Source of the DNA: a virus
Lineage: Duplodnaviria > Heunggongvirae > Uroviricota > Caudoviricetes
Reading direction: 5' to 3' (one strand)
Virus record (IMG/VR): IMGVR_UViG_3300045988_147970
DNA: 38,666 bases
Shown here: positions 1-38,666 of the stretch, one piece after another
How positions within the stretch are numbered: position 1 is the stretch's first letter
How the letters are laid out: each line of letters begins with the position of its first letter
Position numbers and translations under genes: made by a program
Notes under the pieces: generated by a model
What the model saw: the letters and a program-made list of their open reading frames with translations, nothing else
Databases searched by the model: none
What the model was told of the DNA's origin: nothing

Positions 1-3
1 CTA

Positions 4-231
4 TTATAAAGAACCTGAGCAGACAGCGGAGAAGTTTGTGCTATATCCTATTTTAGATACGGCCTCTGCGTATGTATAAGCAATGATAGGTTTATTTACC
101 GCTGAGGCTGGATCTTCTAACTGATTAACAGGAGCTGTACCAAATGCGACAATCAACCCAGCACTAACTTGTACTGGAGGAGTTATAGATGTAGCCAGCT
201 CAGATATATAAATACCGTGGCGATATCCCAT
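4..231 (-). CDS. tail sheath protein, 5-prime portion (N-terminal ~67 codons); gene continues at 37350..38666 if the window ends are joined
   Basis: N-terminus MGYRHGIYISE... resembles contractile sheath N-termini. Codons at 31..84 are identical to 38613..38666 and in frame with the sheath ORF at the other end; codons 4..30 (SAVCSGSL-stop) are junction-derived. Confidence 0.5.
   Translation of the reverse strand: MGYRHGIYISELATSITPPVQVSAGLIVAFGTAPVNQLEDPASAVNKPIIAYTYAEAVSKIGYSTNFSAVCSGSL
31..84. repeat. 54-bp exact direct repeat, copy 1 (copy 2 at 38613..38666)
   Basis: Identical 54-mer GAAGTTTGTGCTATATCCTATTTTAGATACGGCCTCTGCGTATGTATAAGCAAT at both ends; flanking bases differ (1..30 versus 38583..38612). 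Confidence 0.85.
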
Positions 232-521
232 TATTTAATCTCCATGATAGAAGAAGAAACTCTAGAGTACATTACATACTCGACACTGGTTTTATCAGAA
301 AGTCTTTTTTCTGCATCTGCAAAATCACTGGTTGCCACAAACAAACACTTTGCACCAGGAATATGTGATATTAATTTTTTACACTCTGGAGATAAACCAT
401 TCTTAAATAGTTTATGCTTCAAAATTGAGAGTTGAGGGATTGTTGGTCCTATATATACAAATGTTTGAGCAACATCTTCCTTCTTTTCTATATCTTCTTT
501 ACTACTTTTCTTATTAGCCAT
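231..521 (-). CDS. hypothetical protein (neck / tail-completion position between head and sheath genes)
   Basis: 96-aa ORF, co-oriented and tightly packed in the structural operon; no recognisable motif. Confidence 0.3.
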   Translation of the reverse strand: MANKKSSKEDIEKKEDVAQTFVYIGPTIPQLSILKHKLFKNGLSPECKKLISHIPGAKCLFVATSDFADAEKRLSDKTSVEYVMYSRVSSSIMEIK

Positions 522-1007
522 TTAGATAAACTCCTGAGACTGAATATTCTGAGGCTTTAATACTAGCCACGTTCCAGTTGCTTCCGTTATCCAATATGGA
601 TATGGTTGATCATCAAACATTCGCCATCTGATATCACCCTGAAAGAGAAATTTCTCTTCAAGTAAAGGCTTCTCCTGAAAATGAAACATCATCCTTTCAA
701 GAAGAGCCATTACCCATTCATATCCAGTATGGTCCTCACAAAAACCACCTAGAAGAAACTTAACCTTAACTTCATCCGTTTCAGGCTGCATTCCTCCTTC
801 CGTGGGCCTGATAATCACATGAGGAAATTCTGGCGGTTTATCTGGAGATGGTTGTGATTTAGGAGGCAAGTACCCTTTAAATATTGTTGGAACAAACAAT
901 TTAATATCGCTGTCTGTTTCATCATAAGGAGGCCCCTGCACTAATAAATCATGGAAAACCTCATGTTCCAACCGATTTTTTATTGCATCTATCAAAAGAT
1001 TAATCAA
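522..1007 (-). CDS. hypothetical structural protein (possible tail terminator / neck protein by position)
   Basis: 161-aa ORF immediately after the FII-like gene and before the sheath gene; synteny only. Confidence 0.35.
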   Translation of the reverse strand: MINLLIDAIKNRLEHEVFHDLLVQGPPYDETDSDIKLFVPTIFKGYLPPKSQPSPDKPPEFPHVIIRPTEGGMQPETDEVKVKFLLGGFCEDHTGYEWVMALLERMMFHFQEKPLLEEKFLFQGDIRWRMFDDQPYPYWITEATGTWLVLKPQNIQSQEFI

Positions 1008-1348
1008 ATCGGCATTCCTCTGTTAGTATTAACAGTGAGAGTTATTTCCAATACACCAACATTATCTGATACTTCATCAATAATATAATTTTTACCGTTG
1101 ATTTTCATTGACTGGTCTTTGACAGGGAGAACAGGAAAATCTTTTCTTGAAACAAATAATATTATTTGCCCCTGATTTATTCCCTCTGCAAACTCAGCAT
1201 ATGAGCGTTTATTCCGCTCATGAATAAGGTCTGTATCAATAACGGCAAGGATATCCTTGCCGTCTATGTTATATGTATCGGCAAACTCTTTTTCATTGAG
1301 GAATATTGCAGAAATATCTTGCGCTATAACCTCTTTGAAGGAGTTCAT
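1004..1348 (-). CDS. head-tail adaptor protein (lambda FII-like, tentative)
   Basis: 114 aa; position after the major capsid gene; loose pattern similarity to phage head-tail joining proteins; overlapping stop/start coupling. Confidence 0.4.
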   Translation of the reverse strand: MNSFKEVIAQDISAIFLNEKEFADTYNIDGKDILAVIDTDLIHERNKRSYAEFAEGINQGQIILFVSRKDFPVLPVKDQSMKINGKNYIIDEVSDNVGVLEITLTVNTNRGMPI

Positions 1349-1740
1349 TACTTCTTATTACCTTTTTTTTGCGTTGATTTTTTCGCATTACTGGTATCAG
1401 AAGTAGCTACAGATTCAGATGAATCATCAGCAACCGTTTCCTCATTGCCGCCATCATCCTCAAACTCAACCTCGAATACACAGCTACCCGCCTCCGTTCG
1501 CGTAATCAACCCCGCGTCCACAGCATCATTAACAGCAGATGCGTATCCATGCTCAAAAGCTAACTTAGCAGCATCATAGCCCCCGGCCGATGCCAAATCA
1601 CCATCCTCTTCGGTGGCAATAGCATGTCCTGACGCAATCAGTTCGGCAATTCTGGAGTTATCCATTAGCCCATTAAGCAAACGGCCCGCTTTTAGCGAGC
1701 CGTGGCTTATCGTATCAATGTTTTTAATCAGTCTGGCCAT
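1348..1740 (-). CDS. hypothetical head-completion protein (occupies the lambda FI position)
   Basis: 130 aa with an acidic C-terminal tail, immediately downstream of the major capsid gene; synteny only. Confidence 0.3.
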   Translation of the reverse strand: MARLIKNIDTISHGSLKAGRLLNGLMDNSRIAELIASGHAIATEEDGDLASAGGYDAAKLAFEHGYASAVNDAVDAGLITRTEAGSCVFEVEFEDDGGNEETVADDSSESVATSDTSNAKKSTQKKGNKK

Positions 1741-2784
1741 TTAAACCACCTTAGCCACCAGATAGGCATCAGCCACACCAGGATTAGGCAGTGGAGATGA
1801 CTTCATGGCAACATAACGGCCAGCCGGCTTACGAGTTACCCAGGTGTCTGGAACTCGTGGTGACTCAACAATCGTTAGAGTCTTTTCGGCGTCATCTACA
1901 AGCTCTACAGCACCATACAGCATCGTTCCTCGACCAGGAGAGCCAAAGAGGATCTTATCTTCCGGTACTAATGGTTCTGGTTTTCCTGTTTTATCATTGC
2001 GAATAAGTTCGTCGTAACCATAAAAATCGACACCTTCAAGATTGCCATAATGAGTTACGCCTTCTTCTAACTCCTTAGGCTCAATATACCCAAGCTCTTT
2101 TCGGCGATTATCAAGATATTTAGTTACTGCTTCATTTTTAACGAAAGCATCAACAACTTTTGCGCCCATTACGGCAACACGAGGTGTAAAACCTGAAGTT
2201 AGTGATACCCGACGTTTCCAGTTGCGAACATTGACCAACGGATCTGATTTTGCAGCACTCCATAAATCATCACCTGTCAGTTCAAGATATGGTTTATCTC
2301 CTTCCTCTTCAGGCCAAAAATAAACTGTGTCATCCACACCTTCACCAACAATATCAACCTGCCCCGTAAACAAGACTTGTGCACACATCCATTCTTCACG
2401 GCGGTTAACCATTTCATCAAGCTCAAGCAAATCTTTACCTAATTGCTCGGCGGCTCGTTCTGCTGGCGATTTTGCGTTGTAAATATTCTCACCCGGAAGC
2501 CTGTTTAAAAGCAGCTCTGCTGTTGTTACCAAATCAGGTGCAACAAGTGGTGGCTCCAGAGTTCTCGTTACAAAGCCGCGTCGCTCAACGGTTTTTGAGC
2601 CAAAACCTTTACCAACAAACGGAGCCATAGTACGGCCACCGCGAACAAAATCCAGATCAACTTTCTTTGTATTAAAGGTCTGAACACCAGGAAAAAAGGT
2701 ACGAAGAAGAAAACGACGAGCCTTGAAATTCTGAATAACAGGCTCAAGCATTGTACGTCGTTCAAAAATATCAATATTCGGCAT
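1741..2784 (-). CDS. major capsid protein, lambda gpE family
   Basis: 347 aa; size, position and sequence pattern consistent with lambda E-type major capsid proteins. Confidence 0.8.
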   Translation of the reverse strand: MPNIDIFERRTMLEPVIQNFKARRFLLRTFFPGVQTFNTKKVDLDFVRGGRTMAPFVGKGFGSKTVERRGFVTRTLEPPLVAPDLVTTAELLLNRLPGENIYNAKSPAERAAEQLGKDLLELDEMVNRREEWMCAQVLFTGQVDIVGEGVDDTVYFWPEEEGDKPYLELTGDDLWSAAKSDPLVNVRNWKRRVSLTSGFTPRVAVMGAKVVDAFVKNEAVTKYLDNRRKELGYIEPKELEEGVTHYGNLEGVDFYGYDELIRNDKTGKPEPLVPEDKILFGSPGRGTMLYGAVELVDDAEKTLTIVESPRVPDTWVTRKPAGRYVAMKSSPLPNPGVADAYLVAKVV

Positions 2785-2804
2785 AAAAATACGACCTCTT
2801 TATA

Positions 2805-3188
2805 TTATGCAGATGGATTTTGTTGTGCGGTGTTAAGGAATATCCCAACCTTCCGGCAAGCCAGATATACATCGGCAATCTTTGCTGATTCAGGAAGGAT
2901 AACCGCATGTGCATTGAACATTCCGGTCAGCCATGCTGTTCCAACTTGCGCTGAATCAGTCGCATCAATACTGTGTTGAGCGATACAATACGGTTCTTTT
3001 GCCACCCCCTCACCAGAGAGATTTATTGGTGCTACAGTGACAACATTTGTTGTCTGATCAATACTGACAAAAGCAAGCAACTCACCTCGATTTACTTTAC
3101 CGCTGGCAAGTTTAATACTTGTTGTAATTGCTGGCATACCACCAGAAATAATCAGATTATCTGGTTCAAATGAAAAAGACTCTCGCAT
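2805..3188 (-). CDS. head decoration protein (lambda gpD-like)
   Basis: 127 aa between the protease/scaffold and major capsid genes, as for lambda D; weak sequence pattern. Confidence 0.55.
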   Translation of the reverse strand: MRESFSFEPDNLIISGGMPAITTSIKLASGKVNRGELLAFVSIDQTTNVVTVAPINLSGEGVAKEPYCIAQHSIDATDSAQVGTAWLTGMFNAHAVILPESAKIADVYLACRKVGIFLNTAQQNPSA

Positions 3189-3197
3189 AAACTCACC

Positions 3198-4286
3198 TTA
3201 ATTTTTATCGCGGTTTTTAAATACTGACCCAATAACATTTTTTACTACTTCAGCTTGTTTATCTCCGTTGTTTTCTGGTTGATTAACATCAACTGAATCA
3301 TTCACCTCATTTGCGTCTTCTTGCCGTTGATTAAGAAAGTTTTTGTTACGCGCTCGCTCTGCATTCATAATTTCCAAAGCAAGTTCAGCCGCAGAAACTC
3401 CCGTTTTGAATTTTGCATTCTTAACCAGGTCGTCATGACCTGGAATCACGCTATTCTCGATTGTTTCAATGCGCTCGCGTTCTGATTTAACGCCCTCGTC
3501 TTTACCAGCATTAAAAACCTGATTGTATAATTCTGGATGTTTATTTTTTAATTCATCAAGAGTCACAACATCGTCCTCATTTTGTTCATTTAATTCAGTA
3601 GATAATTCATTTTTATTTTGTGGCAACTTTGCGAGCGAATCAGGTAATTTTGAAAACCTTGATGCTTCAAAAGTTATTCCATTGAGCGAAAGCATCCCTT
3701 CCTTTATAGAAGCGGATAAGCGCATTGGTTTTTCAACTTCGTCAGCAAATCCAAGCTCTACAGCCTCTTCTGCATTTAGCCATGTTTCCTGATCCATTAG
3801 TTCAATTAATTTATCCTCAGAAAGCCCTGTTTTCTCCTTATATGCAGATAAAATACTATCTCGTATCTTATCCATCATCTCAGCAATATCACGTAGTTCA
3901 TCCGCATCACCAGCAGCAAATGTCCACGGATTATGGATCATCATCATAGCATTAGATGGGATAACAACTTTATCACCTGCCATTGCAATAATGGTTGCAG
4001 CCGATGCAGCAATACCATCAATATAAACAGTAATATTAGCCTTATGACGTTTTAATGAAGAAAGAATAGCTTGAGCAGTAAAAACAGAACCACCATAACT
4101 ATTAATTTTTACGTTGATAGCATTTGATGATATATCCTTTAATTTATTAACTATGTCAGAAGAAGAAACCTCATCAAATTCGCCAATATATCCGTAGATT
4201 AAAAGTTCAGCCGGAGAGTCATCTTCACCCGTGCTATTTTTTATTTCCCACCAATTAGGCATCATCTGTCTCCATATTTTGTTCAT
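3198..4286 (-). CDS. prohead serine protease (ClpP/S49-like) with C-terminal scaffold-like region
   Basis: N-terminal half carries a ClpP/SppA-like motif (SYGGSV...GIAASAATIIAMAGDK); C-terminal half is charged and coiled-coil-like; lies between portal and decoration genes. Confidence 0.7.
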   Translation of the reverse strand: MNKIWRQMMPNWWEIKNSTGEDDSPAELLIYGYIGEFDEVSSSDIVNKLKDISSNAINVKINSYGGSVFTAQAILSSLKRHKANITVYIDGIAASAATIIAMAGDKVVIPSNAMMMIHNPWTFAAGDADELRDIAEMMDKIRDSILSAYKEKTGLSEDKLIELMDQETWLNAEEAVELGFADEVEKPMRLSASIKEGMLSLNGITFEASRFSKLPDSLAKLPQNKNELSTELNEQNEDDVVTLDELKNKHPELYNQVFNAGKDEGVKSERERIETIENSVIPGHDDLVKNAKFKTGVSAAELALEIMNAERARNKNFLNQRQEDANEVNDSVDVNQPENNGDKQAEVVKNVIGSVFKNRDKN

Positions 4287-5829
4287 TTACCTCAGAAACA
4301 GGAGGCGTAATCAGCCCCAACTCACGGCGAGCATTCTCTTCTCTGCCACAAATTTGTGCGGTTTCTTCCCAGTTAAGACCTGACATTTCAGCCGCTTCCT
4401 TTTCACGGGTAGAGAATGTTTCCTCAACACGCAGTTTTGCAGCTTTGACTTCTTTAAGGGGATCTAATTGGCCTTGTGATGGGCCATACCATTGAGCGCC
4501 ACTCCATGCAGCGCGATATTCAGGCCCATAAAAAAAACCAGGGGCAATAACACGACCTTTAGCAACGGCTTCGGCCAACCATTCCTCATAGATCGGTTGG
4601 CAAAATGACTGAACCATCCAGTCACGTCGCATACGGAACATTTTCCAGGCTTCAAGTAATGCGGCCCTGCTTGCGCTATAACTTGCTGTAAAATGCTTTA
4701 CCAAGAGTTCGTAAGGGAGTTCTAAAGCAGCCCCAATTTGACGGCATATGGCGACAACAAAACCATCAAATGCCGTATTTGGTCGCCCGGGATTTGCTGT
4801 ATCTATCGACTCACCTTCACCCAAACTTACTATGGAGCCATTCCCCATTTCTTGGGTGTTATCATCATGGTTATCGATCTGCTCGTACTGAGGGATACCC
4901 GATTCACCGACTGGTCCATCAGGAGCGTCTGTTTTAATAAAGACAGTAAACATCCCTGACACAACCGCAGCAACCAATTCAGCATCGGTGTATCGTCCTA
5001 ACTGCTTCAATGCTTCAATAACAGGAGCAAGGACAGGAACGCCACGACGTTGCCCAGGCCTTTCAAAATCCTGCATGACATGCAGAATATTTCTTCTTCC
5101 TGTTTTACTCCCATATGCGGGAATACGTTCCCACTTGCGGGTTACAAAACCAGAAGTCCCGGCTGGGTGATGTTTTGCAACCCAGTACGCCACAGGCTCG
5201 CTAAATTCACCAACCTCTACGCCACCGTAAAGATTTGGTATAAAACGATCCTCTGGATTGCAAACACGATCACCTTCAATTAAATAGACGCACAAATCAT
5301 ATATAACACCCTTACGCTTAATAACTGGTAGCGCAGCAAATATATCGCCAGATGTTAACGCAGATATTTGGACCAATGATTGCAATTGTCCAAAAGTACA
5401 CATTCTTGATGCATCACAATTTGGAGAATCAGCCCATAATCTAAACTCACGCTCAACATGCTTTTCCCATGCTCGCGCTTCTTCCTGCGTCATCCCCAAG
5501 AAATCGGCATCAATGTTCGCATTTAGTTTTAAACCGGAACCAACAACGTTTGTCCTGATAGTTTTTATTGCGCCAACCGATAGCGGGTTTCCCATGAAGA
5601 GATCACGAGAACGCTCACGCAATTTATCTATATTTTTAACAATATCATCATCAGGAGAACCAGCTTTACTAAACCAACCCCTTAATGATTTTTTATGAGT
5701 GCTTGCACCATGACGTGAATATCCAAGGTTATTAATACCTTCAAGTGCTTCTAACCGTTTTCTTGCCAAAGCTCGATTTAATGCCCTCTGAGGTGAAAAC
5801 GGCGCAATAACTCGATCAAGAATATTCAT
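4255..5829 (-). CDS. portal protein (lambda gpB family)
   Basis: 524 aa, immediately downstream of the gpW-like and large terminase genes; size and pattern typical of lambda-family portals. Confidence 0.8.
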   Translation of the reverse strand: MNILDRVIAPFSPQRALNRALARKRLEALEGINNLGYSRHGASTHKKSLRGWFSKAGSPDDDIVKNIDKLRERSRDLFMGNPLSVGAIKTIRTNVVGSGLKLNANIDADFLGMTQEEARAWEKHVEREFRLWADSPNCDASRMCTFGQLQSLVQISALTSGDIFAALPVIKRKGVIYDLCVYLIEGDRVCNPEDRFIPNLYGGVEVGEFSEPVAYWVAKHHPAGTSGFVTRKWERIPAYGSKTGRRNILHVMQDFERPGQRRGVPVLAPVIEALKQLGRYTDAELVAAVVSGMFTVFIKTDAPDGPVGESGIPQYEQIDNHDDNTQEMGNGSIVSLGEGESIDTANPGRPNTAFDGFVVAICRQIGAALELPYELLVKHFTASYSASRAALLEAWKMFRMRRDWMVQSFCQPIYEEWLAEAVAKGRVIAPGFFYGPEYRAAWSGAQWYGPSQGQLDPLKEVKAAKLRVEETFSTREKEAAEMSGLNWEETAQICGREENARRELGLITPPVSEVNEQNMETDDA

Positions 5830-6065
5830 AAATCTCTTATCACCACTCGTTTAATTCGTGGGCCTCGGCGTATACCTGCTGATAATCTTTCTACTTCATT
5901 ACGCCAGTAATCCATCTCTTTTCTGACTTCTGATAAATCCGCACGAGTTAACTGCCGCGTACCAAATTTATATGACTGACCGCCAATAGCAATAGCGCGA
6001 TATGCTTCCCGCCAGACAGATAACATCTCTCTGGCTTCAGTCAGAGAAAATGCTTCATTGTTCAT
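5826..6065 (-). CDS. head-to-tail joining protein gpW-like
   Basis: 79 aa between large terminase and portal as in lambda; C-terminal RRGP motif shared with lambda gpW. Confidence 0.6.
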   Translation of the reverse strand: MNNEAFSLTEAREMLSVWREAYRAIAIGGQSYKFGTRQLTRADLSEVRKEMDYWRNEVERLSAGIRRGPRIKRVVIRDL

Positions 6066-6076
6066 TTATATTTCCT

Positions 6077-7933
6077 CTATATGGTTACGCCTTTACTTAT
6101 AACTCTACGGCGTCTTCTACGTATACCTGACGAGTTCTGCACATACACATTACCTCGCATTTCCTGTTCGGCAAGCCAGTTAAAATTAGGGTTCAGAATT
6201 TCCATCGCGGCAGTTGCATAGTTACGGCAATCAAGAGGCTCGTTACGCTCGTAGACTTTCACCCACTTTTCTTTTGTCTGCCCATTTTTATATTCAAATA
6301 TTTTCTTCTCTGATAATAATCCTTTAAAGTATTCGGTATCATATCCTCTGTCAGAATCTAATGGGAAATGCATATAACCAGGACCAGGATCATGTAGTTT
6401 AATTCTTGCCATGATGGTCCCTTTACCATCATCAACCCCCAAATTAAACAACATAGCACCCACACGGTTATTATTACTTGGCTTTCCTATAAATGGTAAA
6501 CCTACCCCACCACGCCCCCTGATAGAGTATATTCGCCTTGATTCTCTCGGCTTAGTAAAGCGATATACCTCTGTCGTAAAATGCCCACCAGAGTCAATAC
6601 AAACGGAAGAAATCTGTAATTTTCGACCGTCACGGAATGACCAGCTACGGAGTAAGTATTCATCAAGTTGTTTCCAGACAACATCTTGTGCGGGATCACC
6701 TGGGAATATTTTATATTCTATCCCCCATGACTCCTTACCTTTTCCCCAACCGACCAATTCACAAACTAAATACGTGTCCTGTACGTCAACACCAGCACTT
6801 AACAATAAAACATCATCTGGTAAAAACTCTTCAAACCTTATTCTGCGTTGCAACAAGTATTCAGGATCGATATCGTCTTTAGCATCCTCTTTCCATGGCT
6901 CACCCAGCTTAAGGTTAATAAACTCCATTAATCCATTTTTATCGCGGTTTCTGGTTGCTTCCGTAAATTCTTCAACCAGCTCTGACAATGCAACCCACGG
7001 GGAGTAAAGACTGTTAATATGAAAACCAACAATACCTTTAACTCCAGTATGTTCAGCTATCCATACCCCCTTCGCCAACCAATCAACGTCTGGTTTACCA
7101 GATCCGCGCATAATCCCGCCGCACTCACAGCACTCATATCTGGCCGTTTCCGGTAACGCCTCACCTGAATCGCTCTTATCCCATCTGACTTGCGACCATT
7201 TCATCACCTGCATGGTGCCACAACATGGGCAAGGAACATGGTAGTAACGCTGATCGGAGAGCTTAAACCACTTGTGGATTTTGCTCGTTTCCTCCAAAAC
7301 AGGAGTAGAAACAAAAACTTTCTTACGATTATGAAAGTTGGTAGTACGCTGAATACCTAGTTTTAGTGGGTCGCCCTCCTGCGTCACACCGTAACGATCA
7401 ATCTCATCAGCTAACAGTATTCGAATTGGCCTGGATGCAAGACCTGCTGGGGAATTAGCACCAACAAGTGCTATATATCCACCAGCGTAATGCTTCATAC
7501 GTATAGTCGTGCTGGACTTTTTGGCTGCACCGCGCCCCTCTTTCCCTTCATGCAGCTTGTGTTTCAAACCAGGGGAATATTTGAACGTCGGATCAATACG
7601 CTCTTTTGAAAAAGCCTCAGCCGCCTCTACCGTTGGATAAATCATCAACTGAGGAGATGGCTCCTGATCTGCAAAGTAACCCATAACATTTAGCTGTAAT
7701 TCGGATTTACCAATTTGCGAGCTACATTGCATCACTACTGTTTCTGTATCAGCGTCACCAATAACATCCATTGGTTCACGCAAATATGGCACTCGGCTTG
7801 TACGCCACGGCCCTGGCTCTGGAGACGTTCCCGGCGCTACATGACGATACTTATCAGCCCATTCGGAAACAGTTAGCCGTGATTTAGGGCGAAGCGCACG
7901 GAAAAAAGCGGTGCTCCATACTGTTTCGCCCAT
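6077..7933 (-). CDS. terminase large subunit (lambda gpA family)
   Basis: 618 aa; N-terminal TVSEWADKYRHV resembles lambda gpA AVEWADANYYLP; Cys-rich CPCCG motif aligns with gpA CPHCG. Confidence 0.85.
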   Translation of the reverse strand: MGETVWSTAFFRALRPKSRLTVSEWADKYRHVAPGTSPEPGPWRTSRVPYLREPMDVIGDADTETVVMQCSSQIGKSELQLNVMGYFADQEPSPQLMIYPTVEAAEAFSKERIDPTFKYSPGLKHKLHEGKEGRGAAKKSSTTIRMKHYAGGYIALVGANSPAGLASRPIRILLADEIDRYGVTQEGDPLKLGIQRTTNFHNRKKVFVSTPVLEETSKIHKWFKLSDQRYYHVPCPCCGTMQVMKWSQVRWDKSDSGEALPETARYECCECGGIMRGSGKPDVDWLAKGVWIAEHTGVKGIVGFHINSLYSPWVALSELVEEFTEATRNRDKNGLMEFINLKLGEPWKEDAKDDIDPEYLLQRRIRFEEFLPDDVLLLSAGVDVQDTYLVCELVGWGKGKESWGIEYKIFPGDPAQDVVWKQLDEYLLRSWSFRDGRKLQISSVCIDSGGHFTTEVYRFTKPRESRRIYSIRGRGGVGLPFIGKPSNNNRVGAMLFNLGVDDGKGTIMARIKLHDPGPGYMHFPLDSDRGYDTEYFKGLLSEKKIFEYKNGQTKEKWVKVYERNEPLDCRNYATAAMEILNPNFNWLAEQEMRGNVYVQNSSGIRRRRRRVISKGVTI

Positions 7934-7938
7934 GAGGT

Positions 7939-8499
7939 TTATTCTTCCTGCTTAATAAATCGGGATTCCTGGAGCGCCTGAAGCGCAAAATTAATCTCGT
8001 CTTCAATAATGCGTTCGATCTCCCTGGCTGTTTTGCCTTCACAACGGGGAGCTGCTCTTGGAGCAATACTAAATAAGCGGCTACGCAATTCATTAGCTGC
8101 CAGAAATGCATCATCCCTGACCGCATCTTTAGCGATGAGAGAGCCTTCCTTTTCTTCAAATTCAAGGCGTTTCAGCTTTGCCTGATAAATTTTTTCTGCG
8201 GTCTTAGCCTTGTTGAATTGCACCGCAACACCGGAAGTACCACCAGCTAATCCGGCATCATCAGCGGGTAACTCTGGTTGTTCCGAAGATATCCCATGCC
8301 CTCTTTTTCCATTTTCAGCAGATACCTCACGACCAACCTGTCGGCTCGCTTCATAAGCCGCACTGGCTTTATCAAAATCCAGCTTGCCGCTTTTCAGCAC
8401 TGGAATGCGACCGGAACGACAGAGCTTCGTAACCATTGCCGGAGAAATACCTTTCCGGCGAGCAAACTCTGACTTACTGACGATGGCCATTACTTGCAA
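7939..8499 (-). CDS. terminase small subunit (Nu1-like, N-terminal HTH)
   Basis: 186 aa directly upstream of the large terminase; N-terminal helix-turn-helix-like segment (SKSEFARRKGISPAMVTKL). Confidence 0.6.
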   Translation of the reverse strand: MQVMAIVSKSEFARRKGISPAMVTKLCRSGRIPVLKSGKLDFDKASAAYEASRQVGREVSAENGKRGHGISSEQPELPADDAGLAGGTSGVAVQFNKAKTAEKIYQAKLKRLEFEEKEGSLIAKDAVRDDAFLAANELRSRLFSIAPRAAPRCEGKTAREIERIIEDEINFALQALQESRFIKQEE

Positions 8500-9080
8500 C
8501 CATTAGCAAGATACTGAACAAATCCCTCATGCGTTTCATGCGCGTCGTGGTACTGACGATAAACATCCAGCAACAATGCAATTTCCATATCCGTCGCGGG
8601 AATACGTTCTTTATCAATAGCCAGGTACTTAATTTGAACAACAGGGGAAGAATTATCGTCTTCTTCCTGCGGCTGTTCATCGCTTAACATTTCGTCAAGC
8701 TCTGCATCATTAAACCCAAGCAGATCAATATCAAAATCATCATCCATTAACTCTTTGACTTCTTCGGCCAGAAGCTGCATATCCCAGCCAGCATTTAAGG
8801 CCAGCTTGTTATCTGCAATCCTGTAAGCCTTCTTCTGTTTTTCAGAAAGGTTACTCAACCGAATCGCCGGAACTTTATCCATTTCCAGAATTTCGGCTGC
8901 TGCAAGCCGACCATGCCCCGCAATCAGTTCATTCTTTTCATCGATCAGCACAGGATTAGTGAAACCGAACTCACGGATACTGTTCACCAACTGTTCAACC
9001 TGCTCATCTGAATGAGTCCGTGAATTTTTGGCGTATCTGAGCAGCTTACCGACTGGTAAATATTCGATTTTTAGAGCCAT
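8490..9080 (-). CDS. ParB-like nuclease domain (ParB/Srx N-terminal domain) protein
   Basis: 196 aa with ParB N-domain box (LIAGHGRLAAA); stop overlaps the small terminase start; paralog of 11747..12370. Confidence 0.7.
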   Translation of the reverse strand: MALKIEYLPVGKLLRYAKNSRTHSDEQVEQLVNSIREFGFTNPVLIDEKNELIAGHGRLAAAEILEMDKVPAIRLSNLSEKQKKAYRIADNKLALNAGWDMQLLAEEVKELMDDDFDIDLLGFNDAELDEMLSDEQPQEEDDNSSPVVQIKYLAIDKERIPATDMEIALLLDVYRQYHDAHETHEGFVQYLANGCK

Positions 9081-9637
9081 TTTTTAACCGCCATAACACA
9101 ACAGGTTAAAGAAAACTGTTTAACTTATTGATACTAAAAGAGAAAAATGACGATCTTTTTACTCATAAAAAATCACACAAACCAGCATAATCATCTGATT
9201 TTATTAAGTTTTTATAAGTAAAAAGGATCTTGAGATGGTGTTTTGGTTAAAAGATTGGATGTATTTGCATGATTTATAACGATTTTTATCAGAACAACAT
9301 CACATTGGTTAAAGATCTGCGCGTATCTTGATGATCTAAAAGAAAATTTTCTACTTTCTTTTTACCAGCACAAATACAGCAAAAAATCACGTTTTCCCGA
9401 TATTTTTCAATGAGATGAGTAAATTTCTTTTACCGCAACTTTTAACCTAACTTTTTTCACGTTTAGCTAGCCGAACATCGGGGTTCGAATGACCCGCATC
9501 CAACGCTTTTGTCCAGAAGGACCCAATTCTGCCGGACGATGAAACGATGCTCGTGCACCCCCACAGACAGCCAGCGAGCGACGCTACAGAACACAGTGAA
9601 TACACTCTGCATAACAACACCATCAACCACACGATGA

Positions 9638-10357
9638 TTAACGAGAGAAGGTCTTGGAAAGAATGTCATCAATAGCCTTTGTGACTTCATCAGCAAACGC
9701 ATCCTCACCAGCACGCAGCGCCACGCCATGCCAATCAAGACGCTGCGAATAGTTAGGTTGCTGGATAAACGTAAGGATCAACGTAGGACGCCGCCCAACG
9801 CGCTGCCAGACGCCTGGTTGAAGCGGGTTACTTGTACCAGGTCGAACAACAAAAAACTCCGTAGGCTTGCCCTGACGGCGATTTTGATGCGCATCTCGCT
9901 GAACTCTTAGGCCAGATAAGACCTGCTGTAATTGCCCCCGCGAAATATTCCCGTATTTGTCCAGCTTTGCGCCGGGACCAGGAGCAATCTGCCAGCCGTT
10001 AGGCAAATATCCACCAGCCCTTAGCGCCCCTTCTGAGCGTTTGTACTGTCGTTGGCCACCTTCGATTTGCGGAGTCAACGTTACAGGGGCTGGCGTTCCT
10101 CCCCATTCACGAGCATACACAATGGCTGTAGGATCACTCTTCTTTGCGGCCAAAACGTAAGTAGAGTTCTGAATCCACGGCGTGGGCCTGTCAAATACCC
10201 GATTAATTTCATTCTTAATCGCAGCCTGAGAAGCCTTTGCCGTTCTGGTTGCCGCAAGCGCCATTGCGAACGGCAATTCGCGTTCTTCAAGGCGCTGGAG
10301 TTGTCGTTGAATATCCTGAGAAGAAAAATCCATCTTTATCTCAATTCTGTCAGCCAC
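9638..10357 (-). CDS. hypothetical protein within the ParB/methyltransferase cassette
   Basis: 239-aa ORF co-oriented between the ParB-MTase fusion and the terminase-proximal ParB gene; no motif recognised. Confidence 0.35.
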   Translation of the reverse strand: MADRIEIKMDFSSQDIQRQLQRLEERELPFAMALAATRTAKASQAAIKNEINRVFDRPTPWIQNSTYVLAAKKSDPTAIVYAREWGGTPAPVTLTPQIEGGQRQYKRSEGALRAGGYLPNGWQIAPGPGAKLDKYGNISRGQLQQVLSGLRVQRDAHQNRRQGKPTEFFVVRPGTSNPLQPGVWQRVGRRPTLILTFIQQPNYSQRLDWHGVALRAGEDAFADEVTKAIDDILSKTFSR

Positions 10358-10373
10358 CAGCGCCTCCTACACA

Positions 10374-11753
10374 CTACTTAATCAACGGCCGGAAAGCCGC
10401 CAGCACATCATCAGATCGTCCGATTGTTGAACCACCAGGCAACGGCAACTCAAACTCAAAACGAACAGCTTTCTCCAGACTCGCCCAACTAAGGGAATCA
10501 TCGTTAATGACGTGCAAATACCAGCTCTTACAGTTGAATATTGACCGCTTAATCCTGAAACCATGTACACGACACAACTGCTTCACTTCCTCATCAGAGT
10601 GAAACTTCTGGTAAAACCAGTGCCCCTTCCGGTACAACGCGGTAAAACCGTCATGATCAATAAAATAAAGCCGGCTTTTGGAACTCGCCGCTTGTGTTTG
10701 CTTCAGGACTGTTTCCAGTTCTCCACGGCTACGGCCAGAAAAGAATATTGACCCACCAGCTTTACACAGGCCTTTCAGAACCGTCAGAACGGACCATTCA
10801 GCCTCGACACTATCGACCGAGTTCAAAACGCTATCGCAAATCACGTAGTCGTAACGCCCTCGCGTTTTTAAGTCGTCCACCAGCGTATCAATCATCCGGT
10901 TTGTTGCGGCCCTATCCAGAGTGTTTCCAGCGCCCTTACGGCGGAAAAGCTCGAGATCATGCAGGTTATATCCCTTTGCCCTGAGCATTCGCGCGTAGTC
11001 TCCCTGCCCCGAACCAAAATCAATTCCTCTTGGCGTCTTGGCAATGATCGGGAGGATCAACGACTCATACAGATTTGATTTCAGGCTGCCACCATTACGC
11101 AACCGCATAAGCTGCGCATACGTCTGGATGTATGTTGTTTTCTCCAGATGAGAATACTCAAATACACCATAAGTTTTATTCAGATAACTTTGGTATTTTT
11201 CCTTCTCAACATCAGGGATCACAAACACCGTTAGCGGTGTGCGCGTCATTTTCGCTGCTAATGCATACTGAGCACAGTGAATAACCTCACCAGACTGAGT
11301 AGCAACACAACCACCCCACGGACCATACTTGATAACCAGTTCCGCTATGTTCTTTCGAACATATGCCATTTTCGCGCGCATATTGCCTGAGATCTGGCTT
11401 GCCGATACCTGAACAAAACCATGCTTATCTTCCAGACCGGACACCCTGCAACGCTCATCTCCGCTATCAAAATCCGTTCCGTTATGCAGTTGGTTAAACC
11501 GTACTTCGTCGTATACCGTCGTTTCACAGGGCAACACATACACCGCAGCACGCGTTATTCCCAACTTACGTAGCGCCTTCGTCCTTTGGTGTCCCGCCAC
11601 CAGCAAATCGCCGCGCACTATCAATGGCTTCACAAGCCCCAGCTCCCTGACGCTTTCCGCCAGCCTCGCAAGATCATCCTCACCGATAAAACGCGGGTTA
11701 TATTCCGCGCCGCGTAGGTGCGTTATGTCGTAATTGAGGTGAAGCATCAGCAC
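10374..11753 (-). CDS. ParB-like N-terminal domain fused to a class I SAM-dependent methyltransferase domain
   Basis: N-terminus has a ParB box (LLVAGHQRTKALRKLG); C-terminal half has SAM-MTase motif I (IDFGSGQGDYARML), an acidic motif II (YDYVICDSV) and GGSIFFSG; 459 aa. Confidence 0.65.
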   Translation of the reverse strand: MLMLHLNYDITHLRGAEYNPRFIGEDDLARLAESVRELGLVKPLIVRGDLLVAGHQRTKALRKLGITRAAVYVLPCETTVYDEVRFNQLHNGTDFDSGDERCRVSGLEDKHGFVQVSASQISGNMRAKMAYVRKNIAELVIKYGPWGGCVATQSGEVIHCAQYALAAKMTRTPLTVFVIPDVEKEKYQSYLNKTYGVFEYSHLEKTTYIQTYAQLMRLRNGGSLKSNLYESLILPIIAKTPRGIDFGSGQGDYARMLRAKGYNLHDLELFRRKGAGNTLDRAATNRMIDTLVDDLKTRGRYDYVICDSVLNSVDSVEAEWSVLTVLKGLCKAGGSIFFSGRSRGELETVLKQTQAASSKSRLYFIDHDGFTALYRKGHWFYQKFHSDEEVKQLCRVHGFRIKRSIFNCKSWYLHVINDDSLSWASLEKAVRFEFELPLPGGSTIGRSDDVLAAFRPLIK

Positions 11754-12370
11754 ACCTCCCCAGCCAGCAATGCGGATACAAATCCGATATAGCTGCCATT
11801 ATCATCAACATAACGAGACACCGCGCAGTCAAAACGATCCGCTTCCTCATCCGTTGCCGGGATTTTATGACCTCCAAATGACAGGTACTGAACTTTTACG
11901 CCTGATTTGGCCTCATCCTTCTCAAATGGGATATCCATACCCTCTGTGTCATCGTAGACCGCCGCACTCAATAAGTTATCCAGTTCGCGCTGAGTAAAAC
12001 CAATTGAGTCCAGAGCAAAATCATCGGCCGCAAGATCTGCAAGCTCCGCGCTTAACAACTCTTCATCCCAACCAGCATTCAGCGGAATACGGTTGTCGGC
12101 CAGACGATATGCCTTCTTCTGATTCTCCGTTAGCCCAGCCAGAACAATGCAGGGAACATCATCCATCCCCAACTGAGTGGCCGCAGCAATTCGACCATGA
12201 CCAGCAATTACAACGTTGTTCTCGTCTATCAGGATCGGATTAGTCCATCCGTACTCCTGTATGCTGGCAACAATCTGATCTACCTGCTCCACGGAGTGTG
12301 TGCGAGCGTTCTTTTCATAACCAATCAACACAGAAAGTGGTAAAGAAACCACATTAAGATGTTTTGTCAT
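11747..12370 (-). CDS. ParB-like nuclease domain protein (paralog of 8490..9080)
   Basis: 207 aa; ParB box (VIAGHGRIAAA); similar along its length to the 196-aa ParB-like protein, including the C-terminal KIPATDEE region. Confidence 0.7.
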   Translation of the reverse strand: MTKHLNVVSLPLSVLIGYEKNARTHSVEQVDQIVASIQEYGWTNPILIDENNVVIAGHGRIAAATQLGMDDVPCIVLAGLTENQKKAYRLADNRIPLNAGWDEELLSAELADLAADDFALDSIGFTQRELDNLLSAAVYDDTEGMDIPFEKDEAKSGVKVQYLSFGGHKIPATDEEADRFDCAVSRYVDDNGSYIGFVSALLAGEVC

Positions 12371-12604
12371 GCCGTTTATCCGCTAAAATCCCCTCGCTTG
12401 TGCAAGCAAGTGGGCCTCGGTTTGTATCCACGGCACCCTGTGGGTATGAATGACTGTCGTCAGGTCGCAACTGACGGCGGTCGCCCACCTTCCAGTAATA
12501 AAAAAGCCACCAGCATTAACTCCACAGCGAGCAGGAGTTAATGAGGCAGCTTTGGTTTGCGCATTATCGCAGCCCCTGATTAGCACAAGAGCTGCTGTAA
12601 TGCG

Positions 12605-13015
12605 TTACGCAGGGATCAAACAGATGTGGCCGTTATTTACCTCAATACGGGAATATTCCGGCTTACCATCCACGATTCCGGTAATGACAAGTTCGCCATC
12701 AGGCGACCATTCTTCTTTGTCGTCTTCAAGTACCGCGCCTTCTGGCAAATCAATACAGGCAAAAACAGGGCAGCCAGGATGACGTTTATCCTCCATCGCA
12801 ATCAGCATCGACTCACCGAACCACTCTGTGGTAGCACGGCCATCAGCCGCCTGATAGTGAATCAGATACTGGTTTTCGCCATTTGCATACTGAGCACGGG
12901 CTTGAACTTCTCCCCACTCTTCACTGATACGCATTGTTACCAGTTGGGATAATTCAAACTTAAACGGAACAGACTCTGCACCAATGGCAATCGGTTTATC
13001 TTCTTTCTTTTCCAT
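12605..13015 (-). CDS. hypothetical protein
   Basis: Start chosen at MEKKEDKP (residue 24 of the track ORF) because AGGTGA sits 5 nt upstream and a terminator-like hairpin lies just before it. Confidence 0.35.
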   Translation of the reverse strand: MEKKEDKPIAIGAESVPFKFELSQLVTMRISEEWGEVQARAQYANGENQYLIHYQAADGRATTEWFGESMLIAMEDKRHPGCPVFACIDLPEGAVLEDDKEEWSPDGELVITGIVDGKPEYSRIEVNNGHICLIPA

Positions 13016-13026
13016 AACATCACCTG

Positions 13027-13057
13027 AAAATAAAAAGCCCCGCGACACCGCGAGGCT
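13027..13057 (-). terminator. intra-operon rho-independent terminator or attenuator
   Basis: Minus-strand hairpin AGCCUCGCG-GUGU-CGCGGGGCU followed by UUUUAUUUU, then AGGTGA RBS and the ATG at 13015. Confidence 0.4.
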
Positions 13058-13064
13058 GTAAGAG

Positions 13065-13229
13065 TTACTTTCGATATAAATCAAGGCGCATTTGCTCCCG
13101 CTTAAGCCGAAAAGCCCTCTGCGCCACTAAGATGCGCCACAGGACACCAGCGATAACCACCAGCGAGATACAAAAACACACGGCCACAACCATCAGAAAA
13201 ATGCCAACACCATTCATGAAACTATCCAT
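13065..13229 (-). CDS. small hydrophobic protein, 54 aa (not in the ORF track)
   Basis: Manually translated MDSFMNGVGIFLMVVAVCFCISLVVIAGVLWRIL... with one predicted TM helix; start overlaps the end of 13214..13426; weak RBS. Confidence 0.2.
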   Translation of the reverse strand: MDSFMNGVGIFLMVVAVCFCISLVVIAGVLWRILVAQRAFRLKREQMRLDLYRK

Positions 13230-13426
13230 TCTTCAATGAATATCTCCAGTAATGTCAAGAGATACGCCGTCCCCAGCGCGGTTCCTACCGATATAGCTAA
13301 GACAAACCTCAAAGATAACGAGGTGTCTTTCGCTTTTCTCCAGACGTAAGCGCCAGCTAGAAATACCAACAAATCTCTTATTGGAAGCGGAAACCAGAAC
13401 AAATCACTCGGCATAAGCACGATCAT
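13214..13426 (-). CDS. small membrane protein (two hydrophobic segments)
   Basis: 70-aa ORF with two hydrophobic stretches; overlaps neighbours in the operon. Confidence 0.3.
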   Translation of the reverse strand: MIVLMPSDLFWFPLPIRDLLVFLAGAYVWRKAKDTSLSLRFVLAISVGTALGTAYLLTLLEIFIEEWIVS

Positions 13427-13703
13427 CTTCCGCTGCTGATTTACATGCCGCAGTTACTGATATATTGATAACCGGTGCGCTAATCGTGATGGACGACGCT
13501 GTCGGTTGACGCGATATAACTGAACGATGGCTATCAATGAAGTCCACAATCTCATTCAGGCACTCTTTAGCTGCCTCATCGTGACTTTTTCCGTATGCTT
13601 CATGGAGGACTTTCATCCTCATCATTGCTCCGTCACATATAGTCGAAAGCGCGTAAAGCACATCACTAACCGCCATTTCTTTTTTGGTGCTTGTCGAAGG
13701 CAT
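13404..13703 (-). CDS. hypothetical protein
   Basis: 99-aa ORF co-oriented in the operon. Confidence 0.3.
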   Translation of the reverse strand: MPSTSTKKEMAVSDVLYALSTICDGAMMRMKVLHEAYGKSHDEAAKECLNEIVDFIDSHRSVISRQPTASSITISAPVINISVTAACKSAAEDDRAYAE

Positions 13704-13777
13704 CCCATGTTCTCCTTTGTCTGGATGTAAAAAAGCCCCGGCAATTGCCGAGGCTCGTTGTTCGTTATCGTTACGGT

Positions 13778-13978
13778 TTAATGCTCGCGTCGTCCGGCGA
13801 CAACTTCGGATTTGTATTTCAGGTCGCCCAGCAAGAATTGCAGTTTAAGCATCTTTGCCGCCGTGTAGTTTCCTGATTCCACAACCTCTTTCATGAGGTC
13901 ATAAACGGCCGCAACATCATCAGCCAGGAACTCTTTGCGTTGCTGCTCAGTCGCACGTTTGAAGGAAATACGCATCAC
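13778..13978 (-). CDS. hypothetical protein
   Basis: 66-aa ORF; its start overlaps the upstream stop. Confidence 0.3.
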   Translation of the reverse strand: MMRISFKRATEQQRKEFLADDVAAVYDLMKEVVESGNYTAAKMLKLQFLLGDLKYKSEVVAGRREH

Positions 13979-14244
13979 TCATCATCTCCTGCCGCACATA
14001 CAACCTCACAAAAAACATCAGCGGAATGTTTCTTTTTGAATGAATGGCGCTCAAAACCGCACTCAATATCAGGCGCAAAAACATCCACCACATACGGTCT
14101 TTCAGAATGTTTGTTTTCCCAACGATAAACCGTAGTGACGTTGAAATGTTTTAACGCTTCACGGTACTCAACGCTGCCCGTCAGGTTTTTTGAGGTCAGG
14201 TATTGCAGGAGGTTTTTTACTACTTCACGGTCTTGTACTTTCAT
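13975..14244 (-). CDS. hypothetical protein, first gene after a duplicated operator-bearing promoter module
   Basis: 89-aa ORF; GGAG RBS; preceded by the ~104-bp module that is duplicated upstream of the DUF3560-like gene. Confidence 0.35.
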   Translation of the reverse strand: MKVQDREVVKNLLQYLTSKNLTGSVEYREALKHFNVTTVYRWENKHSERPYVVDVFAPDIECGFERHSFKKKHSADVFCEVVCAAGDDE

Positions 14245-14251
14245 CGGGTTA

Positions 14252-14355
14252 TCTCCGGTTTAACCAGGGCGGGTATCGCTCGGTTTCGGGTATAATCATA
14301 GGAAATTTTTTCCCACCTGCAAAGCACTTTTTATATAAATATATAATTATATAAT
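14252..14355. repeat. ~104-bp duplicated promoter-leader module, copy A (copy B at 21832..21935)
   Basis: ~93% identical to 21832..21935; each copy sits directly upstream of a minus-strand gene start and carries the AGGAAA-N3-TTTCC operator-like motif and AT-rich TATATAA repeats. Confidence 0.6.
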
Positions 14356-14356
14356 T

Positions 14357-14944
14357 CTATGCCACTTGCCAGAGAGCATCATGCAACTGGATACCTCCAT
14401 TGCACTGGTTGCCCCAGCCATGCCAACCATCAGGTAAATCACCGCGAGCAAACAGCTCAATACGAGGAACATCACCTAACAGCCTTACCAGCTTGTCACG
14501 AACCACATCAGGCTTCCGAGAATGCTCCAGACGAGGCGATGTAAACGACTGAATGATCCCCGCATCAAGGCGGGTCGGCAATTTGCCTTTTACCGCAAAC
14601 AAGCAATCTTCACTGTTTGCACGAGTCATATGCCCCATCCCCATCACCAGCTTATCTGGTTGTCGGCTACCACATTTGTTCCATGTGAAGCCCTTCATGG
14701 TCATAAGCCTGAATCCCCATGCTTTCACCACCAGCAACGCTTCTTCTGGCTGAGTCGGAACCCACCACATGGCCAACAAACACGATTCAGGATTAGCAAG
14801 CTGCCAGACAGGAATACGAGCAATATCCTCAGCTTTCATCGTTGGATACTTAAAACCAGCTCCACGATTCCCATCCTTACACTTATCTTTGTATTCCCAG
14901 GGGGGATCTGCATAAATCAGATTAAACAATGCAATTGCCTCCAT
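14357..14944 (-). CDS. N6-adenine DNA methyltransferase, MT-A70 family
   Basis: N-terminal IYADPPWEY (DPPW catalytic motif) is the MT-A70 signature; 195 aa. Confidence 0.8.
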   Translation of the reverse strand: MEAIALFNLIYADPPWEYKDKCKDGNRGAGFKYPTMKAEDIARIPVWQLANPESCLLAMWWVPTQPEEALLVVKAWGFRLMTMKGFTWNKCGSRQPDKLVMGMGHMTRANSEDCLFAVKGKLPTRLDAGIIQSFTSPRLEHSRKPDVVRDKLVRLLGDVPRIELFARGDLPDGWHGWGNQCNGGIQLHDALWQVA

Positions 14945-15010
14945 GTTAGTTGTGCCTCCGGCGCTGATCTCCGGCAGTCATAACGCTGGCCAGCTCTACA
15001 GCAGACACAA

Positions 15011-15043
15011 CGAAAAGGGCACTAACCAGACTGATTAATGCCC
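15011..15043 (-). terminator. possible terminator downstream of the tRNA
   Basis: Minus-strand hairpin GGGCAUUAA...UUAGUGCCC (one U-G wobble) followed by a U-rich tract; approximate. Confidence 0.3.
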
Positions 15044-15252
15044 TTGCCTGTTGTGTGCCGGATATCGCCCGACAACGCTGTTTTGGTAACACGGCTACAG
15101 TTCCGTGCCGCTCCAGCTTTTACCCCTTTGCGGATAACAGGCCCTGCCTGTAACTTAGCCCCACGTTCGCCCGAAATGCGCACCAGGCACGCATAAAGAT
15201 GAGCACGAAGGAAGTAACTCCACCGCGCTTATCTTTATGTGTGAGAGTGAAT

Positions 15253-15328
15253 TGGTGGCCCCTACCGGATTTGAACCGATGACCGTGCGATTATGAGTCG
15301 CCTGCTCTAACCACTGAGCTAAGGGGCC
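15253..15328 (-). tRNA. tRNA with anticodon CAU, ileX-like (tRNA-Ile2 or Met); 3-prime CCA encoded
   Basis: Reverse complement GGCCCCTTAGCTCAGTGGTTAGAGCAGGCGACTCATAATCGCACGGTCATCGGTTCAAATCCGGTAGGGGCCACCA folds as a cloverleaf; the first ~42 nt match my recollection of E. coli ileX. Confidence 0.85.
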
Positions 15329-15497
15329 ATATTTGATCTGTTTGTCTGGTGTGGCGCCGCGCACGAAAATCCCAGCCAATAAATTCAGGATTTTTGGGCG
15401 CGGCGGCATATCAGACAAACATGGTTGATGCGTGCGCCCATGAGAAAAGCGCATAGAATGTTGTAACTATATATTTATATAATTATAGAAATATATA

Positions 15498-15707
15498 TTA
15501 CTTTCGGCAGTTGATTTCCCATGCCCTGTTATGAGCCAGAATATCTTTCTTTGTCTGGCGGTCCATAACATCGATGTCGTGATCAGTCAGGTAGATGGGC
15601 TTTACCCAATCACAGGCGGTATCAACCACCACCGGGACGCTTCCACGACTCCCGCAGCTCGCGATCAACATCGTCATCAGCCATATGGTTAACACTCTGC
15701 TGTACAT
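15498..15707 (-). CDS. o-spanin (Rz1-like outer-membrane lipoprotein)
   Basis: 69 aa with lipobox LIASC; reading frame overlaps the 3-prime end of the i-spanin gene. Confidence 0.55.
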   Translation of the reverse strand: MYSRVLTIWLMTMLIASCGSRGSVPVVVDTACDWVKPIYLTDHDIDVMDRQTKKDILAHNRAWEINCRK

Positions 15708-15900
15708 TCCCCACCTCTTTTGTCACTTCTATACGCCGCTCCGCAGTGGCTTTTACAGCGGCTGCATTCTCATTAATGCGCTGCTTTTCAGCTTCATCTT
15801 CGGCCTTTTCTCGCCCCTTCATACGACCAAAACCAAACGCACCGAATGCAACCAATATAACGGTGCCGATAAATGACAAAACGGCTTTCAAACCAGTCAT
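15622..15900 (-). CDS. i-spanin (Rz-like)
   Basis: 92 aa, N-terminal TM helix then charged coiled-coil; immediately downstream of the endolysin. Confidence 0.55.
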   Translation of the reverse strand: MTGLKAVLSFIGTVILVAFGAFGFGRMKGREKAEDEAEKQRINENAAAVKATAERRIEVTKEVGNVQQSVNHMADDDVDRELRESWKRPGGG

Positions 15901-16439
15901 ACCACCACTCGCTCTTTCATCCAGCCGTAGACAAACGACTCATTAGCCTCGCGCTTCTCCGCCAGCTCCAGATAGCGTTCGCCCTGCGTACAGTTCAGCG
16001 ACGTCAGCATCACCCGTTCGCCGTCTTTTCCCCGATTCCCAAGATAAGCACGTAGCGCATTAATGGTACGTGGACCGATTCGTCCGTCTGCATCCAAATC
16101 GGGATACAGCTTCCCGCGCAGGTTGAACACATTCAGCCAGCGTTGAAGCATTTTTGACGCCACTGTTGGCCCCATGTTCACCCCCGTGTCACACAGCTCT
16201 GCGGCAATATCAGAGGATAATGCGGCCACCTGATCAAAGCGTGGTCCGTACCAGTAATCAGCCTCAAGGATTTCCAGTGCCTGTTCGCGGGTTAAATCGC
16301 GCATATCGCCACGGTATCCATGAGCACGGGCAGTGTTCTGAGTAATGCCCCACTTTGTTGGGCCTCCCTTGTCGTCAGGGTGATCCACATAGCCGCCCTC
16401 TTTTCCAAGAACGCTGTTAAAAATCTCATCTTTGGTCAT
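15897..16439 (-). CDS. endolysin, GH108 muramidase with C-terminal peptidoglycan-binding domain
   Basis: N-terminus EGGYVDHPDDKGGPTKWGIT is the GH108 signature; 180 aa; follows the holin genes. Confidence 0.8.
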   Translation of the reverse strand: MTKDEIFNSVLGKEGGYVDHPDDKGGPTKWGITQNTARAHGYRGDMRDLTREQALEILEADYWYGPRFDQVAALSSDIAAELCDTGVNMGPTVASKMLQRWLNVFNLRGKLYPDLDADGRIGPRTINALRAYLGNRGKDGERVMLTSLNCTQGERYLELAEKREANESFVYGWMKERVVV

Positions 16440-16758
16440 GATTAAACCCTAATGCGTCAACTATCCGCGCCAGATTGCCCCTGAAATACAGAACAACGAT
16501 GCAGATAATCAGATTTCCAATAACCACCAGCCAGTGGGATTCTTGATAAAGACCGAACACATAACGGAAGGGAACATTGGCGTATACAATGACGTAGATA
16601 TAAGCCAGAAAGGAAACAAATGGACGATGCCTGGAGTCTTTCCGTCGATAAAGCATCAGCGCCATTACTATTACTGTGCAAAGCACCGCATTAATCAGTG
16701 CTGACGGGTCACTGCTTACCATTTGAACCCCCTCCACGTAAGCGGGAAAGCATTCCAA
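16426..16758 (-). CDS. putative holin / antiholin membrane protein (start uncertain)
   Basis: 110-aa ORF with at least two hydrophobic helices between the holin and the endolysin. Confidence 0.4.
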   Translation of the reverse strand: MECFPAYVEGVQMVSSDPSALINAVLCTVIVMALMLYRRKDSRHRPFVSFLAYIYVIVYANVPFRYVFGLYQESHWLVVIGNLIICIVVLYFRGNLARIVDALGFNHDQR

Positions 16759-17104
16759 AGATGCTACCGAGATCCTGGCTGTTTACGAACGTGAGGATTT
16801 TAATTGTCAATGCAGCCACAATAACCGCACCAAGTGCATCAAGAGGACGATCGTTGTAGCTGGTCCATTTGGCAAGAAATGAGCCAACTAACGGCGCTCC
16901 AATCACTCCAACAATGAACGATGTAAAGAAATAGCCAATCAGCTTGAGACGGCTAATATTCACCGCTGTAGCAACATAGAAAACAGCGCCAGCAAATGCC
17001 CCGAATACAACGCCGTAATCAATACCAGTTGCAATACCAAAAACGCTGGCCCCCATCAGGCCACCAGCAGCAACGGCCGTACCGGAAATTGGTTCTGCTG
17101 ACAT
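16709..17104 (-). CDS. holin
   Basis: 131 aa with three hydrophobic segments; first gene after a rho-independent terminator; GAGG RBS. Confidence 0.6.
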   Translation of the reverse strand: MSAEPISGTAVAAGGLMGASVFGIATGIDYGVVFGAFAGAVFYVATAVNISRLKLIGYFFTSFIVGVIGAPLVGSFLAKWTSYNDRPLDALGAVIVAALTIKILTFVNSQDLGSIFGMLSRLRGGGSNGKQ

Positions 17105-17117
17105 TGAAATCCTCGTT

Positions 17118-17149
17118 AAAAAAAAAGCCCCGCCGAAAAAGGCAGGGCT
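17118..17149 (-). terminator. rho-independent terminator immediately upstream of the holin gene (tR-prime-like)
   Basis: Minus-strand hairpin AGCCCUGCC-UUUUUC-GGCGGGGCU followed by a run of 8 U, ending ~14 nt before the holin start. Confidence 0.6.
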
Positions 17150-17490
17150 TCATAAAGCAACAAATTACGCGGTAATCGCTTAACGCAGTTTTACTACGTT
17201 AAATGAAACACTACACCCAGTTACCACCTAAAACAAGGTTTCCCCATAAAAAAACCTTCATATCGTGGTTAATCGATCAATAAAAAATCAATGTTCAACT
17301 TTTTACCAACCGAACATCCCGACCAGGACTTCCATAATATTCGCCGATATGCCACTGCTTAAGTTGAGTAATCTTCTCCAACTTAACTCCCATAGAGTCC
17401 AGTTTCTGCCATGTTTTCGGTTGTATGTGCTTCATTACCCGCTCTGAATATCTGAATACTGCTCGTAAGCGCATGGTTTCTCACTACAGC

Positions 17491-17898
17491 TTATATATGT
17501 TCACGACTGGACTTCCAGAATATCCACGCCAGATCAACATTCGGGTCCTGGTAATTCATCCCTTCGTTGGCACGAATCAATAATGTTTCATGGTTTTTAT
17601 CACCCGCATGAAACCTGACAAGTGCTTCGAACTTTTCGCGCCCATCATCCGGCACTACCACCGTTGGCGGCGCGGAGAATAGAGGTTTAGGTGATATTTC
17701 CGCACGTTTTGCGTATGCTTCAACTGTGTCAGGGTTAAACAGGATTATGTTTTCACCGCATTCCCACGCTACCGGCTCTGCTTCCAGTGATGCCAGAGCA
17801 ATTTCATAAGCACGGCGCTCAATATTGTCTCGGACGTCCAGGCTGCCTATGCGCTCTTTGATTTCTTTAATCAGTTCTTTGTCGGTTAAAGTGGTCAT
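17491..17898 (-). CDS. hypothetical protein (candidate late regulator by position)
   Basis: 135-aa ORF immediately upstream of the late-region leader and terminator; no motif recognised. Confidence 0.3.
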   Translation of the reverse strand: MTTLTDKELIKEIKERIGSLDVRDNIERRAYEIALASLEAEPVAWECGENIILFNPDTVEAYAKRAEISPKPLFSAPPTVVVPDDGREKFEALVRFHAGDKNHETLLIRANEGMNYQDPNVDLAWIFWKSSREHI

Positions 17899-18104
17899 TT
17901 GTTAATCCTCAAAACTTTATGCCCGGGCGCAAAAGCACGCGTTTTGTCGGCGCTTATTCGCCACCCATCTTTACGTGCCTCTTTTGCACAGCCAGCCCAT
18001 GACGTACCGATATATTCACCGAAGTCTGGTACTGGATATACACCTTCCGTACACTGGCGGCAGTCACAATAGAGATGCATGGTGTAACTTGCGGCAACAG
18101 CCAT
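17895..18104 (-). CDS. small Cys-rich protein (possible zinc-binding)
   Basis: Start at MAVAASY (residue 37 of the track ORF) with GGAG 8 nt upstream; contains CDCRQC. Confidence 0.3.
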   Translation of the reverse strand: MAVAASYTMHLYCDCRQCTEGVYPVPDFGEYIGTSWAGCAKEARKDGWRISADKTRAFAPGHKVLRINK

Positions 18105-18105
18105 A

Positions 18106-18297
18106 TCACTCTCCTTTAGTACGCAAGTGGTTTTTCCAGCGGTTTTGCGCCGCGCTGCGCTTATCTTTGACTCCCTCTCTGGCAATTCCAGAAAATGAAA
18201 ACAACACCACACGGCGATTGCTAACTCTCAACCACTGGCTGGGGTAGCAAAGTCTGTATACACGGGAAATAAGCATCTTTGCTTTACGGTTTTTCAT
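18106..18297 (-). CDS. hypothetical small basic protein
   Basis: 63-aa ORF; ATGA start/stop overlap with the upstream 58-aa ORF. Confidence 0.25.
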   Translation of the reverse strand: MKNRKAKMLISRVYRLCYPSQWLRVSNRRVVLFSFSGIAREGVKDKRSAAQNRWKNHLRTKGE

Positions 18298-18470
18298 CGC
18301 TTTGCTCTCCTGCGTCTCTTTGCTGCTCGTCGTGCCGCTGCAATACCGGTATGGCGGCGCTTTGGTGCCGGGATGATGTTGTCAGCCATCAGGACATGTG
18401 GCTTTGCAATTAGCGCAGAAGCCCAAAAACGAGTCGGGTACGGTAACAAGCCGATACATGCCACACGCAT
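18294..18470 (-). CDS. hypothetical small protein, 58 aa, highly basic C-terminus (not in the ORF track)
   Basis: Manually translated MRVACIGLLPYPTRFWASALIAKPHVLMADNIIPAPKRRHTGIAAARRAAKRRRRAKR; TAATG overlap with the upstream stop and ATGA overlap with the next start. Confidence 0.25.
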   Translation of the reverse strand: MRVACIGLLPYPTRFWASALIAKPHVLMADNIIPAPKRRHTGIAAARRAAKRRRRAKR

Positions 18471-19105
18471 TACTCACCTCCTTTGATGCGAATGCCAGCG
18501 GCGCGTGGCACATTAACTTCCACGATACGCACTGTTGGTTTGTACATCTCAATCGCTGTCAGCCAGTCAGCTCCTGTCATGCGCTTTTCCGCATCGCCAT
18601 TAGTCCACTGAACCGGTACACCAATAGCCTTCATCGCGATTTCTATTTCCCCGGCGATGGCGCTTTTTCCGCAACCAGTAAAACCAGAAACAACGACAAG
18701 AACTTCACCTTTGGCTGGTTTTATTTCCCGCGCTTCCAGTTCTGCTATGCGCTTACTTCCATCCGCGATTACTCCCTCGTAATACTCGCGTTGCTCGTTG
18801 AGTTTTGATTTTGCTTCCTCAAGCTCAACACGCAGCTTCCCTACCGTTAGCGCAATATCCTCGTTCTCCTGGTCGCGGCGTTTGATGTATTGCTGGTTTC
18901 TTTCCCGTTCATCCAGCAGTGCCAGCACGGTTTCTGGTCCGGTCAGAAATTTGAAGGCGTTGAGCGCATCAATATCCACACCGTAATCTTTAAGTTCCTG
19001 TTCACTTAACAAGTCATCATCAGCTGGCAACATTAACAGGCGTTCCATTGCTGGAGTTGCACGTTCCGCCACCTCACGCAGTGCCTGGTAATTAATTTCG
19101 CTCAC
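18470..19105 (-). CDS. Ead/Ea22-like protein with C-terminal Walker A-like motif
   Basis: N-terminal MSEINYQALREVAERATP matches the characteristic Ea22-like start; central coiled coil; C-terminal VLVVVSGFTGCGKS. Confidence 0.5.
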   Translation of the reverse strand: MSEINYQALREVAERATPAMERLLMLPADDDLLSEQELKDYGVDIDALNAFKFLTGPETVLALLDERERNQQYIKRRDQENEDIALTVGKLRVELEEAKSKLNEQREYYEGVIADGSKRIAELEAREIKPAKGEVLVVVSGFTGCGKSAIAGEIEIAMKAIGVPVQWTNGDAEKRMTGADWLTAIEMYKPTVRIVEVNVPRAAGIRIKGGE

Positions 19106-19376
19106 TGGCTGCCTCCTGCTTTTCTGCCTTCAACACCATGCGAGAACCATCATCCAGCTCCCACACTATCTCACCACCTTCAGCCATGACCAGTTGCCAC
19201 ACCAATTGAGCAGCCTCATTGGTAACATCACGACCTGGATCATTGCCAACGCGCATACGTCCACCTTCAACATCGCGCATTTTTGCCAGCATGATAGTTT
19301 TTGATAGCGGTGAAAAACCAAGCTGTAGCCGTGCGGAATTACTCACTGGTTGCCCCCTGAATACGTTTAAACTCAA
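19092..19376 (-). CDS. hypothetical protein
   Basis: 94-aa ORF in the operon. Confidence 0.3.
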   Translation of the reverse strand: MSLNVFRGQPVSNSARLQLGFSPLSKTIMLAKMRDVEGGRMRVGNDPGRDVTNEAAQLVWQLVMAEGGEIVWELDDGSRMVLKAEKQEAASERN

Positions 19377-20031
19377 TTACCCATACCCACGGGTTAGATA
19401 GCCAGTTCTCTTGCCCGTAAATACCGCGCCAGATATCACCAAAGCCAACGCGATAAACAGCTTCCGGTGGCGTAATTTTGTACGTCGCCGGAAATGCGCC
19501 TTCCGCTTTCGCATCTGCCTCGCTAATGTCATGCAGCCGTTCCACACGCACGTCGGTAATTTCCAGAAGAATGCGTGATGCCCATCGCGGCATGTGAATT
19601 GATGGACACCACCCGCCATCAAACTTTTCATTCACAGTGTGAGGTTTCCAGTCGGCATCATCGGGTATCGACCACAGGCCGTAATCACCAGGCTTTTGCT
19701 CGCAACTGGCCCGATAAATCCTTGCTGCGTTCTTCTCATCGCCACGACAAAGGTTGTCGTTCCAGTCCACACTGCAACCATCCTCATTGCCTAATATCGC
19801 CCACGCTTCACGGACCCATATGCGATCACCAACGTTACCGAACGGGCATAAACCATGTTCAGGTGCATCCATAACGTGGGTATAGACACCATTGCGTTTC
19901 TTTGTCGGTTTACGGATAACCAGGCAGTTATCGGCCCTGACATTTTTTACAGGTCGGCGAGTCTGCGTCTTCCTTCCTTCGAGGATGGCCCTGACCATCG
20001 CATCATTAAAAATCATGCCGCGCTCTTTCAT
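19339..20031 (-). CDS. ASCH-domain-like protein
   Basis: Start at MKERGMIF; AILEGRKTQTRR resembles the ASCH GxKTxTxR motif (as in E. coli YqfB) and C-terminal WVIEFK resembles the YqfB C-terminus. Confidence 0.45.
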   Translation of the reverse strand: MKERGMIFNDAMVRAILEGRKTQTRRPVKNVRADNCLVIRKPTKKRNGVYTHVMDAPEHGLCPFGNVGDRIWVREAWAILGNEDGCSVDWNDNLCRGDEKNAARIYRASCEQKPGDYGLWSIPDDADWKPHTVNEKFDGGWCPSIHMPRWASRILLEITDVRVERLHDISEADAKAEGAFPATYKITPPEAVYRVGFGDIWRGIYGQENWLSNPWVWVIEFKRIQGATSE

Positions 20032-20036
20032 CTTGC

Positions 20037-20402
20037 TCACTTCAACTCCTCCCGACGACGTTCCTGAAGCTCTAGCATTGCGGCTCGGAAATCCTGCCAC
20101 CATTCCTCATCTGCAACGGGGGTGTTTCGCTCCAGCACCTTGTCCGCATCAGCGATCAGGTTTGCCAGACTCTTGTCTGAAATCTTCGTTACCGGAGTCG
20201 TTGGTTGCTCAACCTGCCCGATAGGTTTTATCGTGCTCAAAAGGAGGCGACGGCTGGAAAGTGGCGACCCACAACGGCGCCCATCTTCCTTGCGATATGT
20301 TTCTTTCGGACCAACACACCAGGTTGTCGGCGTTTCGCGTAACTTCACTTTTTTCTCACCATCAATGGTGATGATTATTCCGGTATGGGTTTTGATGCTC
20401 AT
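20037..20402 (-). CDS. hypothetical protein
   Basis: 121-aa ORF in the operon. Confidence 0.3.
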   Translation of the reverse strand: MSIKTHTGIIITIDGEKKVKLRETPTTWCVGPKETYRKEDGRRCGSPLSSRRLLLSTIKPIGQVEQPTTPVTKISDKSLANLIADADKVLERNTPVADEEWWQDFRAAMLELQERRREELK

Positions 20403-20680
20403 GCCACAGCCCCTCTCAACGGCTTAACTTTGGCTAATAAGGTGTTAAACAACATGGAGTTAGGATTCATGCCAAATGGCAATTCCGGTTTAGCGGAGTA
20501 GTACAGGCAACCATTTATTTTCCTGGTTGTTATCTGTCCTTCGGCAACCATGCTTCTCAGTCTGCAACGCATAGAGTTCTGCGACACACCAATGTGCTCC
20601 GCGATTACGTCCACTTTTGAACATGGGTGATCGGTCAGGAAATTAATCACATCTTGGGGGTTAATAATTTTGCGTTTCAT
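20399..20680 (-). CDS. small putative winged-helix DNA-binding protein
   Basis: 93 aa; VDVIAEHIGVSQNSMRCRLRSMVAEGQI resembles a wHTH recognition region; AT-rich promoter-like sequence upstream. Confidence 0.3.
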   Translation of the reverse strand: MKRKIINPQDVINFLTDHPCSKVDVIAEHIGVSQNSMRCRLRSMVAEGQITTRKINGCLYYSAKPELPFGMNPNSMLFNTLLAKVKPLRGAVA

Positions 20681-20757
20681 TGTCGAGGCGTCCTTATAAA
20701 TTTATATAAATATATAATTCTATATAAGGCGGGAGACATCCCGCCGTAGGCTTACTG

Positions 20758-21825
20758 TCAGGCTTTCAATAGCGATTCTTTCAGATATCGGGCATCAGCC
20801 AGGGCGTTTGGAGTAATCTTGCGAACCCATGCATTACGGGTTGGACTCCACTTAAAGGCGCGTGATTTAAGCAGCGAACGAATGTTTGCCTCTGGTTTGC
20901 CTGGGAAATAAAACAGGATGCGGTTATCCTCTGGATCTATCTCCATAGAAAAGCCGTCGTATTCTTCGCGCTGTGCTCCTGTTACAGACTTGACCGATTC
21001 AAGCTCCTTAATACGGCTCTGTAGTCGTTTGATTTCGGCGTTATTGTTGCTCAGTGCGTATGAAGGGAATCCGATGTGCCCACAGAAATCTCCGGCCAGT
21101 AACTCTTTGGCTTCGCTTTCTGTAAACCTGAGATCGATTAATGCAGAAAGCTGCTGTAATTGGTCTTTTTTGTATTTGCGAATGGCCTTATTTGCGGCCT
21201 TCATTTTGACGTGTGACTTCATGCAGCCTTGCAGCTTACGAAGCAACTTAAATAGCGCATCAGGATCATCAGACGAAATTCCATTACGACCAACACCTGC
21301 GGCTTTGCTCTCGTAGTGTGATGCTTTACTTTCGCATTCAACAAACGCTTTTCTTAATAACGCATCAGCTTTAGACAAACGGCGGCGATGGCCTTTCGCG
21401 CTATAATGGTCAACTAAAATCGGCTGGCCTAACGGGATCACATCCAACAGGTCATGCGCTCGCTTATGCGCTACCGCACCTTCTTTTCTGGCTTTTTCTG
21501 CACGAGCAATATATCGGGCAAGACGCGCGTTCTGGCGTTCCTGATAGGTGTTTACGTAATCATCTCCGCGCTGCTGCTGTTCAAGCCATGCTTTGCGCAG
21601 ATCTTCTGTTACGTCCACCAGCTCCGCAGGGATACAACCAGTTTGGGCTTCATAAGAGTAACCATCCTCATAGATACGCCCATCATCTTCAACAAAGAAA
21701 AAGGTTTCGTGCTCATCGCTTTTGACCATACGACCATTAACATGGCGTAATAGGTAGCCAGTATCAGTGCTTAACAAGCTGTTAGGGTTGTTGATCCAGT
21801 CAGAAATAATTACTTGTTTATTCAT
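20758..21825 (-). CDS. DUF3560-like protein with N-terminal extension
   Basis: Start at MNKQVII (residue 51 of the track ORF) with GGAG RBS; motifs GQPILVDHYSAKGHRRR, SSDDPDALFKL, KAANKAI, DFCGHIGFPSYALSNNNAEIKR, FKWS match my recollection of DUF3560. Confidence 0.5.
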   Translation of the reverse strand: MNKQVIISDWINNPNSLLSTDTGYLLRHVNGRMVKSDEHETFFFVEDDGRIYEDGYSYEAQTGCIPAELVDVTEDLRKAWLEQQQRGDDYVNTYQERQNARLARYIARAEKARKEGAVAHKRAHDLLDVIPLGQPILVDHYSAKGHRRRLSKADALLRKAFVECESKASHYESKAAGVGRNGISSDDPDALFKLLRKLQGCMKSHVKMKAANKAIRKYKKDQLQQLSALIDLRFTESEAKELLAGDFCGHIGFPSYALSNNNAEIKRLQSRIKELESVKSVTGAQREEYDGFSMEIDPEDNRILFYFPGKPEANIRSLLKSRAFKWSPTRNAWVRKITPNALADARYLKESLLKA

Positions 21826-21831
21826 CAGATT

Positions 21832-21935
21832 TCTCCGGTTTAACCAGGGCGGGTATCGCTCGGTTTCGGGTATAACCTTAGGAAATTTTTTCCCACCCGT
21901 AAAGCACTTTTTATATAAATCTATAATTATATAAA
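21832..21935. repeat. ~104-bp duplicated promoter-leader module, copy B
   Basis: See copy A; upstream of the DUF3560-like gene start at 21825. Confidence 0.6.
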
Positions 21936-22018
21936 TAATAGTGACTGGTGCTTTTTTAGGCTGCACATTAAACATTTTTGTTTAGCTTATTGGCAAGGTC
22001 TTGAAAAAGACATTTCAG

Positions 22019-22034
22019 CAATGGTATACCATTG
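22019..22034. promoter_or_regulatory. 16-bp perfect palindrome CAATGGTATACCATTG, operator-like
   Basis: Lies ~60 bp upstream of the plus-strand regulator start in the divergent intergenic region; overlaps a -35-like TTGAAC. Confidence 0.5.
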
Positions 22035-22091
22035 AACATGGTATCGGCTGAATTTTACAATTAACACATTTTAAACAATTGGAGGTGCCAA

Positions 22092-22376
22092 ATGGCTAAA
22101 CCAAAATCTGAAATTGATGCTATTCGAGCATTAACAGAAGTAACAATTAAAGGTTTTGAGCAGGTTGCTCAGGCATTAGTTGATATGAGAGAAGCTCAGG
22201 GAAAAGTCGCACGAGCAACATATAATGGATTAACCTCCTCAGGAAAATCTCGCTATGTTGCATCGCTAGTAGAGGAAGTAGGATCACAAGCTGAAGTAAG
22301 CCGCATGTTAAATATCACACCTGGGCGCGTTAGCCAGCTTATGAAGTCCGAAAAAAACCGCAAAAATGGTAAGTAA
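22092..22376 (+). CDS. putative DNA-binding regulator; the only convincing plus-strand gene
   Basis: 94 aa; GGAGGTG RBS 5 nt upstream; C-terminal HTH-like SQAEVSRMLNITPGRVSQLMK; 16-bp perfect palindrome in its promoter region. Confidence 0.45.
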   Translation: MAKPKSEIDAIRALTEVTIKGFEQVAQALVDMREAQGKVARATYNGLTSSGKSRYVASLVEEVGSQAEVSRMLNITPGRVSQLMKSEKNRKNGK

Positions 22377-22380
22377 ATAA

Positions 22381-22403
22381 GTAAGGCCCCAATGGGGCCT
22401 TAC
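22381..22403. terminator. bidirectional rho-independent terminator between convergent genes
   Basis: Near-perfect hairpin GTAAGGCCCC-AAT-GGGGCCTTAC flanked by A/T-rich sequence on both sides. Confidence 0.6.
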
Positions 22404-22409
22404 ATTATG

Positions 22410-22709
22410 TTAGACATGGAACGCTACTCGCTTTCCTGTAGGAAGCTCAACATCCAGGCTTAATTTGCCTCCCATAGCTTCAACGTAACGCTTTAATGTC
22501 GCCAGCTTTAAATCATTTCCGCGCTGCTCCAGCTTTGTTACTGCTGGCTGGCTTATACCCATCGCCTCAGCAACCTGTTTTTGTGATAACTGGAGTTCTT
22601 CACGCATCATCTGCAAGCCGACCTCAAGAATCATCTCATCTGCCATTTCTTTAATTCGCGCCTGGCTTTCAGGTGAACGGCTGGCAATCACCTCATCTAA
22701 TGTTCTCAT
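22410..22709 (-). CDS. HTH XRE-family antitoxin (HigA-like)
   Basis: 99 aa; HTH QKQVAEAMGISQPAVTKLEQ; start overlaps the toxin stop by 1 nt (ATGA). Confidence 0.65.
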   Translation of the reverse strand: MRTLDEVIASRSPESQARIKEMADEMILEVGLQMMREELQLSQKQVAEAMGISQPAVTKLEQRGNDLKLATLKRYVEAMGGKLSLDVELPTGKRVAFHV

Positions 22710-23056
22710 TACTTGCTCTCCAGTGTGTTCAGATGTGCTGCAAACTCATCCTCAGCTATACGCACCAGTTTTTTATAAAACCGCTTATCGTTACTTTTGT
22801 CTCCTGCACAAAGAACGATGGCCCGACGAATCGGATCGAACGCATAAAAGGCTCTTATCGGACGGCCAGAAAACTGAACGCGAAGCTCTTTCATATTTTT
22901 GTACCGAGAACCTTTTACGGTATCGGCATATGGCCTGGGTAACTCAGGTCCGTAAACCTGTAGATTTTTCAAATCAGCCAAAACCTTTTCCTGAAGAGCC
23001 TCTTCTTGCTCATTTAGCCAGTCGTCAAATCGCTGGCTAAAAAGTACCGTCCACAT
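22709..23056 (-). CDS. RelE/HigB-superfamily toxin, phage Gp49-like
   Basis: Start at MWTV with AGGA RBS; ADTVKGSRYKNMKELRV...AFYAFDPIRRAIVLCAGDK...KRFYKKLVRIAEDEF matches the Gp49-like toxin pattern. Confidence 0.65.
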   Translation of the reverse strand: MWTVLFSQRFDDWLNEQEEALQEKVLADLKNLQVYGPELPRPYADTVKGSRYKNMKELRVQFSGRPIRAFYAFDPIRRAIVLCAGDKSNDKRFYKKLVRIAEDEFAAHLNTLESK

Positions 23057-23300
23057 GCTCAATCCTATAACCTGTAGTTTATACCACTGACTATATAACC
23101 CGTAGGTTATAATTTCAAGAAAAACGGGGCTATTTAACATAATGGACGTTATCGGCACCACCGGATCACCGTTCATTGTCGGATCTAAAAAATCCGCTCA
23201 AAAGATCATGTTTTCCTGGGCGTTTTCCACCGTTTTTTATGTTGCTTATTTGTTAATGAAATCTCGTTTTCAGTTTCGCCTCATTTTCGACGCGAAAGCC

Positions 23301-23591
23301 CTATTTTTGTGACTTTACTCCTGGCATATGGACTTCCCAGCGACGAATCCCCATAGCTGCGCAAAAATCAGCCACATAATTCAATCCCGCCCATTCGCGG
23401 ATACCACCACGGGCTTTTTCAATGAAAACGGCAATCCCTTTTTTATTGAGAGCAAAAAGCCGCCAGCTTTTTGTCACTTCGTCCTGGGTAGCCACAACAC
23501 AAGTGAAAGCTCCCATGCGATACAGGTCCAAGAACTCTTTGCGTGTTTTGCGTACAAGTTCCATAACAAACCTCATATTTGCATGTTTCAA
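23301..23591 (-). CDS. hypothetical protein
   Basis: 96-aa ORF whose start overlaps the stop of the upstream HTH gene. Confidence 0.3.
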   Translation of the reverse strand: MKHANMRFVMELVRKTRKEFLDLYRMGAFTCVVATQDEVTKSWRLFALNKKGIAVFIEKARGGIREWAGLNYVADFCAAMGIRRWEVHMPGVKSQK

Positions 23592-23887
23592 ACATCTGTT
23601 TTGTTATCAATGAAGATTAACCCTAACCCAGCGAAGTAACACAGCAGCGCCCAGGCTGCATACGGAATGCTGGATCTGGATGTGGACTCCTTTAACATCT
23701 GCCAGTTGCGAACATTGCGACTATCTTTTAAGCCTAGTTTTTTGGCTAACTGCGAGCCGCTCATTCCGGTCAGGCCAATGACTGCCCGAACTTCTCCACA
23801 TGTAGGAGATTCCCATTCATCCGCTTTTTTTAAACAAGCCGGATTCAACATTTTTAAAACAGTATCTTTATCCATAACCATCTCCAT
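23588..23887 (-). CDS. XRE-like HTH protein with C-terminal hydrophobic segment
   Basis: HTH-like GMSGSQLAKKLGLKDSRNVRNWQ; C-terminal IPYAAWALLCYFAGLGLIFI; palindrome AGGAAA-N3-TTTCCT just upstream of the start. Confidence 0.4.
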   Translation of the reverse strand: MEMVMDKDTVLKMLNPACLKKADEWESPTCGEVRAVIGLTGMSGSQLAKKLGLKDSRNVRNWQMLKESTSRSSIPYAAWALLCYFAGLGLIFIDNKTDV

Positions 23888-23906
23888 TTATTATATCTAC
23901 GATGGT

Positions 23907-23921
23907 AGGAAATCTTTTCCT
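23907..23921. promoter_or_regulatory. operator-like perfect inverted repeat AGGAAA-TCT-TTTCCT
   Basis: Perfect 6-bp inverted repeat with 3-bp spacer ~20 bp upstream of the HTH gene start; near-identical copies at 14300..14314 and 21880..21894. Confidence 0.5.
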
Positions 23922-24368
23922 ATGTGGCAATAGAAATTTACTACATTGCGTATAAGACAAGTTTTCTATGTCTAATAGGAAATGATGTTTCTTACATTTT
24001 ATCGCGTTCTGATGGCTACTGTGTGCGTATTTATCGACGTTTATTGATAAGGCTCGCCCCTTCCTCCTGCAAAGCCCGGCCGTAGGCCTTATTTCGGCCT
24101 TATATAAATTGATTTTGTATAGTTCGAAACGTGCCGTTTCGAAAAGGATGATCAGGCTGCTCCATGCCTCCGGCAAGTGCCGGAGGAGGTATATTTGAGC
24201 GTAGCGACTCGAACCGGCGCGAGCTTTAGCTCGCTGCAAGGGCGAACATATTCACAGGCAAAGCCTGTGTAAGTTAAATAAAGAAAGTCTTAATAAAAGA
24301 AAGTGATTTTGCATTTATTTGTTTAGTGCATCTATTATAAAAAACCATTTGCATATACATATCAGAAC

Positions 24369-24377
24369 TGTGGATAA
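24369..24377. promoter_or_regulatory. DnaA box (TGTGGATAA) within candidate oriR
   Basis: Perfect 9-mer consensus ~145 bp downstream of the repA stop in an AT-rich stretch. Confidence 0.5.
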
Positions 24378-24518
24378 CTTTATTAGCCGATGCCTGTAAA
24401 GGCGATATTTTTGCTGTGTTCAGGTTTAGAGAAAATTAATTTAGATTGTTTTTTGAACAGATATTTTATTGCGACGTAGATAATCCTCCGGTAAAACCGG
24501 ATTCATCATTCAGGTGGG

Positions 24519-25367
24519 TTAATGTTGGAGTGATTTCCAGGTCTTTCTTAACCTGTTATAACGCTGCTCAACGAGGGATCGTAAATATGCAAGGTCAGCA
24601 CCAGGATACATGCCATCAGCAAATTCCTGACTAACCTCTCTGGTGATTTGATGACGAAGTTCGGCCTCTCCCTTTTCCCGAACAAGACGCGCAGCTCTCT
24701 CCGCTGCTTTCTGTTTTGCCTTTATCTCTCTGGCCGTCTTCCTCTGACGCCATACATTCTCCATCTGCTCCTGAATAACAATACGCTTATAATCAGCCTC
24801 CGTTATCGCTTTTTTAAGCCGTTCGCTATTCTTCGCATTGAAGTAATTAAGTTTCTGGCTAACCGCACGTCTCCATGCTTGTTCAGTAATACCAACGGTT
24901 TCCAGCAGTTGATCACGAATCTCTATTTTCGCTGGCCAATACTGTTTATTCACCCGATCCCAGCGACGTTCATAATCAATAAAACCTAACGCTTTCAGTT
25001 GCGACAACGCCCTTGTACAGCGCGTTATAGACTTGTTCCCAGCTTCGGATACGGTAGACAGGCCGCAAAAATCAGCCAACGCCTCAGCACTAGCCAGAAC
25101 CCGCTTAGAAATGATGTTTACATGGTGCAAAATCGCAGCGATCACAGCATTAATCGCCCGACGACGATGCTCGTTTATCCGGCGCTTCCGCTCTGACGGT
25201 TGATTAACGTAGAACGCAACCTCACACGTAAGATCACGCCCATTAATGCGCTGTAAAGCATCAGATAACACCAGCGGCAGCTTGTGCGTATGGTGCTTTG
25301 GAGGCTGGAACTCCGGCGACAAATTACAAACGTAAGCTGAACGTAGAGACGGCATTGGTCTATCCAT
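24519..25367 (-). CDS. repA: replication initiator RepA, IncFII RepA1 family
   Basis: AINAVIAAILHHVNIISKRVLASAEALADFCGLSTVSEAGNKSITRCTRALSQLKALGFIDYE aligns with my recollection of R100 RepA1. Start set at MDRP; the track ORF extends 44 codons further upstream in frame. Confidence 0.8.
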   Translation of the reverse strand: MDRPMPSLRSAYVCNLSPEFQPPKHHTHKLPLVLSDALQRINGRDLTCEVAFYVNQPSERKRRINEHRRRAINAVIAAILHHVNIISKRVLASAEALADFCGLSTVSEAGNKSITRCTRALSQLKALGFIDYERRWDRVNKQYWPAKIEIRDQLLETVGITEQAWRRAVSQKLNYFNAKNSERLKKAITEADYKRIVIQEQMENVWRQRKTAREIKAKQKAAERAARLVREKGEAELRHQITREVSQEFADGMYPGADLAYLRSLVEQRYNRLRKTWKSLQH

Positions 25368-25382
25368 ATGTTCGCTCTTGCG

Positions 25383-25495
25383 TCCACGGAAAACCAACGT
25401 ATAATGGGAGTTGTCGAGGCGCCCATGGATTGTTGTTGTTGGTTTTCCGTGGATGTCGCAAGAAGCCCGCAGATTTATCTGCGGGCTTTTTGTTT
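25383..25495 (+). ncRNA. candidate CopA-like antisense RNA opposite the repA leader
   Basis: 16-bp perfect inverted repeat (25383..25398 with 25438..25453) followed by hairpin AGCCCGCAGA-TTTA-TCTGCGGGCT and a T-run on the plus strand; boundaries inferred. Confidence 0.4.
25464..25495 (+). terminator. rho-independent terminator on the plus strand, antisense to the repA leader
   Basis: Perfect 10-bp stem with 4-nt loop followed by TTTTTGTTT. Confidence 0.55.
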
Positions 25496-25862
25496 CCATA
25501 TCTGGTCACTTTCCAACCAGACACCCACAATCATAACCACGTTACGTGGTTTTAAGAGAACTCTACCACAACACTTTCGGTCATGCACGAAGTCTCTCAC
25601 TGATCGAACGATAATCCACCAGTAAAAGGATCTAAATTGGATCTCGTTTTGCGAGCATCATACTACTGGCCTAACTCCAGTCAATGATTCCCAGCCAGAA
25701 ACCTGCGGTAAACTCATCGTTCAGCAATATGCTGTCCGGCTTCAAAGATAAGGTGACATCATCCCTTAACAGCGCGGCCAGCTCCGTTAAAGGGTTGTTT
25801 TGACTTAATGCAAAACCGCTAATAAACATATTGGCGGTTTTGTTCCTTAAATCATCTTGCCT

Positions 25863-26438
25863 TTACACTAATTCTGGCCATTCGATATCAGGGGCATTTT
25901 CCGGCTGAACGCGATTCAGTAGCACACGGTATTTTTTCCAGTGTGTCAGGCTTAACTTTTCTTCCTCGGTAGCCATATCTAAATCGACAGCATCCTGCAG
26001 AGTGGCAATAATTTCACCTGCATATGCAATCAGCTCTTTCTTCTGAGAGTCAGCCGCTCTGACAAGCGCATCACGCTCTGCATTCTCATCATTCACCCAC
26101 GCATTGCCGTTCCATTTCTGATAATCCCCCTCCGGGGAAATGGCTGTCACGTCTGGAGGTAATACGCCAAGTTCAGAAATATAAATGGCTGCTCCCGTTT
26201 TCGTTTCATAGACGGTCTTTCCGCGATGGTCTTCCATCAGTTCCCATTTCATTTCATCTGCATTGAAAACGGCTGCATAACCCGCCGGAATATCAGGCGG
26301 TGCAATATCTGTACTGTTTGCAGGCAGGCCAGTATACGGTGGGATATATGCGTCACTTTCGCCAATAAATTCATTGGTTCCATCAAGTAAATTGAAAACG
26401 CGGATAGTTTGTGCTTCTGCACTCATTCTGAAAGCCAT
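25863..26438 (-). CDS. tail fiber assembly protein
   Basis: 191 aa immediately downstream of the tail fiber gene with overlapping stop/start; pattern typical of Tfa chaperones. Confidence 0.7.
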
Positions 26439-29242
26439 TATGCAAGCCTCACAATATAGTTAAATGCGATGTTTTTGACGGTGTTTTCGGTATTACCCGT
26501 AGCATTTACCGTGATGGTGTGTCCGTGCGCACCTAATGCTACAGTGTGTGCATGGGCACCAATACCTACAGTGTGGTTATGCTGACCAATATCCACCGTA
26601 TGGGCGTGCGCTCCGGCGGTGCTGGACACCTGATTGTTTCCTGAAGCCTGTACACGCTGTTTTCCACCGACAGAGTCGCCGCCATAAACACCACCGACAG
26701 TGTGCGTATGATTGCCCGTATTGTTCGTTGATTTTGTGCCATGATTAAACGTACTGACCGTCTTCGTGCCGTAATCAAACGAACTGGTTGTTTTCGTTCC
26801 CAAATCCGTATTTGACGCACTGGCACTGTGAGTATGCGATTTAATCCCGTCCTGTTCCTGTGACAATACGGCACGCCCACTGGCGGGTTTGCCCTTGATT
26901 GTCCAGCCGCGCATATCTGGAATAACACCAGAAGGATAGGCTATAGCCAGTTTCGGATATGCTGCCTTATCAAACGTCTGCCCCTGCATAATTGCATAGC
27001 CCGCAGGTGGTGTATCTGATGGCCACGGCAACGGAACACCTGGCGGAAATGCTTCAATATTTGCCGAGCCGTCAAATTTTACGCCGTTAATTGTCCTTGC
27101 CGTTTTCAGCTTTGTAGCTGTAGCCGCATTGCCGGACAGTTCACCAGAAAGACCACCGCTGAATGTCTGTTTCGCCGCCCATGTCTGAGCTTCGTCGATA
27201 ATTGGCACACGTCTTGTCGTGATCGTGCGGCTTCCCGGATTTCCTGAAATACGCACCATAAAAAAGCGGTAATTCGCTTTACTTACAGTGCTGCGCCATA
27301 CATGCATTGAGCGCCCCGTACCGGAATCATCACTCGGACCAACTGCGATGTTTATCAGGTTGCCATCAATGACGCCCCAGTCCATACCGTCGGGAATGTT
27401 GGTCATGTTATCAAGCCGAACGGTTATCAGACTGCCCGGCACAAAGTCGTGGGTCTGCCAGTCCAGGCTGGTGAGCTTTGCCACTGCACCGCCGATACCC
27501 AGATTCAGGGGAAGTGAATACGAGGTGTAGACTTCCCGCCATTCGCTCCATGAGCTGCCGGTAAAAACGCGCTCAAACGTGCGACCTTTAAGGGTTGTAC
27601 CTGTTCCGGCAGTTGTATAACGCTGCCATACGTTAACACCATCAAAGCGCCTCAACACTTCCAGAATACCGAGGACTGTCACGCCGTTTCCGTCCAGTAT
27701 TGGACCATTGGTCGCTTTACCTGTAACGCTGTAAATACCTGGTGAAGTCACATCATTCAAATCCCCGTCGTAATAACGACTCTCTGACTGATGACCGACT
27801 CTTAACCACGGTTCCCACTGCGGATTTGATGCATCCCAGCTTGCCGCAAGGCAGCGGACATACATATTTCCACGGCGAGTGGTATAACGTTGCGTTCTTC
27901 CATAATTCCCGCCTTCGAGGATCTCAAGCGTCCCCTGAGCAAAGCCGCCTTCCTCTGGATAATTGCGTTCATATGAAGCTATAGCCGAGCTACTGTTACG
28001 CCATAAACCAAGATGCTCGGCGGCTCCAAGCGTATTCAGGTCTATAGTCGTACTCAAAGGGCGGGTAGCAGATTGAGTGTGACGCCATACGCCCCACGGA
28101 CCATCAGTGCCATTCCACTTACTGGCGAGTTTACGCATGTATACATTGCCGTCTCCCGTGGTAAAGCGTTGAGTACCTGCAAAATTGCCGGCAGCAAAAA
28201 CCTCAAGCACACCGACAGCATTATCTTCCGGGAAATTTTTCTCCAGTGTTGCGTTAGTTGAGGTAGCTTTAGACCAGATCCCCAGATAAGCCTTAACGGG
28301 ACCAAATGTATTCAGGTCGGCATCAACCGGCATTTCGCCATTGTTTTTCATAAACGTCAGGCTAGTAACGCCAACATTGTCCAGAAAAGCTGATTTATCC
28401 TGGATATCTGCACCGTTCTGATTTTTCGCCAGACGTGAATTTGCGTTGTCATTTGCTGCCTTGACCGCTTTTGGCGTTGCCGCCTGCGTTTCAGACGTAC
28501 TGTTAGTGGCACTACTGAGCTGAACAATCCCTTTTCGCGCCGTGGTAGCGTCCTGTGCGGTGTATTTAGCGTTAGCCAGGTCATATGCAGCCTTAACAGC
28601 CTTAGGCGTCGCTGCGAGCTTTTCAGACGTGCTATTGGTGGCATTACTGAGTTGAACAATGCCTTTTGATGTTAAAGTTGCATCAGGATGATTACGTGAT
28701 TGCTCATGTTTTACAATAGCTTGCTTAAGCCGCTTTGCTGAAACAGCCAGGGAATCATCTGTACCTGCATCAATTTCTTGTTCATTAGCAAATCTTGCTA
28801 CTCCAACAACAGTTTCGGTTGCGGGAGGGTTAATAAACTCAACATCACCAAATGTAATGTTTTTAGTATCAAGATTTTTAATTGCTATATCACTTGATAT
28901 TAAAGCAATTGTAGAAGATGCTTTATTTATTATTACTTGTTCTTGCGAGTATACAGCAAACAATGTTCCTTTATTTGTATACAAACCTATTGTATGGACA
29001 ACATACTCATCTTTACTATCATCCTTCGCAGTTACATGAATGGTATCAGGAGAAACGACTTTGCCTCCTATTGTGGTAAGTCGCTTTATTTCATCTGTTA
29101 TTTTTGTTTGTGTGGTTGATGTGGCATAATATCTACTACCTAAACCAACAGAAACGATCTCAACTTTATTTGTTCCAGTCTTGTTGGCATTAACCAGCGC
29201 CTTACGCCCGGCGTCAGTCATCGTAAATAATAATTTACTCAC
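26438..29242 (-). CDS. tail fiber protein
   Basis: 934 aa; two tandem copies of a fiber repeat (KGIVQLSxATNSTSE..[10 protein letters not shown]); C-terminus rich in HxH motifs ([21 protein letters not shown]). Confidence 0.8.
28458..28721. repeat. tandem duplication of a ~132-bp unit inside the tail fiber gene
   Basis: Two adjacent ~132-bp units share long identical runs (TTTCAGACGT.CT.TTGGTGGCA.TACTGAG.TGAACAAT.CCTTTT) and encode the repeated peptide motif. Confidence 0.5.
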
Positions 29243-29272
29243 GCTTAATTCCTTGGATTAACAAATCGCAAA

Positions 29273-29854
29273 TTAGCACTCACCAATTAATCGTACATAA
29301 GACACAGGCTGGAAAGCACCGACAATACCAACACCACCTGAAACATTGGTTGCTTGCGAAAATGTAAATAGTGTTCTTGCCGACTTTGCACTCTTGATAC
29401 TTCTTAACGTATCCTCCAACATCTCTTTCGAAGGAACAGCACCATCAAAAGAGTTAATCGAAGCAACAATTGAGGCTGTATATGGTTCGCCAGGTGGTGA
29501 TGTTTCAAACCATTCTGTTATGTTTACCTCTCCACCCAAGCTATTTACTACATCTTCAACCGCTGCCCTTGTACCCTTTATTCGCTTTGTTCGTATTATT
29601 GATTTAAAAACAGAACGCTTTAACGATACAGGCCAACTATCCCTCCATGTATCAGCATTCCATTGCCAAGCTAAATGATCGAGAACAACTGAGTCCAGGT
29701 TATCAACAACGCTATATATTTCTGTCTTATATATTAAATTGTTAATTGCTTGTAGTTCATCATCAATAGCTTTCGACATAGCTATCACGTTGGGATCGCT
29801 AGCTAAGTTAGGAGGTAAAACATCCAACAAGCTAACATTAAAGATATCAGCCAT
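29273..29854 (-). CDS. tail/baseplate protein, P2 gpI-like
   Basis: LDHLAWQWNADTWRDSWPVSLKRSVFKSIIRTKRIKGTRAAVEDVVNSLGGEVNITEWFETSPPGEPY aligns closely with my recollection of P2 gpI. Confidence 0.8.
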   Translation of the reverse strand: MADIFNVSLLDVLPPNLASDPNVIAMSKAIDDELQAINNLIYKTEIYSVVDNLDSVVLDHLAWQWNADTWRDSWPVSLKRSVFKSIIRTKRIKGTRAAVEDVVNSLGGEVNITEWFETSPPGEPYTASIVASINSFDGAVPSKEMLEDTLRSIKSAKSARTLFTFSQATNVSGGVGIVGAFQPVSYVRLIGEC

Positions 29855-30971
29855 CCTCTAACCCCGCATACTGGCAATTTATATTTCTCTCTCTGGCGAC
29901 CTGTGTCTCTCCAACCACATTAAAAACAGGACTTGATATTTCTAATCTTTTAGCCCCAGCATTTTTTAAACGTTGAATAATTTCATCTGGATTTATATCT
30001 CTTCCCATAACCGAACGTTGCCATTGTTTATACTCATCAATAGCTTTCTCAACCTCACTTTGAATTAAAGTTGTTCTGTTTTTGTCCGATGAGTTAATCC
30101 AGTATTTAATTATTATATCGTATTCAATGCTCTCTGGTTTCTTAACAAGAACTTTATCTGTGAATGGTCGAATATTAGTTGCAGAGAGAACGCTATTTAT
30201 CTGCTCTAATAGTTCATCAGAAGGTATATCTCCGTTCTCTAACAAAGAACGGATTTCTACAATTCCGGGCGATGGTGTATATACATTCACATCTTTTATA
30301 TTCTGATTGGCTGTTCTTGTCCAATATTTATAAGAATCCTCCGGCCCTGCTGTAGACAGTTTTTCCGGCGACAGTTTTATTCTTTCAGCATAATTATCAT
30401 CTGACTCCGTATCAGCACCAGAATTAGATGTTGTTACATTCCTTACTCTGGAAACATACGGCAACGGAGTCACCAACTCATTTATTTGCCCTGGTAAAAA
30501 GCCATTCCCAGATAAACCAGGTATAACAGCATATCCTGAGACTGTACCAACTGTTTTCCCAGCAGGTATTTCCAACAAAATATCTGTTTGGAAAATAACA
30601 CCATTTCCAGTTGAAACTTGAGTGCCAGCAGGTATTGTATATATCCCCGATAATTTTGTTGACAGATTAAACTCAAATGTAGTCAAGGCAGATTGAGCTT
30701 CCAGCCTAGGCGTATCCGTCAGATAGCCTATATGGTCGAGATATTCACCTTCACCATATGTAAGAAGGTTTTGTTTTGCAGAAAAATCGATAGCTTTTCT
30801 TTGCTGTATAATAATCTCACACAATGATAAGATGAATAATCTACGTGGATCAGCAGGTGCTAATGTTTCACCTGTTATACTCTCAAAAGCCCTGATTGAA
30901 CGAGTTGTTATATCAGTCGGGTTAGAATCTGCGAAAGTAATATCTGGCAAACCACCACGCGGCAACGTCAT
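29847..30971 (-). CDS. baseplate assembly protein J-like
   Basis: 374 aa between the gpW-like and gpI-like genes, the P2 J position; overlapping starts and stops. Confidence 0.65.
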   Translation of the reverse strand: MTLPRGGLPDITFADSNPTDITTRSIRAFESITGETLAPADPRRLFILSLCEIIIQQRKAIDFSAKQNLLTYGEGEYLDHIGYLTDTPRLEAQSALTTFEFNLSTKLSGIYTIPAGTQVSTGNGVIFQTDILLEIPAGKTVGTVSGYAVIPGLSGNGFLPGQINELVTPLPYVSRVRNVTTSNSGADTESDDNYAERIKLSPEKLSTAGPEDSYKYWTRTANQNIKDVNVYTPSPGIVEIRSLLENGDIPSDELLEQINSVLSATNIRPFTDKVLVKKPESIEYDIIIKYWINSSDKNRTTLIQSEVEKAIDEYKQWQRSVMGRDINPDEIIQRLKNAGAKRLEISSPVFNVVGETQVARERNINCQYAGLEDG

Positions 30972-31288
30972 TCTCTAACTCCTATCACAAGTTTTGGCCT
31001 AATAAAACCATCAGAAACGTCCGTTCTTTCAAAAGTAACAGAATGGATAATCGCTCTAGGCTCAAACTCACTAATTTTTTGAATTATTTCTCGTGTTGCT
31101 GTAGCAATAAAAATTGGACTAGAGCTATCAACAAGACTTGAATTAATTCCTAATTTTCTGGCATATGGTACAGTGCCAATTTGAGTATTAATAATAGTAG
31201 AGACATTTTGCAAAACTTCTTCTACAACTGTTTTGGGCGACCAATCAATCGAGTAAGAAGGTGATGATATGGTAAACGTATTATTCAT
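30968..31288 (-). CDS. baseplate wedge protein, gpW/gp25-like
   Basis: 106 aa; size and position match P2 gpW / T4 gp25 family; weak pattern similarity. Confidence 0.55.
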   Translation of the reverse strand: MNNTFTISSPSYSIDWSPKTVVEEVLQNVSTIINTQIGTVPYARKLGINSSLVDSSSPIFIATATREIIQKISEFEPRAIIHSVTFERTDVSDGFIRPKLVIGVRE

Positions 31289-31752
31289 AATAATTTACCT
31301 AACGCACTTCTAGTTTTTGACTCTATATTGCCAGCAATATCAACTAATGCTTCTTTCAGAGAGGTCTGTCCGACTTCCTGTAATTTAATGCCGACGATAA
31401 TCACTCGTGGATTCCCAGTTGGACCGAAATAAGTCCATGATTCCTCTATATCTGTAATTATAAAATTACCAAAATACTGAATACCAATTACAACAGGATT
31501 TACTTCCTGAATTGATTGCATTGTCCTAAGTAATGAAAGCGCAGCCAATGGAACAATGCCAAGTGTTGTATCCAACCGCATATTAAAACTAACTTCATCC
31601 AGATCTGGACCTATATCCTCCAGAACAGGTTTAAGCCCAATAACATCATGGCGCGCTACACGACGCTTTGACGTCCTTTTAAAATTGTTGAACGTATTCA
31701 CCACTATTGATGAGGCAACAAAAGGCATTGTACCAAGCATACCCACAATCAT
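31285..31752 (-). CDS. tail/baseplate protein (family uncertain)
   Basis: 155 aa between the spike and gp25-like genes; structural by synteny only. Confidence 0.35.
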   Translation of the reverse strand: MIVGMLGTMPFVASSIVVNTFNNFKRTSKRRVARHDVIGLKPVLEDIGPDLDEVSFNMRLDTTLGIVPLAALSLLRTMQSIQEVNPVVIGIQYFGNFIITDIEESWTYFGPTGNPRVIIVGIKLQEVGQTSLKEALVDIAGNIESKTRSALGKLL

Positions 31753-32369
31753 GCCTGAGCCTCCGTTGTCGGAGCGTATTCCCCCTGAGCTGTGTGATGG
31801 TGGCCTTTAGATTTAATCCCATCAACATCTATATCACCACCAACAACCTTAACATTCCCAGAAATTGTAGCTGCAACACCTCCAGCAGAAGATCCTTTCA
31901 TTCCACCTTTGAAGGTTAGTAATCCTTCAACTGTAGCATTTCCGGTAATGATGGTTTCTGGAGCATCAATAGTTACGGTTCCTGTAGCCTTAATGGTTAC
32001 ATCTCCGACAGCATCAACAAGGAGTAAATTAGATTCTCTGTCTATCTCAATACGAGTTCCGTTATTAAATCTAATGACGCGTTTATTAACAGTATTAGAT
32101 GGCGGCTTCTGTGTTTCATCATAAAAACTACCAAGAATAAAACCTTGTTGCGGCCCCGCGGGATGAAAGATACACAAAACTTGCTCACCAATATCTGGCA
32201 TCCAGTAATCAGCATTCTTATCTGTATTTTTCACAATAACTGATAACTTTGCCGAAGTGACGCTATCCTGATCATCGAAAGTAACTCTTGCTGTAACATC
32301 ACCATCATCAATATCAGAAACAACGCCAACTCTTATAGTCTGACGTAATAATGTTTCTAAATCATTCAT
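31749..32369 (-). CDS. baseplate spike / assembly protein V-like
   Basis: IGEQVL, DAPETIITGNATVEGLLTFKGGMKG and C-terminal GHHHTAQGE align with P2 gpV motifs VGEQVL, DTPEVVCTN..LEVQKGGTM and HTHKHPGD. Confidence 0.8.
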   Translation of the reverse strand: MNDLETLLRQTIRVGVVSDIDDGDVTARVTFDDQDSVTSAKLSVIVKNTDKNADYWMPDIGEQVLCIFHPAGPQQGFILGSFYDETQKPPSNTVNKRVIRFNNGTRIEIDRESNLLLVDAVGDVTIKATGTVTIDAPETIITGNATVEGLLTFKGGMKGSSAGGVAATISGNVKVVGGDIDVDGIKSKGHHHTAQGEYAPTTEAQA

Positions 32370-32371
32370 AA

Positions 32372-33373
32372 TTAATACCCATTAATTACTCTTCGGACAT
32401 CAATCGAGGTGGTATAACCACTAGTCCCAATTGAATGCACAGCTTTCGATATAAGATATTTTCCAGAAAATGAACCGAATCCCTCCAGATTTATAGTTAC
32501 ACCAGCTACCAATCTGGTGTCTCCAACCAATACTAAAGATCCGGTATTTTGATATCTATTTTTAAGCCGCAAAGCAGCCTTTGCCTTACGTTTTGCTTCA
32601 TCTAAATTAGCTACCAGTTTTCTTATCTTAAGATTCGACCCTTCTTCTACGGATGGATCTACCCAAGTATACGAAAGCGACTTTCTTTTTTTAGGTACGC
32701 GATATTTGCACGTGCAACTTTTATACAAATCTGTAGATTGTGTGCTAAAGCTATATCTGATTATCTCATCAATACCTAACGTAAGCGTAGCGATAGGATC
32801 TTTTTGCTCAAACATCTCTTGAGCAAATATTATTAATTGGCTATCAGTGACCTTTAACGACAACCCTTCATCCTGGCAAAGTCGATGGAGAAATTTTAAA
32901 TCGCTTTCCTCCATTTGATCTTCACGCGCATAATATGGATTACTATCACCATCAATAAGAAACAACAGTTCAAGGTTAGCTAATTTAGCTATAGAAGTTG
33001 CTATATCTTTAAGAGTTGTTTTTTCCCATGCATTACTTTTTAAATCACGTCTAATGCCTGATGAAACAGGAACAGAAACAGCAGTTACCTCAACCACAGA
33101 AGGTGGTCCAGAGCAAGTTATGCCATCTACCTGGAATTTCCCGCACTCAAGGACGATTTGATTTATAGGCTTAAAGCTCAAATCAATAAAATCACCCTTT
33201 TTAGGTGTCCAGTCTCCAGACCATTTCCCATCATCATTTTTTAATATAATAGAAATATCATCGACCTGACCATCTTCATTATCTGTATAAGACATTGACA
33301 AAACATCAGGTGACATATGAGCGGTAATATTTACATTCTGATATATAACATCAAAAAGCGTTTTACGTAACAC
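32372..33373 (-). CDS. tail protein D-like (P2 gpD / late control D family)
   Basis: 333 aa between the gpX-like and gpV-like genes; assignment mainly by synteny. Confidence 0.55.
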   Translation of the reverse strand: MLRKTLFDVIYQNVNITAHMSPDVLSMSYTDNEDGQVDDISIILKNDDGKWSGDWTPKKGDFIDLSFKPINQIVLECGKFQVDGITCSGPPSVVEVTAVSVPVSSGIRRDLKSNAWEKTTLKDIATSIAKLANLELLFLIDGDSNPYYAREDQMEESDLKFLHRLCQDEGLSLKVTDSQLIIFAQEMFEQKDPIATLTLGIDEIIRYSFSTQSTDLYKSCTCKYRVPKKRKSLSYTWVDPSVEEGSNLKIRKLVANLDEAKRKAKAALRLKNRYQNTGSLVLVGDTRLVAGVTINLEGFGSFSGKYLISKAVHSIGTSGYTTSIDVRRVINGY

Positions 33374-33581
33374 TATTGCGTCTCCACGGAGGAAAATTGT
33401 TTACTGATATTGGCATAACCGGAGCATCAGGAACTTTAAGAATAATTCCCGCAGAAAAAAGCACCGTAAAGCGGTGCTCAGTATTAGCATCAATAAGAAG
33501 ATAAGACAGGTACTCATTACCATACAACTTTAAAGCGATACTATCCCATGAGTCCCCTTGAACCGTTCTATAATCATCCAA
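33363..33581 (-). CDS. tail protein X-like (LysM-like, P2 gpX family)
   Basis: 72 aa; QGDSWDSIALKLYGNE...KVPDAPV parallels P2 gpX QGDTLDAICVRYYG...VELPDVQ. Confidence 0.7.
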   Translation of the reverse strand: MDDYRTVQGDSWDSIALKLYGNEYLSYLLIDANTEHRFTVLFSAGIILKVPDAPVMPISVNNFPPWRRNSVT

Positions 33582-36366
33582 AACTTAATCTCCGTTGTTG
33601 GAACATATGAGCACTCAATTTCTTCTCAAAATCAGAATATCCCGCATCTAATGCTCTTTTAGCTGCCGCCTCAGTTTCCTTTGGTGAACCAGCCGGAAGA
33701 TTGATTACAGGTGAATAGGTTATTCCACCAGTCACAGCGTTAACGTTCTGGCGAGGTCCAGAAGTCCCAGCGGCAGATATCCCGTGAGGTGATAAATTTG
33801 ATTGCCCGAACTTGCTTGCTATTGCATTCTGTAAGCTGTTATTCCTGCTAACACCTGATGCCAGAGTAGTCATTATTGCACCACCTGACTTTGTTAGCTG
33901 TGAGAATGGACCTTTTTTCGCGTCAGAGAACGGTAAATACTCACGTACAGAAGAAAAAACGCCTTTCACTTCATTAATTAAAGCATTTGCTTTTGATTTT
34001 ATCCCAGTGATTAACGTCTCAATTATTTTTGCGCCTGACTCACTCCAGTTTATTCCAGATAAATAAGTCGTTACAGATTGGAATGCTCTTATAAAGAGTC
34101 CAACTGGTGAAAAACGCATAAAAACAGATACCAGTGTATCTATGATTTTCTTTCCTGTTTCGCTCCAGTTAATGCCAGAAAGGTAATTTGTTGTAATTTT
34201 AAATGCTTTAATTAAGAACGGAAGCGGAGACATCCATTTAAAAGCACTAATTAATGTACTGTAAATTCTTACTCCTGCCGAACTCCAGTTTATGTTGGAA
34301 AGATAATCCCATGCTTTACCAAACATAGATATAATCCATCCATTGAGGTCAAAGTTTAAGATAAAGTTTTTTATAGCCTCAAATGATTTAACTGTATATT
34401 CCTTAACAGAAGGCCAAACTCTGACAGCATAATCTCTGATCTTATCCCAATTCTGATAGAGCAATATTCCTGCGGCAACCAGCGCAGATATAGCCATCTG
34501 AATCCACCCGAAGGGTGTTAGCTTTGTCGCTACAGATAAAGCCAGCATAGCTACCCTACACGCTATAACCACACTTTTCATGGTTAGAAACGCACCTGCC
34601 GCCATCACTATCTGAGACACAAAATTGGGGTTGTTAGCTACAAATTCACTAATTTTTGTAATCAGCGGAACCAAAACACTAAGCGCGGCATTCAAAGCAG
34701 GTTGCAAGGCCTGACCAAAACTTAATGATGCATTGCTAGCCTGAATACGTAATTGTTTCAATCGCTCCGCATTATCTTTCGTTATGTTGGCAAAATCGCG
34801 GTCAATAACAGCACTTCCAGCTCCAAGAGATGTTGCTTTGATTCTCTGGTATTCCTTCCAGTTTTGAATCATCGGACGAACAAAGTTCTGAACCTGCATA
34901 TCGCCAAATAGTTCACCAAGTAACTTCTGATCTCCGTTCTTAGTCATTTTCATGACAGAATGCATTGCAGCTTCGAATGGATTCTTCCCTTTTTTCTGCG
35001 CTGTTGTAACAATTTTATATAAATCTACACCGAAATTTTTCTTTGCTTTTTTTAGTGTTTCAGGGGAAAGTATTTTTGCCAAAAAGTTGTTCATATTATT
35101 AGCAGCCTCATCCGAAGTTGCAGCCCCCTTGCGAGCTATCTGCAAAGCTGCACCCATCGTCGCGGCTGCTTCTTTACCTCCCATTTTTAATGCCTGGAAC
35201 TGAGCACCAAGCACAGGAAGATTTTTGGCCATATCTTTAAATTCAAAGTTCCCCTCTTTCCCTGCCTGAACCAGAATCCCCATTGCAGACTTCATTTGAG
35301 ATGGATCAATCTTCAATGAGTCACTTAATGTAAATGATGCTTTCGAGACATCGAGGATATCAGAGCCAGTAGCTGTAGCTGTTCGCCCAATAGTTAGTAG
35401 ATTCGCCTGAGCCTCTTTATAATCCTGCCCAGCAGCGACGAGAAAACCCTGAGCGGCCTGAATATCAGATGCAAACTGGTTGGTAGCCGTTCCGGTAACA
35501 AGCATCGCCTGCCCCATCGCCTGAACTTCTTCCGGCTTCATATCTGCCGTAAGACCAATCATTTTGTTTTCACGATTGAAATTTGCTGCATTGTTAGCAG
35601 CAGCAAATGCACCAGCCGCTACAGCACCAGTTTGTAATCCTGACCTTACAAGTTGACTCTTTGCCTCACCAAGATGCTCTCGCTTCAATTCACGCTGCCT
35701 TTCCAACGCGCGGTTTAACTCCTCCTGAGCACGTTTTACTGCAAGAACATTTTTCCGTGCTTCAGCCAACGCATTTTTATAGCTGTTAATTTTATCAATA
35801 CGTTGTTTTTCTAATGCCCGGTTAAGTTCCTCCTGCTGTTTTTTCACTTGCTGAACATTTGCTCTGGCTAAAGCCAAAGCCGTTCTGTAGCGGTTAACCT
35901 GCTCAACGCTACGGGCCTGAGCCTCACGATTACGATCAATGCTGGCTTTAAGCTCTTTCTCTCTTGAGGCCAAAGCTCTGGCAGATGTATCAGCTCCCTG
36001 ATAGGCAGACTTTAAAGCGGCCAGTTCTTCACGCTGAGAACGTAGTGATGCTCGTAAATTTGATGAATGTGTTTTTGCCTTCTCAAAGTCACGAAGCATC
36101 GCTCTGGTTGGATTGGCCGTGTTTTTTATTTGCTTCTGTAACTCTTCAACGCGAGCGGCAGCTTTATGATATTCGAGGGCAGTCTGTCCAACCTTTACTT
36201 TTACAGATTGTAGCTTTTGAATTTCCCCATGTTCTTTCGTTAACCCAGCAAGCTCTGCATTTAATTTAGCAACAGCCTGATTAGCTGTAGTAAAACTTTT
36301 GGGGAGAGAGGCGGCAACTTTGCCGCCAATTTCAAAAGCCAGCTTAAAGTTCTTATTGCTGGCCAT
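33574..36366 (-). CDS. tail tape measure protein
   Basis: 930 aa, extensive coiled-coil N-terminal half, downstream of the frameshifted chaperone pair. Confidence 0.85.
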   Translation of the reverse strand: MASNKNFKLAFEIGGKVAASLPKSFTTANQAVAKLNAELAGLTKEHGEIQKLQSVKVKVGQTALEYHKAAARVEELQKQIKNTANPTRAMLRDFEKAKTHSSNLRASLRSQREELAALKSAYQGADTSARALASREKELKASIDRNREAQARSVEQVNRYRTALALARANVQQVKKQQEELNRALEKQRIDKINSYKNALAEARKNVLAVKRAQEELNRALERQRELKREHLGEAKSQLVRSGLQTGAVAAGAFAAANNAANFNRENKMIGLTADMKPEEVQAMGQAMLVTGTATNQFASDIQAAQGFLVAAGQDYKEAQANLLTIGRTATATGSDILDVSKASFTLSDSLKIDPSQMKSAMGILVQAGKEGNFEFKDMAKNLPVLGAQFQALKMGGKEAAATMGAALQIARKGAATSDEAANNMNNFLAKILSPETLKKAKKNFGVDLYKIVTTAQKKGKNPFEAAMHSVMKMTKNGDQKLLGELFGDMQVQNFVRPMIQNWKEYQRIKATSLGAGSAVIDRDFANITKDNAERLKQLRIQASNASLSFGQALQPALNAALSVLVPLITKISEFVANNPNFVSQIVMAAGAFLTMKSVVIACRVAMLALSVATKLTPFGWIQMAISALVAAGILLYQNWDKIRDYAVRVWPSVKEYTVKSFEAIKNFILNFDLNGWIISMFGKAWDYLSNINWSSAGVRIYSTLISAFKWMSPLPFLIKAFKITTNYLSGINWSETGKKIIDTLVSVFMRFSPVGLFIRAFQSVTTYLSGINWSESGAKIIETLITGIKSKANALINEVKGVFSSVREYLPFSDAKKGPFSQLTKSGGAIMTTLASGVSRNNSLQNAIASKFGQSNLSPHGISAAGTSGPRQNVNAVTGGITYSPVINLPAGSPKETEAAAKRALDAGYSDFEKKLSAHMFQQRRLSFG

Positions 36367-36371
36367 TAGTA

Positions 36372-36554
36372 TTAATCCTCATTAAACACGTCAATCCATG
36401 CGACGATTCGCCTCAACCGAAGAGAAAGCCAGTAGGATATAGGTGTTGATTGAGATGATTGAGATAGAGAACTCGCGGCCCTCATTATTTGCTTATCAAT
36501 AGGTTTTTGCTCATCAAAACCTACGAGAGCAAAAAATTCTGTACCTTTTGACAA
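36372..36554 (-). CDS. tail assembly chaperone frameshift extension (E-prime-like), -1 frame relative to 36521..36802
   Basis: Overlaps the 3-prime end of the upstream chaperone ORF in the -1 frame; slippery heptamer T_TTT_TTG lies in the overlap. Confidence 0.55.
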   Translation of the reverse strand: MSKGTEFFALVGFDEQKPIDKQIMRAASSLSQSSQSTPISYWLSLRLRRIVAWIDVFNED

Positions 36555-36802
36555 ACTTTAACAAAGTCTTTCGCTGGTAATCCATTCAGATACTCTATTG
36601 GACGACCAATACAGCGAGCAGCCAAGGCTGCATGGACTTTATTATCAAGTGATGTTTGAACTGAAACATGCCCTTGAGATTGCAGTAAGTCCGATACCTC
36701 TAAAATATCACTGCCTTTTAGGTTGTCTAAATCAAGGTTGAGTTCAGTCACCGGCTCAAAGTCTTCAAAACGATATTCTTTACTTAATTTAACGGTTTCC
36801 AT
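36521..36802 (-). CDS. tail assembly chaperone (P2 gpE-like)
   Basis: 93 aa between tube and tape measure genes; ends ...QNFLLS with the slippery site in its last codons. Confidence 0.6.
   Translation of the reverse strand: METVKLSKEYRFEDFEPVTELNLDLDNLKGSDILEVSDLLQSQGHVSVQTSLDNKVHAALAARCIGRPIEYLNGLPAKDFVKVCQKVQNFLLS
36530..36536 (-). other. candidate -1 programmed frameshift slippery heptamer T_TTT_TTG
   Basis: mRNA reads CAG AAT TTT TTG CTC; the -1 frame continues as FFALVGFDEQ..., the 36372..36554 ORF. Confidence 0.5.
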
Positions 36803-36811
36803 TTTGTCACC

Positions 36812-37333
36812 TTATAAACCTAAATCATCACGAACGCTTTTTAATATATCTTCACCATCAAAGATACAAATAAAGTTCAACTTATCAATTTCCAGGACTT
36901 CTTTTCCATCAATAAATAATTTGATATAGAGAACTTCAAATTCATTCTCTGAATCAGTAGCCTTTGCCACCTGTAGCGAACCTAAATCCAGTTTTTTAGG
37001 GTTTAGCTTCATTGAAGCCCGAATAGGAACCGTTTTATATTTTCCTGTTCCTGCATCATAAACCTGCTGGCTACCGCGAAAATCTACCTGATGCGATGAG
37101 GATAGAAATAATTTTGTACCAGCAGAGGTCAGAGTTCGCCATTTAAGAGAGACAGTCATTGGTTTGAAATGCCCCAGCGTTCCGCTCTCAAGCTCTCCAG
37201 CGATACCTGCACCACTAACAGTTTCTGTCATCATCTCAATTGATGGCAGCTTTGCGTCAGCAACACCGATAATACGGTTTCCTTCACCGTATACTGTAAA
37301 GTTAATAAGTCTCTCAGGAATTTGATTGCTCAA
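36812..37333 (-). CDS. tail tube protein (P2 FII-like)
   Basis: C-terminus IDGKEVLEIDKLNFICIFDGEDILKSVRDDLGL aligns with P2 FII MDGKELVEIDTINMIEKVNGVDRLEQHRRNIGL; 173 aa. Confidence 0.85.
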   Translation of the reverse strand: MSNQIPERLINFTVYGEGNRIIGVADAKLPSIEMMTETVSGAGIAGELESGTLGHFKPMTVSLKWRTLTSAGTKLFLSSSHQVDFRGSQQVYDAGTGKYKTVPIRASMKLNPKKLDLGSLQVAKATDSENEFEVLYIKLFIDGKEVLEIDKLNFICIFDGEDILKSVRDDLGL

Positions 37334-37349
37334 AGCAACCTCCTATTAT

Positions 37350-38666
37350 TTATTCAGAAAACAAGTTCAGCAGATAATCAGGATTATATTCCATGACGAA
37401 CTCTATATCTCTGGCAGGTGAGAATGGTGTCATTTTTACATGGAATTTAACAATCCCGTCCATCAATGACGTAATCGTGTTTTCAGACTGATCAAAGGTA
37501 ACAACACCACCTGCAATATCCTGATTACCAGTGAGGCCGTTAAGCCAAATATTCGCACTAGTAACAATCGATTCAATTAATCGACGGTTTGCAGGATTGT
37601 CTATTTTTGACCAATGCGAAAGAATTAACGTATTACCCACCCAGTTAAACATACGTCGGCAAACACGAAATGCGTCTTTGGGGTCTGTAGATGTTGGATA
37701 AATAGCATTACGGTTTCCCCATGATTTCCAACCATCAAAATTAAGGCTTGTTACAATCCCCTGTCCATTTAAGTAGTTTGCCTGGCTAATGTTAAGCCAT
37801 ACCTCACTGCCATCTTTACGTACAGCACCGTCCATCTGTAGTTTTATATTTGACGGAGAACGTGATGGAATATCATCATACTGACTATCCAGCAAGCATG
37901 TTGCTGCAGCTAAATGGGTTGAGTGATGGTAAATATTGTCACCAAGTTTCACCATCGGCCAGCACACTGTCTGGTTAGCTGCCATATGATTATTGTTCTG
38001 CTTCCATTCAGGAACAGCAGAATAATCACTGATAGTAGATTTATCAGTCGGCGCATCGGTGATAGCTTCTGCTTTGAACAATTCACTAATCAGCGCAGCT
38101 TTAGCCGCCATTAGCTGGCCAACTTCACTATCAGAACTAAATCCAGGCGCAATCACTTGTCCAGGAACCAACTTGAAGCGGGGATACACATCAGACAGTA
38201 ACTCAAGCCCTGTATTGGCTTTAGTGTTGGAATCCACACCACCGATAATGTCATTTTTAGTTACGGCACCGGGATCAAGATGCGTATAACTAACCTTAAG
38301 AGTAGCGTCTTTTTCGGTAATTTTTCCTCCGCTAATAGCGGTAATGACCGTATAGCCATTATCATCCAGCGCCAGCACATAATCGGTGTCAACCGTTAAT
38401 CCTGCCGAATCACCATCTGCTTTTTTCACAACAACAGATTTATATAAGACACCATCGTTAGAGAGCGTACCTTTCCCGCCAGAAAGTTTTACTACCTCAT
38501 CAGGTACGTCTTTCTTATGCTTTGCTGGATCAAGCACATTAATAAATACAACTGGCGCAACACCATATATTCCAAATGCGACTTTAATTACTTCGCTTAA
38601 AGTATATTTCTCGAAGTTTGTGCTATATCCTATTTTAGATACGGCCTCTGCGTATGTATAAGCAAT
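37350..38666 (-). CDS. tail sheath protein, 3-prime major portion (reading frame open to the window end)
   Basis: Track ORF 37350..38537 plus 43 in-frame codons to 38666; the first 18 of these are the 54-bp repeat also at 31..84, linking to the N-terminal fragment at 4..231; immediately upstream of the tube gene. Confidence 0.8.
   Translation of the reverse strand: MAYTYAEAVSKIGYSTNFEKYTLSEVIKVAFGIYGVAPVVFINVLDPAKHKKDVPDEVVKLSGGKGTLSNDGVLYKSVVVKKADGDSAGLTVDTDYVLALDDNGYTVITAISGGKITEKDATLKVSYTHLDPGAVTKNDIIGGVDSNTKANTGLELLSDVYPRFKLVPGQVIAPGFSSDSEVGQLMAAKAALISELFKAEAITDAPTDKSTISDYSAVPEWKQNNNHMAANQTVCWPMVKLGDNIYHHSTHLAAATCLLDSQYDDIPSRSPSNIKLQMDGAVRKDGSEVWLNISQANYLNGQGIVTSLNFDGWKSWGNRNAIYPTSTDPKDAFRVCRRMFNWVGNTLILSHWSKIDNPANRRLIESIVTSANIWLNGLTGNQDIAGGVVTFDQSENTITSLMDGIVKFHVKMTPFSPARDIEFVMEYNPDYLLNLFSE
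38613..38666. repeat. 54-bp exact direct repeat, copy 2 (ends exactly at the window end)
   Basis: See copy 1 at 31..84. Confidence 0.85.

Follow-up and report, generated by a model that had tools for sequence, protein, structure and literature searches.

Controller (C) proteins of restriction-modification (R-M) systems are small HTH proteins that have two tandem dyad operators upstream of their own gene, with the proximal operator lying over the −35 element, and that exert feedback control. They have an Xre-type five-helix fold and are co-transcribed with the restriction gene. KorA (TrfB), the global repressor of IncP-1 plasmids (PDB 2W7N), is a plasmid-borne, dimeric HTH autoregulator of 101 aa. 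In its architecture, an N-terminal HTH is followed by a C-terminal domain for dimerization and interaction with KorB, and Gln53, the key specificity residue, contributes crucial contacts to bases when KorA is bound to its operator (PMC2665229). Here, we compare with such systems a gene for a 94-aa protein and its control region, found in a stretch of viral DNA of 38,666 nucleotides (IMG/VR record IMGVR_UViG_3300045988_147970), the whole of which is referred to as the window.

The gene lies on the plus strand at 22092..22376 and is preceded by a strong Shine-Dalgarno sequence, GGAGGTG (22081..22087, plus strand), with 6 nt from GGAGG to the ATG, exactly as an initial annotation made from the letters alone had placed it. 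In the window, no other plus-strand gene is supported. Nine other pairs of overlapping plus- and minus-strand ORFs, with plus-strand ORFs of 90 aa or more, were tested for PHROG support, and matches were obtained for the minus-strand ORFs only, so that its description as a lone plus-strand gene holds. Downstream, a bidirectional stem-loop terminator with a 10-bp stem (22381..22403) is common to the 94-aa gene and the convergent higA gene. The protein matches PHROG 15590, a family of unknown function, over residues 1–94 of 94 (E = 9.4e-64), and falls into no Pfam family. Its AlphaFold2 model (mean pLDDT 91.9, from a 13-sequence alignment) consists of a long N-terminal helix (residues 5–45, 41 residues), followed by a C-terminal three-helix bundle (49–63, 66–73, and 77–91), the last two helices of which form the HTH, which is of the sigma-4/KorA/ParB type. 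The model thus bears out the C-terminal HTH that had been suspected, with Pfam matches that are weak and all below the cut-offs: YdaS (PF15943) scores 21 bits against a gathering threshold of 30, Sigma70_r4 19.9 against 24.1, and P22_Cro 13 against 30.2. TIGR02937 scores 19 against 42.9, and with sigma-70 scores under threshold and a length of only 94 aa, the protein is not assigned to the sigma-70 family.

Searches beyond these profiles were little more specific. Foldseek comparisons with the PDB and BFVD returned generic HTH matches only (all E > 0.09), the PDB, searched by sequence and by profile, yielded nothing but spurious matches to ESAT-6 and P-loop proteins, and the PADLOC profiles for anti-phage defence gave no match. 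The invariant family motif GxTxSGKSRY resembles a Walker A motif, and the segment GLTSSGKS fits the pattern GxxxxGKS, with weak GTPase matches at E of about 0.8–0.9. However, a P-loop NTPase was rejected because the model is all-helical and GLTSSGKS forms the loop that joins helices 1 and 2. The literature searched with the protein accessions and the PHROG identifier held nothing specific. The best reading of the protein is that of a solitary autoregulated HTH protein, belonging to a small uncharacterised family that resides on mobile elements.

The element in which the gene is found can be recognized as a phage-plasmid from its neighbours, which include an IncFII-type RepA (24519–25499, minus strand), a HigBA-like pair, a DUF3560 operon, and terminase, tail, and lysis genes. 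By megablast, about 62 Escherichia plasmids of 46–50 kb and three ‘Yersinia phages’ match parts of the region, and in every relative synteny with the window is lost at position 21934. Direct alignment to NZ_LR130559.1 (L022) pairs window positions 20031–21933 with 3658–5560 and window positions 21822–24000 with 14148–16327. The two alignments overlap within a 112-bp repeated leader that includes an AT-rich promoter element (21822..21934, minus strand), and a second copy of the 112-bp repeat is at 14232–14354. The window represents an E. coli phage-plasmid of roughly 47 kb from which the 8.6 kb between two 112-bp direct repeats are missing. The size missing between the repeat copies is 8,622 bp (47,288 − 38,666), and the loss is the result of recombination, or of assembly collapse, between these repeats, with the copy at 21822..21934 as the junction. 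The intact gene order also occurs on IMG/VR and metagenome contigs, and the junction of the window was found in no other record of the plasmid, E. coli, IMG/VR, and metagenome sets.

In the intact relative NZ_LR130559.1, the 8.6-kb segment lies between DUF3560 and the 94-aa gene. Its genes include those of an early operon that runs leftward (DUF1064, Ref), ParA with a small partner gene, an ORF6N/Rha anti-repressor (Ant-like), and an HTH_3 protein of 218 aa that matches S24 weakly and falls into PHROG 4 (‘transcriptional repressor’) and PHROG 6201 (‘CI-like’). The segment also carries a leftward 126-aa/XRE operon, which is driven by the repeated leader and which, in the native arrangement, lies divergently next to the 94-aa gene. 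An Rfam scan of 21000–26000 gave nothing relevant, RNA structure was not significant for either the repeated leftward leader (z-score −0.79) or the 5′ leader of the 94-aa gene (z-score +0.26), and nothing specific was found in the literature on this phage-plasmid group.

This gene order changes how the surroundings of the 94-aa gene are read. The initial annotation had recognized no CI-like repressor and had proposed that the gene shares a divergent control space with the DUF3560 operon. The window indeed contains no CI-like gene, but this is because that gene sits in the missing segment, and the intact relatives carry the CI-like HTH/S24 repressor there. Likewise, DUF3560 adjoins the 94-aa gene because of the deletion or assembly collapse across the 112-bp repeat, and the supposed shared space, with a junction inside the repeat, exists in this window only.

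The 94-aa gene belongs to a self-contained accessory cassette, made up of operator, promoter, gene, and terminator, that occupies 21935..22419 on the plus strand. Homology to the phage-plasmid of ATCC 25922 stops at 21934 and restarts at 22420; in that plasmid, 63 bp with a terminator replace the 485-bp segment, and HigBA and the XRE operon are kept. The cassette is missing from about 36 of the 62 related phage-plasmids. By tblastn, a homologue is encoded by only 30 of 72,556 plasmids. These carriers are 23 phage-plasmids and two Serratia plasmids of 110 kb and IncI-like type, together with one Rahnella plasmid of 5 kb and one Thauera plasmid of 141 kb. The remaining three are conjugative cfr plasmids of 28 kb, on which the cassette and HigBA are flanked by IS26 on one side and by a ParA gene on the other. 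Further homologues are found in a Pseudomonas element with integrase and T4SS genes, other homologues are in plasmid or ICE contexts, and assemblies and metagenomes that cover diverse Gamma- and Betaproteobacteria yield still others. The family is small: a search of 1.84 billion proteins gave 30 representatives at E ≤ 1e-3. Across 36 loci there is no conserved neighbour gene, and the genes found nearby include integrases, transposases, T4SS, TA/CcdB, restriction-modification, and AAA_21 ATPase genes. The segment 21935–22419 is a portable, optional, monocistronic cassette of plasmid type.

These results bear directly on the role first suggested for the gene, that of a lysis/lysogeny decision module or maintenance switch, with a nearby 16-bp palindrome as its operator and a control region shared with the DUF3560 operon. 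Such a role would agree with the gene being the only one on the plus strand in the window, with its product being an HTH protein, with the absence of a CI-like gene within the window, and with a 9/10 match to the family operator described below, located at 9107–9122, 27 nt upstream of the ParB-nuclease/terminase operon. However, 9/10 matches are at chance level, 1.8 being expected per window; the intact relatives hold a CI-like/Ant/ParA module in the segment deleted here; the adjacency to DUF3560 is found in this window alone; and the gene is absent from most related phage-plasmids and present on ordinary, non-phage plasmids. We see next to no chance that the switch reading is correct. The 94-aa gene does not serve the phage-plasmid as its lysis/lysogeny or maintenance switch; the module with that role is the CI-like repressor together with the Ant-like anti-repressor and ParA in the lost 8.6-kb segment. 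A false lead is thereby removed, since the missing CI and the ‘lone regulator in divergent control region’ both came from the 8.6-kb loss, and the analysis of the cassette leaves the understanding of lysis/lysogeny control in phage-plasmids unchanged.

The control element shared by the family is the inverted repeat CTAAAC-N6-GTTTAG. In the form (C)TAAAC-N6-GTTTA(G), it lies upstream of homologues at more than 25 diverged loci, and all compared upstream regions of diverged homologues contain it. The window has a single perfect copy, TTAAAC-ATTTTT-GTTTAG at 21968..21985, 35 bp upstream of the palindrome. It is the sole 10/10 match to TAAAC-N6-GTTTA in 38.7 kb, and any such match occurs in 3.5% of simulated windows. 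The 1,010 nt upstream of homologue genes contain 14 matches of at least 8/10, compared with 55 in 98,061 nt elsewhere. Further, 21 of 32 non-redundant upstream regions, a count that includes 26 added metagenomic loci, contain a pair of copies at a spacing of exactly 23 bp and with scores that sum to at least 16/20. Among 1,289 control windows, a summed score of 16 was seen in only 0.23%, and a score of 17 in none.

The position of these copies relative to the promoter differs across the family. In distant members, the proximal copy merges into the −35 hexamer (TTTACA or TTGACA, as GTTTACA/GTTGACA), and at several distant loci a recognisable −10 comes 17 nt after this hexamer. In the enterobacterial clade (E. 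coli, Serratia, Rahnella, and the locus L032), one copy is found, and a conserved hexamer, TTGAA(A/T), follows 12–25 bp downstream of it. The copy at 21968–21985 is invariant in five phage-plasmid relatives and is kept on the cfr plasmid. In Photobacterium, the half-sites are altered to TTAAC/ATTAAG, in three copies, and where the recognition helix starts, the homologue has AP in place of PG; these paired changes lend the operator modest support by covariation. Based on this conservation, 21968–21985 is probably the binding site of the 94-aa protein. A 15-nt long-range inverted repeat, 21981–21995 with 22086–22100, was also considered and rejected, as it is not conserved in Serratia or Rahnella.

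Two candidate promoters lie between the operator and the gene. The first, Pa, has the −35 hexamer TTGAAA at 22001..22006 (plus strand), which is invariant in six aligned alleles, the palindrome-free one included, and which in Serratia reads TTGAAT. After an 18-nt spacer follows the extended −10 TGgTATACC at 22022..22030 (plus strand), from which transcription would start near 22035–22038. In the same alignment of six alleles, the operator and TCTTGAAAA are invariant. The second, Pb, is a sigma70-like alternative from a consensus scan (22032..22061, plus strand), with TTGAAC, 18 nt, and TACAAT (−10 at 22056–61). The consensus scan favoured Pb, and the Pa −10 TATACC is without the −7 T. In three of the five close relatives the Pb −10 is TGTAAT, with the −11 A lost.

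The 16-bp perfect palindrome, CAATGGTATACCATTG, lies at 22019..22034 and overlaps the −10 and start region of Pa as well as the −35 of Pb. It had been proposed as the key operator of the 94-aa gene. Its perfection and its place in a promoter region with dyad symmetry stand, but not its standing beyond chance. At least one perfect palindrome of 16 bp or more is present in 55% of Markov-1 simulated windows, and therefore the palindrome alone is not significant. The window contains four of this kind (at 643, 1153, 1242, and 22019), compared with 0.77 expected, and some selection for dyads is possible given this excess. The sequence CAATGGTATACCATTG is unique in the window even when 3 mismatches are tolerated. 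As a multi-copy operator it was rejected, with one copy only at up to 4 mismatches across the window, 18 kb of the intact relative, and 19 kb of the ATCC 25922 plasmid.

Comparison of alleles points to another explanation of the palindrome. In the plasmids of E. albertii and E. fergusonii, two of the five close relatives, a G>C substitution (CAATGCTATACCATTG) hits the free ‘n’ of the TGn motif, so that the dyad is broken and the promoter motif is intact. In the allele of the cfr plasmid and in the phage-plasmid contig L029, which encode proteins 94–95% identical to that of the window, the palindrome segment is wholly replaced, and the palindrome-free allele has TGaTAGCAT at the same 18-nt spacing. 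The two promoter alleles share one geometry, namely TTGAAA, an 18-nt spacer, TGn, and then TATACC or TAGCAT. Because this geometry is kept in both alleles, the palindrome core TGGTATACC is read as the extended −10 of Pa. The palindrome itself, judged by this comparison, would be the sequence around the extended −10 and start in one of two promoter alleles, and not the family operator. The claim that it is the key operator is thus not supported, since the element conserved in the family is at 21968–21985 and the palindrome is mutated or absent in close relatives.

Alternatively, the palindrome might still be a genuine operator that has replaced the proximal family operator, bound either by the 94-aa protein in a second mode or by another repressor, and the gene would then be shut off by covering of the Pa −10 and start or of the Pb −35. 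The dyad is perfect and is accompanied by a third half-site, CATGGTAT (22037..22044), which forms an inverted repeat with 7-nt arms together with 22026–22032 and which reads CATGGTGT in plasmid JE86_p3. Moreover, the palindrome overlaps core elements of both candidate promoters, its position at −73 to −58 from the ATG is that of the proximal operator in distant homologues, and long palindromes exceed expectation in the window. However, the half-site of the palindrome, CAATGGTA, bears no relation to CTAAAC, that of the family, despite conservation of the recognition helix. The palindrome is present as one copy only in the window and the intact relatives, the G>C change in two of the five close relatives breaks the dyad and keeps TGn, a 95%-identical gene has a promoter allele without it, and its substitution density is similar to that of the surrounding spacer. 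We therefore consider it unlikely, though worth some weight, that the palindrome acts as an operator.

Returning to the site at 21968–21985, we propose that the 94-aa protein would form a dimer, presumably through its long N-terminal helix, and that this dimer would bind the 18-bp inverted repeat TTAAAC-N6-GTTTAG just upstream of its own promoter. The centres of the half-sites are 11 bp apart, a distance at which the dimer could occupy two successive major grooves. The bound dimer may then autoregulate transcription from Pa. The arrangement in distant members of the family, with two operators of which the proximal one lies over the −35 element, is clearly read as a classic autorepression layout. 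In the enterobacterial clade, by contrast, a single operator is kept, and for this reason we infer the sign of regulation at the present locus. Since the enterobacterial operator lies 12–25 bp upstream of the −35, and not over it, autorepression is less obvious here than in the distant relatives, and the effect may instead be activation or none at all. Taken together, we hold with moderate confidence that the whole locus is explained by an HTH protein encoded on a portable cassette, which would bind 21968–21985 and autoregulate Pa, and which is not a phage switch.

The most likely sole control target of the 94-aa protein is its own promoter. No further high-quality operator sites were found on the element, so that the gene itself is the sole detectable target, and on 100 kb of the 110-kb Serratia plasmid a full operator site is likewise present only upstream of the homologue. 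A broader idea is that the family represents undescribed solitary regulators on mobile elements, which combine a C-protein-like dual-operator feedback with a KorA-like half-site and have targets in trans; this we judge to be rather improbable. If it were true, the targets in trans might include loci of the host chromosome, of competing plasmids, or of competing phages, leading to cross-talk or exclusion, and the 94-aa protein might damp the ParB-nuclease/terminase late operon through the site at 9107–9122, acting as an optional stabiliser of the plasmid state.

The neighbour with which the cassette converges is a pair of genes for a HigB-like (Gp49/RelE) toxin and a HigA-like (HTH_3) antitoxin at 22410..23056 on the minus strand, and the 94-aa protein might be an accessory third component or a regulator of this TA pair. 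The gene is accompanied by HigBA in phage-plasmids, and both have moved jointly onto the cfr plasmids. RelE/HTH and RES toxin genes are found near the Rahnella and Serratia homologues, a CcdB gene adjoins one metagenomic homologue, and the motif TGGTATA is common to the palindrome and the higBA promoter region. However, phage-plasmids of the ATCC 25922 type have HigBA without the cassette, and most distant homologues have no TA neighbour. In addition, the 94-aa gene has a promoter of its own and is convergent with higA, with a terminator between the two, and the higBA promoter is covered by its own dyad, TATAACC-N4-GGTTATA. We give little credence to a role in the TA pair. HigA as a binder of the palindrome, suggested by the shared TGGTATA, was considered separately and rejected, because the palindrome-free allele adjoins the same HigBA.

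A role in plasmid partition has also been considered, in which the 94-aa protein would be a small centromere-binding protein with a ParB/KorB-like HTH and the tandem repeats would be a centromere-like site. The half-site TTTAG(C) is similar to the operators of KorA and KorB, and the cfr and Serratia plasmids have ParA genes no more than a few kb away. However, ParA is not a conserved neighbour, the sites in family genes overlap the −35 of those genes themselves, and the intact phage-plasmid carries its own ParA and small partner gene elsewhere. A partition function is therefore highly improbable, and autoregulation by a solitary HTH protein remains the preferred reading.

The practical gain of the analysis is that a small protein family without a Pfam entry is now defined, with a family operator and a cassette structure that can help in the annotation of plasmids and phage-plasmids. 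Of the by-products, the most useful are this operator and the deletion of 8.6 kb between repeated leaders, which accounts for the odd gene layout of the window.

Among the known systems with which the locus can be compared, ParB/KorB and region 4 of sigma-70 resemble the HTH of the 94-aa protein at the level of the fold only, with 6–27% identity and scores below the family cut-offs, and the protein is without the N-terminal domain of ParB or the other sigma regions. Lambda-type CI and Cro likewise combine an HTH protein with dyad symmetry in the promoter region. However, the present locus lacks a divergent pair of repressor and Cro genes as well as an array of related operators, and the protein has no S24 domain; the gene is not part of the core, as 23 of about 62 related phage-plasmids carry it; and the CI-like repressor of the group is a different protein, of 218 aa, in the deleted segment. 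The tandem arrangement of operators recalls that of the C proteins and is found in 21 of 32 family loci, whereas the allele of the window has a single site. Unlike C proteins, the 94-aa protein has a fold of a long helix and a three-helix HTH and is encoded by a monocistronic gene. Of 23 surveyed loci, one has an R-M neighbour (XcyI/methylase), and the window has none.

The comparison with KorA extends to both the protein and its site. The HTH segment LGLTRGAVSQAV aligns with LNITPGRVSQLM of KorA, residues 65–85 being paired with KorA 36–56 by hhalign (44% probability) over 21 columns that cover the HTH only. In this alignment, Q82 corresponds to Gln53 of KorA, and Arg48 of KorA corresponds to Pro77. 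The KorA operator, GTTTAGCTAAAC (12 bp), is built from the same hexamer half-site, CTAAAC/GTTTAG, as that of the 94-aa family. However, in the 94-aa family the half-sites are everted and separated by a 6-bp spacer. The order of domains is also reversed, since the AlphaFold2 model of the 94-aa protein places the long helix at the N-terminus and the HTH at the C-terminus, and in contrast to the operators of KorA at multiple promoters, a single site per element was detected, in the window as well as in the 100 kb of Serratia plasmid sequence. The protein is not itself a KorA by family assignment, as it gives no Pfam KORA match at E ≤ 0.1 and no match to KorA in the PDB by phmmer or profile search. 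By analogy, and not by membership, the working mode of the 94-aa protein would be most like that of small plasmid autoregulators such as KorA.

An 8.6-kb segment that is present in all intact relatives is absent from the window. This segment carries genes for a CI-like repressor, ParA and an Ant-like anti-repressor, as well as an XRE operon and a DUF1064/Ref early operon, and the breakpoints of its loss lie within a 112-bp leader repeat that is present as two copies in direct orientation (21822-21934 and 14232-14354). The loss could have occurred naturally, which would make the window a deletion derivative that lacks immunity and partition genes, or it could be due to assembly collapse.

An AT-rich dyad element, TTTATATAA-N8-TTATATAAA with the core TATAAATCTATAATTATATAAAT, occurs four times in the window (21910-21939, 14330-14356, 15463-15497 and 20694-20727), each time upstream of a leftward operon, namely those of DUF3560, the methyltransferase side, the lysis cassette and a MarR-like gene. 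Two of the four copies are continued by a leader (about 112 nt, 91% identity) for which the predicted RNA fold was not significant (z −0.79). The element looks like a promoter or operator of the phage, common to these operons and serving some regulator. A remnant of the AT-rich leader, truncated by IS26, is also kept in the 28.5-kb conjugative cfr plasmid NZ_CP037908.1, where it accompanies the cassette of the 94-aa helix-turn-helix protein and the HigB-like toxin/HigA-like antitoxin pair (HigBA) at 1379-2623. This arrangement shows that a resistance plasmid captured phage-plasmid DNA.

The higBA-like genes have a promoter of their own on the minus strand (23090-23118), in which TTGAAA (23118-23113) and TATAGT (23095-23090) are separated by 17 nt. 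The dyad TATAACC-N4-GGTTATA (23111-23094) covers the spacer and the −10 element and probably serves as the operator for HigA; another dyad, a partial one, precedes the ATG at 23056.

Perfect palindromes of at least 16 bp are more numerous in the window than expected (4 observed vs. 0.77 expected), which suggests that some of them are functional, for example as terminators or as operators among the head genes. Besides the one upstream of the 94-aa gene (22019-22034), they comprise a 22-bp palindrome, ACGGCAAGGATATCCTTGCCGT, at 1242-1263, and two of 16 bp each at 643-658 and 1153-1168. Further, an exact 30-nt direct repeat, GAAGTTTGTGCTATATCCTATTTTAGATAC, lies close to both ends of the window (31-60 and 38613-38642), and may be one more case of a repeated promoter or regulatory box, or be related to the contig ends.

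A ParB-like nuclease N-terminal domain is encoded by three separate genes (8490-9080, 10374-11753 and 11747-12370; PHROG 620 and 5475) that flank the terminase and a minor-tail gene, which is an unusually high number for an element of 47 kb. In a 380-bp intergenic region, 27 nt before the first gene of the terminase operon, which encodes a ParB-like nuclease, TAAAGAAAACTGTTTA (9107-9122) matches the family operator, scored as TAAAC-N6-GTTTA, at 9 of 10 positions, a level of match expected by chance 1.8 times per window.

In the family of the 94-aa protein, conservation is highest over the invariant motif G-x-T-x-S-G-K-S-R-Y (residues 46-55; 22227-22256), which mimics a Walker A P-loop. In the predicted model, which is all-helical, this stretch is the loop joining helix 1 to helix 2, and its role might be to contact either the backbone of the DNA or a partner protein. 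Upstream of the homologue on the 110-kb Serratia plasmid (5870-5915), additional TTTAGC/GCTAAA half-sites flank the operator. Among them is the palindrome TTTAGCTAAA, found as a single copy in the 100 kb of this plasmid that were scanned, which shares 10 of 12 bp with the KorA operator of IncP plasmids.

Follow-up and report, generated by a model that had tools for sequence, protein, structure and literature searches.

A Gp49-type toxin-antitoxin gene pair, a probable addiction module, beside repA of an IncFII-type phage-plasmid

Organization of the gene pair

The window, by which we mean the whole stretch of 38,666 nucleotides that was analysed, is a phage-plasmid of ~38.6 kb, with genes for head, tail-sheath, tape-measure, baseplate, holin, lysin and ParB-domain proteins together with an IncFII-type RepA. 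A toxin gene and an antitoxin gene lie on its minus strand; 1.46 kb containing two small genes separates them from repA. A preliminary description of this DNA had placed both reading frames at 22410-23056, in toxin-first order and close to the replicon. Each of these points was confirmed: the toxin is read from 23056 to 22709, and the antitoxin follows on the same strand from 22709 to 22410. The genes and their ribosome-binding sites, the latter read from the sequence, are as follows.

22709..23056, minus strand: toxin gene, 115 aa, Gp49/Tad/'HigB' type with a RelE fold; TAA stop at 22711-22709
22410..22709, minus strand: antitoxin gene, 99 aa, with an N-terminal segment of ~30 residues, an XRE-type HTH (residues 32-83) and a C-terminal tail
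23063..23066, minus strand: toxin Shine-Dalgarno sequence AGGA, 6 nt ahead of the toxin ATG
22718..22721, minus strand: antitoxin Shine-Dalgarno sequence GGAG, within the 3′ end of the toxin gene and 8 nt ahead of the antitoxin ATG
24519-25499: repA (IncFII_repA, 1.3e-43)

The two genes overlap by 1 nt, as had been described, but the junction is not the ATGA motif previously given. On the coding strand it reads ...AAG TAATG AGA, the last A of the toxin TAA being the first A of the antitoxin ATG. A longer toxin ORF of 155 aa, beginning at an ATG at 23176, is unlikely; the 115-aa start is preferred because homologues are 115-116 aa long and because the promoter and operators of the operon fall inside the longer reading. 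None of the plus-strand ORFs in the cassette region matched a Pfam family.

A sigma-70-like promoter overlapped by two candidate operators

Transcription signals were found on both sides of the gene pair.

23090..23118, minus strand: sigma-70-like promoter of the operon, with -35 TTGAAA (23118-23113), a 17-nt spacer and -10 TATAGT (23095-23090)
23094..23111, unstranded: candidate operator O1, a perfect 7-4-7 palindrome (TATAACC-CGTA-GGTTATA) that fills the -35/-10 spacer
23066..23083, unstranded: candidate operator O2 (TATAACC-TGTA-GTTTATA, 6/7 arm pairs), between the -10 element and the ribosome-binding site, its centre 28 bp from that of O1
22381..22403, unstranded: bidirectional hairpin terminator, GTAAGGCCCCA-T-TGGGGCCTTAC, with 11-bp perfect arms and a T-rich tail on both strands

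The promoter matches the consensus at 10/12 positions and was the top site in a scan of 22000-24600. That scan returned no more sites in total than were obtained with shuffled sequences, so that confidence in the promoter comes chiefly from where it lies and from the neighbouring operators. Scanning inside the toxin gene revealed no second promoter for the antitoxin. When the operator motif was searched across the 38.7-kb window with up to two mismatches, two sites were recovered, both at the toxin promoter, against 0.13 expected. At the other end of the operon, the hairpin terminator separates the antitoxin stop codon from a convergent gene (22092-22376) and ends both that gene and the operon. 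A LexA-box search found none near the operon promoter and no excess over chance, leaving direct SOS control unsupported, and an Rfam scan of 21900-26200 returned nothing at gathering level and nothing within the cassette.

A Gp49-family toxin with a RelE fold

The toxin matched Pfam Gp49 (PF05973, DUF891) with E=8.6e-23 and 80.7 bits, well above the gathering cut-off of 23.9 bits, over 89/90 profile positions. Gp49 was the sole family found in the Pfam search (E<=0.01), with no match to canonical HigB and none to ParE. The description of the product as a Gp49-like toxin of the RelE superfamily was upheld. The further label of a HigB/HigA-like pair held in part: the reverse gene order and the HTH antitoxin agree with it, but the canonical HigB Pfam model is not matched. 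The name 'HigB' is therefore a convention, since the Pfam match is to Gp49. In PHROGs the toxin fell in a group annotated 'toxin' (phrog_3445, 5e-33), and NCBIfam models for RelE/ParE-family toxins and for antitoxins were matched by the pair at sub-threshold scores only. RefSeq names the toxin 'RelE/ParE family'. The protein is 100% identical to the toxin of NZ_AP022164.

Searches of the PDB by sequence, with the toxin alone and with a 28-sequence profile, matched nothing. An AlphaFold2 model built on the 28-sequence alignment had a pLDDT of 92.4 and a pTM of 0.85, and Foldseek placed it in the RelE fold. The best structural matches were RelE (2khe, 4fxe), Streptococcus pneumoniae HigB (6af4, TM 0.73) and Vibrio cholerae HigB2 (5jaa, TM 0.56); ParE2 came 14th at E=0.018, below RelE and HigB. 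Sequence identity to the S. pneumoniae and V. cholerae HigB proteins is only 14-17%. Because no PDB relative was found by sequence, the putative active site is deduced from fold and conservation only. Gly64 of the toxin aligns with Gly64 of the HigB toxin of IncC plasmids and is invariant among the 28 homologues, and the window protein retains every invariant residue of the family, Gly64 included.

The antitoxin had been described as an XRE-family HTH protein, and the Pfam matches agree (HTH_3, PF01381, E=4e-10; HTH_37, 1.4e-7; and HTH_31). In PHROGs it matched 'HTH DNA binding protein' (phrog_2339, 1e-31) and, weakly, many phage repressor groups. Its nearest relatives of solved structure are Mycobacterium tuberculosis HigA3 (6lty) and HigA2 (7ewc) and S. 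pneumoniae HigA (6af3), with alignments spanning the HTH and its flanks. For the antitoxin, AlphaFold2 gave a poor model (pLDDT 67, pTM 0.31), which was left out of the fold search. A protein 100% identical to it is present on at least 1000 contigs.

Conservation of the pair and of its operators

Scanning one genome per species yielded 80 related loci, whose encoded relatives have 53-96% identity and which come from Enterobacterales, Pasteurellaceae, Moraxellaceae, Aeromonas, Photobacterium and Pelistega. A cognate antitoxin homologue lay directly 3′ of the toxin gene, on the same strand, in all of them (80/80). The gap between the two genes was 0-35 nt in 79 of the 80 loci and 123 nt in the remaining one. 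Toxin and antitoxin are thus paired far beyond chance.

The operators are conserved along with the genes. An 18-bp palindrome of the form NATA...TATN was present within 130 nt upstream in 66/81 loci (the 80 related loci plus the window), compared with a mean of 0.67 loci in shuffled controls and 6/720 for 130-nt control segments taken elsewhere in the same loci. Its position was either near -55 and -28, a two-site enterobacterial type, or near -31, a one-site Acinetobacter type; in the related enterobacterial loci the equivalent of O1 lies about 53-60 nt before the start codon. The inner bases of the arms vary by lineage (AAC/GTT, AGC/GCT, GAC/ATC, GCC/GGC) with symmetry retained, which is what would be expected for a co-evolving dimeric repressor.

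Purifying selection acts on both genes. Compared with the copy on Yersinia pestis plasmid pPCP1, dN/dS was 0.27 for the toxin and 0.08 for the antitoxin. Against the more distant loci dN ranged from 0.07 to 0.36, and synonymous sites were saturated in all comparisons except one.

A core feature of a phage-plasmid family and a mobile cassette

The window is ~99% identical to Escherichia coli plasmids of 47-49 kb and to the Yersinia phages vB_YpM_39, 41 and 44, which carry the same pair with the label 'HigB2'. Relatives of the element carry ParA and a cI-like repressor region. The window is without either region, and may itself not persist stably as a plasmid. Two other identities for the element were discarded: p0111 is a P1-group replicon, and the matches to Yersinia plasmids are to pPCP1, which rules out a pMT1-type phage-plasmid.

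Among 59 plasmid records bearing the capsid gene of the window phage, at least 58 carry the cassette, at the same position beside repA. Of these records 57 were among the top 60 cassette matches, and in the 58th the cassette is split over the record start. This makes the pair a core feature of the phage-plasmid family. One of the 59 records holds an unannotated copy of the cassette that is 7 bp shorter.

The same unit also occurs outside the family.

22410..23145, minus strand: mobile cassette of 736 bp, comprising promoter, operators and both genes; 95.2% identity (blastn) to Y. pestis pPCP1 7790-8524

A further copy, at 98.6% identity, adjoins ParA on a 28.5-kb conjugative cfr plasmid (MOBC). 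Near-identical cassettes thus reside on three unrelated backbones, namely the phage-plasmid, the ColE1-type pPCP1 and the MOBC conjugative cfr plasmid, and a homologue is encoded in 1987 plasmid records. More than 100 public plasmids, pPCP1 among them, already bear an annotation of the pair, and RefSeq lists it as a type II toxin-antitoxin system.

Relationship to characterised systems

The closest characterised system is HigBA (tad-ata) of IncC plasmids, to which the window toxin and antitoxin are 54% and 47% identical, respectively, over their full length. The two pairs share toxin-first order, protein lengths, Gly64 and a plasmid location near maintenance genes. They differ in that the IncC genes lie a few bases apart whereas the window genes overlap by 1 nt, and in their hosts, a conjugative plasmid of 130-180 kb in the former case and a phage-plasmid of ~38-48 kb in the latter. 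IncC HigB strongly inhibits growth and acts as a ribosome-dependent mRNA endoribonuclease (Qi, Kamruzzaman & Iredell 2021, PMC8265657), and its toxicity is abolished by the G64V substitution. The same study found that the IncC pair behaves as an addiction module, raising retention of pACYC184 from ~88% to 99-100% over 70 generations, and reported it as the sole toxin-antitoxin system of the IncC backbone, apparently essential for stable maintenance. IncC HigB also caused cell elongation and was induced by ciprofloxacin (PMC8265657). This induction may not extend to the window operon because its promoter has no LexA-box-like site.

The plasmid-borne HigBA1 and HigBA2 pairs of Acinetobacter baumannii (e.g., on pAB120) likewise place an XRE antitoxin after a Gp49-domain toxin. 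The window toxin shows 54-60% identity to homologues on Acinetobacter plasmids, a range obtained for these homologues and not for the characterised pAB120 protein itself. Acinetobacter loci have one palindrome of the TATAGAC-N4-ATCTATA type ~31 nt upstream, whereas the window has two sites of the TATAACC type. The HigBA2 toxin is an RNase that forms a complex with its antitoxin, and the operon represses itself, the toxin serving as co-repressor (Armalyte et al. 2018, PMC5906591). In that work higBA2 stabilised an unstable test plasmid, and its deletion from the native plasmid left retention unlowered. The authors also noted that Gp49-domain toxins have little similarity to the HigB proteins of Proteus vulgaris, E. 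coli and V. cholerae (PMC5906591). In agreement with the Pfam results above, the window pair shares reverse order and an HTH antitoxin with the P. vulgaris Rts1-type HigB/HigA and leaves the canonical HigB model unmatched. Among solved HigBA structures, 6AF4 and 5JAA share the RelE-type fold of the window toxin model, and the antitoxins in 6AF3, 7EWC and 6LTY can be aligned with that of the window.

A more distant parallel is offered by phage N15. The Tad-Ata family takes its name from the module of Paracoccus plasmid pAMI2 (Dziewit et al. 2007, as cited in later literature), and such later work counts N15 gp49 among its toxins (DUF891/COG4679); in the title of Dziewit et al. N15 is described as encoding a 'toxin-antitoxin-stabilizing system'. 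N15 gp49/gp48 resembles the window pair in being carried by a phage-plasmid, with the toxin first and a 1-nt overlap. BLASTP gave no alignment between the window toxin and gp49, and hhalign gave E=8e-4 with a probability of only 24%. Between the window antitoxin HTH and gp48, identity was 35% over 57 residues (E=4e-9). On these comparisons gp49 and the window toxin appear to be only remotely related, in different subclades. Phage P1, which is maintained as a plasmid, carries in phd-doc an addiction module that is a functional analogue of the window pair. The P1 proteins are unrelated to it, Doc being a Fic-fold kinase, and in P1 the antitoxin gene comes first.

Probable function of the operon

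We consider it almost certain that the locus encodes a functional toxin-antitoxin system of the Gp49 family, that is, of the Tad-Ata or Acinetobacter-IncC 'HigBA' type. Quite probably it constitutes a self-contained, autoregulated type II operon that acts by post-segregational killing upon loss of the phage-plasmid. For this scheme we take RNase activity, neutralisation, autorepression, differential stability of the two proteins and plasmid stabilisation from the characterised homologues. A single promoter would drive the operon, toxin gene first, and translation of the antitoxin is probably coupled to that of the toxin through the 1-nt TAATG overlap and the internal GGAG. The RelE-fold toxin is most likely an mRNA-cleaving enzyme that probably works on the ribosome and would thereby arrest translation and growth, and direct binding by the antitoxin most likely neutralises it. 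The antitoxin dimer most likely uses its HTH to bind both 18-bp palindromes, which cover the promoter spacer and the start of the transcript, and the operon would in this way repress itself. In cells that had lost the phage-plasmid, decay of the labile antitoxin would leave the stable toxin to halt growth, so that plasmid-free segregants would be penalised.

The cassette probably also stabilises its native element to a measurable degree. A toxin-antitoxin system able to stabilise a test plasmid need not, however, matter for its own replicon, because retention was kept when the A. baumannii homologue was deleted from its native plasmid (PMC5906591), and stability of the present element may rest mainly elsewhere because its relatives also carry ParA. 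Together with the near-identical copies on three unrelated backbones, these points would fit a selfish passenger, a functional pair that has little effect on phage-plasmid stability and persists as a mobile 736-bp unit that is hard to lose. This is the main alternative, and we regard it as unlikely. The cassette occupies the same position beside repA in at least 58 of the 59 family members, and the IncC homologue was reported as the only toxin-antitoxin system of its backbone and as apparently essential for stable maintenance (PMC8265657). Homology and genomic context both favour stabilisation by addiction, the reading already offered in the preliminary description, and it is the one that we prefer for the window pair.

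A role mainly in defence or competition was also considered, in which the toxin would be freed by an invading phage or an incompatible plasmid and would protect lysogens by abortive infection or exclusion. Abortive infection is known for several type II toxin-antitoxin systems of prophages and plasmids, and the preliminary description had remarked that such modules may act in this way. PADLOC gave a weak match of the toxin to the C-terminal part of the candidate NsnC (28 bits) and a match of the HTH to a generic HTH model, but these are partial-domain matches, no defence-system architecture was matched, and the remark gained no specific support. Furthermore, all the characterised relatives that we found were studied as stabilisation or stress modules, and the family is very widespread on plasmids, often adjoining partition genes. 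A mainly defensive function is therefore very unlikely. Somewhat broader is the proposal that, besides or instead of stabilisation, the pair has a conditional role in the life cycle of the phage-plasmid or in conflict between elements; release of the toxin might abort rival phages, exclude plasmids, or stop host translation upon loss or induction of the prophage-plasmid. We judge this quite unlikely. If it were true, the 736-bp unit would also be a retention or conflict device on pPCP1, and would help to keep this pla virulence plasmid in Y. pestis.

Two further readings concern the identity of the proteins. The HTH protein could be a regulator of the phage-plasmid life cycle, an immunity or Cro-like repressor, with the upstream ORF an inactive remnant; the absence from the window of the cI-like repressor region of its relatives, and the weak antitoxin matches to many phage repressor PHROGs, point in this direction. 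This is highly improbable, given that within the window the operator motif occurs only at the promoter of the pair itself, that the HTH protein accompanies the toxin in 80/80 loci, chromosomes and non-phage plasmids included, and that the toxin has all invariant residues and is under purifying selection. Equally improbable is a ParE-like toxin that would poison gyrase instead of cleaving mRNA. It would agree with the RefSeq family name, with the presence of ParE2 among the weaker structural matches, and with the elongation and ciprofloxacin induction seen for the IncC homologue (PMC8265657), but RelE and HigB structures outrank ParE, Pfam gave no ParE match, and RNA was reduced or cleaved by the IncC and A. 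baumannii homologues (PMC8265657, PMC5906591).

Implications for related replicons

The pair is already known: RefSeq and the deposited genome of a Yersinia phage both annotate it, and work on relatives with ~54% identity has described them as addiction modules of the RNase type. No paper on the window orthologue or on the pPCP1 pair was recovered in literature searches. The value of the present analysis lies mainly in annotation, in that it identifies a core maintenance pair of a common family of ~48-kb E. coli phage-plasmids, including the 48.5-kb plasmid of the reference strain ATCC 25922 (NZ_CP009073). Because the same cassette is found on pPCP1, beside pla, and on the cfr plasmid, one functional test would inform on the persistence of several medically relevant replicons.

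The pPCP1 copy (YPPCP1.08c/09c) is the same cassette, with five residue differences in the toxin and two in the antitoxin, on a ColE1-type plasmid of 9.6 kb that has no phage genes. A database variant of its toxin, P0012, seemed frameshifted at residues 74-83, which would have meant an inactivated protein in Y. pestis, but the gene on pPCP1 of strain CO92 is intact.

The TA cassette is shared with pPCP1 next to pla

Comparison of the TA cassette (window 22410-23145) with the Yersinia pestis plasmid pPCP1 (7790-8524) revealed 95% identity. The pPCP1 counterpart corresponds to YPPCP1.08c/09c, which adjoins pla. A second block shared with pPCP1, 120 bp in length and 81% identical (window 23123-23242; pPCP1 6403-6522), is located upstream of the TA promoter in the window and immediately upstream of pla in pPCP1, the order of the blocks being rearranged. 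This comparison hints at common ancestry of the pla flank and this region of the phage-plasmid.

A pPCP1-like sequence was also detected in Scaffold15 of the Amphibacillus jilinensis Y1 assembly (NZ_JH976447.1), 99.9-100% identical to Y. pestis pPCP1 over the 3345 bases compared and of nearly equal length (9631 versus 9612 bp). This scaffold almost certainly represents contamination of a Bacillaceae assembly.

The TA cassette on other plasmids

The cassette was likewise present on NZ_CP037908.1, a 28.5-kb conjugative plasmid (MOBC/MPF_T) with cfr and IS26. There, positions 1659-2687 comprise the cassette and a small convergent gene, the homologue of window 22092-22376, together 98.6% identical to their window counterparts; a ParA gene adjoins the cassette on this plasmid.

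Within the phage-plasmid family, the 48,488-bp plasmid of E. coli ATCC 25922 (NZ_CP009073.1) harbors a cassette 97.9% identical to that of the window, and would provide a handy system for experiments. ATCC 25922 is a widely used quality-control strain. Another family member, NZ_CP037450.1, contains a copy (17288-17981) which is 7 bp shorter, 96.7% identical and devoid of gene annotation; this shortened copy is possibly a decayed TA.

Small genes and a sub-threshold Rfam match near repA

Two small genes separate the cassette from repA, and an Rfam match lies upstream of repA:

23301-23564, minus strand, small gene
23588-23875, minus strand, small gene
25897-26095, minus strand, sub-threshold Rfam match to IS009

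One of the gene products, 95 aa long, shows a weak HTH match ('mobile mystery protein A', 1e-4; phrog_8351), and the other is an 87-aa protein (phrog_4595). Both are kept in the phage-plasmid family and the Yersinia phages and are absent from pPCP1. They could constitute a putative regulator pair for the replicon. At 52 bits (E=3e-10), the IS009 match fell short of the gathering score, 117.

The window ends and a block missing from the window

Comparison with the 47-49-kb relatives identified ~8.8 kb absent from the window; in the relatives, this block separates the DUF3560 gene from the gene at 22092. Repeats were found near the window ends and at the junction, and are listed with the missing block:

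31-84 and 38613-38666, 54-nt perfect direct repeat, near both ends, within the tail-sheath gene
14252-14354 and 21832-21934, window copies of a ~103-114-bp repeat
11034-19822 of L001, a relative, block absent from the window

The 54-nt repeat near both ends suggests that the window represents a whole element of ~38.6 kb in circularly permuted form; its first 30 nt had no match to the relatives. The junction lies inside the ~103-114-bp repeat, present in two copies in the window versus four in L001, every copy being directly upstream of a leftward gene block. The absence resembles the outcome of a repeat-mediated deletion or, alternatively, of an assembly collapse. Encoded in the missing block are a Ref nuclease, a DUF1064 gene, a 218-aa HTH repressor candidate, ParA, an ORF6N antirepressor-like gene and a small HTH gene; it is likely the lysogeny and partition region.

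Follow-up and report, generated by a model that had tools for sequence, protein, structure and literature searches.

Which kind of replicon maintains a tailed phage that encodes no integrase, and is the element that carries it an oddity or a common one? The question is raised by a locus in a 38,666-nt stretch of Caudoviricetes DNA (IMG/VR record IMGVR_UViG_3300045988_147970; hereafter, the window), where a gene resembling the initiator gene of IncFII plasmids lies among genes for virion assembly and lysis. The initial annotation, made from the sequence by itself, viewed the locus as an IncFII-type replicon within a complete virion genome and as the mark of a possible, and then unusual, phage-plasmid. 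As set out below, positions 24123-25684 of the window very probably constitute the basic replicon of a widespread, ~48-kb family of enterobacterial phage-plasmids. The same high confidence applies to the explanation as a whole, which comprises the replicon, its predicted control by a countertranscript, an origin downstream of repA, and a scaffold from which a 9.4-kb segment is missing.

The window shares ~99% identity with over 50 circular, non-mobilizable E. coli plasmids of 47-49 kb (for example, the ATCC 25922 plasmid NZ_CP009073.1, NZ_CP032259.1, and NZ_CP069971.1), with 98-100% identity over the replicon, ~98-99% over the structural genes, and an identical gene order. Three 49-kb genomes, those of the Yersinia phages vB_YpM_39/41/44 (OR545053-55), whose records give Y. 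pestis EV76 as the host, are 98-99% identical in the replicon region. The phage-plasmid proposal, in which the element is kept by a RepA replicon instead of integrating, is borne out by this deposition of near-identical DNA both as circular plasmids and as phage genomes. Among 5426 complete E. coli genomes, the replicon was present in 71 (~1.3%), at 82 places, all 82 of which are on plasmids; the chromosomal copy against which the initial annotation had cautioned was found in none. The reference strain ATCC 25922 is itself a carrier of the family. At such a frequency the element can hardly be called unusual: it has already been sequenced and is common, not an oddity. In the phage records, all of the replicon genes are labeled hypothetical. 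The literature search turned up nothing published on vB_YpM_39/41/44 and nothing that treats the ATCC 25922 plasmid as a phage-plasmid, nor were six family accessions found in the supplements of two phage-plasmid surveys. The pseudolysogenic Yersinia phage HQ103 was considered as a relative and rejected, being an unrelated 32-kb peduovirus.

As originally reported, the window contains head, tail, lysis, and packaging genes together with a toxin-antitoxin pair, and it has no integrase, CI, or ParA. The virion set comprises terminase, portal, ClpP-type protease, decoration and major capsid proteins, sheath, tube, tape measure, baseplate, and tail fiber, accompanied by holins and a GH108 endolysin; the family as a whole joins a lambda-like head to a P2-like contractile tail and has no integrase. 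In full-length members, the packaging, head, tail, and lysis genes are intact, at 98-99% identity across many hosts, and their annotations list no integrase, only a Hin invertase in some. The window differs from the plasmid and Yersinia phage relatives in the tail-fiber and invertase region beside repA, where it carries no hin; tail-fiber genes lie upstream of repA in relatives L008 and L012, and an invertase gene intervenes in L011-L013. The toxin-antitoxin pair (22410..23176, minus strand) adjoins the replicon and consists of a Gp49/HigB-like toxin (Pfam PF05973, 2e-22), annotated as RelE/ParE-family in relatives, and an HTH antitoxin (HTH_3, 4e-10). In Salmonella and Klebsiella relatives with 81-85% RepA identity, repA and the conserved origin block are likewise followed by a toxin-antitoxin pair. 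Finally, a DUF3560 protein matches the PHROG "primase" category (1.8e-36) and is possibly primase-like.

The lack of CI and ParA is true of the window and not of the family, since full-length relatives carry both, along with a Rha/ORF6N antirepressor, Ref, and DUF1064, in a segment that is missing here. In these relatives the segment is bracketed by two copies, 9,436 bp apart, of a 102-nt direct repeat that supplies leftward operons with their promoter, 5' UTR, and Shine-Dalgarno sequence. The window retains a single copy at the apparent deletion junction (21832..21933, plus strand), and the absence of CI and of a partition ATPase is thus explained by the missing 9.4-kb segment between two direct repeats. 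A further copy with two mismatches is found at ~14252-14353 of the window. In a related clade at 60% identity, the repressor gives a weak Peptidase_S24 match. Nor is the window the complete virion genome for which it was taken, its source being a short ENA metagenome scaffold.

Two accounts of the missing segment may be given. According to the first, recombination between the 102-nt repeats has physically removed it, generating a derivative that keeps the replicon without repressor or partition genes and that would propagate only lytically or beside a full-length copy; this is a serious possibility, if slightly short of probable. At the junction the repeat is left as one clean copy, the same junction ORF occurs in two circularly permuted contigs (38,711 and 38,666 bp), and a length of 38.6 out of 48 kb would suit the range of cos-type packaging. 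Deletion derivatives of the family are also known from finished isolate genomes, including pGF31-D (39.0 kb) and pCREC-544_3 (32.2 kb), the latter likewise devoid of CI and ParA. However, none of 73 PLSDB records spans the junction, all six of the IMG/VR contigs that contain its left side have the wild-type junction, it was not found in JGI metagenome contigs, the two junction contigs may share one sample, and exact repeats, here of 102 nt, are well known to make short-read graph assemblers skip a loop.

According to the second account, the sample contained the element at full length (~48 kb), and the assembler ran through the collapsed repeat to complete a circle, so that the 9.4-kb loop ended up in a contig of its own. 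This, too, might well be correct, its chance lying a little below even. It is favored by the metagenomic origin of the scaffold, by window ends that overlap by 54 nt and start with 30 unrelated bases, as is typical of graph-derived circular paths, and by the failure of the junction to appear in any other record of PLSDB, IMG/VR, or the JGI metagenome contigs. On the other hand, assemblers usually end a contig at a repeat that they cannot resolve, instead of passing over a 9.4-kb loop, and the join was seen in two contigs. It is tempting to suggest, as a tentative idea, that the window represents a real natural derivative that has lost repressor, antirepressor, and partition functions in one step by way of the 102-nt early-promoter repeats. 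If the derivative is real, the family would possess a built-in route from phage-plasmid to an obligately lytic or helper-dependent variant; comparable infections arising through repressor loss have been described for a marine phage-plasmid (PMC10090143). Since repeats flank the cassette for immunity and partition, a metagenome scaffold of this family may seem "complete" even where CI and ParA are lacking, and arguments from gene absence in such scaffolds call for caution.

A different reading of the element as a whole, namely an ordinary plasmid that took up a defective prophage, or else a prophage in the integrated state that retains a remnant plasmid gene, and in either case no functional phage-plasmid, is very unlikely. 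Some family members have indeed decayed (tail fiber frameshifted, terminase split, late genes lost), no published induction or plaque data were found for the family, and virion production rests on the GenBank phage records of vB_YpM_39/41/44. Against this stand the deposition of those three genomes as phages, the intact packaging, head, tail, and lysis genes of full-length members in many hosts, and the want of a single chromosomal copy among the complete E. coli genomes. A phage-plasmid that is maintained by RepA without integration is strongly supported, the extrachromosomal state having been seen in relatives of 98-100% identity and not in this scaffold.

The initiator gene of this phage-plasmid, repA (24519..25355, minus strand), encodes 278 aa from a conserved ATG at 25355. 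The "283-aa" product first assigned to 24519..25367 on the minus strand corresponds to a real ORF of 282 aa, the higher figure having included the stop codon, and a third possible start, at 25499, gives the 326-aa version in RefSeq. Relatives with 81-85% RepA identity are 277 aa long, and their starts align with the second ATG, at 25355; the RefSeq start is probably wrong, since it is not conserved in relatives. The suggested HMM search with the product of 24519..25367 returned Pfam PF02387, IncFII_repA (E 8e-44, 150.5 bits), with residues 9-275 aligned to positions 2-272 of the 275-position model, and the NCBIfam model NF040977, RepA_IncFII_LM, was matched with 232 bits against a cut-off of 70. 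The narrower models were not reached: TIGR03474, the IncFII RepA equivalog, gave 79 bits against a cut-off of 446.9, and PRK13750 gave 82 bits against 478. Likewise, the BLASTP alignment with canonical IncFII RepA had 40% identity and extended over 105 aa only. By these matches, RepA is a distant member of the IncFII_repA/RepA_IncFII_LM superfamily. No second replication initiator was recognizable in the element, and a search for RepA relatives among species-representative genomes found none.

Downstream of repA lies the predicted origin. Here the perfect DnaA box in an AT-rich stretch was confirmed: TTATCCACA (24369..24377, minus strand), the sole exact match in the window, is found 141 nt after the stop codon, close to the ~145 nt first estimated. 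By itself such a box is not significant, at least one exact box having occurred in 30 of 100 shuffles of 38.7 kb. Its position is kept in six related replicons, among them that of a T4SS plasmid with a RepA 63% identical, and a single substitution, TTATTCACA, is seen in L011. Between gene and box, ~20 nt past the repA stop, is a hairpin of possible function (TCCGG-loop-CCGGA, 24487..24501, minus strand), the CCGG/CCGG stem of which is kept in five of the six related replicons (CTGG in L014), with a variable loop; ~100 nt of non-conserved spacer follow.

The DnaA box opens a strongly conserved origin block of ~300 bp. Its AT-rich core (24271..24368, minus strand; GC 0.26-0.33) is near-invariant in the six replicons, with diverging flanks, and contains a repeated AAAGAAAGT motif as well as three ATGCA(A/C) repeats (24354-24348, 24331-24326, and 24314-24307, minus strand). 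Judging by these features, the core would be the site of RepA binding and DNA unwinding. Past it is a cluster of four conserved hairpins (24123..24270, minus strand), located at 24253-24270, ~24216-24237, 24167-24186, and 24123-24143, the first two of which display compensatory changes in an alifold of six sequences. One of the four is listed by a terminator scan, and the cluster may act in priming, as a G-site-like signal, or represent a set of terminators. The block and its hairpins are kept even in the plasmid with 63% RepA identity. A 123-aa ORF with a TTG start (23868..24239), which overlaps the hairpin cluster, had no family match.

Upstream of repA, a consensus scan (10/12) identified a putative promoter, TTGACT-16 nt-TATGAT (25657..25684, minus strand), the hexamers of which are kept in five related phage-plasmids, with diverging spacer and flanks. 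Just downstream of it, at the start of the leader, is a GATCC-N6-GATCC pair containing two Dam GATC sites (25628..25643, minus strand). Both GATCC copies are invariant in the five phage-plasmid leaders, separated by 6-7 nt of variable sequence, and the pair may serve as a regulator site or in Dam/SeqA control. The repA mRNA leader (25356..25650, minus strand; ~290 nt) is predicted by RNAalifold, from five sequences, to form four conserved stem-loops, including the hairpin AACCACG..CGTGGTT (25535-25551, minus strand); the G-U pairs of the first leader hairpin are valid on the sense strand only. Another of the four is a long predicted stem (minus strand) with a 15-bp core, made up of a 5' arm, CCACGGAAAACCAAC (~25438-25452), and a 3' arm, GTTGGTTTTCCGTGG (~25384-25398), that flanking UUGCG/CGCAA pairs extend to ~23 pairs and that ends ~20 nt ahead of the repA start region. 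Of the 63 pairs predicted in the leader, seven are kept through changes on both sides, and the long stem has 3-4 compensatory pairs in the small sample of five leaders.

On the opposite strand, the antisense hairpin and terminator first noticed in the repA leader were both found on the plus strand, together with a promoter. The predicted promoter (25378..25405, plus strand) consists of a -35 element, TTGCGT (25378-25383), a 16-nt spacer, and a -10 element, TATAAT (25400-25405); its hexamers do not vary among the five aligned phage-plasmid leaders, and it fell under the threshold of the consensus scan because the -35 element matches at only 3/6 positions. The predicted antisense RNA (25410..25495, plus strand; ~86 nt, MFE -41 kcal/mol) would be complementary to the part of the repA leader lying 40-140 nt before the start codon, with a two-hairpin fold in five relatives: a 5' hairpin (25423-25452, plus strand), with the stem CCAUGGA/UCCGUGG and a U-rich loop containing UUGG, and a G+C-rich terminator hairpin with its T-run (25458-25495, plus strand). 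RNAalifold predicts 27 pairs in this RNA; in two of them both partners have changed with pairing retained, and several G-U pairs would, if read on the sense strand, become C-A mismatches. With five sequences, including four close relatives, covariation support for leader and antisense RNA is thin (2-7 pairs). The loop and stem of the 5' hairpin are the same in sequence as the 3' arm of the long leader stem. Taken as a whole, the comparison of five related phage-plasmids supports a predicted ~86-nt countertranscript and a conserved ~300-bp origin block.

Known regulatory RNAs and leader peptides were sought as well. An Rfam scan of positions 23000-26500 on both strands (E<=1) gave no CopA, PK-repBA, or PK-repZ, and the regulatory analogy with plasmid replicons is, as a result, one of anatomy; the same search on a real IncFII replicon, as a positive control, recovered CopA at 101.5 bits and weak PK-repBA/PK-repZ matches. 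Sub-threshold matches to Thr_leader and CsrC on the terminator hairpin, and to IS009 within the tail-fiber assembly gene, were put down to chance or to generic terminator features. Across the five aligned leaders, no short ORF has its frame and start kept. The in-frame ATG at 25499, a 19-aa ORF (25534-25475), a TTG-started 32-codon ORF ending in TAG at 25363-25361, and a AUGGGCGCC ORF in the loop of the long stem were each rejected as leader peptides, their frame or start codon not being kept in relatives; for example, one candidate AUG is CUG in L013, and others shift frame between the window and L008.

From this anatomy and its conservation, a scheme of replication control may be proposed. 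A sigma-70 promoter (25684-25657) would transcribe repA through the ~290-nt structured leader, and the ~86-nt countertranscript (25410-25495, plus strand) would pair with that leader, limit RepA synthesis, and set the copy number. It would probably act by competing for the long-stem pairing, given that its 5' hairpin has the sequence of the 3' arm of that stem, and not through an R1-like leader peptide. RepA would then act, probably in cis, at the origin that starts 141 nt past the repA stop, with its DnaA box, AT-rich core with three ATGCA repeats, and conserved hairpin cluster. Transcription, copy-number control, and origin activity are all inferred from sequence. The same RepA module may serve lytic replication, too, since no other initiator is recognizable in the element; alternatively, there may be a second, unrecognized lytic origin, given the primase-like DUF3560 protein and several early genes without an assigned function. 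It is also conceivable, independently of how the 9.4-kb segment was lost and on equally tentative terms, that the countertranscript and this RepA lineage make up an undescribed incompatibility and control system, one represented neither in Rfam nor in MOB-suite typing. If so, plasmid and lytic replication may both depend on the RepA module as their sole initiator.

The novelty of the replicon and of the element is low, and findings on the replicon leave the current understanding of phage-plasmids unchanged. Their practical value lies mostly in annotation, as this is a common element that is poorly labeled. The layout of promoters, countertranscript, and origin provides a base for work on copy-number control in a phage-plasmid with, apparently, a single initiator.

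How closely, then, does this replicon resemble those of known plasmids? Several features recall R1/R100 (copB-copA-tap-repA-CIS-oriR): a RepA of the same Pfam family, a predicted two-stem-loop antisense RNA of ~85-90 nt encoded in the leader, and an origin downstream of repA that follows a spacer of ~140-175 nt and opens with TTATCCACA. The same box lies 175 nt past the repA stop in the real IncFII control, and the TCCGG hairpin and spacer of the window match the CIS spacer of R1 by position. However, the RepA of the window is only distantly related, its countertranscript is not recognized by the CopA model (RF00042), and it has neither CopB nor a conserved Tap-like ORF. Upstream of the repA promoter, CopB (RepA2) is absent and the content varies among relatives (invertase, tail-fiber assembly gene, or transferase); a 52-aa ORF in the window (25671-25829) has no CopB similarity and no Pfam family. 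A true IncFII replicon of the R1/R100 type, with CopA, CopB, and Tap and incompatible with IncFII plasmids, is extremely unlikely, for, in spite of the Pfam match, the gene order, the repA-to-DnaA box distance, and an antisense RNA of similar size, the RepA model, CopA, CopB, and Tap are all missing, and MOB-suite typing (via PLSDB) gives the family plasmids no replicon type; membership in IncFII proper is rejected. The label "IncFII-type" is thus apt at the superfamily level and no further. The countertranscript is predicted to be analogous but unrelated to CopA, and incompatibility with IncFII plasmids is unlikely.

In IncB, IncI-alpha, and IncL/M plasmids, the antisense RNAI/Inc RNA prevents an activating pairing between distant parts of the rep leader. 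The replicon described here resembles these systems in that the leader stretch targeted by the antisense RNA is predicted to pair with a distal sequence just ahead of the repA start, in that the predicted antisense RNA has a copy of this distal sequence, and, with respect to IncL/M, in that RepA passes NF040977, a model spanning IncFII and IncL/M. It differs from them in having no match to PK-repBA (RF01089) or PK-repZ (RF01087) at E<=1 and no conserved RepB/RepY-like leader peptide, and in that its pairing is predicted as a long nested stem instead of a pseudoknot.

Finally, among temperate tailed phages, P1, N15, and SSU5 are the classical examples with extrachromosomal replicons (PMC7969092, PMC11652158), and the present family is not among the eight curated phage-plasmid groups of PMC11652158. 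It shares with them a plasmid-type initiator, ParA-type partition, toxin-antitoxin addiction, and the lack of an integrase. It is, however, smaller (~48 kb, relative to 55-110 kb) and joins a lambda-like head with a P2-like tail, and, in place of the iteron system of P1 or the primase-helicase of N15, its initiator is of the IncFII_repA type with predicted antisense control.

The element represented by the window is a phage-plasmid that is common in E. coli. PLSDB contains more than 50 circular, non-mobilizable E. coli plasmids of 47-49 kb that match both the replicon and the window as a whole at 98-100% identity, and three 49-kb genomes deposited under the names of Yersinia phages vB_YpM_39/41/44 (host, Y. 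pestis EV76) are equally close. In a RefSeq set of 5426 complete E. coli genomes, 71 carry the replicon, including ATCC 25922; all 82 replicon sites are on plasmids; none is chromosomal, and an integrated form bounded by att sites and accompanied by an integrase was not found. Full-length members encode head and packaging functions (terminase, portal, ClpP-type protease, decoration and major capsid proteins), a tail (sheath, tube, tape measure, P2-type baseplate, and tail fibres), and lysis proteins (holins and endolysin). No integrase is annotated in the full-length members, and some possess a Hin-type invertase for tail-fibre switching. The phage-plasmid class proposed in the initial annotation stands, since near-identical DNA is found as circular plasmids and as deposited phage genomes. 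It is not an unusual element, as had been supposed, as it is already present many times in public databases with its RepA and phage genes annotated. None of the literature searched describes the family by name; the eight curated phage-plasmid groups in the summary of PMC11652158 do not include it, and it may belong to an uncurated community of PMC7969092. A 48.2-kb "mosaic prophage" from a Salmonella Enteritidis clade (PMC13552960; 2026), the larger module of which is closest to Yersinia phage vB_YpM (OR545054), may, in light of these findings, likewise be a phage-plasmid of this family that is carried as a plasmid rather than integrated.

Several other regions deserve mention. Family members differ in what separates repA from the tail-fibre genes (25712-26076): a Hin-type invertase and its invertible tail-fibre cassette in the ATCC 25922 plasmid and the Yersinia phages, a "transferase" in NZ_CP032259.1, and only a 52-aa orphan ORF (25671-25829) in the window. 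The window has a tRNA-Met (CAT) gene at 15253-15328 (-), separating the lysis and MT-A70 regions, and the annotation of Yersinia phage vB_YpM_44 lists one too. Three proteins with ParB/Srx N-terminal domains (8490-9080, 10374-11753, and 11747-12370, -) are encoded upstream of the terminase genes; they have no ParA partner, and a role in DNA processing or as nucleases is likelier for them than one in partition.

The window had been taken for a complete virion genome; it is a metagenome scaffold lacking one contiguous segment of the full-length plasmids. In the E. coli plasmid NZ_CP069971.1, this segment is flanked by two copies of a 102-nt direct repeat, 9,436 bp apart, and encodes a CI-like HTH repressor, ParA, a Rha/ORF6N antirepressor, a Ref nuclease, DUF1064, and small HTH proteins. 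The reported lack of a repressor and partition ATPase is therefore true of the scaffold but not of the family. Every copy of the repeat immediately precedes the start of a leftward gene and takes in the Shine-Dalgarno sequence of that gene, a position from which the repeat looks like an early promoter with its 5′ UTR; it also has an internal GGAAA-TTT-TTTCC inverted repeat. Three copies are present in full-length relatives, ahead of the DUF3560 operon, the 126-aa/HTH operon, and the MT-A70 operon (the last with two mismatches), and the window has copies at 21832-21933 and about 14252-14353, with the deletion junction within one of them. A resembling inverted repeat, AGGAAA-N3-TTTCCT (~23909-23925, -), overlaps the predicted promoter (TTGCCA-17-TACCAT, 23902-23930, -) of a 99-aa gene at 23588..23887. 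The encoded protein gives weak HTH and repressor-like matches and may be a regulator that binds these inverted repeats.

The segment may equally have been lost by true recombination or by an assembly short-cut. The ORF spanning the junction also occurs in ENA metagenome assembly ERZ28579748, on a 38,711-bp scaffold (scaffold_575) related to the 38,666-bp window by circular permutation, so that two contigs share the same join, and other deletion derivatives, pGF31-D (39.0 kb) and pCREC-544_3 (32.2 kb), exist among finished genomes; both points favor a real deletion. As a common natural variant, however, it fares poorly: the junction is absent from the 73 PLSDB records, each of the six IMG/VR contigs that include its left side continues as in the wild type, and JGI metagenome contigs gave no match. 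Bases 31-84 of the window are identical to its last 54 bases (38613-38666), consistent with a circular path through the assembly graph, and bases 1-30 (CTATTATAAAGAACCTGAGCAGACAGCGGA), which match nothing elsewhere in the window or its relatives, interrupt the sheath gene. As for the finished derivatives, pGF31-D (NZ_CP172156.1, 38,999 bp) has lost late, lysis, and early genes and kept CI and ParA. pCREC-544_3 (NZ_CP024829.1, 32,182 bp) is without CI, ParA, and lysis genes, has split terminase and baseplate genes, and is reported as a circular plasmid despite these deletions. Repeat-mediated loss of an immunity and partition cassette, if real, would make the element of greater interest.

The repA ORF (24519..25367, -; 282 aa) matches Pfam IncFII_repA over nearly its full length (E 8e-44) and NCBIfam RepA_IncFII_LM at 232 bits (cut-off, 70), bearing out its identification as RepA. 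In an alignment of five phage-plasmid leaders, the ATG at 25355 is the start codon kept across relatives and yields a protein of 278 aa; RepA is 277 aa long in relatives of 81-85% identity. The 326-aa RefSeq (PGAP) model (24519-25499, -) begins at an ATG at 25499 and passes through the countertranscript terminator, and neither this start nor the N-terminal extension has a counterpart in those relatives. Identical RepA proteins occur on ~500 contigs of a large protein collection. In the 81-85% relatives, from Salmonella and Klebsiella aerogenes, a toxin-antitoxin pair comes after repA and its conserved origin block, and the genes upstream of repA include those for tail fibres (loci L008 and L012) and an invertase (L011-L013). 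Relatives of ~60% identity reside on elements with Mu-type baseplates together with Rha, ParA, and an HTH repressor weakly matching Peptidase_S24. The repA leader of this clade (L009 and L010) cannot be aligned with that of the window, which suggests that repA is controlled differently there; in both loci, a 162-aa ORF with weak winged-helix matches (9516-10004) and the start of repA have 4 nt in common. Two plasmids with type IV secretion systems also encode relatives, one of 63% identity and the other, a KPC plasmid, of 36%. Among 50,697 phage records searched, only the three Yersinia phages have a detectable RepA homologue. RepA represents an initiator lineage of plasmid origin that conjugative plasmids share with two or more kinds of myovirus-type phage-plasmids.

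Downstream of repA, the expected perfect DnaA box (TTATCCACA; 24377-24369, -) is indeed present, 141 nt past the stop codon and adjoining a stretch of 26-33% G+C. It is the sole exact copy in the window, although a single exact box is not significant alone, with at least one copy in 30 of 100 shuffles. Alignment of six replicons places a conserved hairpin immediately past the repA stop, then ~100 nt of non-conserved spacer, and then an almost invariant origin block with the DnaA box as its first element. The AT-rich core of this block contains three ATGCA(A/C) repeats and AAAGAAAGT repeats, and is followed by four hairpins with compensatory changes. This order of features has the shape expected of an origin acted on by RepA in cis, and the hairpin cluster is perhaps a priming signal. 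Since no second initiator is recognisable among the early genes, RepA may also drive lytic replication; alternatively, a separate, unrecognised lytic origin may serve that purpose. The only replication hint besides RepA is a DUF3560 protein (20758-21825, -), the C-terminal half of which matches a PHROG "primase" (E 1.8e-36). The element would be all the more intriguing if a countertranscript-controlled RepA were the sole initiator for both life styles.

Upstream of repA, functions were assigned to promoters and RNA, as to the origin, from anatomy and conservation. The predicted repA promoter (TTGACT-16-TATGAT; 25684-25657, -) is conserved in all five leaders, unlike its spacer and the following ~50 nt, which diverge. 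Just downstream, two GATCC motifs 11 nt apart (GATCC-N6/7-GATCC; 25628-25643, -), comprising two Dam sites, are invariant while the bases between them vary; the pair could be a regulator site or a Dam/SeqA control point for repA transcription. The antisense hairpin and terminator arrangement noted initially is confirmed on the + strand, where a predicted promoter (TTGCGT-16-TATAAT; 25378-25405) with both boxes invariant in the five leaders is followed by a hairpin and then by a strong terminator hairpin, the T-run of which ends near 25495. The predicted ~86-nt countertranscript (25410-25495) adopts the same two-hairpin fold throughout the five sequences. Changes on both sides preserve two of its pairs, and several of its G-U pairs would become C-A mismatches if the opposite strand were the one to fold, which argues that the structured molecule is the + strand RNA, and such a countertranscript probably exists. 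The sense leader, in turn, has four conserved stem-loops, including a long stem (15-bp core, ~23 pairs when extended) with three to four compensatory pairs that ends ~20 nt ahead of the repA start region. Part of the countertranscript is identical in sequence to the 3′ arm of this long stem, and the antisense RNA should therefore displace that arm. Competition for this pairing might then limit RepA translation, a mechanism we propose only tentatively.

Kinship of the replicon to IncFII is at the superfamily level only. The "IncFII-type" designation holds for membership in IncFII_repA; it does not extend to the narrow IncFII RepA model (79 bits; cut-off, 447), CopA, CopB, or a conserved leader ORF. 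Canonical IncFII RepA shows 31-40% identity by tblastn, confined to residues 82-207, and 40% across 105 aa by direct BLASTP. Rfam gave no match at E≤1 to CopA, PK-repBA, or PK-repZ in the replicon region, nothing similar to CopB lies upstream of repA in the window, no short ORF is conserved across the five leaders, and the MOB-suite line of PLSDB assigns no replicon type to the family plasmids. As a positive control, the same Rfam search run on a real IncFII replicon returned CopA at 101.5 bits, and Tap and a CopB-type regulator are annotated there. The two do share a DnaA box downstream of repA, 175 nt past the gene in the control. In its inferred control logic, the phage-plasmid replicon is nearer to IncB, IncI-alpha, and IncL/M plasmids than to the CopA-Tap coupling of R1.

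Follow-up and report, generated by a model that had tools for sequence, protein, structure and literature searches.

A probable IncFII-type plasmid origin downstream of repA, and a separate dispersed operator, in an E. coli phage-plasmid

The DNA downstream of the replication initiator gene in this element raises the question of where plasmid replication starts and which of the nearby repeats serve it. An earlier, sequence-only reading of the window (the whole stretch of viral DNA that was analysed, 38,666 nucleotides) had placed a candidate oriR between positions 23888 and 24518, built from a DnaA box and iteron-like AGGAAAT repeats, and had suggested that replication origin and transcriptional control may overlap there. 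In our analysis the two come apart: 24160-24377 (in an extended form, down to about 24050) is probably where a 48-kb E. coli phage-plasmid starts replication in its plasmid mode, as the origin of an IncFII-family replicon without an assigned type, and the AGGAAAT inverted repeat at 23906-23922 is likely an operator lying outside that origin.

The initiator gene and the origin core

The features on which the origin assignment draws are, in the direction of repA transcription:

25684 to 25657, minus strand: promoter-like site for repA, TTGACT-16-TATGAT (promoter scan)
25380 to 25497, plus strand: candidate antisense RNA opposite the repA leader, a long hairpin and then a terminator (from its fold)
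24519 to 25367, minus strand: repA, replication initiator (Pfam IncFII_repA)
24378 to 24518, minus strand: spacer between repA and the origin, likened to the CIS region of R1
24369 to 24377, minus strand: DnaA box TTATCCACA, the repA-proximal edge of the origin (sole exact match in the window)
24310 to 24354, minus strand: three ATGCA motifs, candidate RepA boxes (invariant columns in six lineages)
24270 to 24309, minus strand: AT-rich stretch, probable unwinding element (GC content and direct repeats)

The repA reading frame is open to 25499, with M45 at 25367 as its likely start, and matches Pfam IncFII_repA (PF02387) with an E-value of 1.3e-43 and 149.8 bits against a cut-off of 22.9, the domain starting at residue 53 of the 326-aa frame. 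The protein is 40% identical to R100 RepA across 97 aa and about 37% identical to the RepA annotated on a group of 43.6-kb plasmids (rep_cluster_1367); the RepA of R64 reaches 22.0 bits, slightly under the Pfam cut-off. MOB-suite gave the replicon of the window no type, and a scan of genome contigs that used the single protein as query returned no RepA relatives. Opposite the repA leader, the candidate antisense RNA (comparable in this position to CopA or Inc RNA) folds at -68 kcal/mol with a z-score of -9.05, and its long hairpin is followed by an intrinsic terminator at 25459-25492; the Rfam matches at this RNA were solely terminator-like and lay under the gathering thresholds, and a distinct leader peptide did not turn up.

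The perfect DnaA box reported downstream of repA is present: TGTGGATAA on the plus strand at 24369-24377 reads TTATCCACA on the minus (repA-sense) strand. It is the one exact box in 38.7 kb, where simple arithmetic predicts about 0.3 exact 9-mers on both strands, and with up to one mismatch the window holds 10 boxes for 11.3 expected. These counts are about what chance gives, and a single 9-mer taken alone is merely mildly improbable, so that the box persuades by its position and not by its count. It lies 142 bp after the repA stop (the distance is 177 bp for R100 and 168 bp for R64) and is invariant in 15 distinct E. coli-lineage sequences in which the neighbouring bases vary; relatives from Salmonella have TTATTCACA at the same position. 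The spacer that leads up to it opens with a hairpin (24487-24501) followed by ACGTC, and the context CCGGAGG...ACGTCTG after the repA stop is common to the window, R100, R64 and the relatives; in the E. coli lineage the spacer is the most variable part of the region (20 of 141 columns). The segment downstream of repA is also AT-rich, as had been noted, with 23% GC in 24270-24377 against 44% in the window.

The core at 24160-24377 runs from the DnaA box through the three ATGCA motifs and a stretch of 17.5% GC with two direct repeats into a series of hairpins, and nothing else in the intergenic region varies so little: 6 of the 218 columns of the core are variable among the 15 sequences, while the neighbouring non-coding DNA has 55 variable columns in 425 (Fisher p = 1.2e-5). 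This constraint, the IncFII_repA initiator, the DnaA box and a layout like that of R100 and R64 together uphold the proposal of an oriR downstream of repA.

Within the core, the ATGCA motifs (TGCAT on the plus strand at 24350-24354, 24327-24331 and 24310-24314, spaced by 23 and 17 bp) occur as a triple once in the window, with 0.06 expected, and ATGCA, ATGCA and ATGC are invariant columns over six lineages (alignment A1). They stand beside the DnaA box and are better candidate initiator sites than the AGGAAAT repeats. They are just as invariant in lineages whose RepA is about 37% identical, which is somewhat surprising for initiator-specific sites. The motifs could be host-factor sites and not RepA sites. 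The likeness of ATGCA/ATGCG to the iterons of SGI1 and IncN2/N3 (...ATTATGCGY) was considered and dropped because the RepA of those elements belongs to a different family, RepA_C. The adjoining AT-rich stretch (24270-24309) carries two direct repeats, ACTTTCTTT(T)ATT(T)AA, at 24274-24288 and 24290-24304, and has the position that TCTTAA takes in R64 and the TCNTTTAAA repeats take in R100; it is the probable unwinding element.

The AGGAAA repeats and a dispersed operator

Further downstream, toward the next gene, and at two other places in the window lie the following:

23976 to 23983, plus strand: second direct TAGGAAAT copy, with the imperfect partner TTTCTTA 5 bp on (repeats D9 and I5)
23902 to 23930, minus strand: promoter-like site for the small-gene operon, TTGCCA-17-TACCAT (promoter scan)
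23588 to 23875, minus strand: 95-aa gene downstream of the operator, the "HTH gene" of the sequence-only reading (phrog_8351)
21879 to 21895: operator copy 2 (TAGGAAATTTTTTCCCA), 54-70 bp upstream of a DUF3560 gene
14299 to 14315: operator copy 3, 55-71 bp upstream of a minus-strand gene (13975-14244)

All three AGGAAA-containing repeats that had been placed around 23905-23982 were found: TAGGAAAT at 23906-23913 (plus), TAGGAAAA at 23915-23922 (minus) and TAGGAAAT again at 23976-23983 (plus). What had been called a "perfect palindrome" has perfect arms (7+3+7) but is interrupted, reading TAGGAAA-tct-TTTCCTA. This inverted repeat falls within the spacer of the promoter-like site TTGCCA-17-TACCAT, 31-47 bp before the likely ATG at 23875; it is invariant across the E. 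coli lineage, and in Salmonella relatives its arms and both promoter hexamers are kept, in contrast to the 3-bp spacer and the flanking bases. The Salmonella relatives lack the second direct copy, which has a substitution at 23979 in one E. coli-lineage sequence; it is possibly an auxiliary site or a product of chance.

As an 8-mer the motif is not enriched in the window (34 occurrences with up to one mismatch, 41.6 expected). The 17-bp inverted repeat is enriched: allowing one mismatch, it occurs three times (14299, 21879 and 23906), and a complete relative holds four copies with up to two mismatches against 0.30 expected, a number that none of 100 shuffles reached; each of the four stands 30-70 bp upstream of a gene. 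The copy at 14299 belongs to a segment of about 100 bp that is repeated at 21830-21945. The gene behind operator copy 2 starts at 21825 on the minus strand, and its DUF3560 product matches a PHROG family annotated as primase; since the element codes for such a primase-like protein, a separate lytic origin probably exists. The 95-aa protein belongs to phrog_8351, a family of unknown function (E 2.7e-59), matches a transcriptional repressor family (phrog_7950) weakly (E 3e-4) and has no Pfam family match. The AGGAAAT inverted repeat is thus a dispersed operator, one of at least three or four on the element, and a single repressor probably controls this small regulon. Candidate repressors are the 95-aa protein, a 94-aa protein (22092-22376) and a 218-aa helix-turn-helix protein that is annotated in the relative NZ_CP032259. 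The operators of the C1 repressor are scattered over the genome of phage-plasmid P1, and the likeness is that of one short operator repeated at scattered promoters; in the window, the operator has the form of a symmetric inverted repeat (7-3-7).

Could these repeats nonetheless be iterons, with RepA bound at 23905-23982 and origin firing and the small-gene promoter sharing the same sites? There are indeed three AGGAAA copies within 80 bp of AT-rich DNA near repA, and no E. coli-lineage sequence departs from the inverted repeat. Iterons, however, are at least three direct repeats of about 17-22 bp, in tandem or at regular spacing, beside an AT-rich region and are specific to the origin and its control region, whereas here two direct 8-mers stand 70 bp apart with one inverted copy, and further copies, at 14299 and 21879, precede other genes. 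With a length of 7-8 bp, the units form no tandem array (Tandem Repeats Finder reported no repeat array in 23700-24700); they sit 390-470 bp from the DnaA box, beyond the conserved core; the upstream direct copy is the one missing in Salmonella; and the identical inverted repeat precedes unrelated genes 2 and 9.6 kb away. The initiator itself comes from IncFII_repA, a non-iteron family, and origins of the IncFII, IncB and IncI families are not known to use iterons. Lineages that share the origin module, among them the rep_cluster_1367 plasmids and a Rouxiella plasmid, show no AGGAAAT repeats in the roughly 670 bp downstream of repA. We therefore give an iteron-type origin hardly any credence. 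The suggested overlap of replication and transcriptional control gives way likewise to a picture of neighbours, some 130-240 bp apart.

The hairpin module and the start of replication

Beyond the AT-rich stretch, the origin continues into a series of inverted repeats:

24248 to 24269: hairpin 1 (CACAGGC/GCCTGTG, 24253-24269) with an inverted DnaA-like box, its position kept in every lineage examined
24197 to 24242: hairpin 2 (GCGAGC-TTTA-GCTCGC, 24219-24234) with invariant flanks (covariation)
24167 to 24186: hairpin 3 (CCTCCGGCA/TGCCGGAGG; inverted repeat I15)
24123 to 24143: hairpin 4 (TTCGAAACG-tgc-CGTTTCGAA; inverted repeat I13)
24056 to 24079, plus strand: end block CCCCTTCCTCCTGCAAAGCCCGG with CTG at 24067-24069, a tentative candidate primase start

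Hairpin 1 overlaps the inverted DnaA-like box ATATTCACA (24248-24256, plus strand), and in every lineage examined a hairpin of divergent sequence at this place is followed by a DnaA-like box in inverted orientation. Hairpin 2 is flanked, in the repA-sense reading, by GCCCTTGCAGCG, GCCGGTTCG and TCGCTACGCTC; many plasmids and contigs carry its block behind a repA gene of the IncFII family, and in the E. coli lineage the block has one variable column. The stems covary: both sides are changed in six of seven pairs in hairpin 2, five of eight in hairpin 3 (with an equivalent CCTCCC hairpin in R100 and R64) and six of seven in hairpin 4, whose variation in the E. coli lineage is confined to the loop (24132). 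Taken together, 17 of the 22 pairs of hairpins 2-4 change on both sides, and 89.7% of cells are paired. Shuffled data give 69.5%, with none of 500 shuffles as high as the real alignment, and sliding the partners lowers the figure to 34-44%. Folded as DNA, the region has z-scores of -3.8 and -4.6 for the two strands. The covariation is purely Watson-Crick and symmetric between strands, so hairpins 2-4 do not tell the functional strand or whether the form is DNA or RNA.

The module is always directly downstream of an IncFII-family repA, on plasmid backbones that are otherwise unrelated, and about 80% of its core is conserved although the neighbouring RepA proteins have 24-37% identity (contigs whose RepA is just 24% identical to that of the window share it). 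A search of metagenomes with a tightened module pattern returned mostly lineages already known; with a pattern of 18 specified bases, chance matches dominate among genome contigs in GC-rich genomes. A long-range closing stem (GTTCGCCCTT with AAGGGGCGAG) suggested by single-sequence folds was rejected because E. coli-lineage sequences differ freely in its 3' arm without compensating change.

The end block resembles the priming site of phage G4. In the repA-sense reading, GGCTTTGCAGGAGG matches 13 of 14 bases of the annotated G4 complementary-strand primer start GGCTTTGCAGTAGG, and the likeness, GGCTTTGCAG(G/T)AGG, spans that start including the primase CTG on the template; as with G4-type signals, several GC-rich hairpins are close by. 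In the shuffle test one of 200 shuffles did as well for the window and none of 200 for lineage L135, whereas the similarity had no significance in lineages L143 and L005 or in R100 and R64: it is short and not common to all module-bearing lineages. CAGG is invariant in seven lineages, and the bases just past CAG (24050-24058) are highly variable. The arrangement is, however, the reverse of that of G4, whose stem-loops lie 5' of the CTG on the template, whereas hairpins 1-4 lie 3' of it on the plus strand and the sequence 5' of it shows, by reading, short weak inverted repeats only. R100 offers a better G4-like candidate (CAGTA, then the hairpin CCGGCttacGCCGG) about 35 bp further downstream, which has no counterpart in the window; for this reason, and given that most lineages are without G4 similarity, we have downgraded the CAGG block as an equivalent of the R1 leading-strand start.

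Modelling the steps on R1/R100 and on the IncB/IncI plasmids, we infer protein binding, melting, direction of replication and priming at this origin as follows. RepA would be made from the adjacent gene under antisense-RNA control and would act in cis over the 141-bp spacer; DnaA would bind TTATCCACA and possibly also the inverted box at 24248-24256; the stretch of 17.5% GC at 24270-24309 would then melt and DnaB be loaded. Unwinding would proceed away from repA and expose hairpins 1-4 as single strands, which may be used for priming or to assemble a primosome, with a possible start at the CTG (24067-24069). A role of the hairpin module in priming or helicase loading would fit this scheme.

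An alternative is that the DnaA box is a chance or regulatory site, that the origin lies elsewhere (upstream of repA or in the phage replication module) and that the hairpins are terminators, insulators or a small RNA. The chance expectation of about 0.3 exact boxes per window and the likely separate lytic origin mentioned above both leave room for it, and hairpin 3, together with a hairpin at 24391-24404, has terminator-like scores on the plus strand. Most of the hairpins, however, have no T-runs; Rfam (E up to 1) and ARAGORN gave no match across the intergenic region; and both the position of the DnaA box relative to repA, kept over R100, R64 and the clade of the window, and the unfailing place of the module behind an IncFII-family repA argue for an origin here, so that we regard a different location as unlikely. 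With 24160-24377 as the origin, hairpins 2-4 could be read as a PriA (phiX174)-type primosome assembly site on the repA-sense strand, the lagging-strand template, and not as a G4-type, primase-only site on the plus strand. In a G4-type signal the hairpins would have to stand on the other side of the CTG, and conservation is far stronger in the module than in the initiators, as one would expect of a recognition site for a host factor. Two further points favour the repA-sense strand: the common variant T24268C (12 of 15 E. coli-lineage sequences) still pairs in hairpin 1 on the minus strand, as G.T, where the plus strand has an A.C mismatch, and RNAalifold puts the G.U pairs of the closing helices on the repA-sense strand. 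Yet the covariation of hairpins 2-4 is the same on both strands, the predicted closing stem is not kept among the E. coli-lineage variants and R1 replication is not known to require a PriA-type primosome; the PriA reading is accordingly conceivable but rather doubtful.

A broader idea is speculative: that the multi-hairpin module of about 200 bp (24050-24269) forms an autonomous cassette to which host factors respond and which is exchanged between origins with unrelated initiator-box regions, and that TAGGAAA-N3-TTTCCTA marks a regulon of four promoters. If so, the cassette would act in priming or in helicase loading, and its hairpins 3' of a G4-like CTG would make it a single-strand initiation signal of a type other than G4 or phiX174; a regulon that includes the origin-adjacent operon could tie plasmid-mode maintenance to the lysis-lysogeny switch of this phage-plasmid family.

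Significance and comparison with known replicons

An IncFII-type origin beside a repressor operator follows a known architecture, so the finding is largely ordinary, and neither part overturns current understanding. Its use is practical. Phage-plasmids of this kind, 47-50 kb long, are common in E. coli and present in Klebsiella and Salmonella; MOB-suite gives them no replicon type, and placing the origin and its IncFII-family replicon gives a basis for typing, for predictions of incompatibility and for the construction of mini-replicons. Setting the origin apart from the operator keeps the repeats from being misannotated as "iterons", the operator is a pointer to a small regulon under the control of a repressor, and the conserved hairpin module is a testable candidate for the recruitment of host priming at IncFII-family origins. 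Phage-plasmids of this size class are also on record as phages plated on Yersinia pestis; for the Yersinia phages vB_YpM_39, 41 and 44 our literature search found no paper.

In R1, oriR is 188 bp long and has a DnaA box with RepA binding directly downstream of it (PMC5883639). The window shares with R1/R100 an IncFII_repA initiator, an origin downstream of repA behind a spacer that opens with a similar hairpin, TTATCCACA on the repA-sense strand at the proximal edge, and then a presumed initiator-binding stretch, AT-rich direct repeats, a hairpin with an inverted DnaA-like box and a CCTCC hairpin; the antisense RNA opposite the repA leader has its candidate counterpart here as well. It differs from R100 in the modest identity of RepA and the shorter distance to the DnaA box (both given above), in the three ATGCA motifs that replace the R100 sequence after the box, and in lacking a stretch of about 350 bp that in R100 separates hairpin 3 from the CAGG block. 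No Ter (Tus-binding) site such as those of R100 and R64 was found near the origin of the window.

The window also resembles the origins of the IncB and IncI1 plasmids (pMU720, ColIb-P9, R64). In R64 the DnaA box is followed at once by four AANCNGCAA boxes with a GCAA core and then by TCTTAA, a short AT-rich unwinding site, where the window has three boxes of the form ATGCA(A/C); the first two boxes are spaced by 24 bp in R64 and by 23 bp in the window. Boxes of the R64 type reportedly bind RepA (Betteridge et al., 2003 and 2004). Further on, R64 likewise has a hairpin, an inverted DnaA-like box and then CGCTTGCAGCG with hairpins 2 and 3.

The closest origin type is that of the 43.6-kb rep_cluster_1367 plasmids (e.g., NZ_CP010379, which we take to be pKPC_UVA01-like) and their relatives in Rouxiella, Enterobacter kobei and Klebsiella. 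These plasmids are typed as mobilizable and are not phage-plasmids, their RepA is the one of about 37% identity noted above, hairpin 4 is absent, and their DnaA box has the degenerate sequence TTATGAACA and stands about 9 bp nearer to box 1. They nevertheless have the same three ATGCA/ATGCG motifs, the AT-rich stretch and hairpin 1 with its inverted DnaA-like box, and the rep_cluster_1367 and Rouxiella plasmids carry a block nearly identical to that of the window, in which GACCGCCCTTGCAGCG, a hairpin and GCCGGTTCG...TCGCTACGCTC follow one another.

The phage-plasmid and its repA gene

The window is part of an E. coli element family whose members measure 47-50 kb. Its stretch 23500-25700 shows 100% identity with plasmids such as NZ_CP032259, and 99% with the 48.5-kb plasmid carried by E. 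coli ATCC 25922 and with three records that go under the name Yersinia phage vB_YpM_39, 41 and 44. The complete relative (NZ_CP032259) has genes for capsid, contractile tail, tail fibre, holin and terminase as well as for ParA and RepA; the element is therefore a phage-plasmid, to which MOB-suite gave no replicon type. Just past two small genes adjoining the origin lies a toxin-antitoxin pair (22410-23056, minus strand; toxin Gp49/RelE-like, HigB2 in the phage record's annotation, antitoxin HTH_3), and such pairs typically function in plasmid maintenance. A Hin/Cin-type DNA invertase gene, found between repA and the tail-fibre assembly genes in many relatives (6182-6736 of relative L001 was compared), is absent from the window's gap at 25500-25862 and likewise from NZ_CP032259, so the tail-fibre switching module differs among family members. 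An Rfam IS009 match within a tail-fibre assembly gene (25897-26095, minus strand; 52 bits, well under the gathering score of 117 bits) is most likely coding-sequence homology and not an RNA gene.

Features of repA and its leader
24519-25499, minus strand: repA as an open frame (Pfam IncFII_repA, E 1.3e-43)
25380-25497, plus strand: long hairpin and intrinsic terminator opposite the repA leader (fold -68 kcal/mol, z -9.05)
25684-25657: promoter-like site for repA, from a promoter scan

Since the IncFII_repA domain begins only at residue 53 and the other strand holds the structured element, the true start of repA is probably M45 at 25367. The frame is open for 44 codons upstream of it (25367-25499, minus strand), a stretch with no obvious separate tap- or repY-like leader ORF; RefSeq gives RepA 326 aa here and 277 aa in a Salmonella relative. 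The plus-strand element, for which Rfam returned sub-threshold terminator-like matches only (Thr_leader, CsrC), looks like a candidate CopA/Inc-type antisense RNA, and its fold and the promoter-like site for repA fit control of that type.

Layout of a probable origin downstream of repA

The sequence-only reading had proposed an origin downstream of repA, in an AT-rich segment with a DnaA box, and its coordinates were correct throughout. The box at 24369-24377 (TGTGGATAA on the plus strand, TTATCCACA on the minus, repA-sense strand) is the only exact one in the window; the intergenic DNA is AT-rich, with 23% GC at 24270-24377 against 44% for the window. One-mismatch matches to the box occur at chance level, and for that reason the 9-mers TTATCCATA and TTCTCCACA (23868-23876 and 23792-23800, plus strand), one where a 95-aa gene starts and one a little way into it, are probably meaningless.

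We compared the DNA downstream of repA, all oriented alike, from the window, R100 (IncFII), R64 (IncI1), two Salmonella phage-plasmid relatives (RepA ~82% identical), and rep_cluster_1367 plasmids (presumably pKPC_UVA01-like) and Rouxiella, Enterobacter kobei and Klebsiella plasmids (RepA ~36-37% identical). A single order of elements is common to all.

Shared order of elements, reading away from repA
1: hairpin directly after the repA stop, in the context CCGGAGG...ACGTCTG
2: spacer of 140-180 bp
3: DnaA box on the repA-sense strand
4: short stretch in which small motifs are repeated
5: AT-rich DNA
6: hairpin, then a DnaA-like box in inverted orientation
7: more GC-rich hairpins

The window, R100 and R64 have an exact DnaA box; the Salmonella version is TTATTCACA, and the remaining replicons have degenerate forms. 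Among 15 distinct E. coli-lineage sequences from plasmids, viral contigs and metagenomes, the box is invariant. Of 63 variable columns in 23860-24560, the core (24160-24377) holds few (6/218, against 55/425 in flanking non-coding DNA; Fisher p = 1.2e-5), with 14% of columns variable both in the spacer from repA to the box and in 23936-24049. The common order, the IncFII_repA initiator and the constrained core thus argue for the proposed origin.

Past the DnaA box, the window clade has three motifs (ATGCA, ATGCA, ATGC(A/G); TGCAT on the plus strand at 24350, 24327 and 24310) that are 23 and 17 bp apart, are invariant columns in six lineages (alignment A1) and form a triple with a single occurrence in the window (0.06 expected). 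The equivalent stretch of R64 has instead four AANCNGCAA motifs, the only four matches in 6 kb, and then TCTTAA; we take these to be RepA boxes and an unwinding hexamer of the pMU720 type, such as Betteridge and colleagues reportedly defined in that IncB plasmid. Given the invariance and rarity of the ATGCA motifs and the position of the R64 boxes, we read the former as candidate RepA boxes, and 24270-24309 (17.5% GC, two direct repeats ACTTTCTTT(T)ATT(T)AA) as a candidate unwinding element.

The AGGAAA repeats as a candidate operator

The repeats described as iteron-like do exist (TAGGAAAT at 23906 and 23976, an inverted copy at 23915-23922), and the supposed perfect palindrome has perfect arms, but it is an interrupted 7-3-7 inverted repeat, TAGGAAA-tct-TTTCCTA, which recurs upstream of other genes.

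Copies of the 17-bp inverted repeat
Window (at most one mismatch): 14299-14315; 21879-21895; 23906-23922
NZ_CP032259: 19922; 21527; 33201; 40155

The four copies in NZ_CP032259 compare with 0.30 expected (0/100 shuffles reach four), and every copy is followed by a same-strand gene 30-70 bp downstream. The window copy at 23906 fills the gap between the hexamers of a promoter-like site (TTGCCA-17-TACCAT), and the Salmonella relatives (~75% identity over the origin region) retain both arms and both hexamers, while the 3-bp centre and surrounding sequence have changed. The other two window copies lie in near-identical versions of a ~100-bp promoter-leader segment (14240-14350 and 21830-21945), each holding the operator TAGGAAATTTTTTCCCA ahead of a different minus-strand gene. 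The second direct copy (23976) is absent in the Salmonella relatives and carries a substitution in one E. coli sequence. Because the repeat is dispersed upstream of genes, sits in a promoter spacer and keeps its arms and hexamers, it bears the signature of a candidate repressor operator common to several promoters, and not of iterons; origin and operator are adjacent, so that the suggested overlap of replication and transcriptional control does not hold. The 95-aa protein downstream of the operator (phrog_8351) matches a repressor family weakly (E 3e-4). Behind one operator-bearing promoter lies a gene (20758-21825, minus strand) for a DUF3560 protein, which has a match (E 1.8e-36) in a PHROG family with a primase annotation and may be part of a separate, repressor-controlled lytic replication module.

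The hairpin module and known origins

Many plasmids that are otherwise unrelated share a 48-nt block with the window (24197-24244); where its surroundings were examined, an IncFII-family repA stands a few hundred bp upstream.

Parts of the module, reading away from repA
hairpin 1 and the inverted DnaA-like box
GACCGCCCTTGCAG, then hairpin 2
GCCGGTTCG...TCGCTACGCTC, then hairpins 3 and 4
end block CCGGCTTTGCAGGA..GGGG

Pattern scans found it in further lineages, including three viral contigs (L135, L139, L143) whose proximal half is R100-like, with TCNTTTAAA-like repeats in 3/3 and a DnaA box that is exact within TTATCCACATTAAAC in L135 and degenerate in the others. An upstream repA was looked for in L135 and L143, and both encode a Pfam IncFII_repA protein, that of L135 only 24% identical to the window RepA; the downstream module is the same despite R100-like proximal halves and diverged RepA. 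In a seven-lineage alignment of hairpins 2-4, both sides have changed in 17 of 22 stem pairs, and the paired share of cells is 89.7%, where shuffles give 69.5% (0/500 as high) and slid partners 34-44%; the DNA also folds better than shuffles on both strands (z -3.8, -4.6). Covariation and folding together indicate that the hairpins are selected as structures, and the module is far more conserved than the initiators, a pattern consistent with host machinery recognising it on unwound DNA. The compensatory changes are all Watson-Crick, so covariation does not tell the active strand; a common hairpin 1 variant, T24268C, retains a G.T pair on the repA-sense strand only, a hint toward that strand. 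In metagenome contig L155 (ERZ827469 NODE-451, 7700-8108), a variant origin of the rep_cluster_1367 type passes into unrelated sequence a few bases past TCGCTACGCTC, which suggests a recombination breakpoint within the module.

The complementary-strand origin of phage G4 offers a possible parallel, its annotated primer start reading GGCTTTGC|AGTAGGG on the new strand. Window 24079-24066 reads GGCTTTGC|AGGAGG, giving a candidate primase CTG at 24067-24069 on the plus strand, which would template a leading strand moving away from repA. This is the best local alignment of window and G4 (1/200 shuffles equal it; 0/200 score as well for L135); L143, L005 (another lineage), R100 and R64 gave nothing significant against shuffles. 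On the template strand the hairpins are found on the 3' side of the CTG, opposite to their placement in G4, and the bases directly past CAG are the region's most variable. R100 has a better G4-like candidate ~400 bp past the 188-bp oriR, CAGTA and then a hairpin CCGGCttacGCCGG, the place to which the start of the R1 leading strand was reportedly mapped, and the window has no counterpart. For these reasons we do not class the module as a G4-type signal and infer only that it may serve priming or helicase loading.

In R100 (~10205-10225), R64 (~2022-2038) and two relatives, L008 and L009, a Ter-like (Tus-binding) ATGTTGTAACTA separates the origin from the conserved region further downstream, in an orientation that by our reading would stop forks coming from the origin side; none was found near the window origin. 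The oriR of R1 spans 188 bp, and there DnaA occupies its box only if RepA is bound immediately downstream (PMC5883639). For the window we infer each step (binding, melting, direction and priming) from architecture and conservation, and its origin is very probably a new, compact member, on a phage-plasmid, of the well-known IncFII/IncB/IncI class.

Follow-up and report, generated by a model that had tools for sequence, protein, structure and literature searches.

Regulatory systems built on the small repressor KorC are well known from IncP-1, IncU and IncL plasmids. In the IncP-1 plasmids RK2/RP4, R751 and pLME1, a small HTH protein acts through OC, a 17-bp operator of the frame TAGG-N9-CCTA within the promoter, and the kil-kor regulon comprises several promoters with near-identical promoter-leader cassettes, the repressor's own operon being under the shared operator as well. 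RP4 KorC acts on the promoters of klcA, kleA, and kleC (PMC12365149), and of all RP4 genes klcA, a target of repression by KorA and KorC, is induced most strongly when the plasmid enters a recipient (PMC7314908). In RA3, five promoters are under the coordinated control of KorC (PMC7414963), and in pOXA-48 the predicted KorC site falls within the promoter of the korC operon, between its -35 and -10 hexamers (PMC12365149).

Here we analyzed a stretch of viral DNA of 38,666 nucleotides (hereafter, the window), which is a ~38.6-kb phage-plasmid that encodes an IncFII-type RepA and a contractile, P2-like tail. It resembles the IncP-1 plasmids in encoding a homologous small HTH protein, in carrying 17-bp operators of the same frame within promoters, and in having near-identical promoter-leader cassettes at several promoters, with the presumptive repressor's operon under the shared operator. 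From sequence comparison, we consider it very probable that these palindromes are KorC-type operators, that they are bound by the protein encoded next to one of them, and that they act negatively.

The window encodes, besides the IncFII-type repA gene (24519-25499, minus strand), lysis genes, a terminase, a portal, a capsid, and P2-like tail genes, as well as a HigB/Gp49-HigA toxin-antitoxin pair (22410-23176, minus strand), which is a plasmid addiction module. A perfect bidirectional terminator with 11-bp arms (22381-22403) is common to the HigBA pair and a convergent gene for a 94-aa protein. A tRNA gene (15256-15328, minus strand, 67 bits), whose counterpart in a Yersinia phage relative is tRNA-Met, lies between the lysis genes and an MT-A70 methyltransferase gene, and the tape-measure gene contains three 42-nt copies at a spacing of 120 nt (34025-34306, 71% identity), which look like an internal protein repeat. 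Near-identical relatives are nonmobilizable 47- to 49-kb plasmids of Escherichia coli, one of them in E. coli ATCC 25922, and the Yersinia phages vB_YpM_39, 41, and 44. The pSLy3 phage-plasmid group was considered as a name for this family and rejected, since pSLy3 belongs to the SSU5 supergroup (PMC7969092).

Probable operator sites and promoters

The original prediction held that three promoters share one palindromic operator, and all three sites were found where it had placed them. AGGAAATCTTTTCCT, at 23907-23921, is a perfect palindrome of 15 bp, and AGGAAATTTTTTCCC is present twice (14300-14314 and 21880-21894). All three extend by one base per side to a 17-mer, TAGGAAA-N3-TTTCCYA (14299-14315, 21879-21895, and 23906-23922), a pattern for which 0.00 sites were expected from 100 dinucleotide-preserving shuffles. 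When the 38,666-nt window was scanned with up to two mismatches, the kind of motif search that had been suggested as a check, no extra copy of the 17-mer was found beyond these three. The sites and the genes next to the perfect one are as follows.

23906..23922, operator 1 (site C): perfect palindrome TAGGAAATCTTTTCCTA with 7-bp arms and a 3-bp center, in the promoter of the korC-like gene
21879..21895, operator 2 (site B): TAGGAAATTTTTTCCCA (transcribed strand, TGGGAAAAAATTTCCTA), with one arm mismatch
14299..14315, operator 3 (site A): TAGGAAATTTTTTCCCA, with one arm mismatch
23902..23930, minus strand: promoter of the korC-like operon, with -35 TTGCCA (23930-23925), a 17-bp spacer, and -10 TACCAT (23907-23902)
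23588..23887, minus strand: predicted KorC-family repressor gene (99 aa, or 95 aa, as relatives annotate it, if translation begins at 23875)
23301..23591, minus strand: 96-aa ORF overlapping the korC-like stop (phrog_4595; function unknown)

Two other candidates were rejected. A one-mismatch match at 1133-1147 lies in coding sequence, is out of the register of the 17-mer, and would need three mismatches. The 19-bp look-alike TAGGAAATGATGTTTCTTA (23976-23994), which has a 5-nt center and lies ~55 bp upstream of the korC-like operator, was read as chance because it is not conserved in the distant relatives (L005-L011). Three further perfect 17-bp palindromes were observed near repA (24125-24141, 24253-24269, and 25535-25551), of which CGAAACGTGCCGTTTCG and CACAGGCAAAGCCTGTG are downstream of the gene, in the presumed origin region, and AACCACGTTACGTGGTT is 36 nt upstream of its start.

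With hexamers assigned from sequence only, each of the three sites occupies the entire spacer (17 bp) of a sigma-70-like promoter on the minus strand. A promoter scan found the promoters of site C (TTGCCA-17-TACCAT, 23930..23902) and site A (TTTGCA-17-TATGAT, 14323..14295), and that of site B was assigned by register (TTTACG-17-TAAGGT, 21903..21875), in agreement with the earlier placement of sites A and B between -35-like and -10-like hexamers. In every case the 17-mer begins 2 nt past the -35 hexamer, and its terminal TA forms the first two bases of the -10 hexamer. From the edge of the perfect palindrome, the distance is 19 nt to the ATG at 23887, in line with the ~20 bp to the HTH gene first reported, and 31 nt to the start annotated in relatives, the alternative ATG at 23875.

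The -10 hexamers at sites C and B (TACCAT and TAAGGT) are weak, matching three or four of the six consensus positions, as might be seen if the KorC-like protein acted from the spacer as an activator or a dual regulator in the manner of MerR. We regard this as highly improbable, since the spacers are 17 bp long here versus the 19 to 20 bp usual for MerR-type activation, and the -10 hexamers at the corresponding position are good in relatives and in IncP-1 plasmids (TATGGT, TAATAT, and TATAAT). Besides, the characterized KorC proteins are repressors (PMC7414963, PMC12365149, and PMC7314908).

The KorC-like regulator and its probable operators in relatives and plasmids

The 99-aa protein is, by sequence comparison, a homologue of KorC. 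It showed ~51% identity to annotated IncP-1 korC genes on plasmids (tblastn, E value of 4e-14) and 48% identity over 80 aa to KorC of pLME1 (BLASTP, E value of 2e-18), and weaker tblastn matches were obtained with genes annotated korC on other replicon types, e.g., IncR and IncHI1B. No Pfam or NCBIfam model detected the protein. An AlphaFold2 model (pLDDT, 82.6; pTM, 0.76) predicts an XRE-type HTH with helices at residues 30-40, 44-50, 57-64, and 76-85, of which 57-64 is the third HTH helix. When this model was searched with Foldseek, the best match among solved structures was the HTH domain of AcrIF24 (31% identity; TM score, 0.68), followed by Aca1 on palindromic DNA, Aca2, restriction-modification controller C-proteins, and HipB; a solved KorC structure was not among the matches. 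The family profile likewise matched AcrIF24 (E value of 2e-7) and Aca3 (E value of 1.7e-3). The korC-like gene and the 96-aa ORF, which are probably cotranscribed, make up one of the three transcription units that would be under the operator, and a counterpart of the 96-aa ORF also follows the korC-like gene in several relatives. In the Yersinia phages vB_YpM_39/41/44, the regulator is annotated merely as "hypothetical."

In contigs of 45 to 48 kb from Citrobacter, Enterobacter, Klebsiella, and Salmonella, the KorC-like protein is 67 to 88% identical, and TAGGAAA-N3-TTTCCTA lies directly upstream of its gene despite diverged upstream flanks. Within the operator footprint of relatives, the 7-bp arms are invariant, whereas the central 3 bp (AGA, AAA, ATA, or TAT) and the flanks vary. 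The "ccatc" past the operator is retained in relatives, which is consistent with the TACCAT -10 hexamer; indeed, "CCTAccatc" and a TTGCnA -35 hexamer are kept at the korC-like promoter across five lineages. In IMG/VR, all of the nine loci encoding a KorC-like relative belong to the same phage-plasmid family and likewise keep the operator pattern. Throughout the phage collections searched, KorC-like genes were confined to this family of ~47- to 49-kb enterobacterial phage-plasmids.

Two other proteins encoded near site B, the plus-strand 94-aa YdaS-like HTH protein (22092-22376) and the HigA-type antitoxin (22410-22709), bear HTH signatures as well, and the gene of the former diverges from the site B promoter in a switch-like layout. 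It is nevertheless very unlikely that either of them binds the palindromes. The 94-aa gene is missing from the Citrobacter, Klebsiella, Salmonella, and Enterobacter relatives that retain the operators, and the Enterobacter relatives have a HicB-like gene in place of HigBA, whereas the operator upstream of the korC-like gene stays. Besides, the promoter of the 94-aa gene bears another palindrome, CAATGGTATACCATTG, which is perfect over 16 bp (22019-22034), overlaps the -35 hexamer of a plus-strand promoter (TTGAAC-18-TACAAT, 22032-22061), and is probably that gene's own operator. Only the korC-like gene accompanies its upstream site in every lineage examined; the other candidate regulators do not. 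The earlier suggestion that one regulator, possibly the adjacent HTH protein, serves all three sites thus gains support from sequence comparison, namely, from the KorC homology, the shared operator frame, and the co-occurrence of gene and site.

The shared frame emerged from loci around annotated korC genes, which were scanned for palindromes of the 7-3-7 form. Upstream of the antirestriction gene klcA, we found TAGGACATTTTGCCCTA in the IncP-1 plasmid pLME1 and TAGGGCATTATGCCCTA in the IncP-1-like metagenome contig L012. Upstream of kleA, pLME1 has TAGGGCATTTTGCCCTA, a sequence that also lies upstream of an antirestriction gene in plasmII of Xanthomonas albilineans, and pS163-2.1 has TAGGACAAAATGTCCTA upstream of a kleA-like gene. 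A plasmid of Pseudomonas bubulae carries three sites of the TAGGGCTTTAAGCCCTA type, among them sites that precede its antirestriction gene and kleA. In these five other korC-bearing plasmid lineages, the palindromes are all in the frame TAGGnnn-N3-nnnCCTA, i.e., TAGG-N9-CCTA. Where both hexamers are readable, the plasmid site lies 2 to 3 nt past the -35 hexamer, for example, TTGACG-at-TAGGACATTTTGCCC-TAATAT, and in every such promoter the terminal TA of the site opens the -10 hexamer. We take TAGGGCATAATGCCCTA to be the OC operator of RK2, and we presume from this sequence and from the positions upstream of klcA and kleA that the plasmid palindromes correspond to the published OC sites.

The third HTH helix varies with the operator arm: RN(V/L)RNWQ goes with AGGAAA, RT(V/I)RRW with AGGGCA or AGGACA, and RQIRRWT with AGGGCT, and residues R57, R60, and W62 are invariant across the operator classes. 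This correlation comprises three clades and is confounded by phylogeny; it fits the idea that the outer TAGG may be read by the conserved residues and the inner bases by the variable ones. Since the protein is ~48% identical to a characterized KorC and the inner bases are AAA versus GCA, our assignment of the sites to this protein draws on co-occurrence.

Promoter-leader cassettes, predicted target operons, and full-size relatives

Sites A and B lie within a direct repeat of 103 nt (14252-14354 and 21832-21934) that is 95% identical, and each belongs to one of two paralogous copies of a promoter-leader cassette of ~110 nt. The cassettes and the operons behind them are arranged as follows.

14245..14354, minus strand: cassette A, with AT-rich repeats, -35 TTTGCA (14323-14318), operator, -10 TATGAT (14300-14295), leader, and SD, followed by the ATG at 14244
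13733..14244, minus strand: operon A, with an 89-aa gene (13975-14244), a 66-aa gene (13778-13978), and a strong terminator (13756..13733)
21826..21934, minus strand: cassette B, with AT-rich 8-bp repeats, -35 TTTACG (21903-21898), operator, and -10 TAAGGT (21880-21875), followed by the ATG at 21825
17124..21825, minus strand: operon B, with a DUF3560/primase-like gene (20758-21825), a 93-aa MarR-like gene, ~9 small ORFs, and a terminator (17151..17124)

Because sites A and B belong to one duplicated cassette, the window holds two independent occurrences of the operator and not three, and the similarity between these two sites proves little by itself; independent support is supplied by the relatives. 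The original count of three promoters is thus to be qualified: sites are present at all three, but two of them represent a single duplicated cassette, and full-size relatives have four. In pKFS-D13_3 (48.8 kb) and vB_YpM_39 (49.0 kb), the korC-like, 126-aa, DUF3560, and 89-aa genes each have an operator in their promoter, so that the number three may be particular to this assembly.

The duplication also raises the question of whether the palindromes have an operator function at all, as sites A and B could have been carried passively within the 95%-identical repeat, or the arms could pair as a short RNA or DNA hairpin, 6 to 7 bp long and A/U rich. This is the least probable of the alternatives considered. 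The site at the korC-like promoter is outside the cassette, and in other lineages its arms are invariant and its center variable amid diverged flanks; the TAGG-N9-CCTA frame recurs in unrelated korC plasmids; and the position in the spacer places the site upstream of any transcript from these promoters.

Downstream of the -10 hexamer, the cassettes continue into a conserved leader (minus strand, 14245-14294 in cassette A and 21826-21874 in cassette B), which comprises ~50 nt and in cassette B has a predicted hairpin and is followed by the SD GGAG. As in the promoter regions of IncP-1 klcA and kleA, the phage-plasmid cassettes have AAAGTGCTT ahead of the -35 hexamer, the operator at an equal position, and a leader that ends in ...AAACCGGAGAnnnnCCGATG. 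The 58-nt leader of a Citrobacter cassette aligned best, among 40,450 positions, with the klcA leader of contig L012 (64% ungapped identity; z of ~6.8), and the window's own leader showed 60% with the register shifted by 1 nt. These comparisons indicate that the phage-plasmid cassette leader is homologous to the IncP-1 klcA and kleA leaders. Folded as single sequences, all versions of the leader gave a hairpin at a similar place and a small hairpin including the SD, but the shuffle z scores ranged only from -0.7 to -2.4. In the leader alignment, RNAalifold detected neither a consensus hairpin nor any other consensus structure, and the leader matched no Rfam family, the sole Rfam match in the window being the tRNA.

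Where the IncP-1 promoters carry the KorA operator GTTTAGCTAAA, the cassettes have three or four tandem copies of an 8-bp unit, nAWTTATA. Such units lie just upstream of both cassette -35 hexamers (14328-14354 and 21908-21934), and we also observed them upstream of the tRNA gene and the 93-aa MarR-like gene (15468-15503 and 20695-20730); in relatives they flank parA (46588-46680 and 47353 in contig L014). The units could be UP elements, or they could be sites for a second regulator or a centromere-binding protein. The 82-aa gene that follows parA in relatives matched no family.

The genes behind the cassettes include no klcA or kle homologues and gave no Pfam matches. The 89-aa product did not align with KleA, and its gene was confined to this phage-plasmid family in a tblastn search. 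Downstream of and around cassette A, there is a cluster encoding three proteins with a ParB/Srx N-terminal domain, one of which is a fusion with a methyltransferase domain, and the MT-A70 methyltransferase (8490-9080, 10374-11753, 11747-12370, and 14357-14944), which may have DNA modification or antirestriction functions.

Aligned to pKFS-D13_3, the window falls into two segments, whose 112-nt overlap falls exactly on cassette B, and ~8.8 kb between them is missing. The junction in the window is at 21822-21933, and its counterparts in L014 are at 2800-2911 and 42725-42836. In full-size relatives, the missing part encodes a CI-like repressor (HTH and S24-like), ParA, the 82-aa protein, and a Rha-family protein and also includes the 126-aa gene and an early operon for a Ref nuclease and DUF1064. 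Of 74 complete E. coli genomes that gave matches, none has the junction in one piece, and pGF31-D (39 kb) was rejected as an example of the shortened layout, as its deletion differs. The ends of the window repeat 54 nt (31-84 and 38613-38666), as expected of a circular assembly, and the break falls within the tail sheath gene; the first 30 nt neither matched the sequence preceding the other end copy nor aligned to relatives. Given the junction search, the end overlap, and the unmatched first 30 nt, the shortened layout is either a unique cassette-to-cassette recombinant or a repeat collapse in the assembly. The operator assignment is unaffected by which of the two applies.

Proposed circuit and comparison with known systems

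In the circuit that we propose, a dimer of the KorC-type protein would bind the 17-bp palindrome TAGGAAA-N3-TTTCCTA. Because the site takes up the whole spacer and extends over the first two -10 positions, the bound repressor would exclude sigma-70 RNA polymerase, i.e., act by promoter occlusion. Operator 1, the perfect site, is a putative autoregulation site at which the protein would repress its own gene, and the one-mismatch sites of the cassettes would bring about repression of the two-gene operon A (89 aa and 66 aa) and the longer, DUF3560-led operon B. By analogy with IncP-1 kil-kor, entry of the DNA into a repressor-free cell would result in a burst of expression, which would be shut down as the repressor accumulates. 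A role of the target genes in such a burst or in establishment is much less certain, and an entry burst of establishment genes is an analogy, since the targets are not homologues of klcA or kle.

The element appears to work like the IncP-1 kil-kor regulon and yet is not that regulon. The inner arms are AAA here versus GCA or ACA in IncP-1, and two or three positions of the recognition helix are different. No KorA or KorB genes were found in the window or its relatives, and the KorA operator is absent too. Furthermore, the system resides here on a tailed phage-plasmid that has an IncFII RepA, and not on a conjugative plasmid. The phage-plasmid P1 offers another comparison: its C1 protein is a master immunity repressor that controls many scattered promoters through an asymmetric 17-bp operator. 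C1 is an unrelated protein, and the likeness lies in one repressor with dispersed promoters on a phage-plasmid. As full-size relatives carry the separate CI-like repressor, the KorC-like protein would be a second layer of control.

Among the other KorC systems, RA3 (IncU) likewise has one small repressor for several backbone promoters (PMC7414963), and the predicted site in pOXA-48 (IncL-M) implies autoregulation, as we propose here (PMC12365149). The KorC proteins of RA3 and pOXA-48/IncL-M are ~30 to 40% identical to the 99-aa protein. Here the best site is at the regulator's own promoter, unlike in RA3, where the korC promoter reportedly is constitutive (PMC7414963). Aca repressors, the AcrIF24 HTH domain, and controller C-proteins are also small XRE-type HTH dimers that bind palindromes within strong promoters, which are silenced after an initial burst; with these, only the fold and the regulatory logic are in common. 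No anti-CRISPR or restriction-modification gene was identified beside the sites, and the downstream ORFs have no annotated function.

What is new, as far as sequence comparison indicates, is a KorC system on a tailed phage-plasmid, an apparent AGGAAA specificity versus AGGGCA, AGGACA, or AGGGCT elsewhere, and homology of the whole cassette with IncP-1. A literature search gave no paper linking KorC to phage-plasmids in substance. More tentatively, the ~110-nt unit might be a portable "entry-burst" cassette common to IncP-1-type plasmids and this family, whose targets would be new antidefense or establishment factors; this is a possibility to which we give distinctly less credence than to the operator assignment. 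Equally tentatively, the 89-aa and 66-aa ORFs, the DUF3560 gene, and the 126-aa ORF of relatives would be such targets, expressed on entry and then silenced. The cassettes might also be recombination hot spots that reshape the genome, as the junction of the ~8.8-kb deletion lies inside one of them.

For KorC proteins in general, the natural variants of operator and recognition helix (AGGAAA, AGGGCA, and AGGGCT) could be used to dissect specificity. A control module of conjugative plasmids, comprising a repressor, an operator design, and a promoter-leader cassette, appears to have moved between plasmids and phage. For the widespread but unstudied family of ~47- to 49-kb enterobacterial phage-plasmids, this provides a concrete, testable circuit, and the small genes that would be under burst-type control are candidates for antidefense functions.

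Follow-up and report, generated by a model that had tools for sequence, protein, structure and literature searches.

The repA locus of the phage-plasmid

The DNA analysed here, a stretch of 38,666 nucleotides referred to as the window, represents a myovirus-type phage-plasmid of 47–50 kb, on whose relatives capsid, tail, ParA and toxin-antitoxin genes are found. The repA gene is located on the minus strand (24519..25355) and encodes 278 aa when read from the ATG at 25355, or 282 aa if translation began at the in-frame ATG at 25367. The repA region is 99% identical to the Yersinia phages vB_YpM_39/41/44 and to approximately 60 E. coli plasmids, one of them being NZ_CP009073 (48,488 bp) from the reference strain ATCC 25922. 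The replicon was present in 71 of 5426 complete E. coli genomes (approximately 1.3%), plasmid-borne in every case, and none of the 5426 carried two copies. The phage-plasmid family further extends to Salmonella and Klebsiella, and infectious phages of Yersinia belong to it too. The Yersinia phage HQ103, which persists as a plasmid, was absent among the matches of the repA region, and pSLy3 was rejected as a family member, being an SSU5-type element. In a literature search we found no paper on vB_YpM_39/41/44 or on this replicon.

RepA matches Pfam IncFII_repA (PF02387, 1.3e-43); in the 326-aa database model of the protein, residue 53 is the first one covered. It is a member of the NCBIfam equivalog RepA_IncFII_LM (NF040977; 232 bits vs a cutoff of 70) and fails the incFII RepA equivalog TIGR03474 (79 bits vs a cutoff of 447). 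Identity to RepA1 of R100 is 40%, over 97 aa only. A candidate origin was located on the same strand at 24270..24377, about 140 nt downstream of the repA stop codon, where a perfect DnaA box TTATCCACA (24377–24369) is followed by an AT-rich stretch. In replicons of the IncFII type the origin lies downstream of repA, and the position of the candidate origin agrees with this layout.

Upstream of repA, a promoter with the sequence TTGACT-16-TATGAT is predicted on the minus strand at 25657..25684, which agrees with the consensus at 10 of 12 positions. TTGACT is kept in all variants except L055, where divergence sets in immediately upstream of the repA -10; the -10 reads TATGAT or TATCAT, and the spacer diverges. 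Homology with the relatives stops at 25712, approximately 28 nt upstream of the repA -35. No copB-like gene was found in the conserved module, and beyond 25712 there are invertase, tail-fibre-assembly or transferase genes, which differ between relatives. On balance, we regard the region as the copy-number control module of a theta replicon of the IncFII/IncL-M family on a phage-plasmid.

For comparative analyses we collected 16 distinct versions of the leader, which comprise an E. coli clade (E, many of them near-identical), two Salmonella versions (S), two Klebsiella-type versions (K) and a further lineage, N. The effective diversity of this set is low and amounts to about five lineages plus one distant homologue (L007/L008). 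Lineage N was missed by pattern scans and was reached via RepA homologues. An exact search of the genome collection with the 15-nt pattern TGTCGAGGCGCCCAT, too short for that purpose, gave chance matches only; pattern matches in viral sequences were filtered by flanking motifs. Apart from one short patch described below, the block 25368–25495 hardly varies from lineage to lineage, against an identity of about 77% in the flanks.

A predicted antisense RNA opposite the repA leader

A sequence-only reading of the region had described a 16-bp perfect inverted repeat with a 39-nt loop, followed on the plus strand by a perfect hairpin and a T-run, and had interpreted the arrangement as a CopA/CopT-like antisense control structure over the repA leader. 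A repeat search confirmed the first repeat (25383–25398 and 25438–25453; arms of 16 nt, 100% complementary, 39 nt apart). The second one (25459–25474 and 25477–25492) was confirmed as well, though its arms are 94% complementary and contain one G-T position. It is followed by TTTTTGTTT, which ends at 25495, just before a CAT at 25497–25499 that corresponds, as had been pointed out, to an in-frame ATG at 25499 on the minus strand. The plus strand of the element is indeed antisense to the repA leader, repA with its Pfam match being on the minus strand. Folding of the plus strand from 25378 to 25498 gave −68 kcal/mol compared with −33.3 ± 3.5 kcal/mol for dinucleotide-shuffled sequences (z = −9.9; 0 of 200 were as good).

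Upstream of this terminator-like element we predict a plus-strand promoter. Its -10 region, a perfect TATAAT (25400..25405), lies inside the 39-nt loop and is invariant in the 16 variants of five lineages and in L007/L008. The predicted -35 region, TTGCGT (25378..25383), is located 16 nt upstream of TATAAT and is invariant in all lineages; it matches the consensus TTGACA at three of six bases only (TTG), which is why a simple promoter scan did not call the site. The promoter extends across the left arm of the repeat and into its loop. As the left arm falls into the promoter spacer and transcription would start at about 25411, the antisense RNA would contain the right arm only, which speaks against the 16-bp repeat as the stem of the antisense RNA. 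The predicted transcript is approximately 85 nt long (~25411..25496, plus strand), its 5′ end being placed to within about 3 nt and its 3′ end within the T-run; a plus-strand RNA very probably ends there, near 25495.

A diverged copy in L007/L008 was detected with 36 bits by a covariance model of the antisense RNA. It has kept TTGCAT-18-TATAAT and the first transcribed bases GGAGTTGTCGAGG, and its spacer and arms are wholly different. Retention of the hexamers in this homologue is the best evidence available that they represent a promoter. At the level of sequence signals, a convergent promoter and a rho-independent terminator bounding a small RNA of full complementarity to the rep leader are kept in all lineages and in L007/L008.

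By RNAalifold, the consensus structure of the predicted RNA consists of a 5′ tail, stem-loop 1 and a terminator. On alignment A7 (16 variants) all 412 of 412 cells were paired (100%), three pairs showed changes of both partners, and the covariation score was 0.088 compared with 0.047 in shuffled alignments, none of 500 being as high, and was also above all slid controls; A7 was fitted to a covariance model of the structure, which favours the structure in these figures. G-U accounts for 20% of the paired cells, and the same fold on the minus strand keeps only 79.6% of its pairs, which argues for an RNA of the plus strand. Stem-loop 1, the putative recognition hairpin (25418..25457, plus strand), has the stems GGCG/UGUC and CCAUGG/CCGUGG and a loop of about 16–18 nt. 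Its pair in columns 22/46 occurs as G-C, A-U or G-U and that in columns 21/47 as U-G, U-A or G-U. AGAAUUU/GGAUUCU (7 bp including two G-U pairs) takes the place of the upper stem in lineage N, and the hairpin is retained. Thus, a conserved strand-specific stem-loop with a loop varying between related replicons is present. The rho-independent terminator (25458..25495, plus strand) is formed by a 16-bp stem, a UUUA loop and a U-run. One of its stem pairs changes from A-U to G-C in 5 of the 16 variants, and three G-U pairs in the lower stem are invariant. On the minus strand, the tail of the same hairpin is only CUUCUUGCG. Taken together, we predict a small antisense RNA from the plus strand and infer its production and start site from these signals.

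Translational start of RepA and open reading frames in the leader

Start sites of RepA were compared between the lineages. An ATG equivalent to that at 25355 is conserved in position in all of them, and RepA of the relatives is annotated with 277 aa. In lineages S and K the codon at 25499 reads ATC or ACC instead of ATG, and in L011, L179 and L182 of the E. coli clade indels of +2 or −1 nt in the patch shift the reading frame opened at 25499 out of the RepA frame. The most likely start of RepA is therefore 25355, and the 326-aa PGAP model, which starts at 25499, is probably too long. The sequence-only reading had counted 44 in-frame codons ahead of the likely RepA start; this number is correct for the window. 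The suggestion that these codons form a leader ORF comparable to tap does not hold, given the loss of the ATG in lineages S and K and the frameshifts in the three variants of the E. coli clade.

The equivalent of ATG 25367 is found in frame 0 in E (fused to repA), in frame +2 in S (46 codons) and in frame +1 in K (13 codons). Across the lineages, we found no leader ORF with a conserved frame and a stop adjoining the RepA start. The invariant ATG at 25426 was also considered as the start of a leader peptide and was rejected: the patch fills the position of a Shine-Dalgarno (SD) sequence, and the resulting ORFs have 83, 65 or 32 codons. The conserved (C/U)AUGGA around 25367 is more readily understood as an element for RNA pairing, and AUGGA may perhaps also serve as a weak SD sequence (GGA) for the AUG at 25355.

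Relationship to known antisense control families

In Rfam searches of 3 kb and of 601 nt at the locus, no match to CopA (RF00042), PK-repBA (RF01089) or PK-repZ (RF01087) reached E ≤ 10. At this threshold only sub-threshold hairpin-plus-terminator look-alikes such as Thr_leader and CsrC appeared. Using the same settings, CopA of R100 was detected with 106.3 bits (gathering score 60), and in an equal-sized Rfam search the leader of L006, whose RepA is 63% identical, passed PK-repBA with 49.3 bits (gathering score 45), showing that the search method works. By these comparisons, the replicon carries a control module different from that of its nearest initiator relatives. Of the original proposal, an antisense control region over the repA leader very probably stands; its assignment to the CopA type does not, as there is no Rfam match.

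A more specific version of this assignment would let a CopA-like RNA of about 115 nt start just upstream of 25383, use the 16-bp repeat as its main stem and block a tap-like ORF coupled to RepA. The high stability of the plus-strand fold described above would fit such an RNA, as would a weak promoter-like sequence (TAGAGA-17-TATGTT), seen by eye upstream of it. In addition, the one position of the long stem in K. aerogenes L009 that is not a Watson-Crick pair is G-U on the plus strand and C-A on the mRNA, whereas the wobble in S. Weltevreden favours the mRNA strand. The upstream hexamers are not conserved in S and K, in contrast to the TATAAT in the loop, which is invariant even in L007/L008. 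Furthermore, a perfect stem of 20 bp would hide half of the recognition sequence. Together with the failure of the CopA model, the positive control of which works, and the lack of a conserved ORF from 25499, these data make a CopA-like RNA very unlikely.

The relationship of RepA to the IncL/M initiators might point to a control of the IncL/M or I-complex type, in which the antisense RNA blocks translation of a short leader peptide and keeps the target loop from forming an activating pseudoknot with a sequence beside the ribosome-binding site of RepA. This is in line with the membership of RepA in the RepA_IncFII_LM equivalog, with the PK-repBA leader of L006 and with the ORF of 13 codons that ATG 25367 opens across the RepA start in the K lineages. 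Against it stand the lack of PK-repBA and PK-repZ matches in the window at E ≤ 10 and the 25367-equivalent ORF, which is without a conserved stop. The purine stretch upstream of AUGGA (AAGAG, AAGGG or AAGUG) forms the loop of a small CGC/GCG hairpin and is not a conserved SD sequence. Inspection by eye revealed neither a UUGGCG loop motif nor a CGCC partner near the start; a pseudoknot of a GGGCGCC loop with the pre-start region, also sought by eye, would comprise 3–5 bp only and shows no co-variation. We consider a mechanism of the IncL/M type to be similarly improbable.

Two hairpins proposed to compete in the repA mRNA leader

Both arms of the 16-bp repeat are present on the repA mRNA only, the predicted antisense RNA being without the left arm, and the repeat is therefore best read as a hairpin of the repA mRNA. 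In this hairpin, the proposed ON state (25383..25453, minus strand), the 5′ arm 25453–25438 pairs with the 3′ arm 25398–25383, and a 6-bp extension by pairing of 25462–25457 with 25382–25377 is possible. This hairpin appears when the leader is folded without constraints. The arms co-vary between lineages, with at least 9–10 bp kept in every variant. The 5′ and 3′ arms are GGAAAACC and GGUUUUCC in lineage E, AGAAAUCC and GGAUUUCU in lineage K and GAAUCCAAC and GUUGGAUUC in lineage N; in L007 they read UUGUCAGCC..GCCACAC and GUGUGGC..GGCUGACAA and are unrelated to those of the other lineages. A point against the proposed ON state is that pairing at the foot of this hairpin includes part of the purine-rich AAGAG stretch.

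An alternative hairpin, the proposed OFF state (25353..25399, minus strand), is formed by pairing of the 3′ arm (25399–25385) with the RepA start region (25368–25353) and buries both AUGGA and the AUG at 25355. The MAFFT alignment A3 misaligns the start region, and the OFF helix was judged by constrained folding of each lineage and by shuffling. Once the stretch of leader that the antisense RNA would cover was blocked, the OFF hairpin formed in silico in every lineage, with 12–16 bp, energies of −15.6 to −20.2 kcal/mol and z-scores of −2.9 to −5.0 relative to shuffled start regions. The partner sequences in the start region differ, comprising ACCAAUG in E, CCAGCG in S, UUCAAC in K and GAAUUCAACG in N, and complementarity to the 3′ arm is retained; in lineage N the partner is a near copy of the 5′ arm. 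Folding of chimeras that combined arms and start regions of different lineages gave no advantage for cognate pairs. Hence, the OFF helix is supported by retained complementarity and not by strict lineage-specific co-variation.

Effects of the blocking on the predicted accessibility of the start region varied between lineages. In the E. coli clade, the unpaired probability of the AUG at 25355 decreased from 0.95 to 0.02; in the Salmonella and N lineages this AUG was hardly altered in accessibility. For the AUG of the upstream AUGGA, the values changed from 0.35–0.82 to 0.01–0.18 in S and K, from 0.37 to 0.26 in E, and little in N. In L007/L008 the equivalent arm pairs with the SD sequence of the downstream ORF, whose unpaired probability fell from 0.29–0.50 to 0.01–0.15.

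The perfect 16-bp symmetry could instead point to a DNA element, for instance a cruciform or an operator bound by RepA or by a different dimeric protein. The repeat overlaps two promoter regions, and the co-variation of the arms would then reflect symmetric half-sites, which would be expected to change together. In contrast, the spacing of the arms varies (the patch measures 6–9 nt, and one arm of L011 is longer by a 5-nt insertion), and bulges, G-U positions or a stem of only 9–10 bp occur in several variants. Moreover, the 3′ arm has complementarity to a third sequence, located at the start codon, and the neighbouring folds are strand-specific. A role of the repeat as a DNA element thus seems highly improbable, and we prefer to regard it as an mRNA hairpin.

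Further upstream, the leader (25500..25650, minus strand) is structured as well, with a hairpin at 25500–25526, a stem AACCACG/CGUGGUU at 25535–25551 and others. RNAalifold on five sequences from four lineages gave 43 pairs, both partners having changed in seven, and the 316-nt leader folds with a z-score of −6.7.

A hypervariable patch in the predicted recognition loop

The patch ATTGTTGTT (25429..25437) forms the 5′ half of the loop of the predicted antisense RNA and is single-stranded in the loop of the mRNA hairpin, beside the 5′ arm. Within the E. coli clade, polymorphism affects 11 of the 15 alignment columns that lie between CCATGG and GTTGG, compared with 17 of 388 elsewhere in the module (Fisher p = 2.5e-11). 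At least nine patch alleles were seen, with lengths of 6, 8 or 9 nt, and in one variant (L011) the adjacent arm has a 5-nt insertion. Such variability is the signature expected of a kissing determinant, and the patch is probably the incompatibility (specificity) determinant of these replicons. There is precedent for specificity residing in few nucleotides: in IncK plasmids a single loop nucleotide decides compatibility (PMC10724649), and in Pseudomonas replicons a few changes clustered in one stem-loop of the antisense RNA overcome incompatibility (PMC5304414).

Model for the control of RepA synthesis

From these data we derive a model in four steps (i) to (iv). (i) A constitutive plus-strand promoter (25378–25383 and 25400–25405) would produce the antisense RNA of approximately 85 nt with its 5′ tail, stem-loop and terminator. 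(ii) The repA mRNA would start near 25650, and its leader would fold the 16-bp repeat into the long hairpin, the ON state, which would leave the RepA start region with AUGGA and the AUG at 25355 comparatively open. (iii) The loop of the antisense RNA would kiss the single-stranded patch at 25429–25437 in the loop of the mRNA hairpin and then invade the 5′ arm. (iv) The 3′ arm (25399–25385), once freed, would refold onto the RepA start region (25368–25353), and the resulting OFF state would block translation of RepA and hence replication. The refolding in silico upon blocking leads us to propose that antisense binding would release the 3′ arm and close the start region.

The model builds on features read from the sequences themselves, namely the repeats, the terminator, the strand-specific fold, the changes between lineages by which both mRNA hairpins keep their pairing, the hypervariability of the patch, and the lack of signatures of CopA, a leader peptide or a pseudoknot. 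The kissing step and the block of translation by the OFF hairpin we infer. We hold with moderate confidence that an antisense RNA flips an RNA switch in the repA leader by this whole four-step mechanism. A weak point of the model is that translation of RepA in the ON state would rely on a weak SD sequence (GGA), and its efficiency is left unexplained.

The predicted antisense RNA might also act by another route, the OFF hairpin being incidental: the duplex of approximately 85 bp could be cleaved by RNase III or destabilized, or termination or pausing at the bidirectional hairpin could be enhanced. The duplex would be long and perfect, and the terminator hairpin is also found in the repA leader, followed there by CUUCUU. 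The chimeric combinations of arm and start region, which fold as well as the cognate ones, and the modest changes in predicted accessibility in some lineages would also be in line with such a route. On the other hand, complementarity of 12–16 bp between start region and 3′ arm exists in five lineages with differing sequences, and complementarity is seen again in L007/L008 with unrelated ones. Classical attenuation of transcription is unlikely, and was rejected, as no U-run follows the alternative hairpin. Overall, we consider an action mainly by these routes unlikely; duplex cleavage or effects of the bidirectional hairpin could contribute or dominate. The switch between ON and OFF hairpins remains our preferred reading.

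Discussion

For the initiator family to which RepA belongs, antisense control is textbook knowledge. The module described here resembles that of the IncFII plasmids R1 and R100 in its initiator (PF02387) and in the order of promoter, leader with a convergent antisense gene, repA, and DnaA box with an AT-rich origin. Both would share negative control by an antisense RNA of about 85–90 nt that acts on RepA translation, an activity that is predicted here and has been summarized for R1 (PMC12361487). The present module differs from the IncFII systems in that it has no similarity to the CopA model, no tap-like ORF and no copB-like gene, and in that RepA fails TIGR03474. Moreover, the recognition loop lies outside the terminator hairpin here, and the predicted antisense promoter is placed within the mRNA hairpin.

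With IncL/M (pMU604) and the I-complex plasmids (ColIb-P9, IncB, IncK) the replicon shares the RepA_IncFII_LM equivalog, and the related L006 possesses a bona fide PK-repBA leader. In these plasmids, structure III sequesters the start region of the initiator, a role similar to that of the proposed OFF hairpin. It differs from them in having no conserved leader peptide, no evident pseudoknot partners and a separate terminator hairpin for the antisense RNA. Furthermore, two partners are proposed to compete for one arm here, whereas IncL/M and I-complex control depends on ribosome transit and a pseudoknot. A few loop nucleotides that set incompatibility, as described for IncK (PMC10724649) and as proposed for the patch, are again a common feature.

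The REx-C modules of the Pseudomonas PFP/RepJ replicons, which resemble antisense control of the ColE2 type, are exchanged between rep genes (PMC5304414). These self-contained modules comprise an antisense RNA, a terminator hairpin flanked by A/T, stem-loops and the expression signals of rep, and some of them have no leader peptide, rep then starting directly after the last stem-loop (PMC5304414). Similarly, the module studied here was swapped among related RepA genes, as a comparison of L006 with the window indicates, and it precedes a different ORF in L007/L008. The likeness to REx-C is conceptual, there being no relation in initiator family, hosts or sequence, and a three-way competition for one arm is not described in PMC5304414.

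As far as can be judged from these comparisons, the element would act in the manner of the IncFII, IncL/M and I-complex antisense systems, and it stands outside their RNA families. Most likely, it represents a familiar kind of control in an undescribed arrangement, and it overturns nothing. More tentatively, and with some reservation, we suggest that it may define an undescribed class of switch, in which the start region would mimic the 5′ arm as its rival for the shared 3′ arm, the antisense promoter would be embedded in the same leader hairpin, the loop patch of 6–9 nt would be under diversifying selection and the module would be portable.

Regarding the initiator itself, the start of RepA is probably mis-set (326 vs 278 aa) in a cluster of 525 database sequences. 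The findings add a control module with neither leader peptide nor pseudoknot to those on IncL/M-like initiators and support the idea that control and initiator modules are exchanged independently. For these phage-plasmids the module gives a testable account of how copy number is set, and the 9-nt patch probably decides which of them can coexist. If the more tentative reading of an undescribed class is true, the diversifying patch would let related phage-plasmids escape each other's copy-number control and would act as an immunity-like specificity determinant against superinfecting phage-plasmids.

RepA start and leader of repA

The RefSeq/PGAP model of the RepA initiator in the E. coli clade has 326 amino acids and starts at position 25499 (window 24519–25499, minus strand; cluster P0001, 525 member sequences). 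In relatives the annotated RepA length is 277 amino acids, and the evidence from comparison across relatives puts the probable RepA start at 25355 or at 25367. In the S. salamae plasmid CP053324 (relative L003) the RepA frame is broken, leaving 183 amino acids from the conserved start and a tblastn match in two pieces. Either the frame is truly shifted in this plasmid, or the record contains a sequencing error.

Two GATC (Dam) sites, separated by 7 nt, are located at 25629–25632 and 25640–25643, just 3′ of the predicted repA transcription start. Both were retained in nearly all lineages with variable intervening bases; one site is lost in the variant L183. Furthermore, two conserved hairpins were found on the minus strand of the repA leader: one at 25500–25526, in which several pairs are altered on both sides, and one at 25535–25551 (AACCACG/CGTGGTT) with a variable loop.

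Surroundings of the replicon

Approximately 140 nt past the repA stop codon, a perfect DnaA box, TTATCCACA, is followed by an AT-rich stretch (24270–24377, minus strand). The region is likely to be the origin, and its layout is IncFII-like. Further downstream of the replicon lies a Gp49/HigB-type toxin ORF (Pfam PF05973, 2e-22) at 22709–23887 on the minus strand. In relatives the annotation of the equivalent gene pair names a RelE/ParE-family toxin and an HTH partner, so the locus is probably an addiction module.

At the other edge, the homology to relatives extends 28 nt upstream beyond the repA −35 sequence and breaks off at position 25712. Past this point the relatives differ: some carry a hin/pin-type invertase, others a transferase or a gene for tail-fibre assembly. 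The replicon therefore adjoins a variable, invertible tail-fibre region. An Rfam IS009 match at 25897–26095 (minus strand) falls within the tail-fibre assembly gene and stays below threshold (52 bits versus a gathering score of 117). The match probably arises from protein-coding homology rather than from an RNA gene.

Exchange of control modules

The metagenomic relative L006 encodes a RepA 63% identical to that of the window. Its leader at 2363–2489 scores above the threshold of the Rfam PK-repBA model (IncL/M pseudoknot); its antisense promoter matches at 11 of 12 positions and its terminator is one long stem–loop. Since this leader is unrelated to that of the window despite such similar RepA proteins, control modules have been exchanged among closely related initiators. 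In two distant homologues (L007 and L008, both at 1794–2504; one of them from Citrobacter freundii), whose RepA is 60% identical, a diverged copy of the window's control module is located upstream of a 162-amino-acid ORF with weak winged-helix matches. This ORF and the repA start overlap by ATGA. The arrangement suggests that in these homologues the module controls the upstream gene, to which repA would be translationally coupled.

Follow-up and report, generated by a model that had tools for sequence, protein, structure and literature searches.

A sequence-only reading of this phage DNA had joined a P2-like contractile tail to a lambda-like head and proposed that the tail module came from a donor of lower GC content, which raises the question of where the compositional joints lie, and which side of each is foreign. 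In the window, the whole stretch of 38,666 nt that was analysed, positions 28700-33600 are indeed much more AT-rich (GC 0.378 versus 0.443 for the window) and rank with the lowest 4.9 kb windows on the circle, the lowest of which starts at 28752 (GC 0.377). Jensen-Shannon segmentation found its strongest breakpoint within the fibre gene, at 28642, close to the position near 28700 suggested by eye, with a statistic of 116 (192.7 on the rotated circle) against null maxima of 19.3 when mononucleotides were shuffled 300 times and 84.6 when 500-nt blocks were shuffled as often. Over 100-nt windows the GC content drops there from 0.52 (28550-28649) to 0.39 (28650-28749). Two more breakpoints were detected at 9056 and 9465, and the compartment of low GC takes in all 19 kb of the virion block, extending from the ParB-like nuclease and the terminase genes as far as the fibre N-terminus. 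The genome is thus compositionally mosaic, as had been noticed, in the form of compartments and a fibre joint:

28643..38666, minus strand: tail half of the AT-rich virion block (GC 0.397; segmentation, Pfam)
85..9080, minus strand: head half of the AT-rich virion block (GC 0.426 for 1-9056; segmentation; collinear with X29, XM1, HFM1 and Lily)
9081..9470, no strand: AT-rich intergenic region (GC 0.28), separating the GC-normal compartment from the virion block
9466..25860, minus strand: GC-normal compartment (GC about 0.48, GC3 0.475)
25872..28534, minus strand: imported GC-normal cassette (GC about 0.50), with distal fibre and assembly gene

The tail half contains the fibre N-terminus and the baseplate, tape measure, chaperone, tube and sheath genes, runs across the window ends into 85-9080, and is 98.3-98.8% identical to vB_YpM_39, 613R2 and E. 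coli plasmids. The head half contains the sheath 5′ end, four neck genes, MCP, decoration, a ClpP-type protease, portal, a gpW-like DUF6148 gene, TerL, a candidate TerS and the ParB-like nuclease. The intergenic region may harbour late-control or packaging signals; a promoter and terminator scan of 8900-9800 found no sigma-70-like or terminator-like sites. Position 9494, where homology to vB_YpM_39 ends, was considered as a module boundary and rejected, being merely the start of the circular record of that phage, which is collinear with the window across almost the entire genome.

The window is a circularly permuted phage-plasmid of ~38.6 kb, with 98-100% identity to ~48 kb E. coli plasmids including that of ATCC 25922, and positions 31-84 repeat 38613-38666. 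It carries the plasmid replication initiator RepA and a complete virion gene set but no integrase, circular records exist among the near-identical plasmids, as for an extrachromosomal circular replicon, and no integrase is annotated in those plasmids. A 405-aa ORF (20758-21975) first assumed to be an integrase proved to be a DUF3560 protein in Pfam. Judged from its genes, the element is best described as a temperate myovirus living as a plasmid, of the E. coli ATCC 25922 48-kb plasmid type. The head block was present in 72 of 5426 complete E. coli genomes, with 86 of its 87 places being plasmids of ~47-50 kb, and the tail-region query was covered to at least 80% in 52 of the 5426. The element is therefore found in ~1% of complete E. 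coli genomes, including a reference strain, and literature searches found no paper describing the composition of this plasmid family.

The virion genes fit the description of a lambda-like head and a P2-like tail at the level of profiles. Matches to lambda-family head profiles were strong for the gpA-type large terminase (PF05876+PF20454), the lambda-type portal (PF05136) and the gpE-type MCP (PF03864), with E values of 1e-55 to 1e-101, and weak for the gpD-like decoration protein (HDPD, 18.7 bits, under the 29.1 Pfam cut-off); the head protease matched CLP_protease best (E=4e-32) and Peptidase_S49 weakly. The tail genes were located as follows:

37350..38666, minus strand: tail sheath gene, 3′ 1317 nt (gene cut by the window ends)
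36812..37333, minus strand: tail tube (PF04985, E=3.5e-44)
36521..36802, minus strand: tail assembly chaperone, gpE-like (PF10109, E=1.5e-5)
33574..36366, minus strand: tape measure protein (PF10145)
33363..33581, minus strand: tail protein X homologue (annotated as 'tail protein X' in relatives; weak PF05489 in the Salmonella orthologues)
29273..33373, minus strand: baseplate genes (Pfam), the most AT-rich gene set (GC 0.380, GC3 0.268)
32372-33373, minus strand: baseplate gpD (Pfam)
31749-32369, minus strand: baseplate gpV spike (Pfam)
31285-31752, minus strand: baseplate gpU (Pfam)
30968-31288, minus strand: baseplate gpW (Pfam)
29847-30971, minus strand: baseplate gpJ (Pfam)
29273-29854, minus strand: baseplate gpI (Pfam)

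These matched the P2-family profiles FII tube, gpD, V, U, W, J and I, with PF04985, PF05954, PF04717, PF06995, PF04865 and PF09684 over their cut-offs and the gpW profile PF04965 under it (22.9 versus 27.2); P2-family tube, baseplate (V, W, J, I) and tail-completion (U, D) proteins are present. The full sheath gene, complement(join(37350..38666,85..231)), encodes 487 aa, translates without stops when reconstructed, and is 1464 nt long in relatives. The 487-aa protein matched no Pfam-A family at E≤0.01, a P2 FI-type sheath not being recognisable by sequence, and it shares 54% identity with the X29 sheath and 27% over 144 aa with a P2-type sheath.

In raw GC, baseplate, tube and neck (0.36-0.39; baseplate 0.380) do lie below MCP (0.443), TerL (0.444) and portal (0.448), but sheath (0.415) and TMP (0.424) are about as rich in GC as these three and decoration (0.427), and the protease gene (0.365) is as poor in GC as the baseplate. 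At third codon positions the pooled GC3 values were head 0.304, neck 0.323, sheath-tube 0.337, TMP 0.352 and baseplate 0.268, versus 0.475 for early and lysis genes and 0.478 for the distal fibre. At synonymous sites GC3 was 0.30-0.33 in the head and 0.27-0.35 in the tail, and gene-level Mann-Whitney tests on GC3 separated all virion genes from the remaining genes (p=3.6e-9), but not head from tail (p=0.13) or portal-to-MCP from tail (p=0.83). The GC3 and fourfold-site contrast between the compartments is 0.15-0.2. The raw-GC gap between head and baseplate lies mostly at first codon positions (GC1 0.565 versus 0.471) and thus reflects amino-acid composition. Nor does the best split inside the virion block mark the head-tail junction; it falls at ~4290, between the protease and portal genes and hence within the head module. 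Dinucleotide δ* (×1000) was 38 for head-early and 49-59 for head-tail, which does not group the head with the tail; this is weak evidence, because each segment spans just 5-7 kb. The AT-rich class is not a matter of tail versus head, as the head matches the tail at synonymous sites. Some real head/tail difference does exist, since a head-over-baseplate GC3 offset of 0.06-0.15 recurs in the enterobacterial relatives (0.330 versus 0.268 in the window, the tail figure being that of the baseplate); as the offset is found in every enterobacterial relative with both modules, it predates this lineage.

Phylogenetic comparison also kept head and tail together. A lambda-type head collinear with a tail of P2-family domains is present in X29, XM1, HFM1, Lily, Saumur and the Salmonella and Yersinia relatives, and the X29/XM1-Lily order (TerS-TerL-W-portal-ClpP-deco-MCP-neck-sheath-tube-chaperone-TMP-X-D-V-U-W-J-I-fibre) is followed by the window with homology detectable throughout. 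Searches by tblastn with sheath and with MCP recovered much the same leading relatives, ranked similarly, and neighbour-joining trees of head, sheath-tube and baseplate were congruent for the window. Nucleotide identity to the Salmonella relative was 73.2% for the head and 71.6-76.2% for the tail. At the protein level, most head proteins share 84-89% identity with Salmonella (protease 68%, decoration 62%) and most tail proteins 78-90% (66-70% for chaperone, gpW and TMP). One relative, SRR236, has a head of 83-90% identity and a baseplate of 55-68%, showing baseplate allele exchange within the family. The sheath query against one genome per species gave just distant relatives (≤53%, in Negativicutes and Clostridia), the intermediate relatives being drawn from the protein database rather than from that scan. 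On these homologies the head-tail pairing is conserved from Firmicutes phages through Vibrio phages to the Salmonella and Yersinia relatives.

Compared with its relatives, the virion block is AT-rich as a whole. Set against their Salmonella orthologues, head genes have a GC3 about 0.15 lower and tail genes one 0.13 lower, and the relatives form a graded GC3 series, relative to all sampled members of which the virion block of the window is AT-shifted. Against the Salmonella phage-plasmid, GC3 of virion orthologues was 0.321 versus 0.449 (shift -0.128) and of non-virion, backbone orthologues 0.477 versus 0.525 (-0.048), at protein identities of 77.6% and 79.7%, respectively; the shift tapers at the left edge of the block (TerS -0.04, ParB nuclease -0.06). 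Since the non-virion orthologues are as diverged as the virion ones, a recently imported early region is not the whole reason for the GC3 contrast. No low-GC donor was recognised among the sequences sampled, with no homologue at 95-84% identity and none of higher AT content than the window; in a set of 5.8 billion proteins, sheath homologues from E. coli are at 95-99% identity and the next, from Salmonella, at 84%. Polarised singletons in the virion block comprised 104 S>W and 77 W>S changes, without sign of upward amelioration, and the S>W:W>S ratio was about 1.35 in both compartments, on small singleton counts that may include recombination tracts.

The GC-normal compartment encodes ParB/Srx, a ParB-methyltransferase, an MT-A70 methylase, holins, a GH108 endolysin, Ea22-like genes, DUF3560, a RelE/HigB-type toxin-antitoxin pair and RepA, and includes two features of note here:

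24519..25499, minus strand: RepA, plasmid replication initiator (PF02387, E=1.3e-43; annotated repA in relatives)
15253..15328, minus strand: ileX-like tRNA with anticodon CAT (ARAGORN; Rfam tRNA, 67 bits)

Recent import of this half as a general claim was rejected, as 11 of its genes have orthologues in the Salmonella phage-plasmid that diverged like virion genes (79.7% aa). Only patches are demonstrably exchanged, namely the Ea22-like block, with stretches 92-96% identical to lambdoid prophages, the toxin-antitoxin pair (95% identity to Y. pestis 9.6 kb plasmids) and the fibre cassette. The tRNA was the sole RNA found in the Rfam scan and is 89.7% identical to an E. coli gene annotated as tRNA-Ile beside mug, consistent with a tRNA-Ile2 that would read AUA after lysidine modification. 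AUA accounts for 21.2 of every 1000 codons in virion genes, versus 12.1 in the other genes.

The step in the fibre gene has a separate origin, at the following features:

28643..29242, minus strand: native AT-rich N-terminal part of the fibre, the baseplate anchor (GC3 0.21)
28449..28678, minus strand: fibre junction zone, with Phage_fiber_2 repeats (aa 189-229, PF03406) and an 86-nt overlap
26438-28534, minus strand: distal fibre (Caudo_TAP and Collar domains found in the cassette)
25863-26438, minus strand: tail-fibre assembly gene, part of the imported cassette

The N-terminal part is conserved to 28725 with the Salmonella relatives and to 28449 with vB_YpM_39, and blastn end-points show family homology and P2-type fibre homology meeting in the overlap 28449-28534 (86 nt), with a 24-aa motif 75% identical to a P2-like fibre just before the joint. 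The cassette has 93.3% nucleotide identity to a P2-like prophage of E. coli O25b:H4, and 27087-28535 has 93.1% to P2 gene H. Other cassettes take its place in 613R2/L011 (from 26763) and in vB_YpM_39/ATCC 25922, where the cassette is Hin-invertible. A lineage-own anchor thus meets a near-identical foreign distal part and chaperone at a conserved motif, and these alignments identify the step as a recombination joint. The side regarded as foreign had to be reversed: by the same alignments, it is the GC-rich, P2-derived distal part that is imported and the AT-rich part that is native. The GC-richer fibre tip from a P2-type prophage is the only clear foreign insert, and represents ordinary phage mosaicism.

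Taken together, the AT-rich stretch is probably part of a head-plus-tail virion block inherited as a unit, with the fibre tip imported. The composition of the element has three layers. The 19 kb virion block, from ParB-like nuclease to fibre N-terminus, is probably a single inherited unit, its pairing ancestral to a widespread type, with a GC3 in the E. coli lineage of about 0.32 that lies below every relative sampled in head and tail equally. The 16 kb regulatory, lysis and replicon compartment (GC3 about 0.475) is partly vertical and partly exchanged with enterobacterial mobile elements. The distal fibre and chaperone cassette recombined in from a P2-type prophage at the conserved fibre-repeat motif, producing the sharp GC step at ~28.64 kb. 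The low virion GC3 may result from long uninterrupted residence under AT-biased mutation, while the second compartment may have been refreshed repeatedly by recombination, and the ileX-like tRNA may help translation of the AUA-rich late genes; given the equal S>W:W>S ratio in both compartments, differential drift is something we only infer.

An origin of the contractile tail alone from a lower-GC donor, joined to a GC-richer lambda-like head, is most improbable. It would account for baseplate, tube and neck being poorer in raw GC (0.36-0.39) than TerL, portal and MCP (0.44-0.45), for the head-over-tail GC3 offset in the window and its relatives, and has a parallel in the baseplate allele exchange of SRR236; however, the head has the GC3 and GC4 of the tail with non-significant gene-level tests, the protease gene equals the baseplate in AT content and the internal split lies within the head module, the head is shifted towards AT relative to Salmonella no less than the tail, trees are congruent with equal nucleotide divergence and a collinear pairing conserved across phyla, and an offset present in all enterobacterial relatives with both modules is not recent. 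We also consider it improbable that protein composition and codon selection differing by gene class produced the pattern without any historical signal: the head-baseplate gap at first codon positions and the lower virion GC3 of the Salmonella phage-plasmid itself agree with this, but the fibre step coincides with a 93%-identity import, a 0.15-0.2 contrast at GC3 and fourfold sites is not an amino-acid effect, and the Salmonella relative shows only half the contrast of the window.

Less easily dismissed, though still unlikely, is a swap of the whole head-and-tail block from an unsampled AT-richer family member into a GC-normal phage-plasmid backbone. It would have joined block and backbone near 9.1-9.5 kb and within the fibre gene. 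Two sharp boundaries delimiting exactly the virion block, the larger shift in virion than in backbone orthologues, its tapering at the left edge, and the AT-richer members of the graded series, such as SRR332, speak for such a swap; against it, 5.8 billion proteins contained no closer AT-rich donor, virion and backbone orthologues are equally diverged (77.6 and 79.7% aa), and the W>S excess that ameliorating foreign AT-rich DNA would give is absent. Inheritance of the block as a unit with an imported fibre tip remains our preferred reading. A bolder and less probable reading is that the E. coli lineage has undergone, or imported as a unit, a strong AT shift largely confined to the 19 kb virion block, with its own ileX-like tRNA keeping AUA-rich genes translatable. 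If so, compositional evolution would be compartment-specific inside one small replicon, and not simple module import, possibly driven by the silence of late genes while the element is a plasmid or by xenogeneic-silencing selection. A GC3 difference of 0.15 between halves of a 40-50 kb replicon despite equal protein divergence is of modest interest for studies of how mobile elements drift towards AT and of phage-borne tRNAs.

Among known systems, the closest are the ~47-50 kb E. coli RepA phage-plasmids, such as NZ_CP009073.1 (the ATCC 25922 plasmid), NZ_CP023368.1 and NZ_CP064105.1, which form one group with the phage records vB_EcoM-613R2/473R2 and Yersinia phages vB_YpM_39/41/44. These share 98-100% nucleotide identity with the window across the virion block and most of the remainder, as well as gene order, RepA, the toxin-antitoxin pair, lysis genes and the tRNA. 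The window is ~9 kb shorter, as it is without a ParA / HTH-repressor / ORF6N-antirepressor segment, which carries ParA and in the relatives is flanked by two ~110-nt direct repeats, and its distal fibre and tfa cassette differs from theirs, some of which are Hin-invertible and others have another tip.

More distant are the Vibrio phages X29, phi 2, Rostov 7 and vB_VpaM_XM1, for which the family 'Weiviridae' was proposed (PMC11432961). X29-type phages have a virion block collinear with that of the window from ParB nuclease/TerS/TerL to fibre, with identities for X29/XM1 of 63-65% (TerL), 66% (portal), 45-47% (MCP), 50-54% (sheath), 55-58% (tube) and 45-46% (gpJ), and XM1 has myovirus morphology. 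X29/XM1-type phages differ in having integrases, no RepA replicon, early regions unlike those of the window, and a nearly uniform virion block (head versus baseplate GC difference ≤0.02). More distantly still, Acinetobacter HFM1, Paenibacillus phage Lily (Lilyvirus) and Clostridium phage Saumur have the same layout.

The P2 (Peduoviridae) tail shares with the window the FII tube, gpD, gpV, gpU, gpW, gpJ, gpI and E-type chaperone families, but not a close relationship, with 25-32% aa identity over partial lengths to P2-type proteins versus 35-58% to X29 for the named tail proteins (exceptions TMP, 24%, and gpI, 28%). Nor is the gene order that of P2, taken as V-W-J-I-H-G and FI-FII-E-E′-T-U-D: the window has one tail cluster (sheath-tube-chaperone-TMP-X-D-V-U-W-J-I-H-tfa), while a P2-like prophage has two, V-W-J-I-H-G and FI-FII-E-T-U-D. 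The look of a lambda head with a P2 tail is that of a conserved, widespread myovirus layout and not of a recent chimera, and annotating the element as P2-like or hybrid would mislead.

The fibre joint finds its match elsewhere. Distal tail-fibre segments have reportedly been exchanged horizontally among unrelated phages such as P2, Mu, P1 and lambda. The window resembles that exchange in its native anchor, its foreign shaft and tip with the cognate chaperone, and its joint at a conserved repeat, and the sister genomes resemble it in their alternative cassettes, one of them switched by an invertase. The joint is a clean, datable exchange of a host-range cassette between a phage-plasmid and chromosomal P2-type prophages, and a textbook instance of tail-fibre exchange from which nothing material differs.

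The window shows ordinary phage mosaicism in an element already present in databases: its head-plus-tail block is ancestral, its fibre cassette is P2-derived and its backbone is patchy. Two sets of records matched it at 98–100% identity: E. coli plasmids of ~47–50 kb, among them that of ATCC 25922 (48,488 bp), and the phages vB_EcoM-613R2/473R2 and Yersinia phage vB_YpM_39/41/44. Of 5426 complete E. coli genomes, 72 carry the head block, with 86/87 of its places on plasmids, and the element is therefore a phage-plasmid. Every long ORF is on the minus strand, and the main features are:

Tail genes, minus strand: tail tube (PF04985), E-type chaperone, tape-measure protein (TMP), gpD, gpV, gpU, gpW, gpJ and gpI (Pfam)
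Head genes, minus strand: gpA-type large terminase, lambda-family portal, ClpP-type protease, gpE-type major capsid protein (MCP); weak gpD-like decoration match
26438–29242, minus strand: fibre with Phage_fiber_2 repeats and Collar domain, followed by a Caudo_TAP assembly gene
complement(join(37350..38666,85..231)): sheath gene, cut by the window ends, 487 aa when rebuilt
24519–25499: IncFII-type RepA

Positions 31–84 are the same as 38613–38666, a 54 nt end overlap as for a circular assembly, and the window is thus circularly permuted. The first 30 nt (CTATTATAAAGAACCTGAGCAGACAGCGGA) have no match elsewhere in the window or in the close relatives L001 (vB_YpM_39) and L002, and resemble an artefact of the assembly or of the window end. 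The 487 aa sheath had no match in a local Pfam-A copy; it has 3621 homologues at E ≤ 1e-50, and PF27730 is pre-annotated on some database homologues. Several ParB/Srx genes are encoded in the window, where no integrase was identified, the lone candidate ORF being a DUF3560 protein. A direct repeat of ~103 nt (95% identical) is present at 14252–14354 and 21832–21934, and at 365–491, 9285–9398 and 40988–41110 of a 47.5 kb plasmid relative (L011). The ~8.9 kb of the 47.5 kb plasmids that is absent from the window lies exactly between two repeat copies, and encodes ParA, an HTH repressor-like gene, an ORF6N antirepressor, Ref nuclease and DUF1064; the window thus appears to have arisen by a deletion that took the partition ATPase and some of the immunity region.

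The sequence-only reading had flagged 28700–33600 as AT-rich, and this interval is real, with a GC of 0.378 versus 0.443 for the whole window and the minimum of all 4.9 kb windows starting at 28752. Entropy segmentation placed breakpoints at 28642, 9465 and 9056, with a score of 116 for the first split, or 192.7 on the rotated circle, compared with shuffle maxima of 19.3 (mononucleotide) and 84.6 (500-nt blocks).

Table. GC content of the segments from entropy segmentation.
1–9056: 0.426
9057–9465: 0.284
9466–28642: 0.478
28643–38666: 0.397

The proposed mosaic stands as an AT-rich stretch, but its genes were mis-grouped as tail versus head, since the protease gene (raw GC 0.365) is as AT-rich as the baseplate (0.380), and GC3 of head and tail is similar. 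Raw GC of TMP (0.424) and sheath (0.415) is close to that of decoration (0.427), MCP (0.443), TerL (0.444) and portal (0.448). Pooled GC3 was lowest in the fibre N-terminus (0.210) and the baseplate (0.268), followed by head (0.304), neck (0.323), sheath-tube (0.337) and TMP (0.352), versus 0.475 in early and lysis genes and 0.478 in the distal fibre, with the same pattern at fourfold-degenerate sites. Gene-level tests of GC3 separated virion genes from the rest (p=3.6e-9) but showed no difference of head from tail, either with (p=0.13) or without (p=0.83) the terminase genes. The best split within the ~19 kb virion block was at ~4290, on the protease/portal border (GC 0.398 versus 0.449) and not at the head-tail junction, and the gap in raw GC between head and baseplate is mainly in GC1 (0.565 versus 0.471). 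Directly upstream of the ParB-nuclease/terminase genes lies a 390-nt intergenic region (9081–9470, GC 0.28), preceded by ~150 GC-rich nt (9480–9637); it may serve late control or packaging (cos), and a scan for consensus promoters and terminators gave none.

The fibre gene was read as having a composition breakpoint near 28700, and this joint is real (step at 28642), but the imported side is the GC-rich distal part. Homology to the Salmonella relatives stops at 28725 and to vB_YpM_39 at 28449. The stretch 25872–28534 matches, at 93.3% identity, the distal fibre and its assembly gene in a P2-like prophage that adjoins ogrK in E. coli O25b:H4; P2 gene H itself is 93.1% identical over 27087–28535. 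The joint is at the Phage_fiber_2 repeats (aa 189–229), beside a 24-aa motif 75% identical to P2-type fibre. Beyond the shared N-terminal anchor, the tip of 613R2 and NZ_CP064105 differs from 26763 on, and an invertase-switched cassette is present in vB_YpM_39, ATCC 25922 and the Salmonella plasmid. These end-points and alternative cassettes show that the step is a true recombination joint. In the records of vB_YpM_39 (L001, 21749–23874) and of the ATCC 25922 plasmid and Salmonella phage-plasmid (L027, 10712–12887; L026, 25037–27328), an inverted alternative tfa and a Hin-type recombinase replace the window's fixed P2-type cassette, with an inverted fibre-end ORF beside the inverted tfa in vB_YpM_39; such gene content points to a possibly switchable host range in the family.

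The GC-normal compartment (9466–25860) is in part family-inherited, with orthologues in the Salmonella phage-plasmid. Lambdoid prophages of thousands of E. coli genomes match its Ea22-like block at 92–96% identity, a RelE/HigB-type toxin and HTH antitoxin pair (~22410–23145) is 95.4% identical to a pair on ~9.6 kb Y. pestis plasmids, and the RepA region is family-specific. The sole tRNA (15253–15328, minus strand, anticodon CAT) is ileX-like, and is labelled tRNA-Met both by ARAGORN and in the vB_YpM_39 record; it is an 89.7% match to the E. coli tRNA-Ile gene adjoining mug, and its 5′ 42 nt are presumably the same as in ileX. AUA represents 32% of Ile codons in virion genes (21 per 1000 codons) and 22% elsewhere (12 per 1000), and the tRNA may read AUA and support the AT-rich late genes. 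A 99-aa ORF overlapping it (15155–15454) is probably spurious.

The origin of the tail from a lower-GC donor was not supported. Head GC exceeds tail GC by about 0.03–0.09 in every enterobacterial relative having both modules (GC3 offset up to 0.15), whereas the offset is almost nil in Vibrio, Acinetobacter and Firmicutes phages; the modest offset is thus long-standing in enterobacterial members and no mark of recent tail acquisition. GC3 of the window is below that of every relative in head and tail alike, with weighted shifts of about −0.15 and −0.13, respectively, versus Salmonella orthologues. Orthologues in a complete phage-plasmid of Salmonella Weltevreden that shares the general layout (NZ_LN890526.1) show that the contrast between compartments is present in the sister lineage and doubled in the window.

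Table. Orthologues in the window and NZ_LN890526.1.
Virion: window GC3 0.321; Salmonella GC3 0.449; aa identity 77.6%
Non-virion: window GC3 0.477; Salmonella GC3 0.525; aa identity 79.7%

Singleton differences polarised among five family members, though small in number, were 104 GC-to-AT and 77 AT-to-GC in the virion block, and 155 and 115 in the rest of the genome; an upward pull towards host GC is absent in both compartments. This AT shift, specific to the lineage and located in the virion block, is mildly interesting.

A recent joining of the tail to a lambda-like head is likewise contradicted, as the pairing is collinear in relatives and trees recover the same clades. Sheath and MCP tblastn searches gave largely shared top relatives in similar order, all with a collinear head-tail block.

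Table. Identity to the window (sheath; MCP).
Vibrio phages X29, phi 2, Rostov 7: 54%; 47%
vB_VpaM_XM1 group: 50%; 45%
Clostridium phage Saumur: 41%; 41%
Paenibacillus phage Lily: 44%; 40%
Acinetobacter phage HFM1: 46%; 36%

Intermediate relatives came from a search of 5.8 billion proteins, after which contigs were fetched. Compared with Salmonella relatives, head proteins are mostly 84–89% identical (except protease, 68%, and decoration, 62%) and tail proteins mostly 78–90% (except chaperone, gpW and TMP, 66–70%), with nucleotide identities of 73.2% over 1620–9526 and 71.6–76.2% over 28725–38666. Neighbour-joining trees of TerL+portal+MCP, sheath+tube and gpD+gpJ recovered the same clades. Discordance was seen in a relative and not in the window: in contig SRR23622334_2133 (L019), head proteins are 83–90% identical to the window and baseplate proteins 55–68%, and in a further relative (L030) baseplate D to I are 66–78% identical versus 82–88% for TerL, portal and MCP. 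The greater divergence of the baseplate indicates exchange of baseplate alleles within the family, the joint falling after TMP and before gpD. The far more diverged genes D to I of L019 are at 15480–19703. The Yersinia relatives carry ParD/ParE and YafO toxin-antitoxin cassettes mid tail operon (L021, 12665–14775; L022, 12558–13077), in the gap that separates the tail chaperone gene from the tape-measure gene.

The window's tail proteins differ from those of the P2-like prophage, being 25–32% identical over partial lengths and in another gene order. Electron microscopy shows XM1 to be a myovirus, and the Vibrio group is placed by the authors of that work in a proposed new family (PMC11432961). 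Upstream of the terminase, the window has three consecutive ParB/Srx-domain genes (8490–12370), one fused to a methyltransferase domain (10374–11753), an arrangement kept in the Salmonella phage-plasmid; in X29 and XM1, a ParB-like nuclease also lies ahead of TerS.
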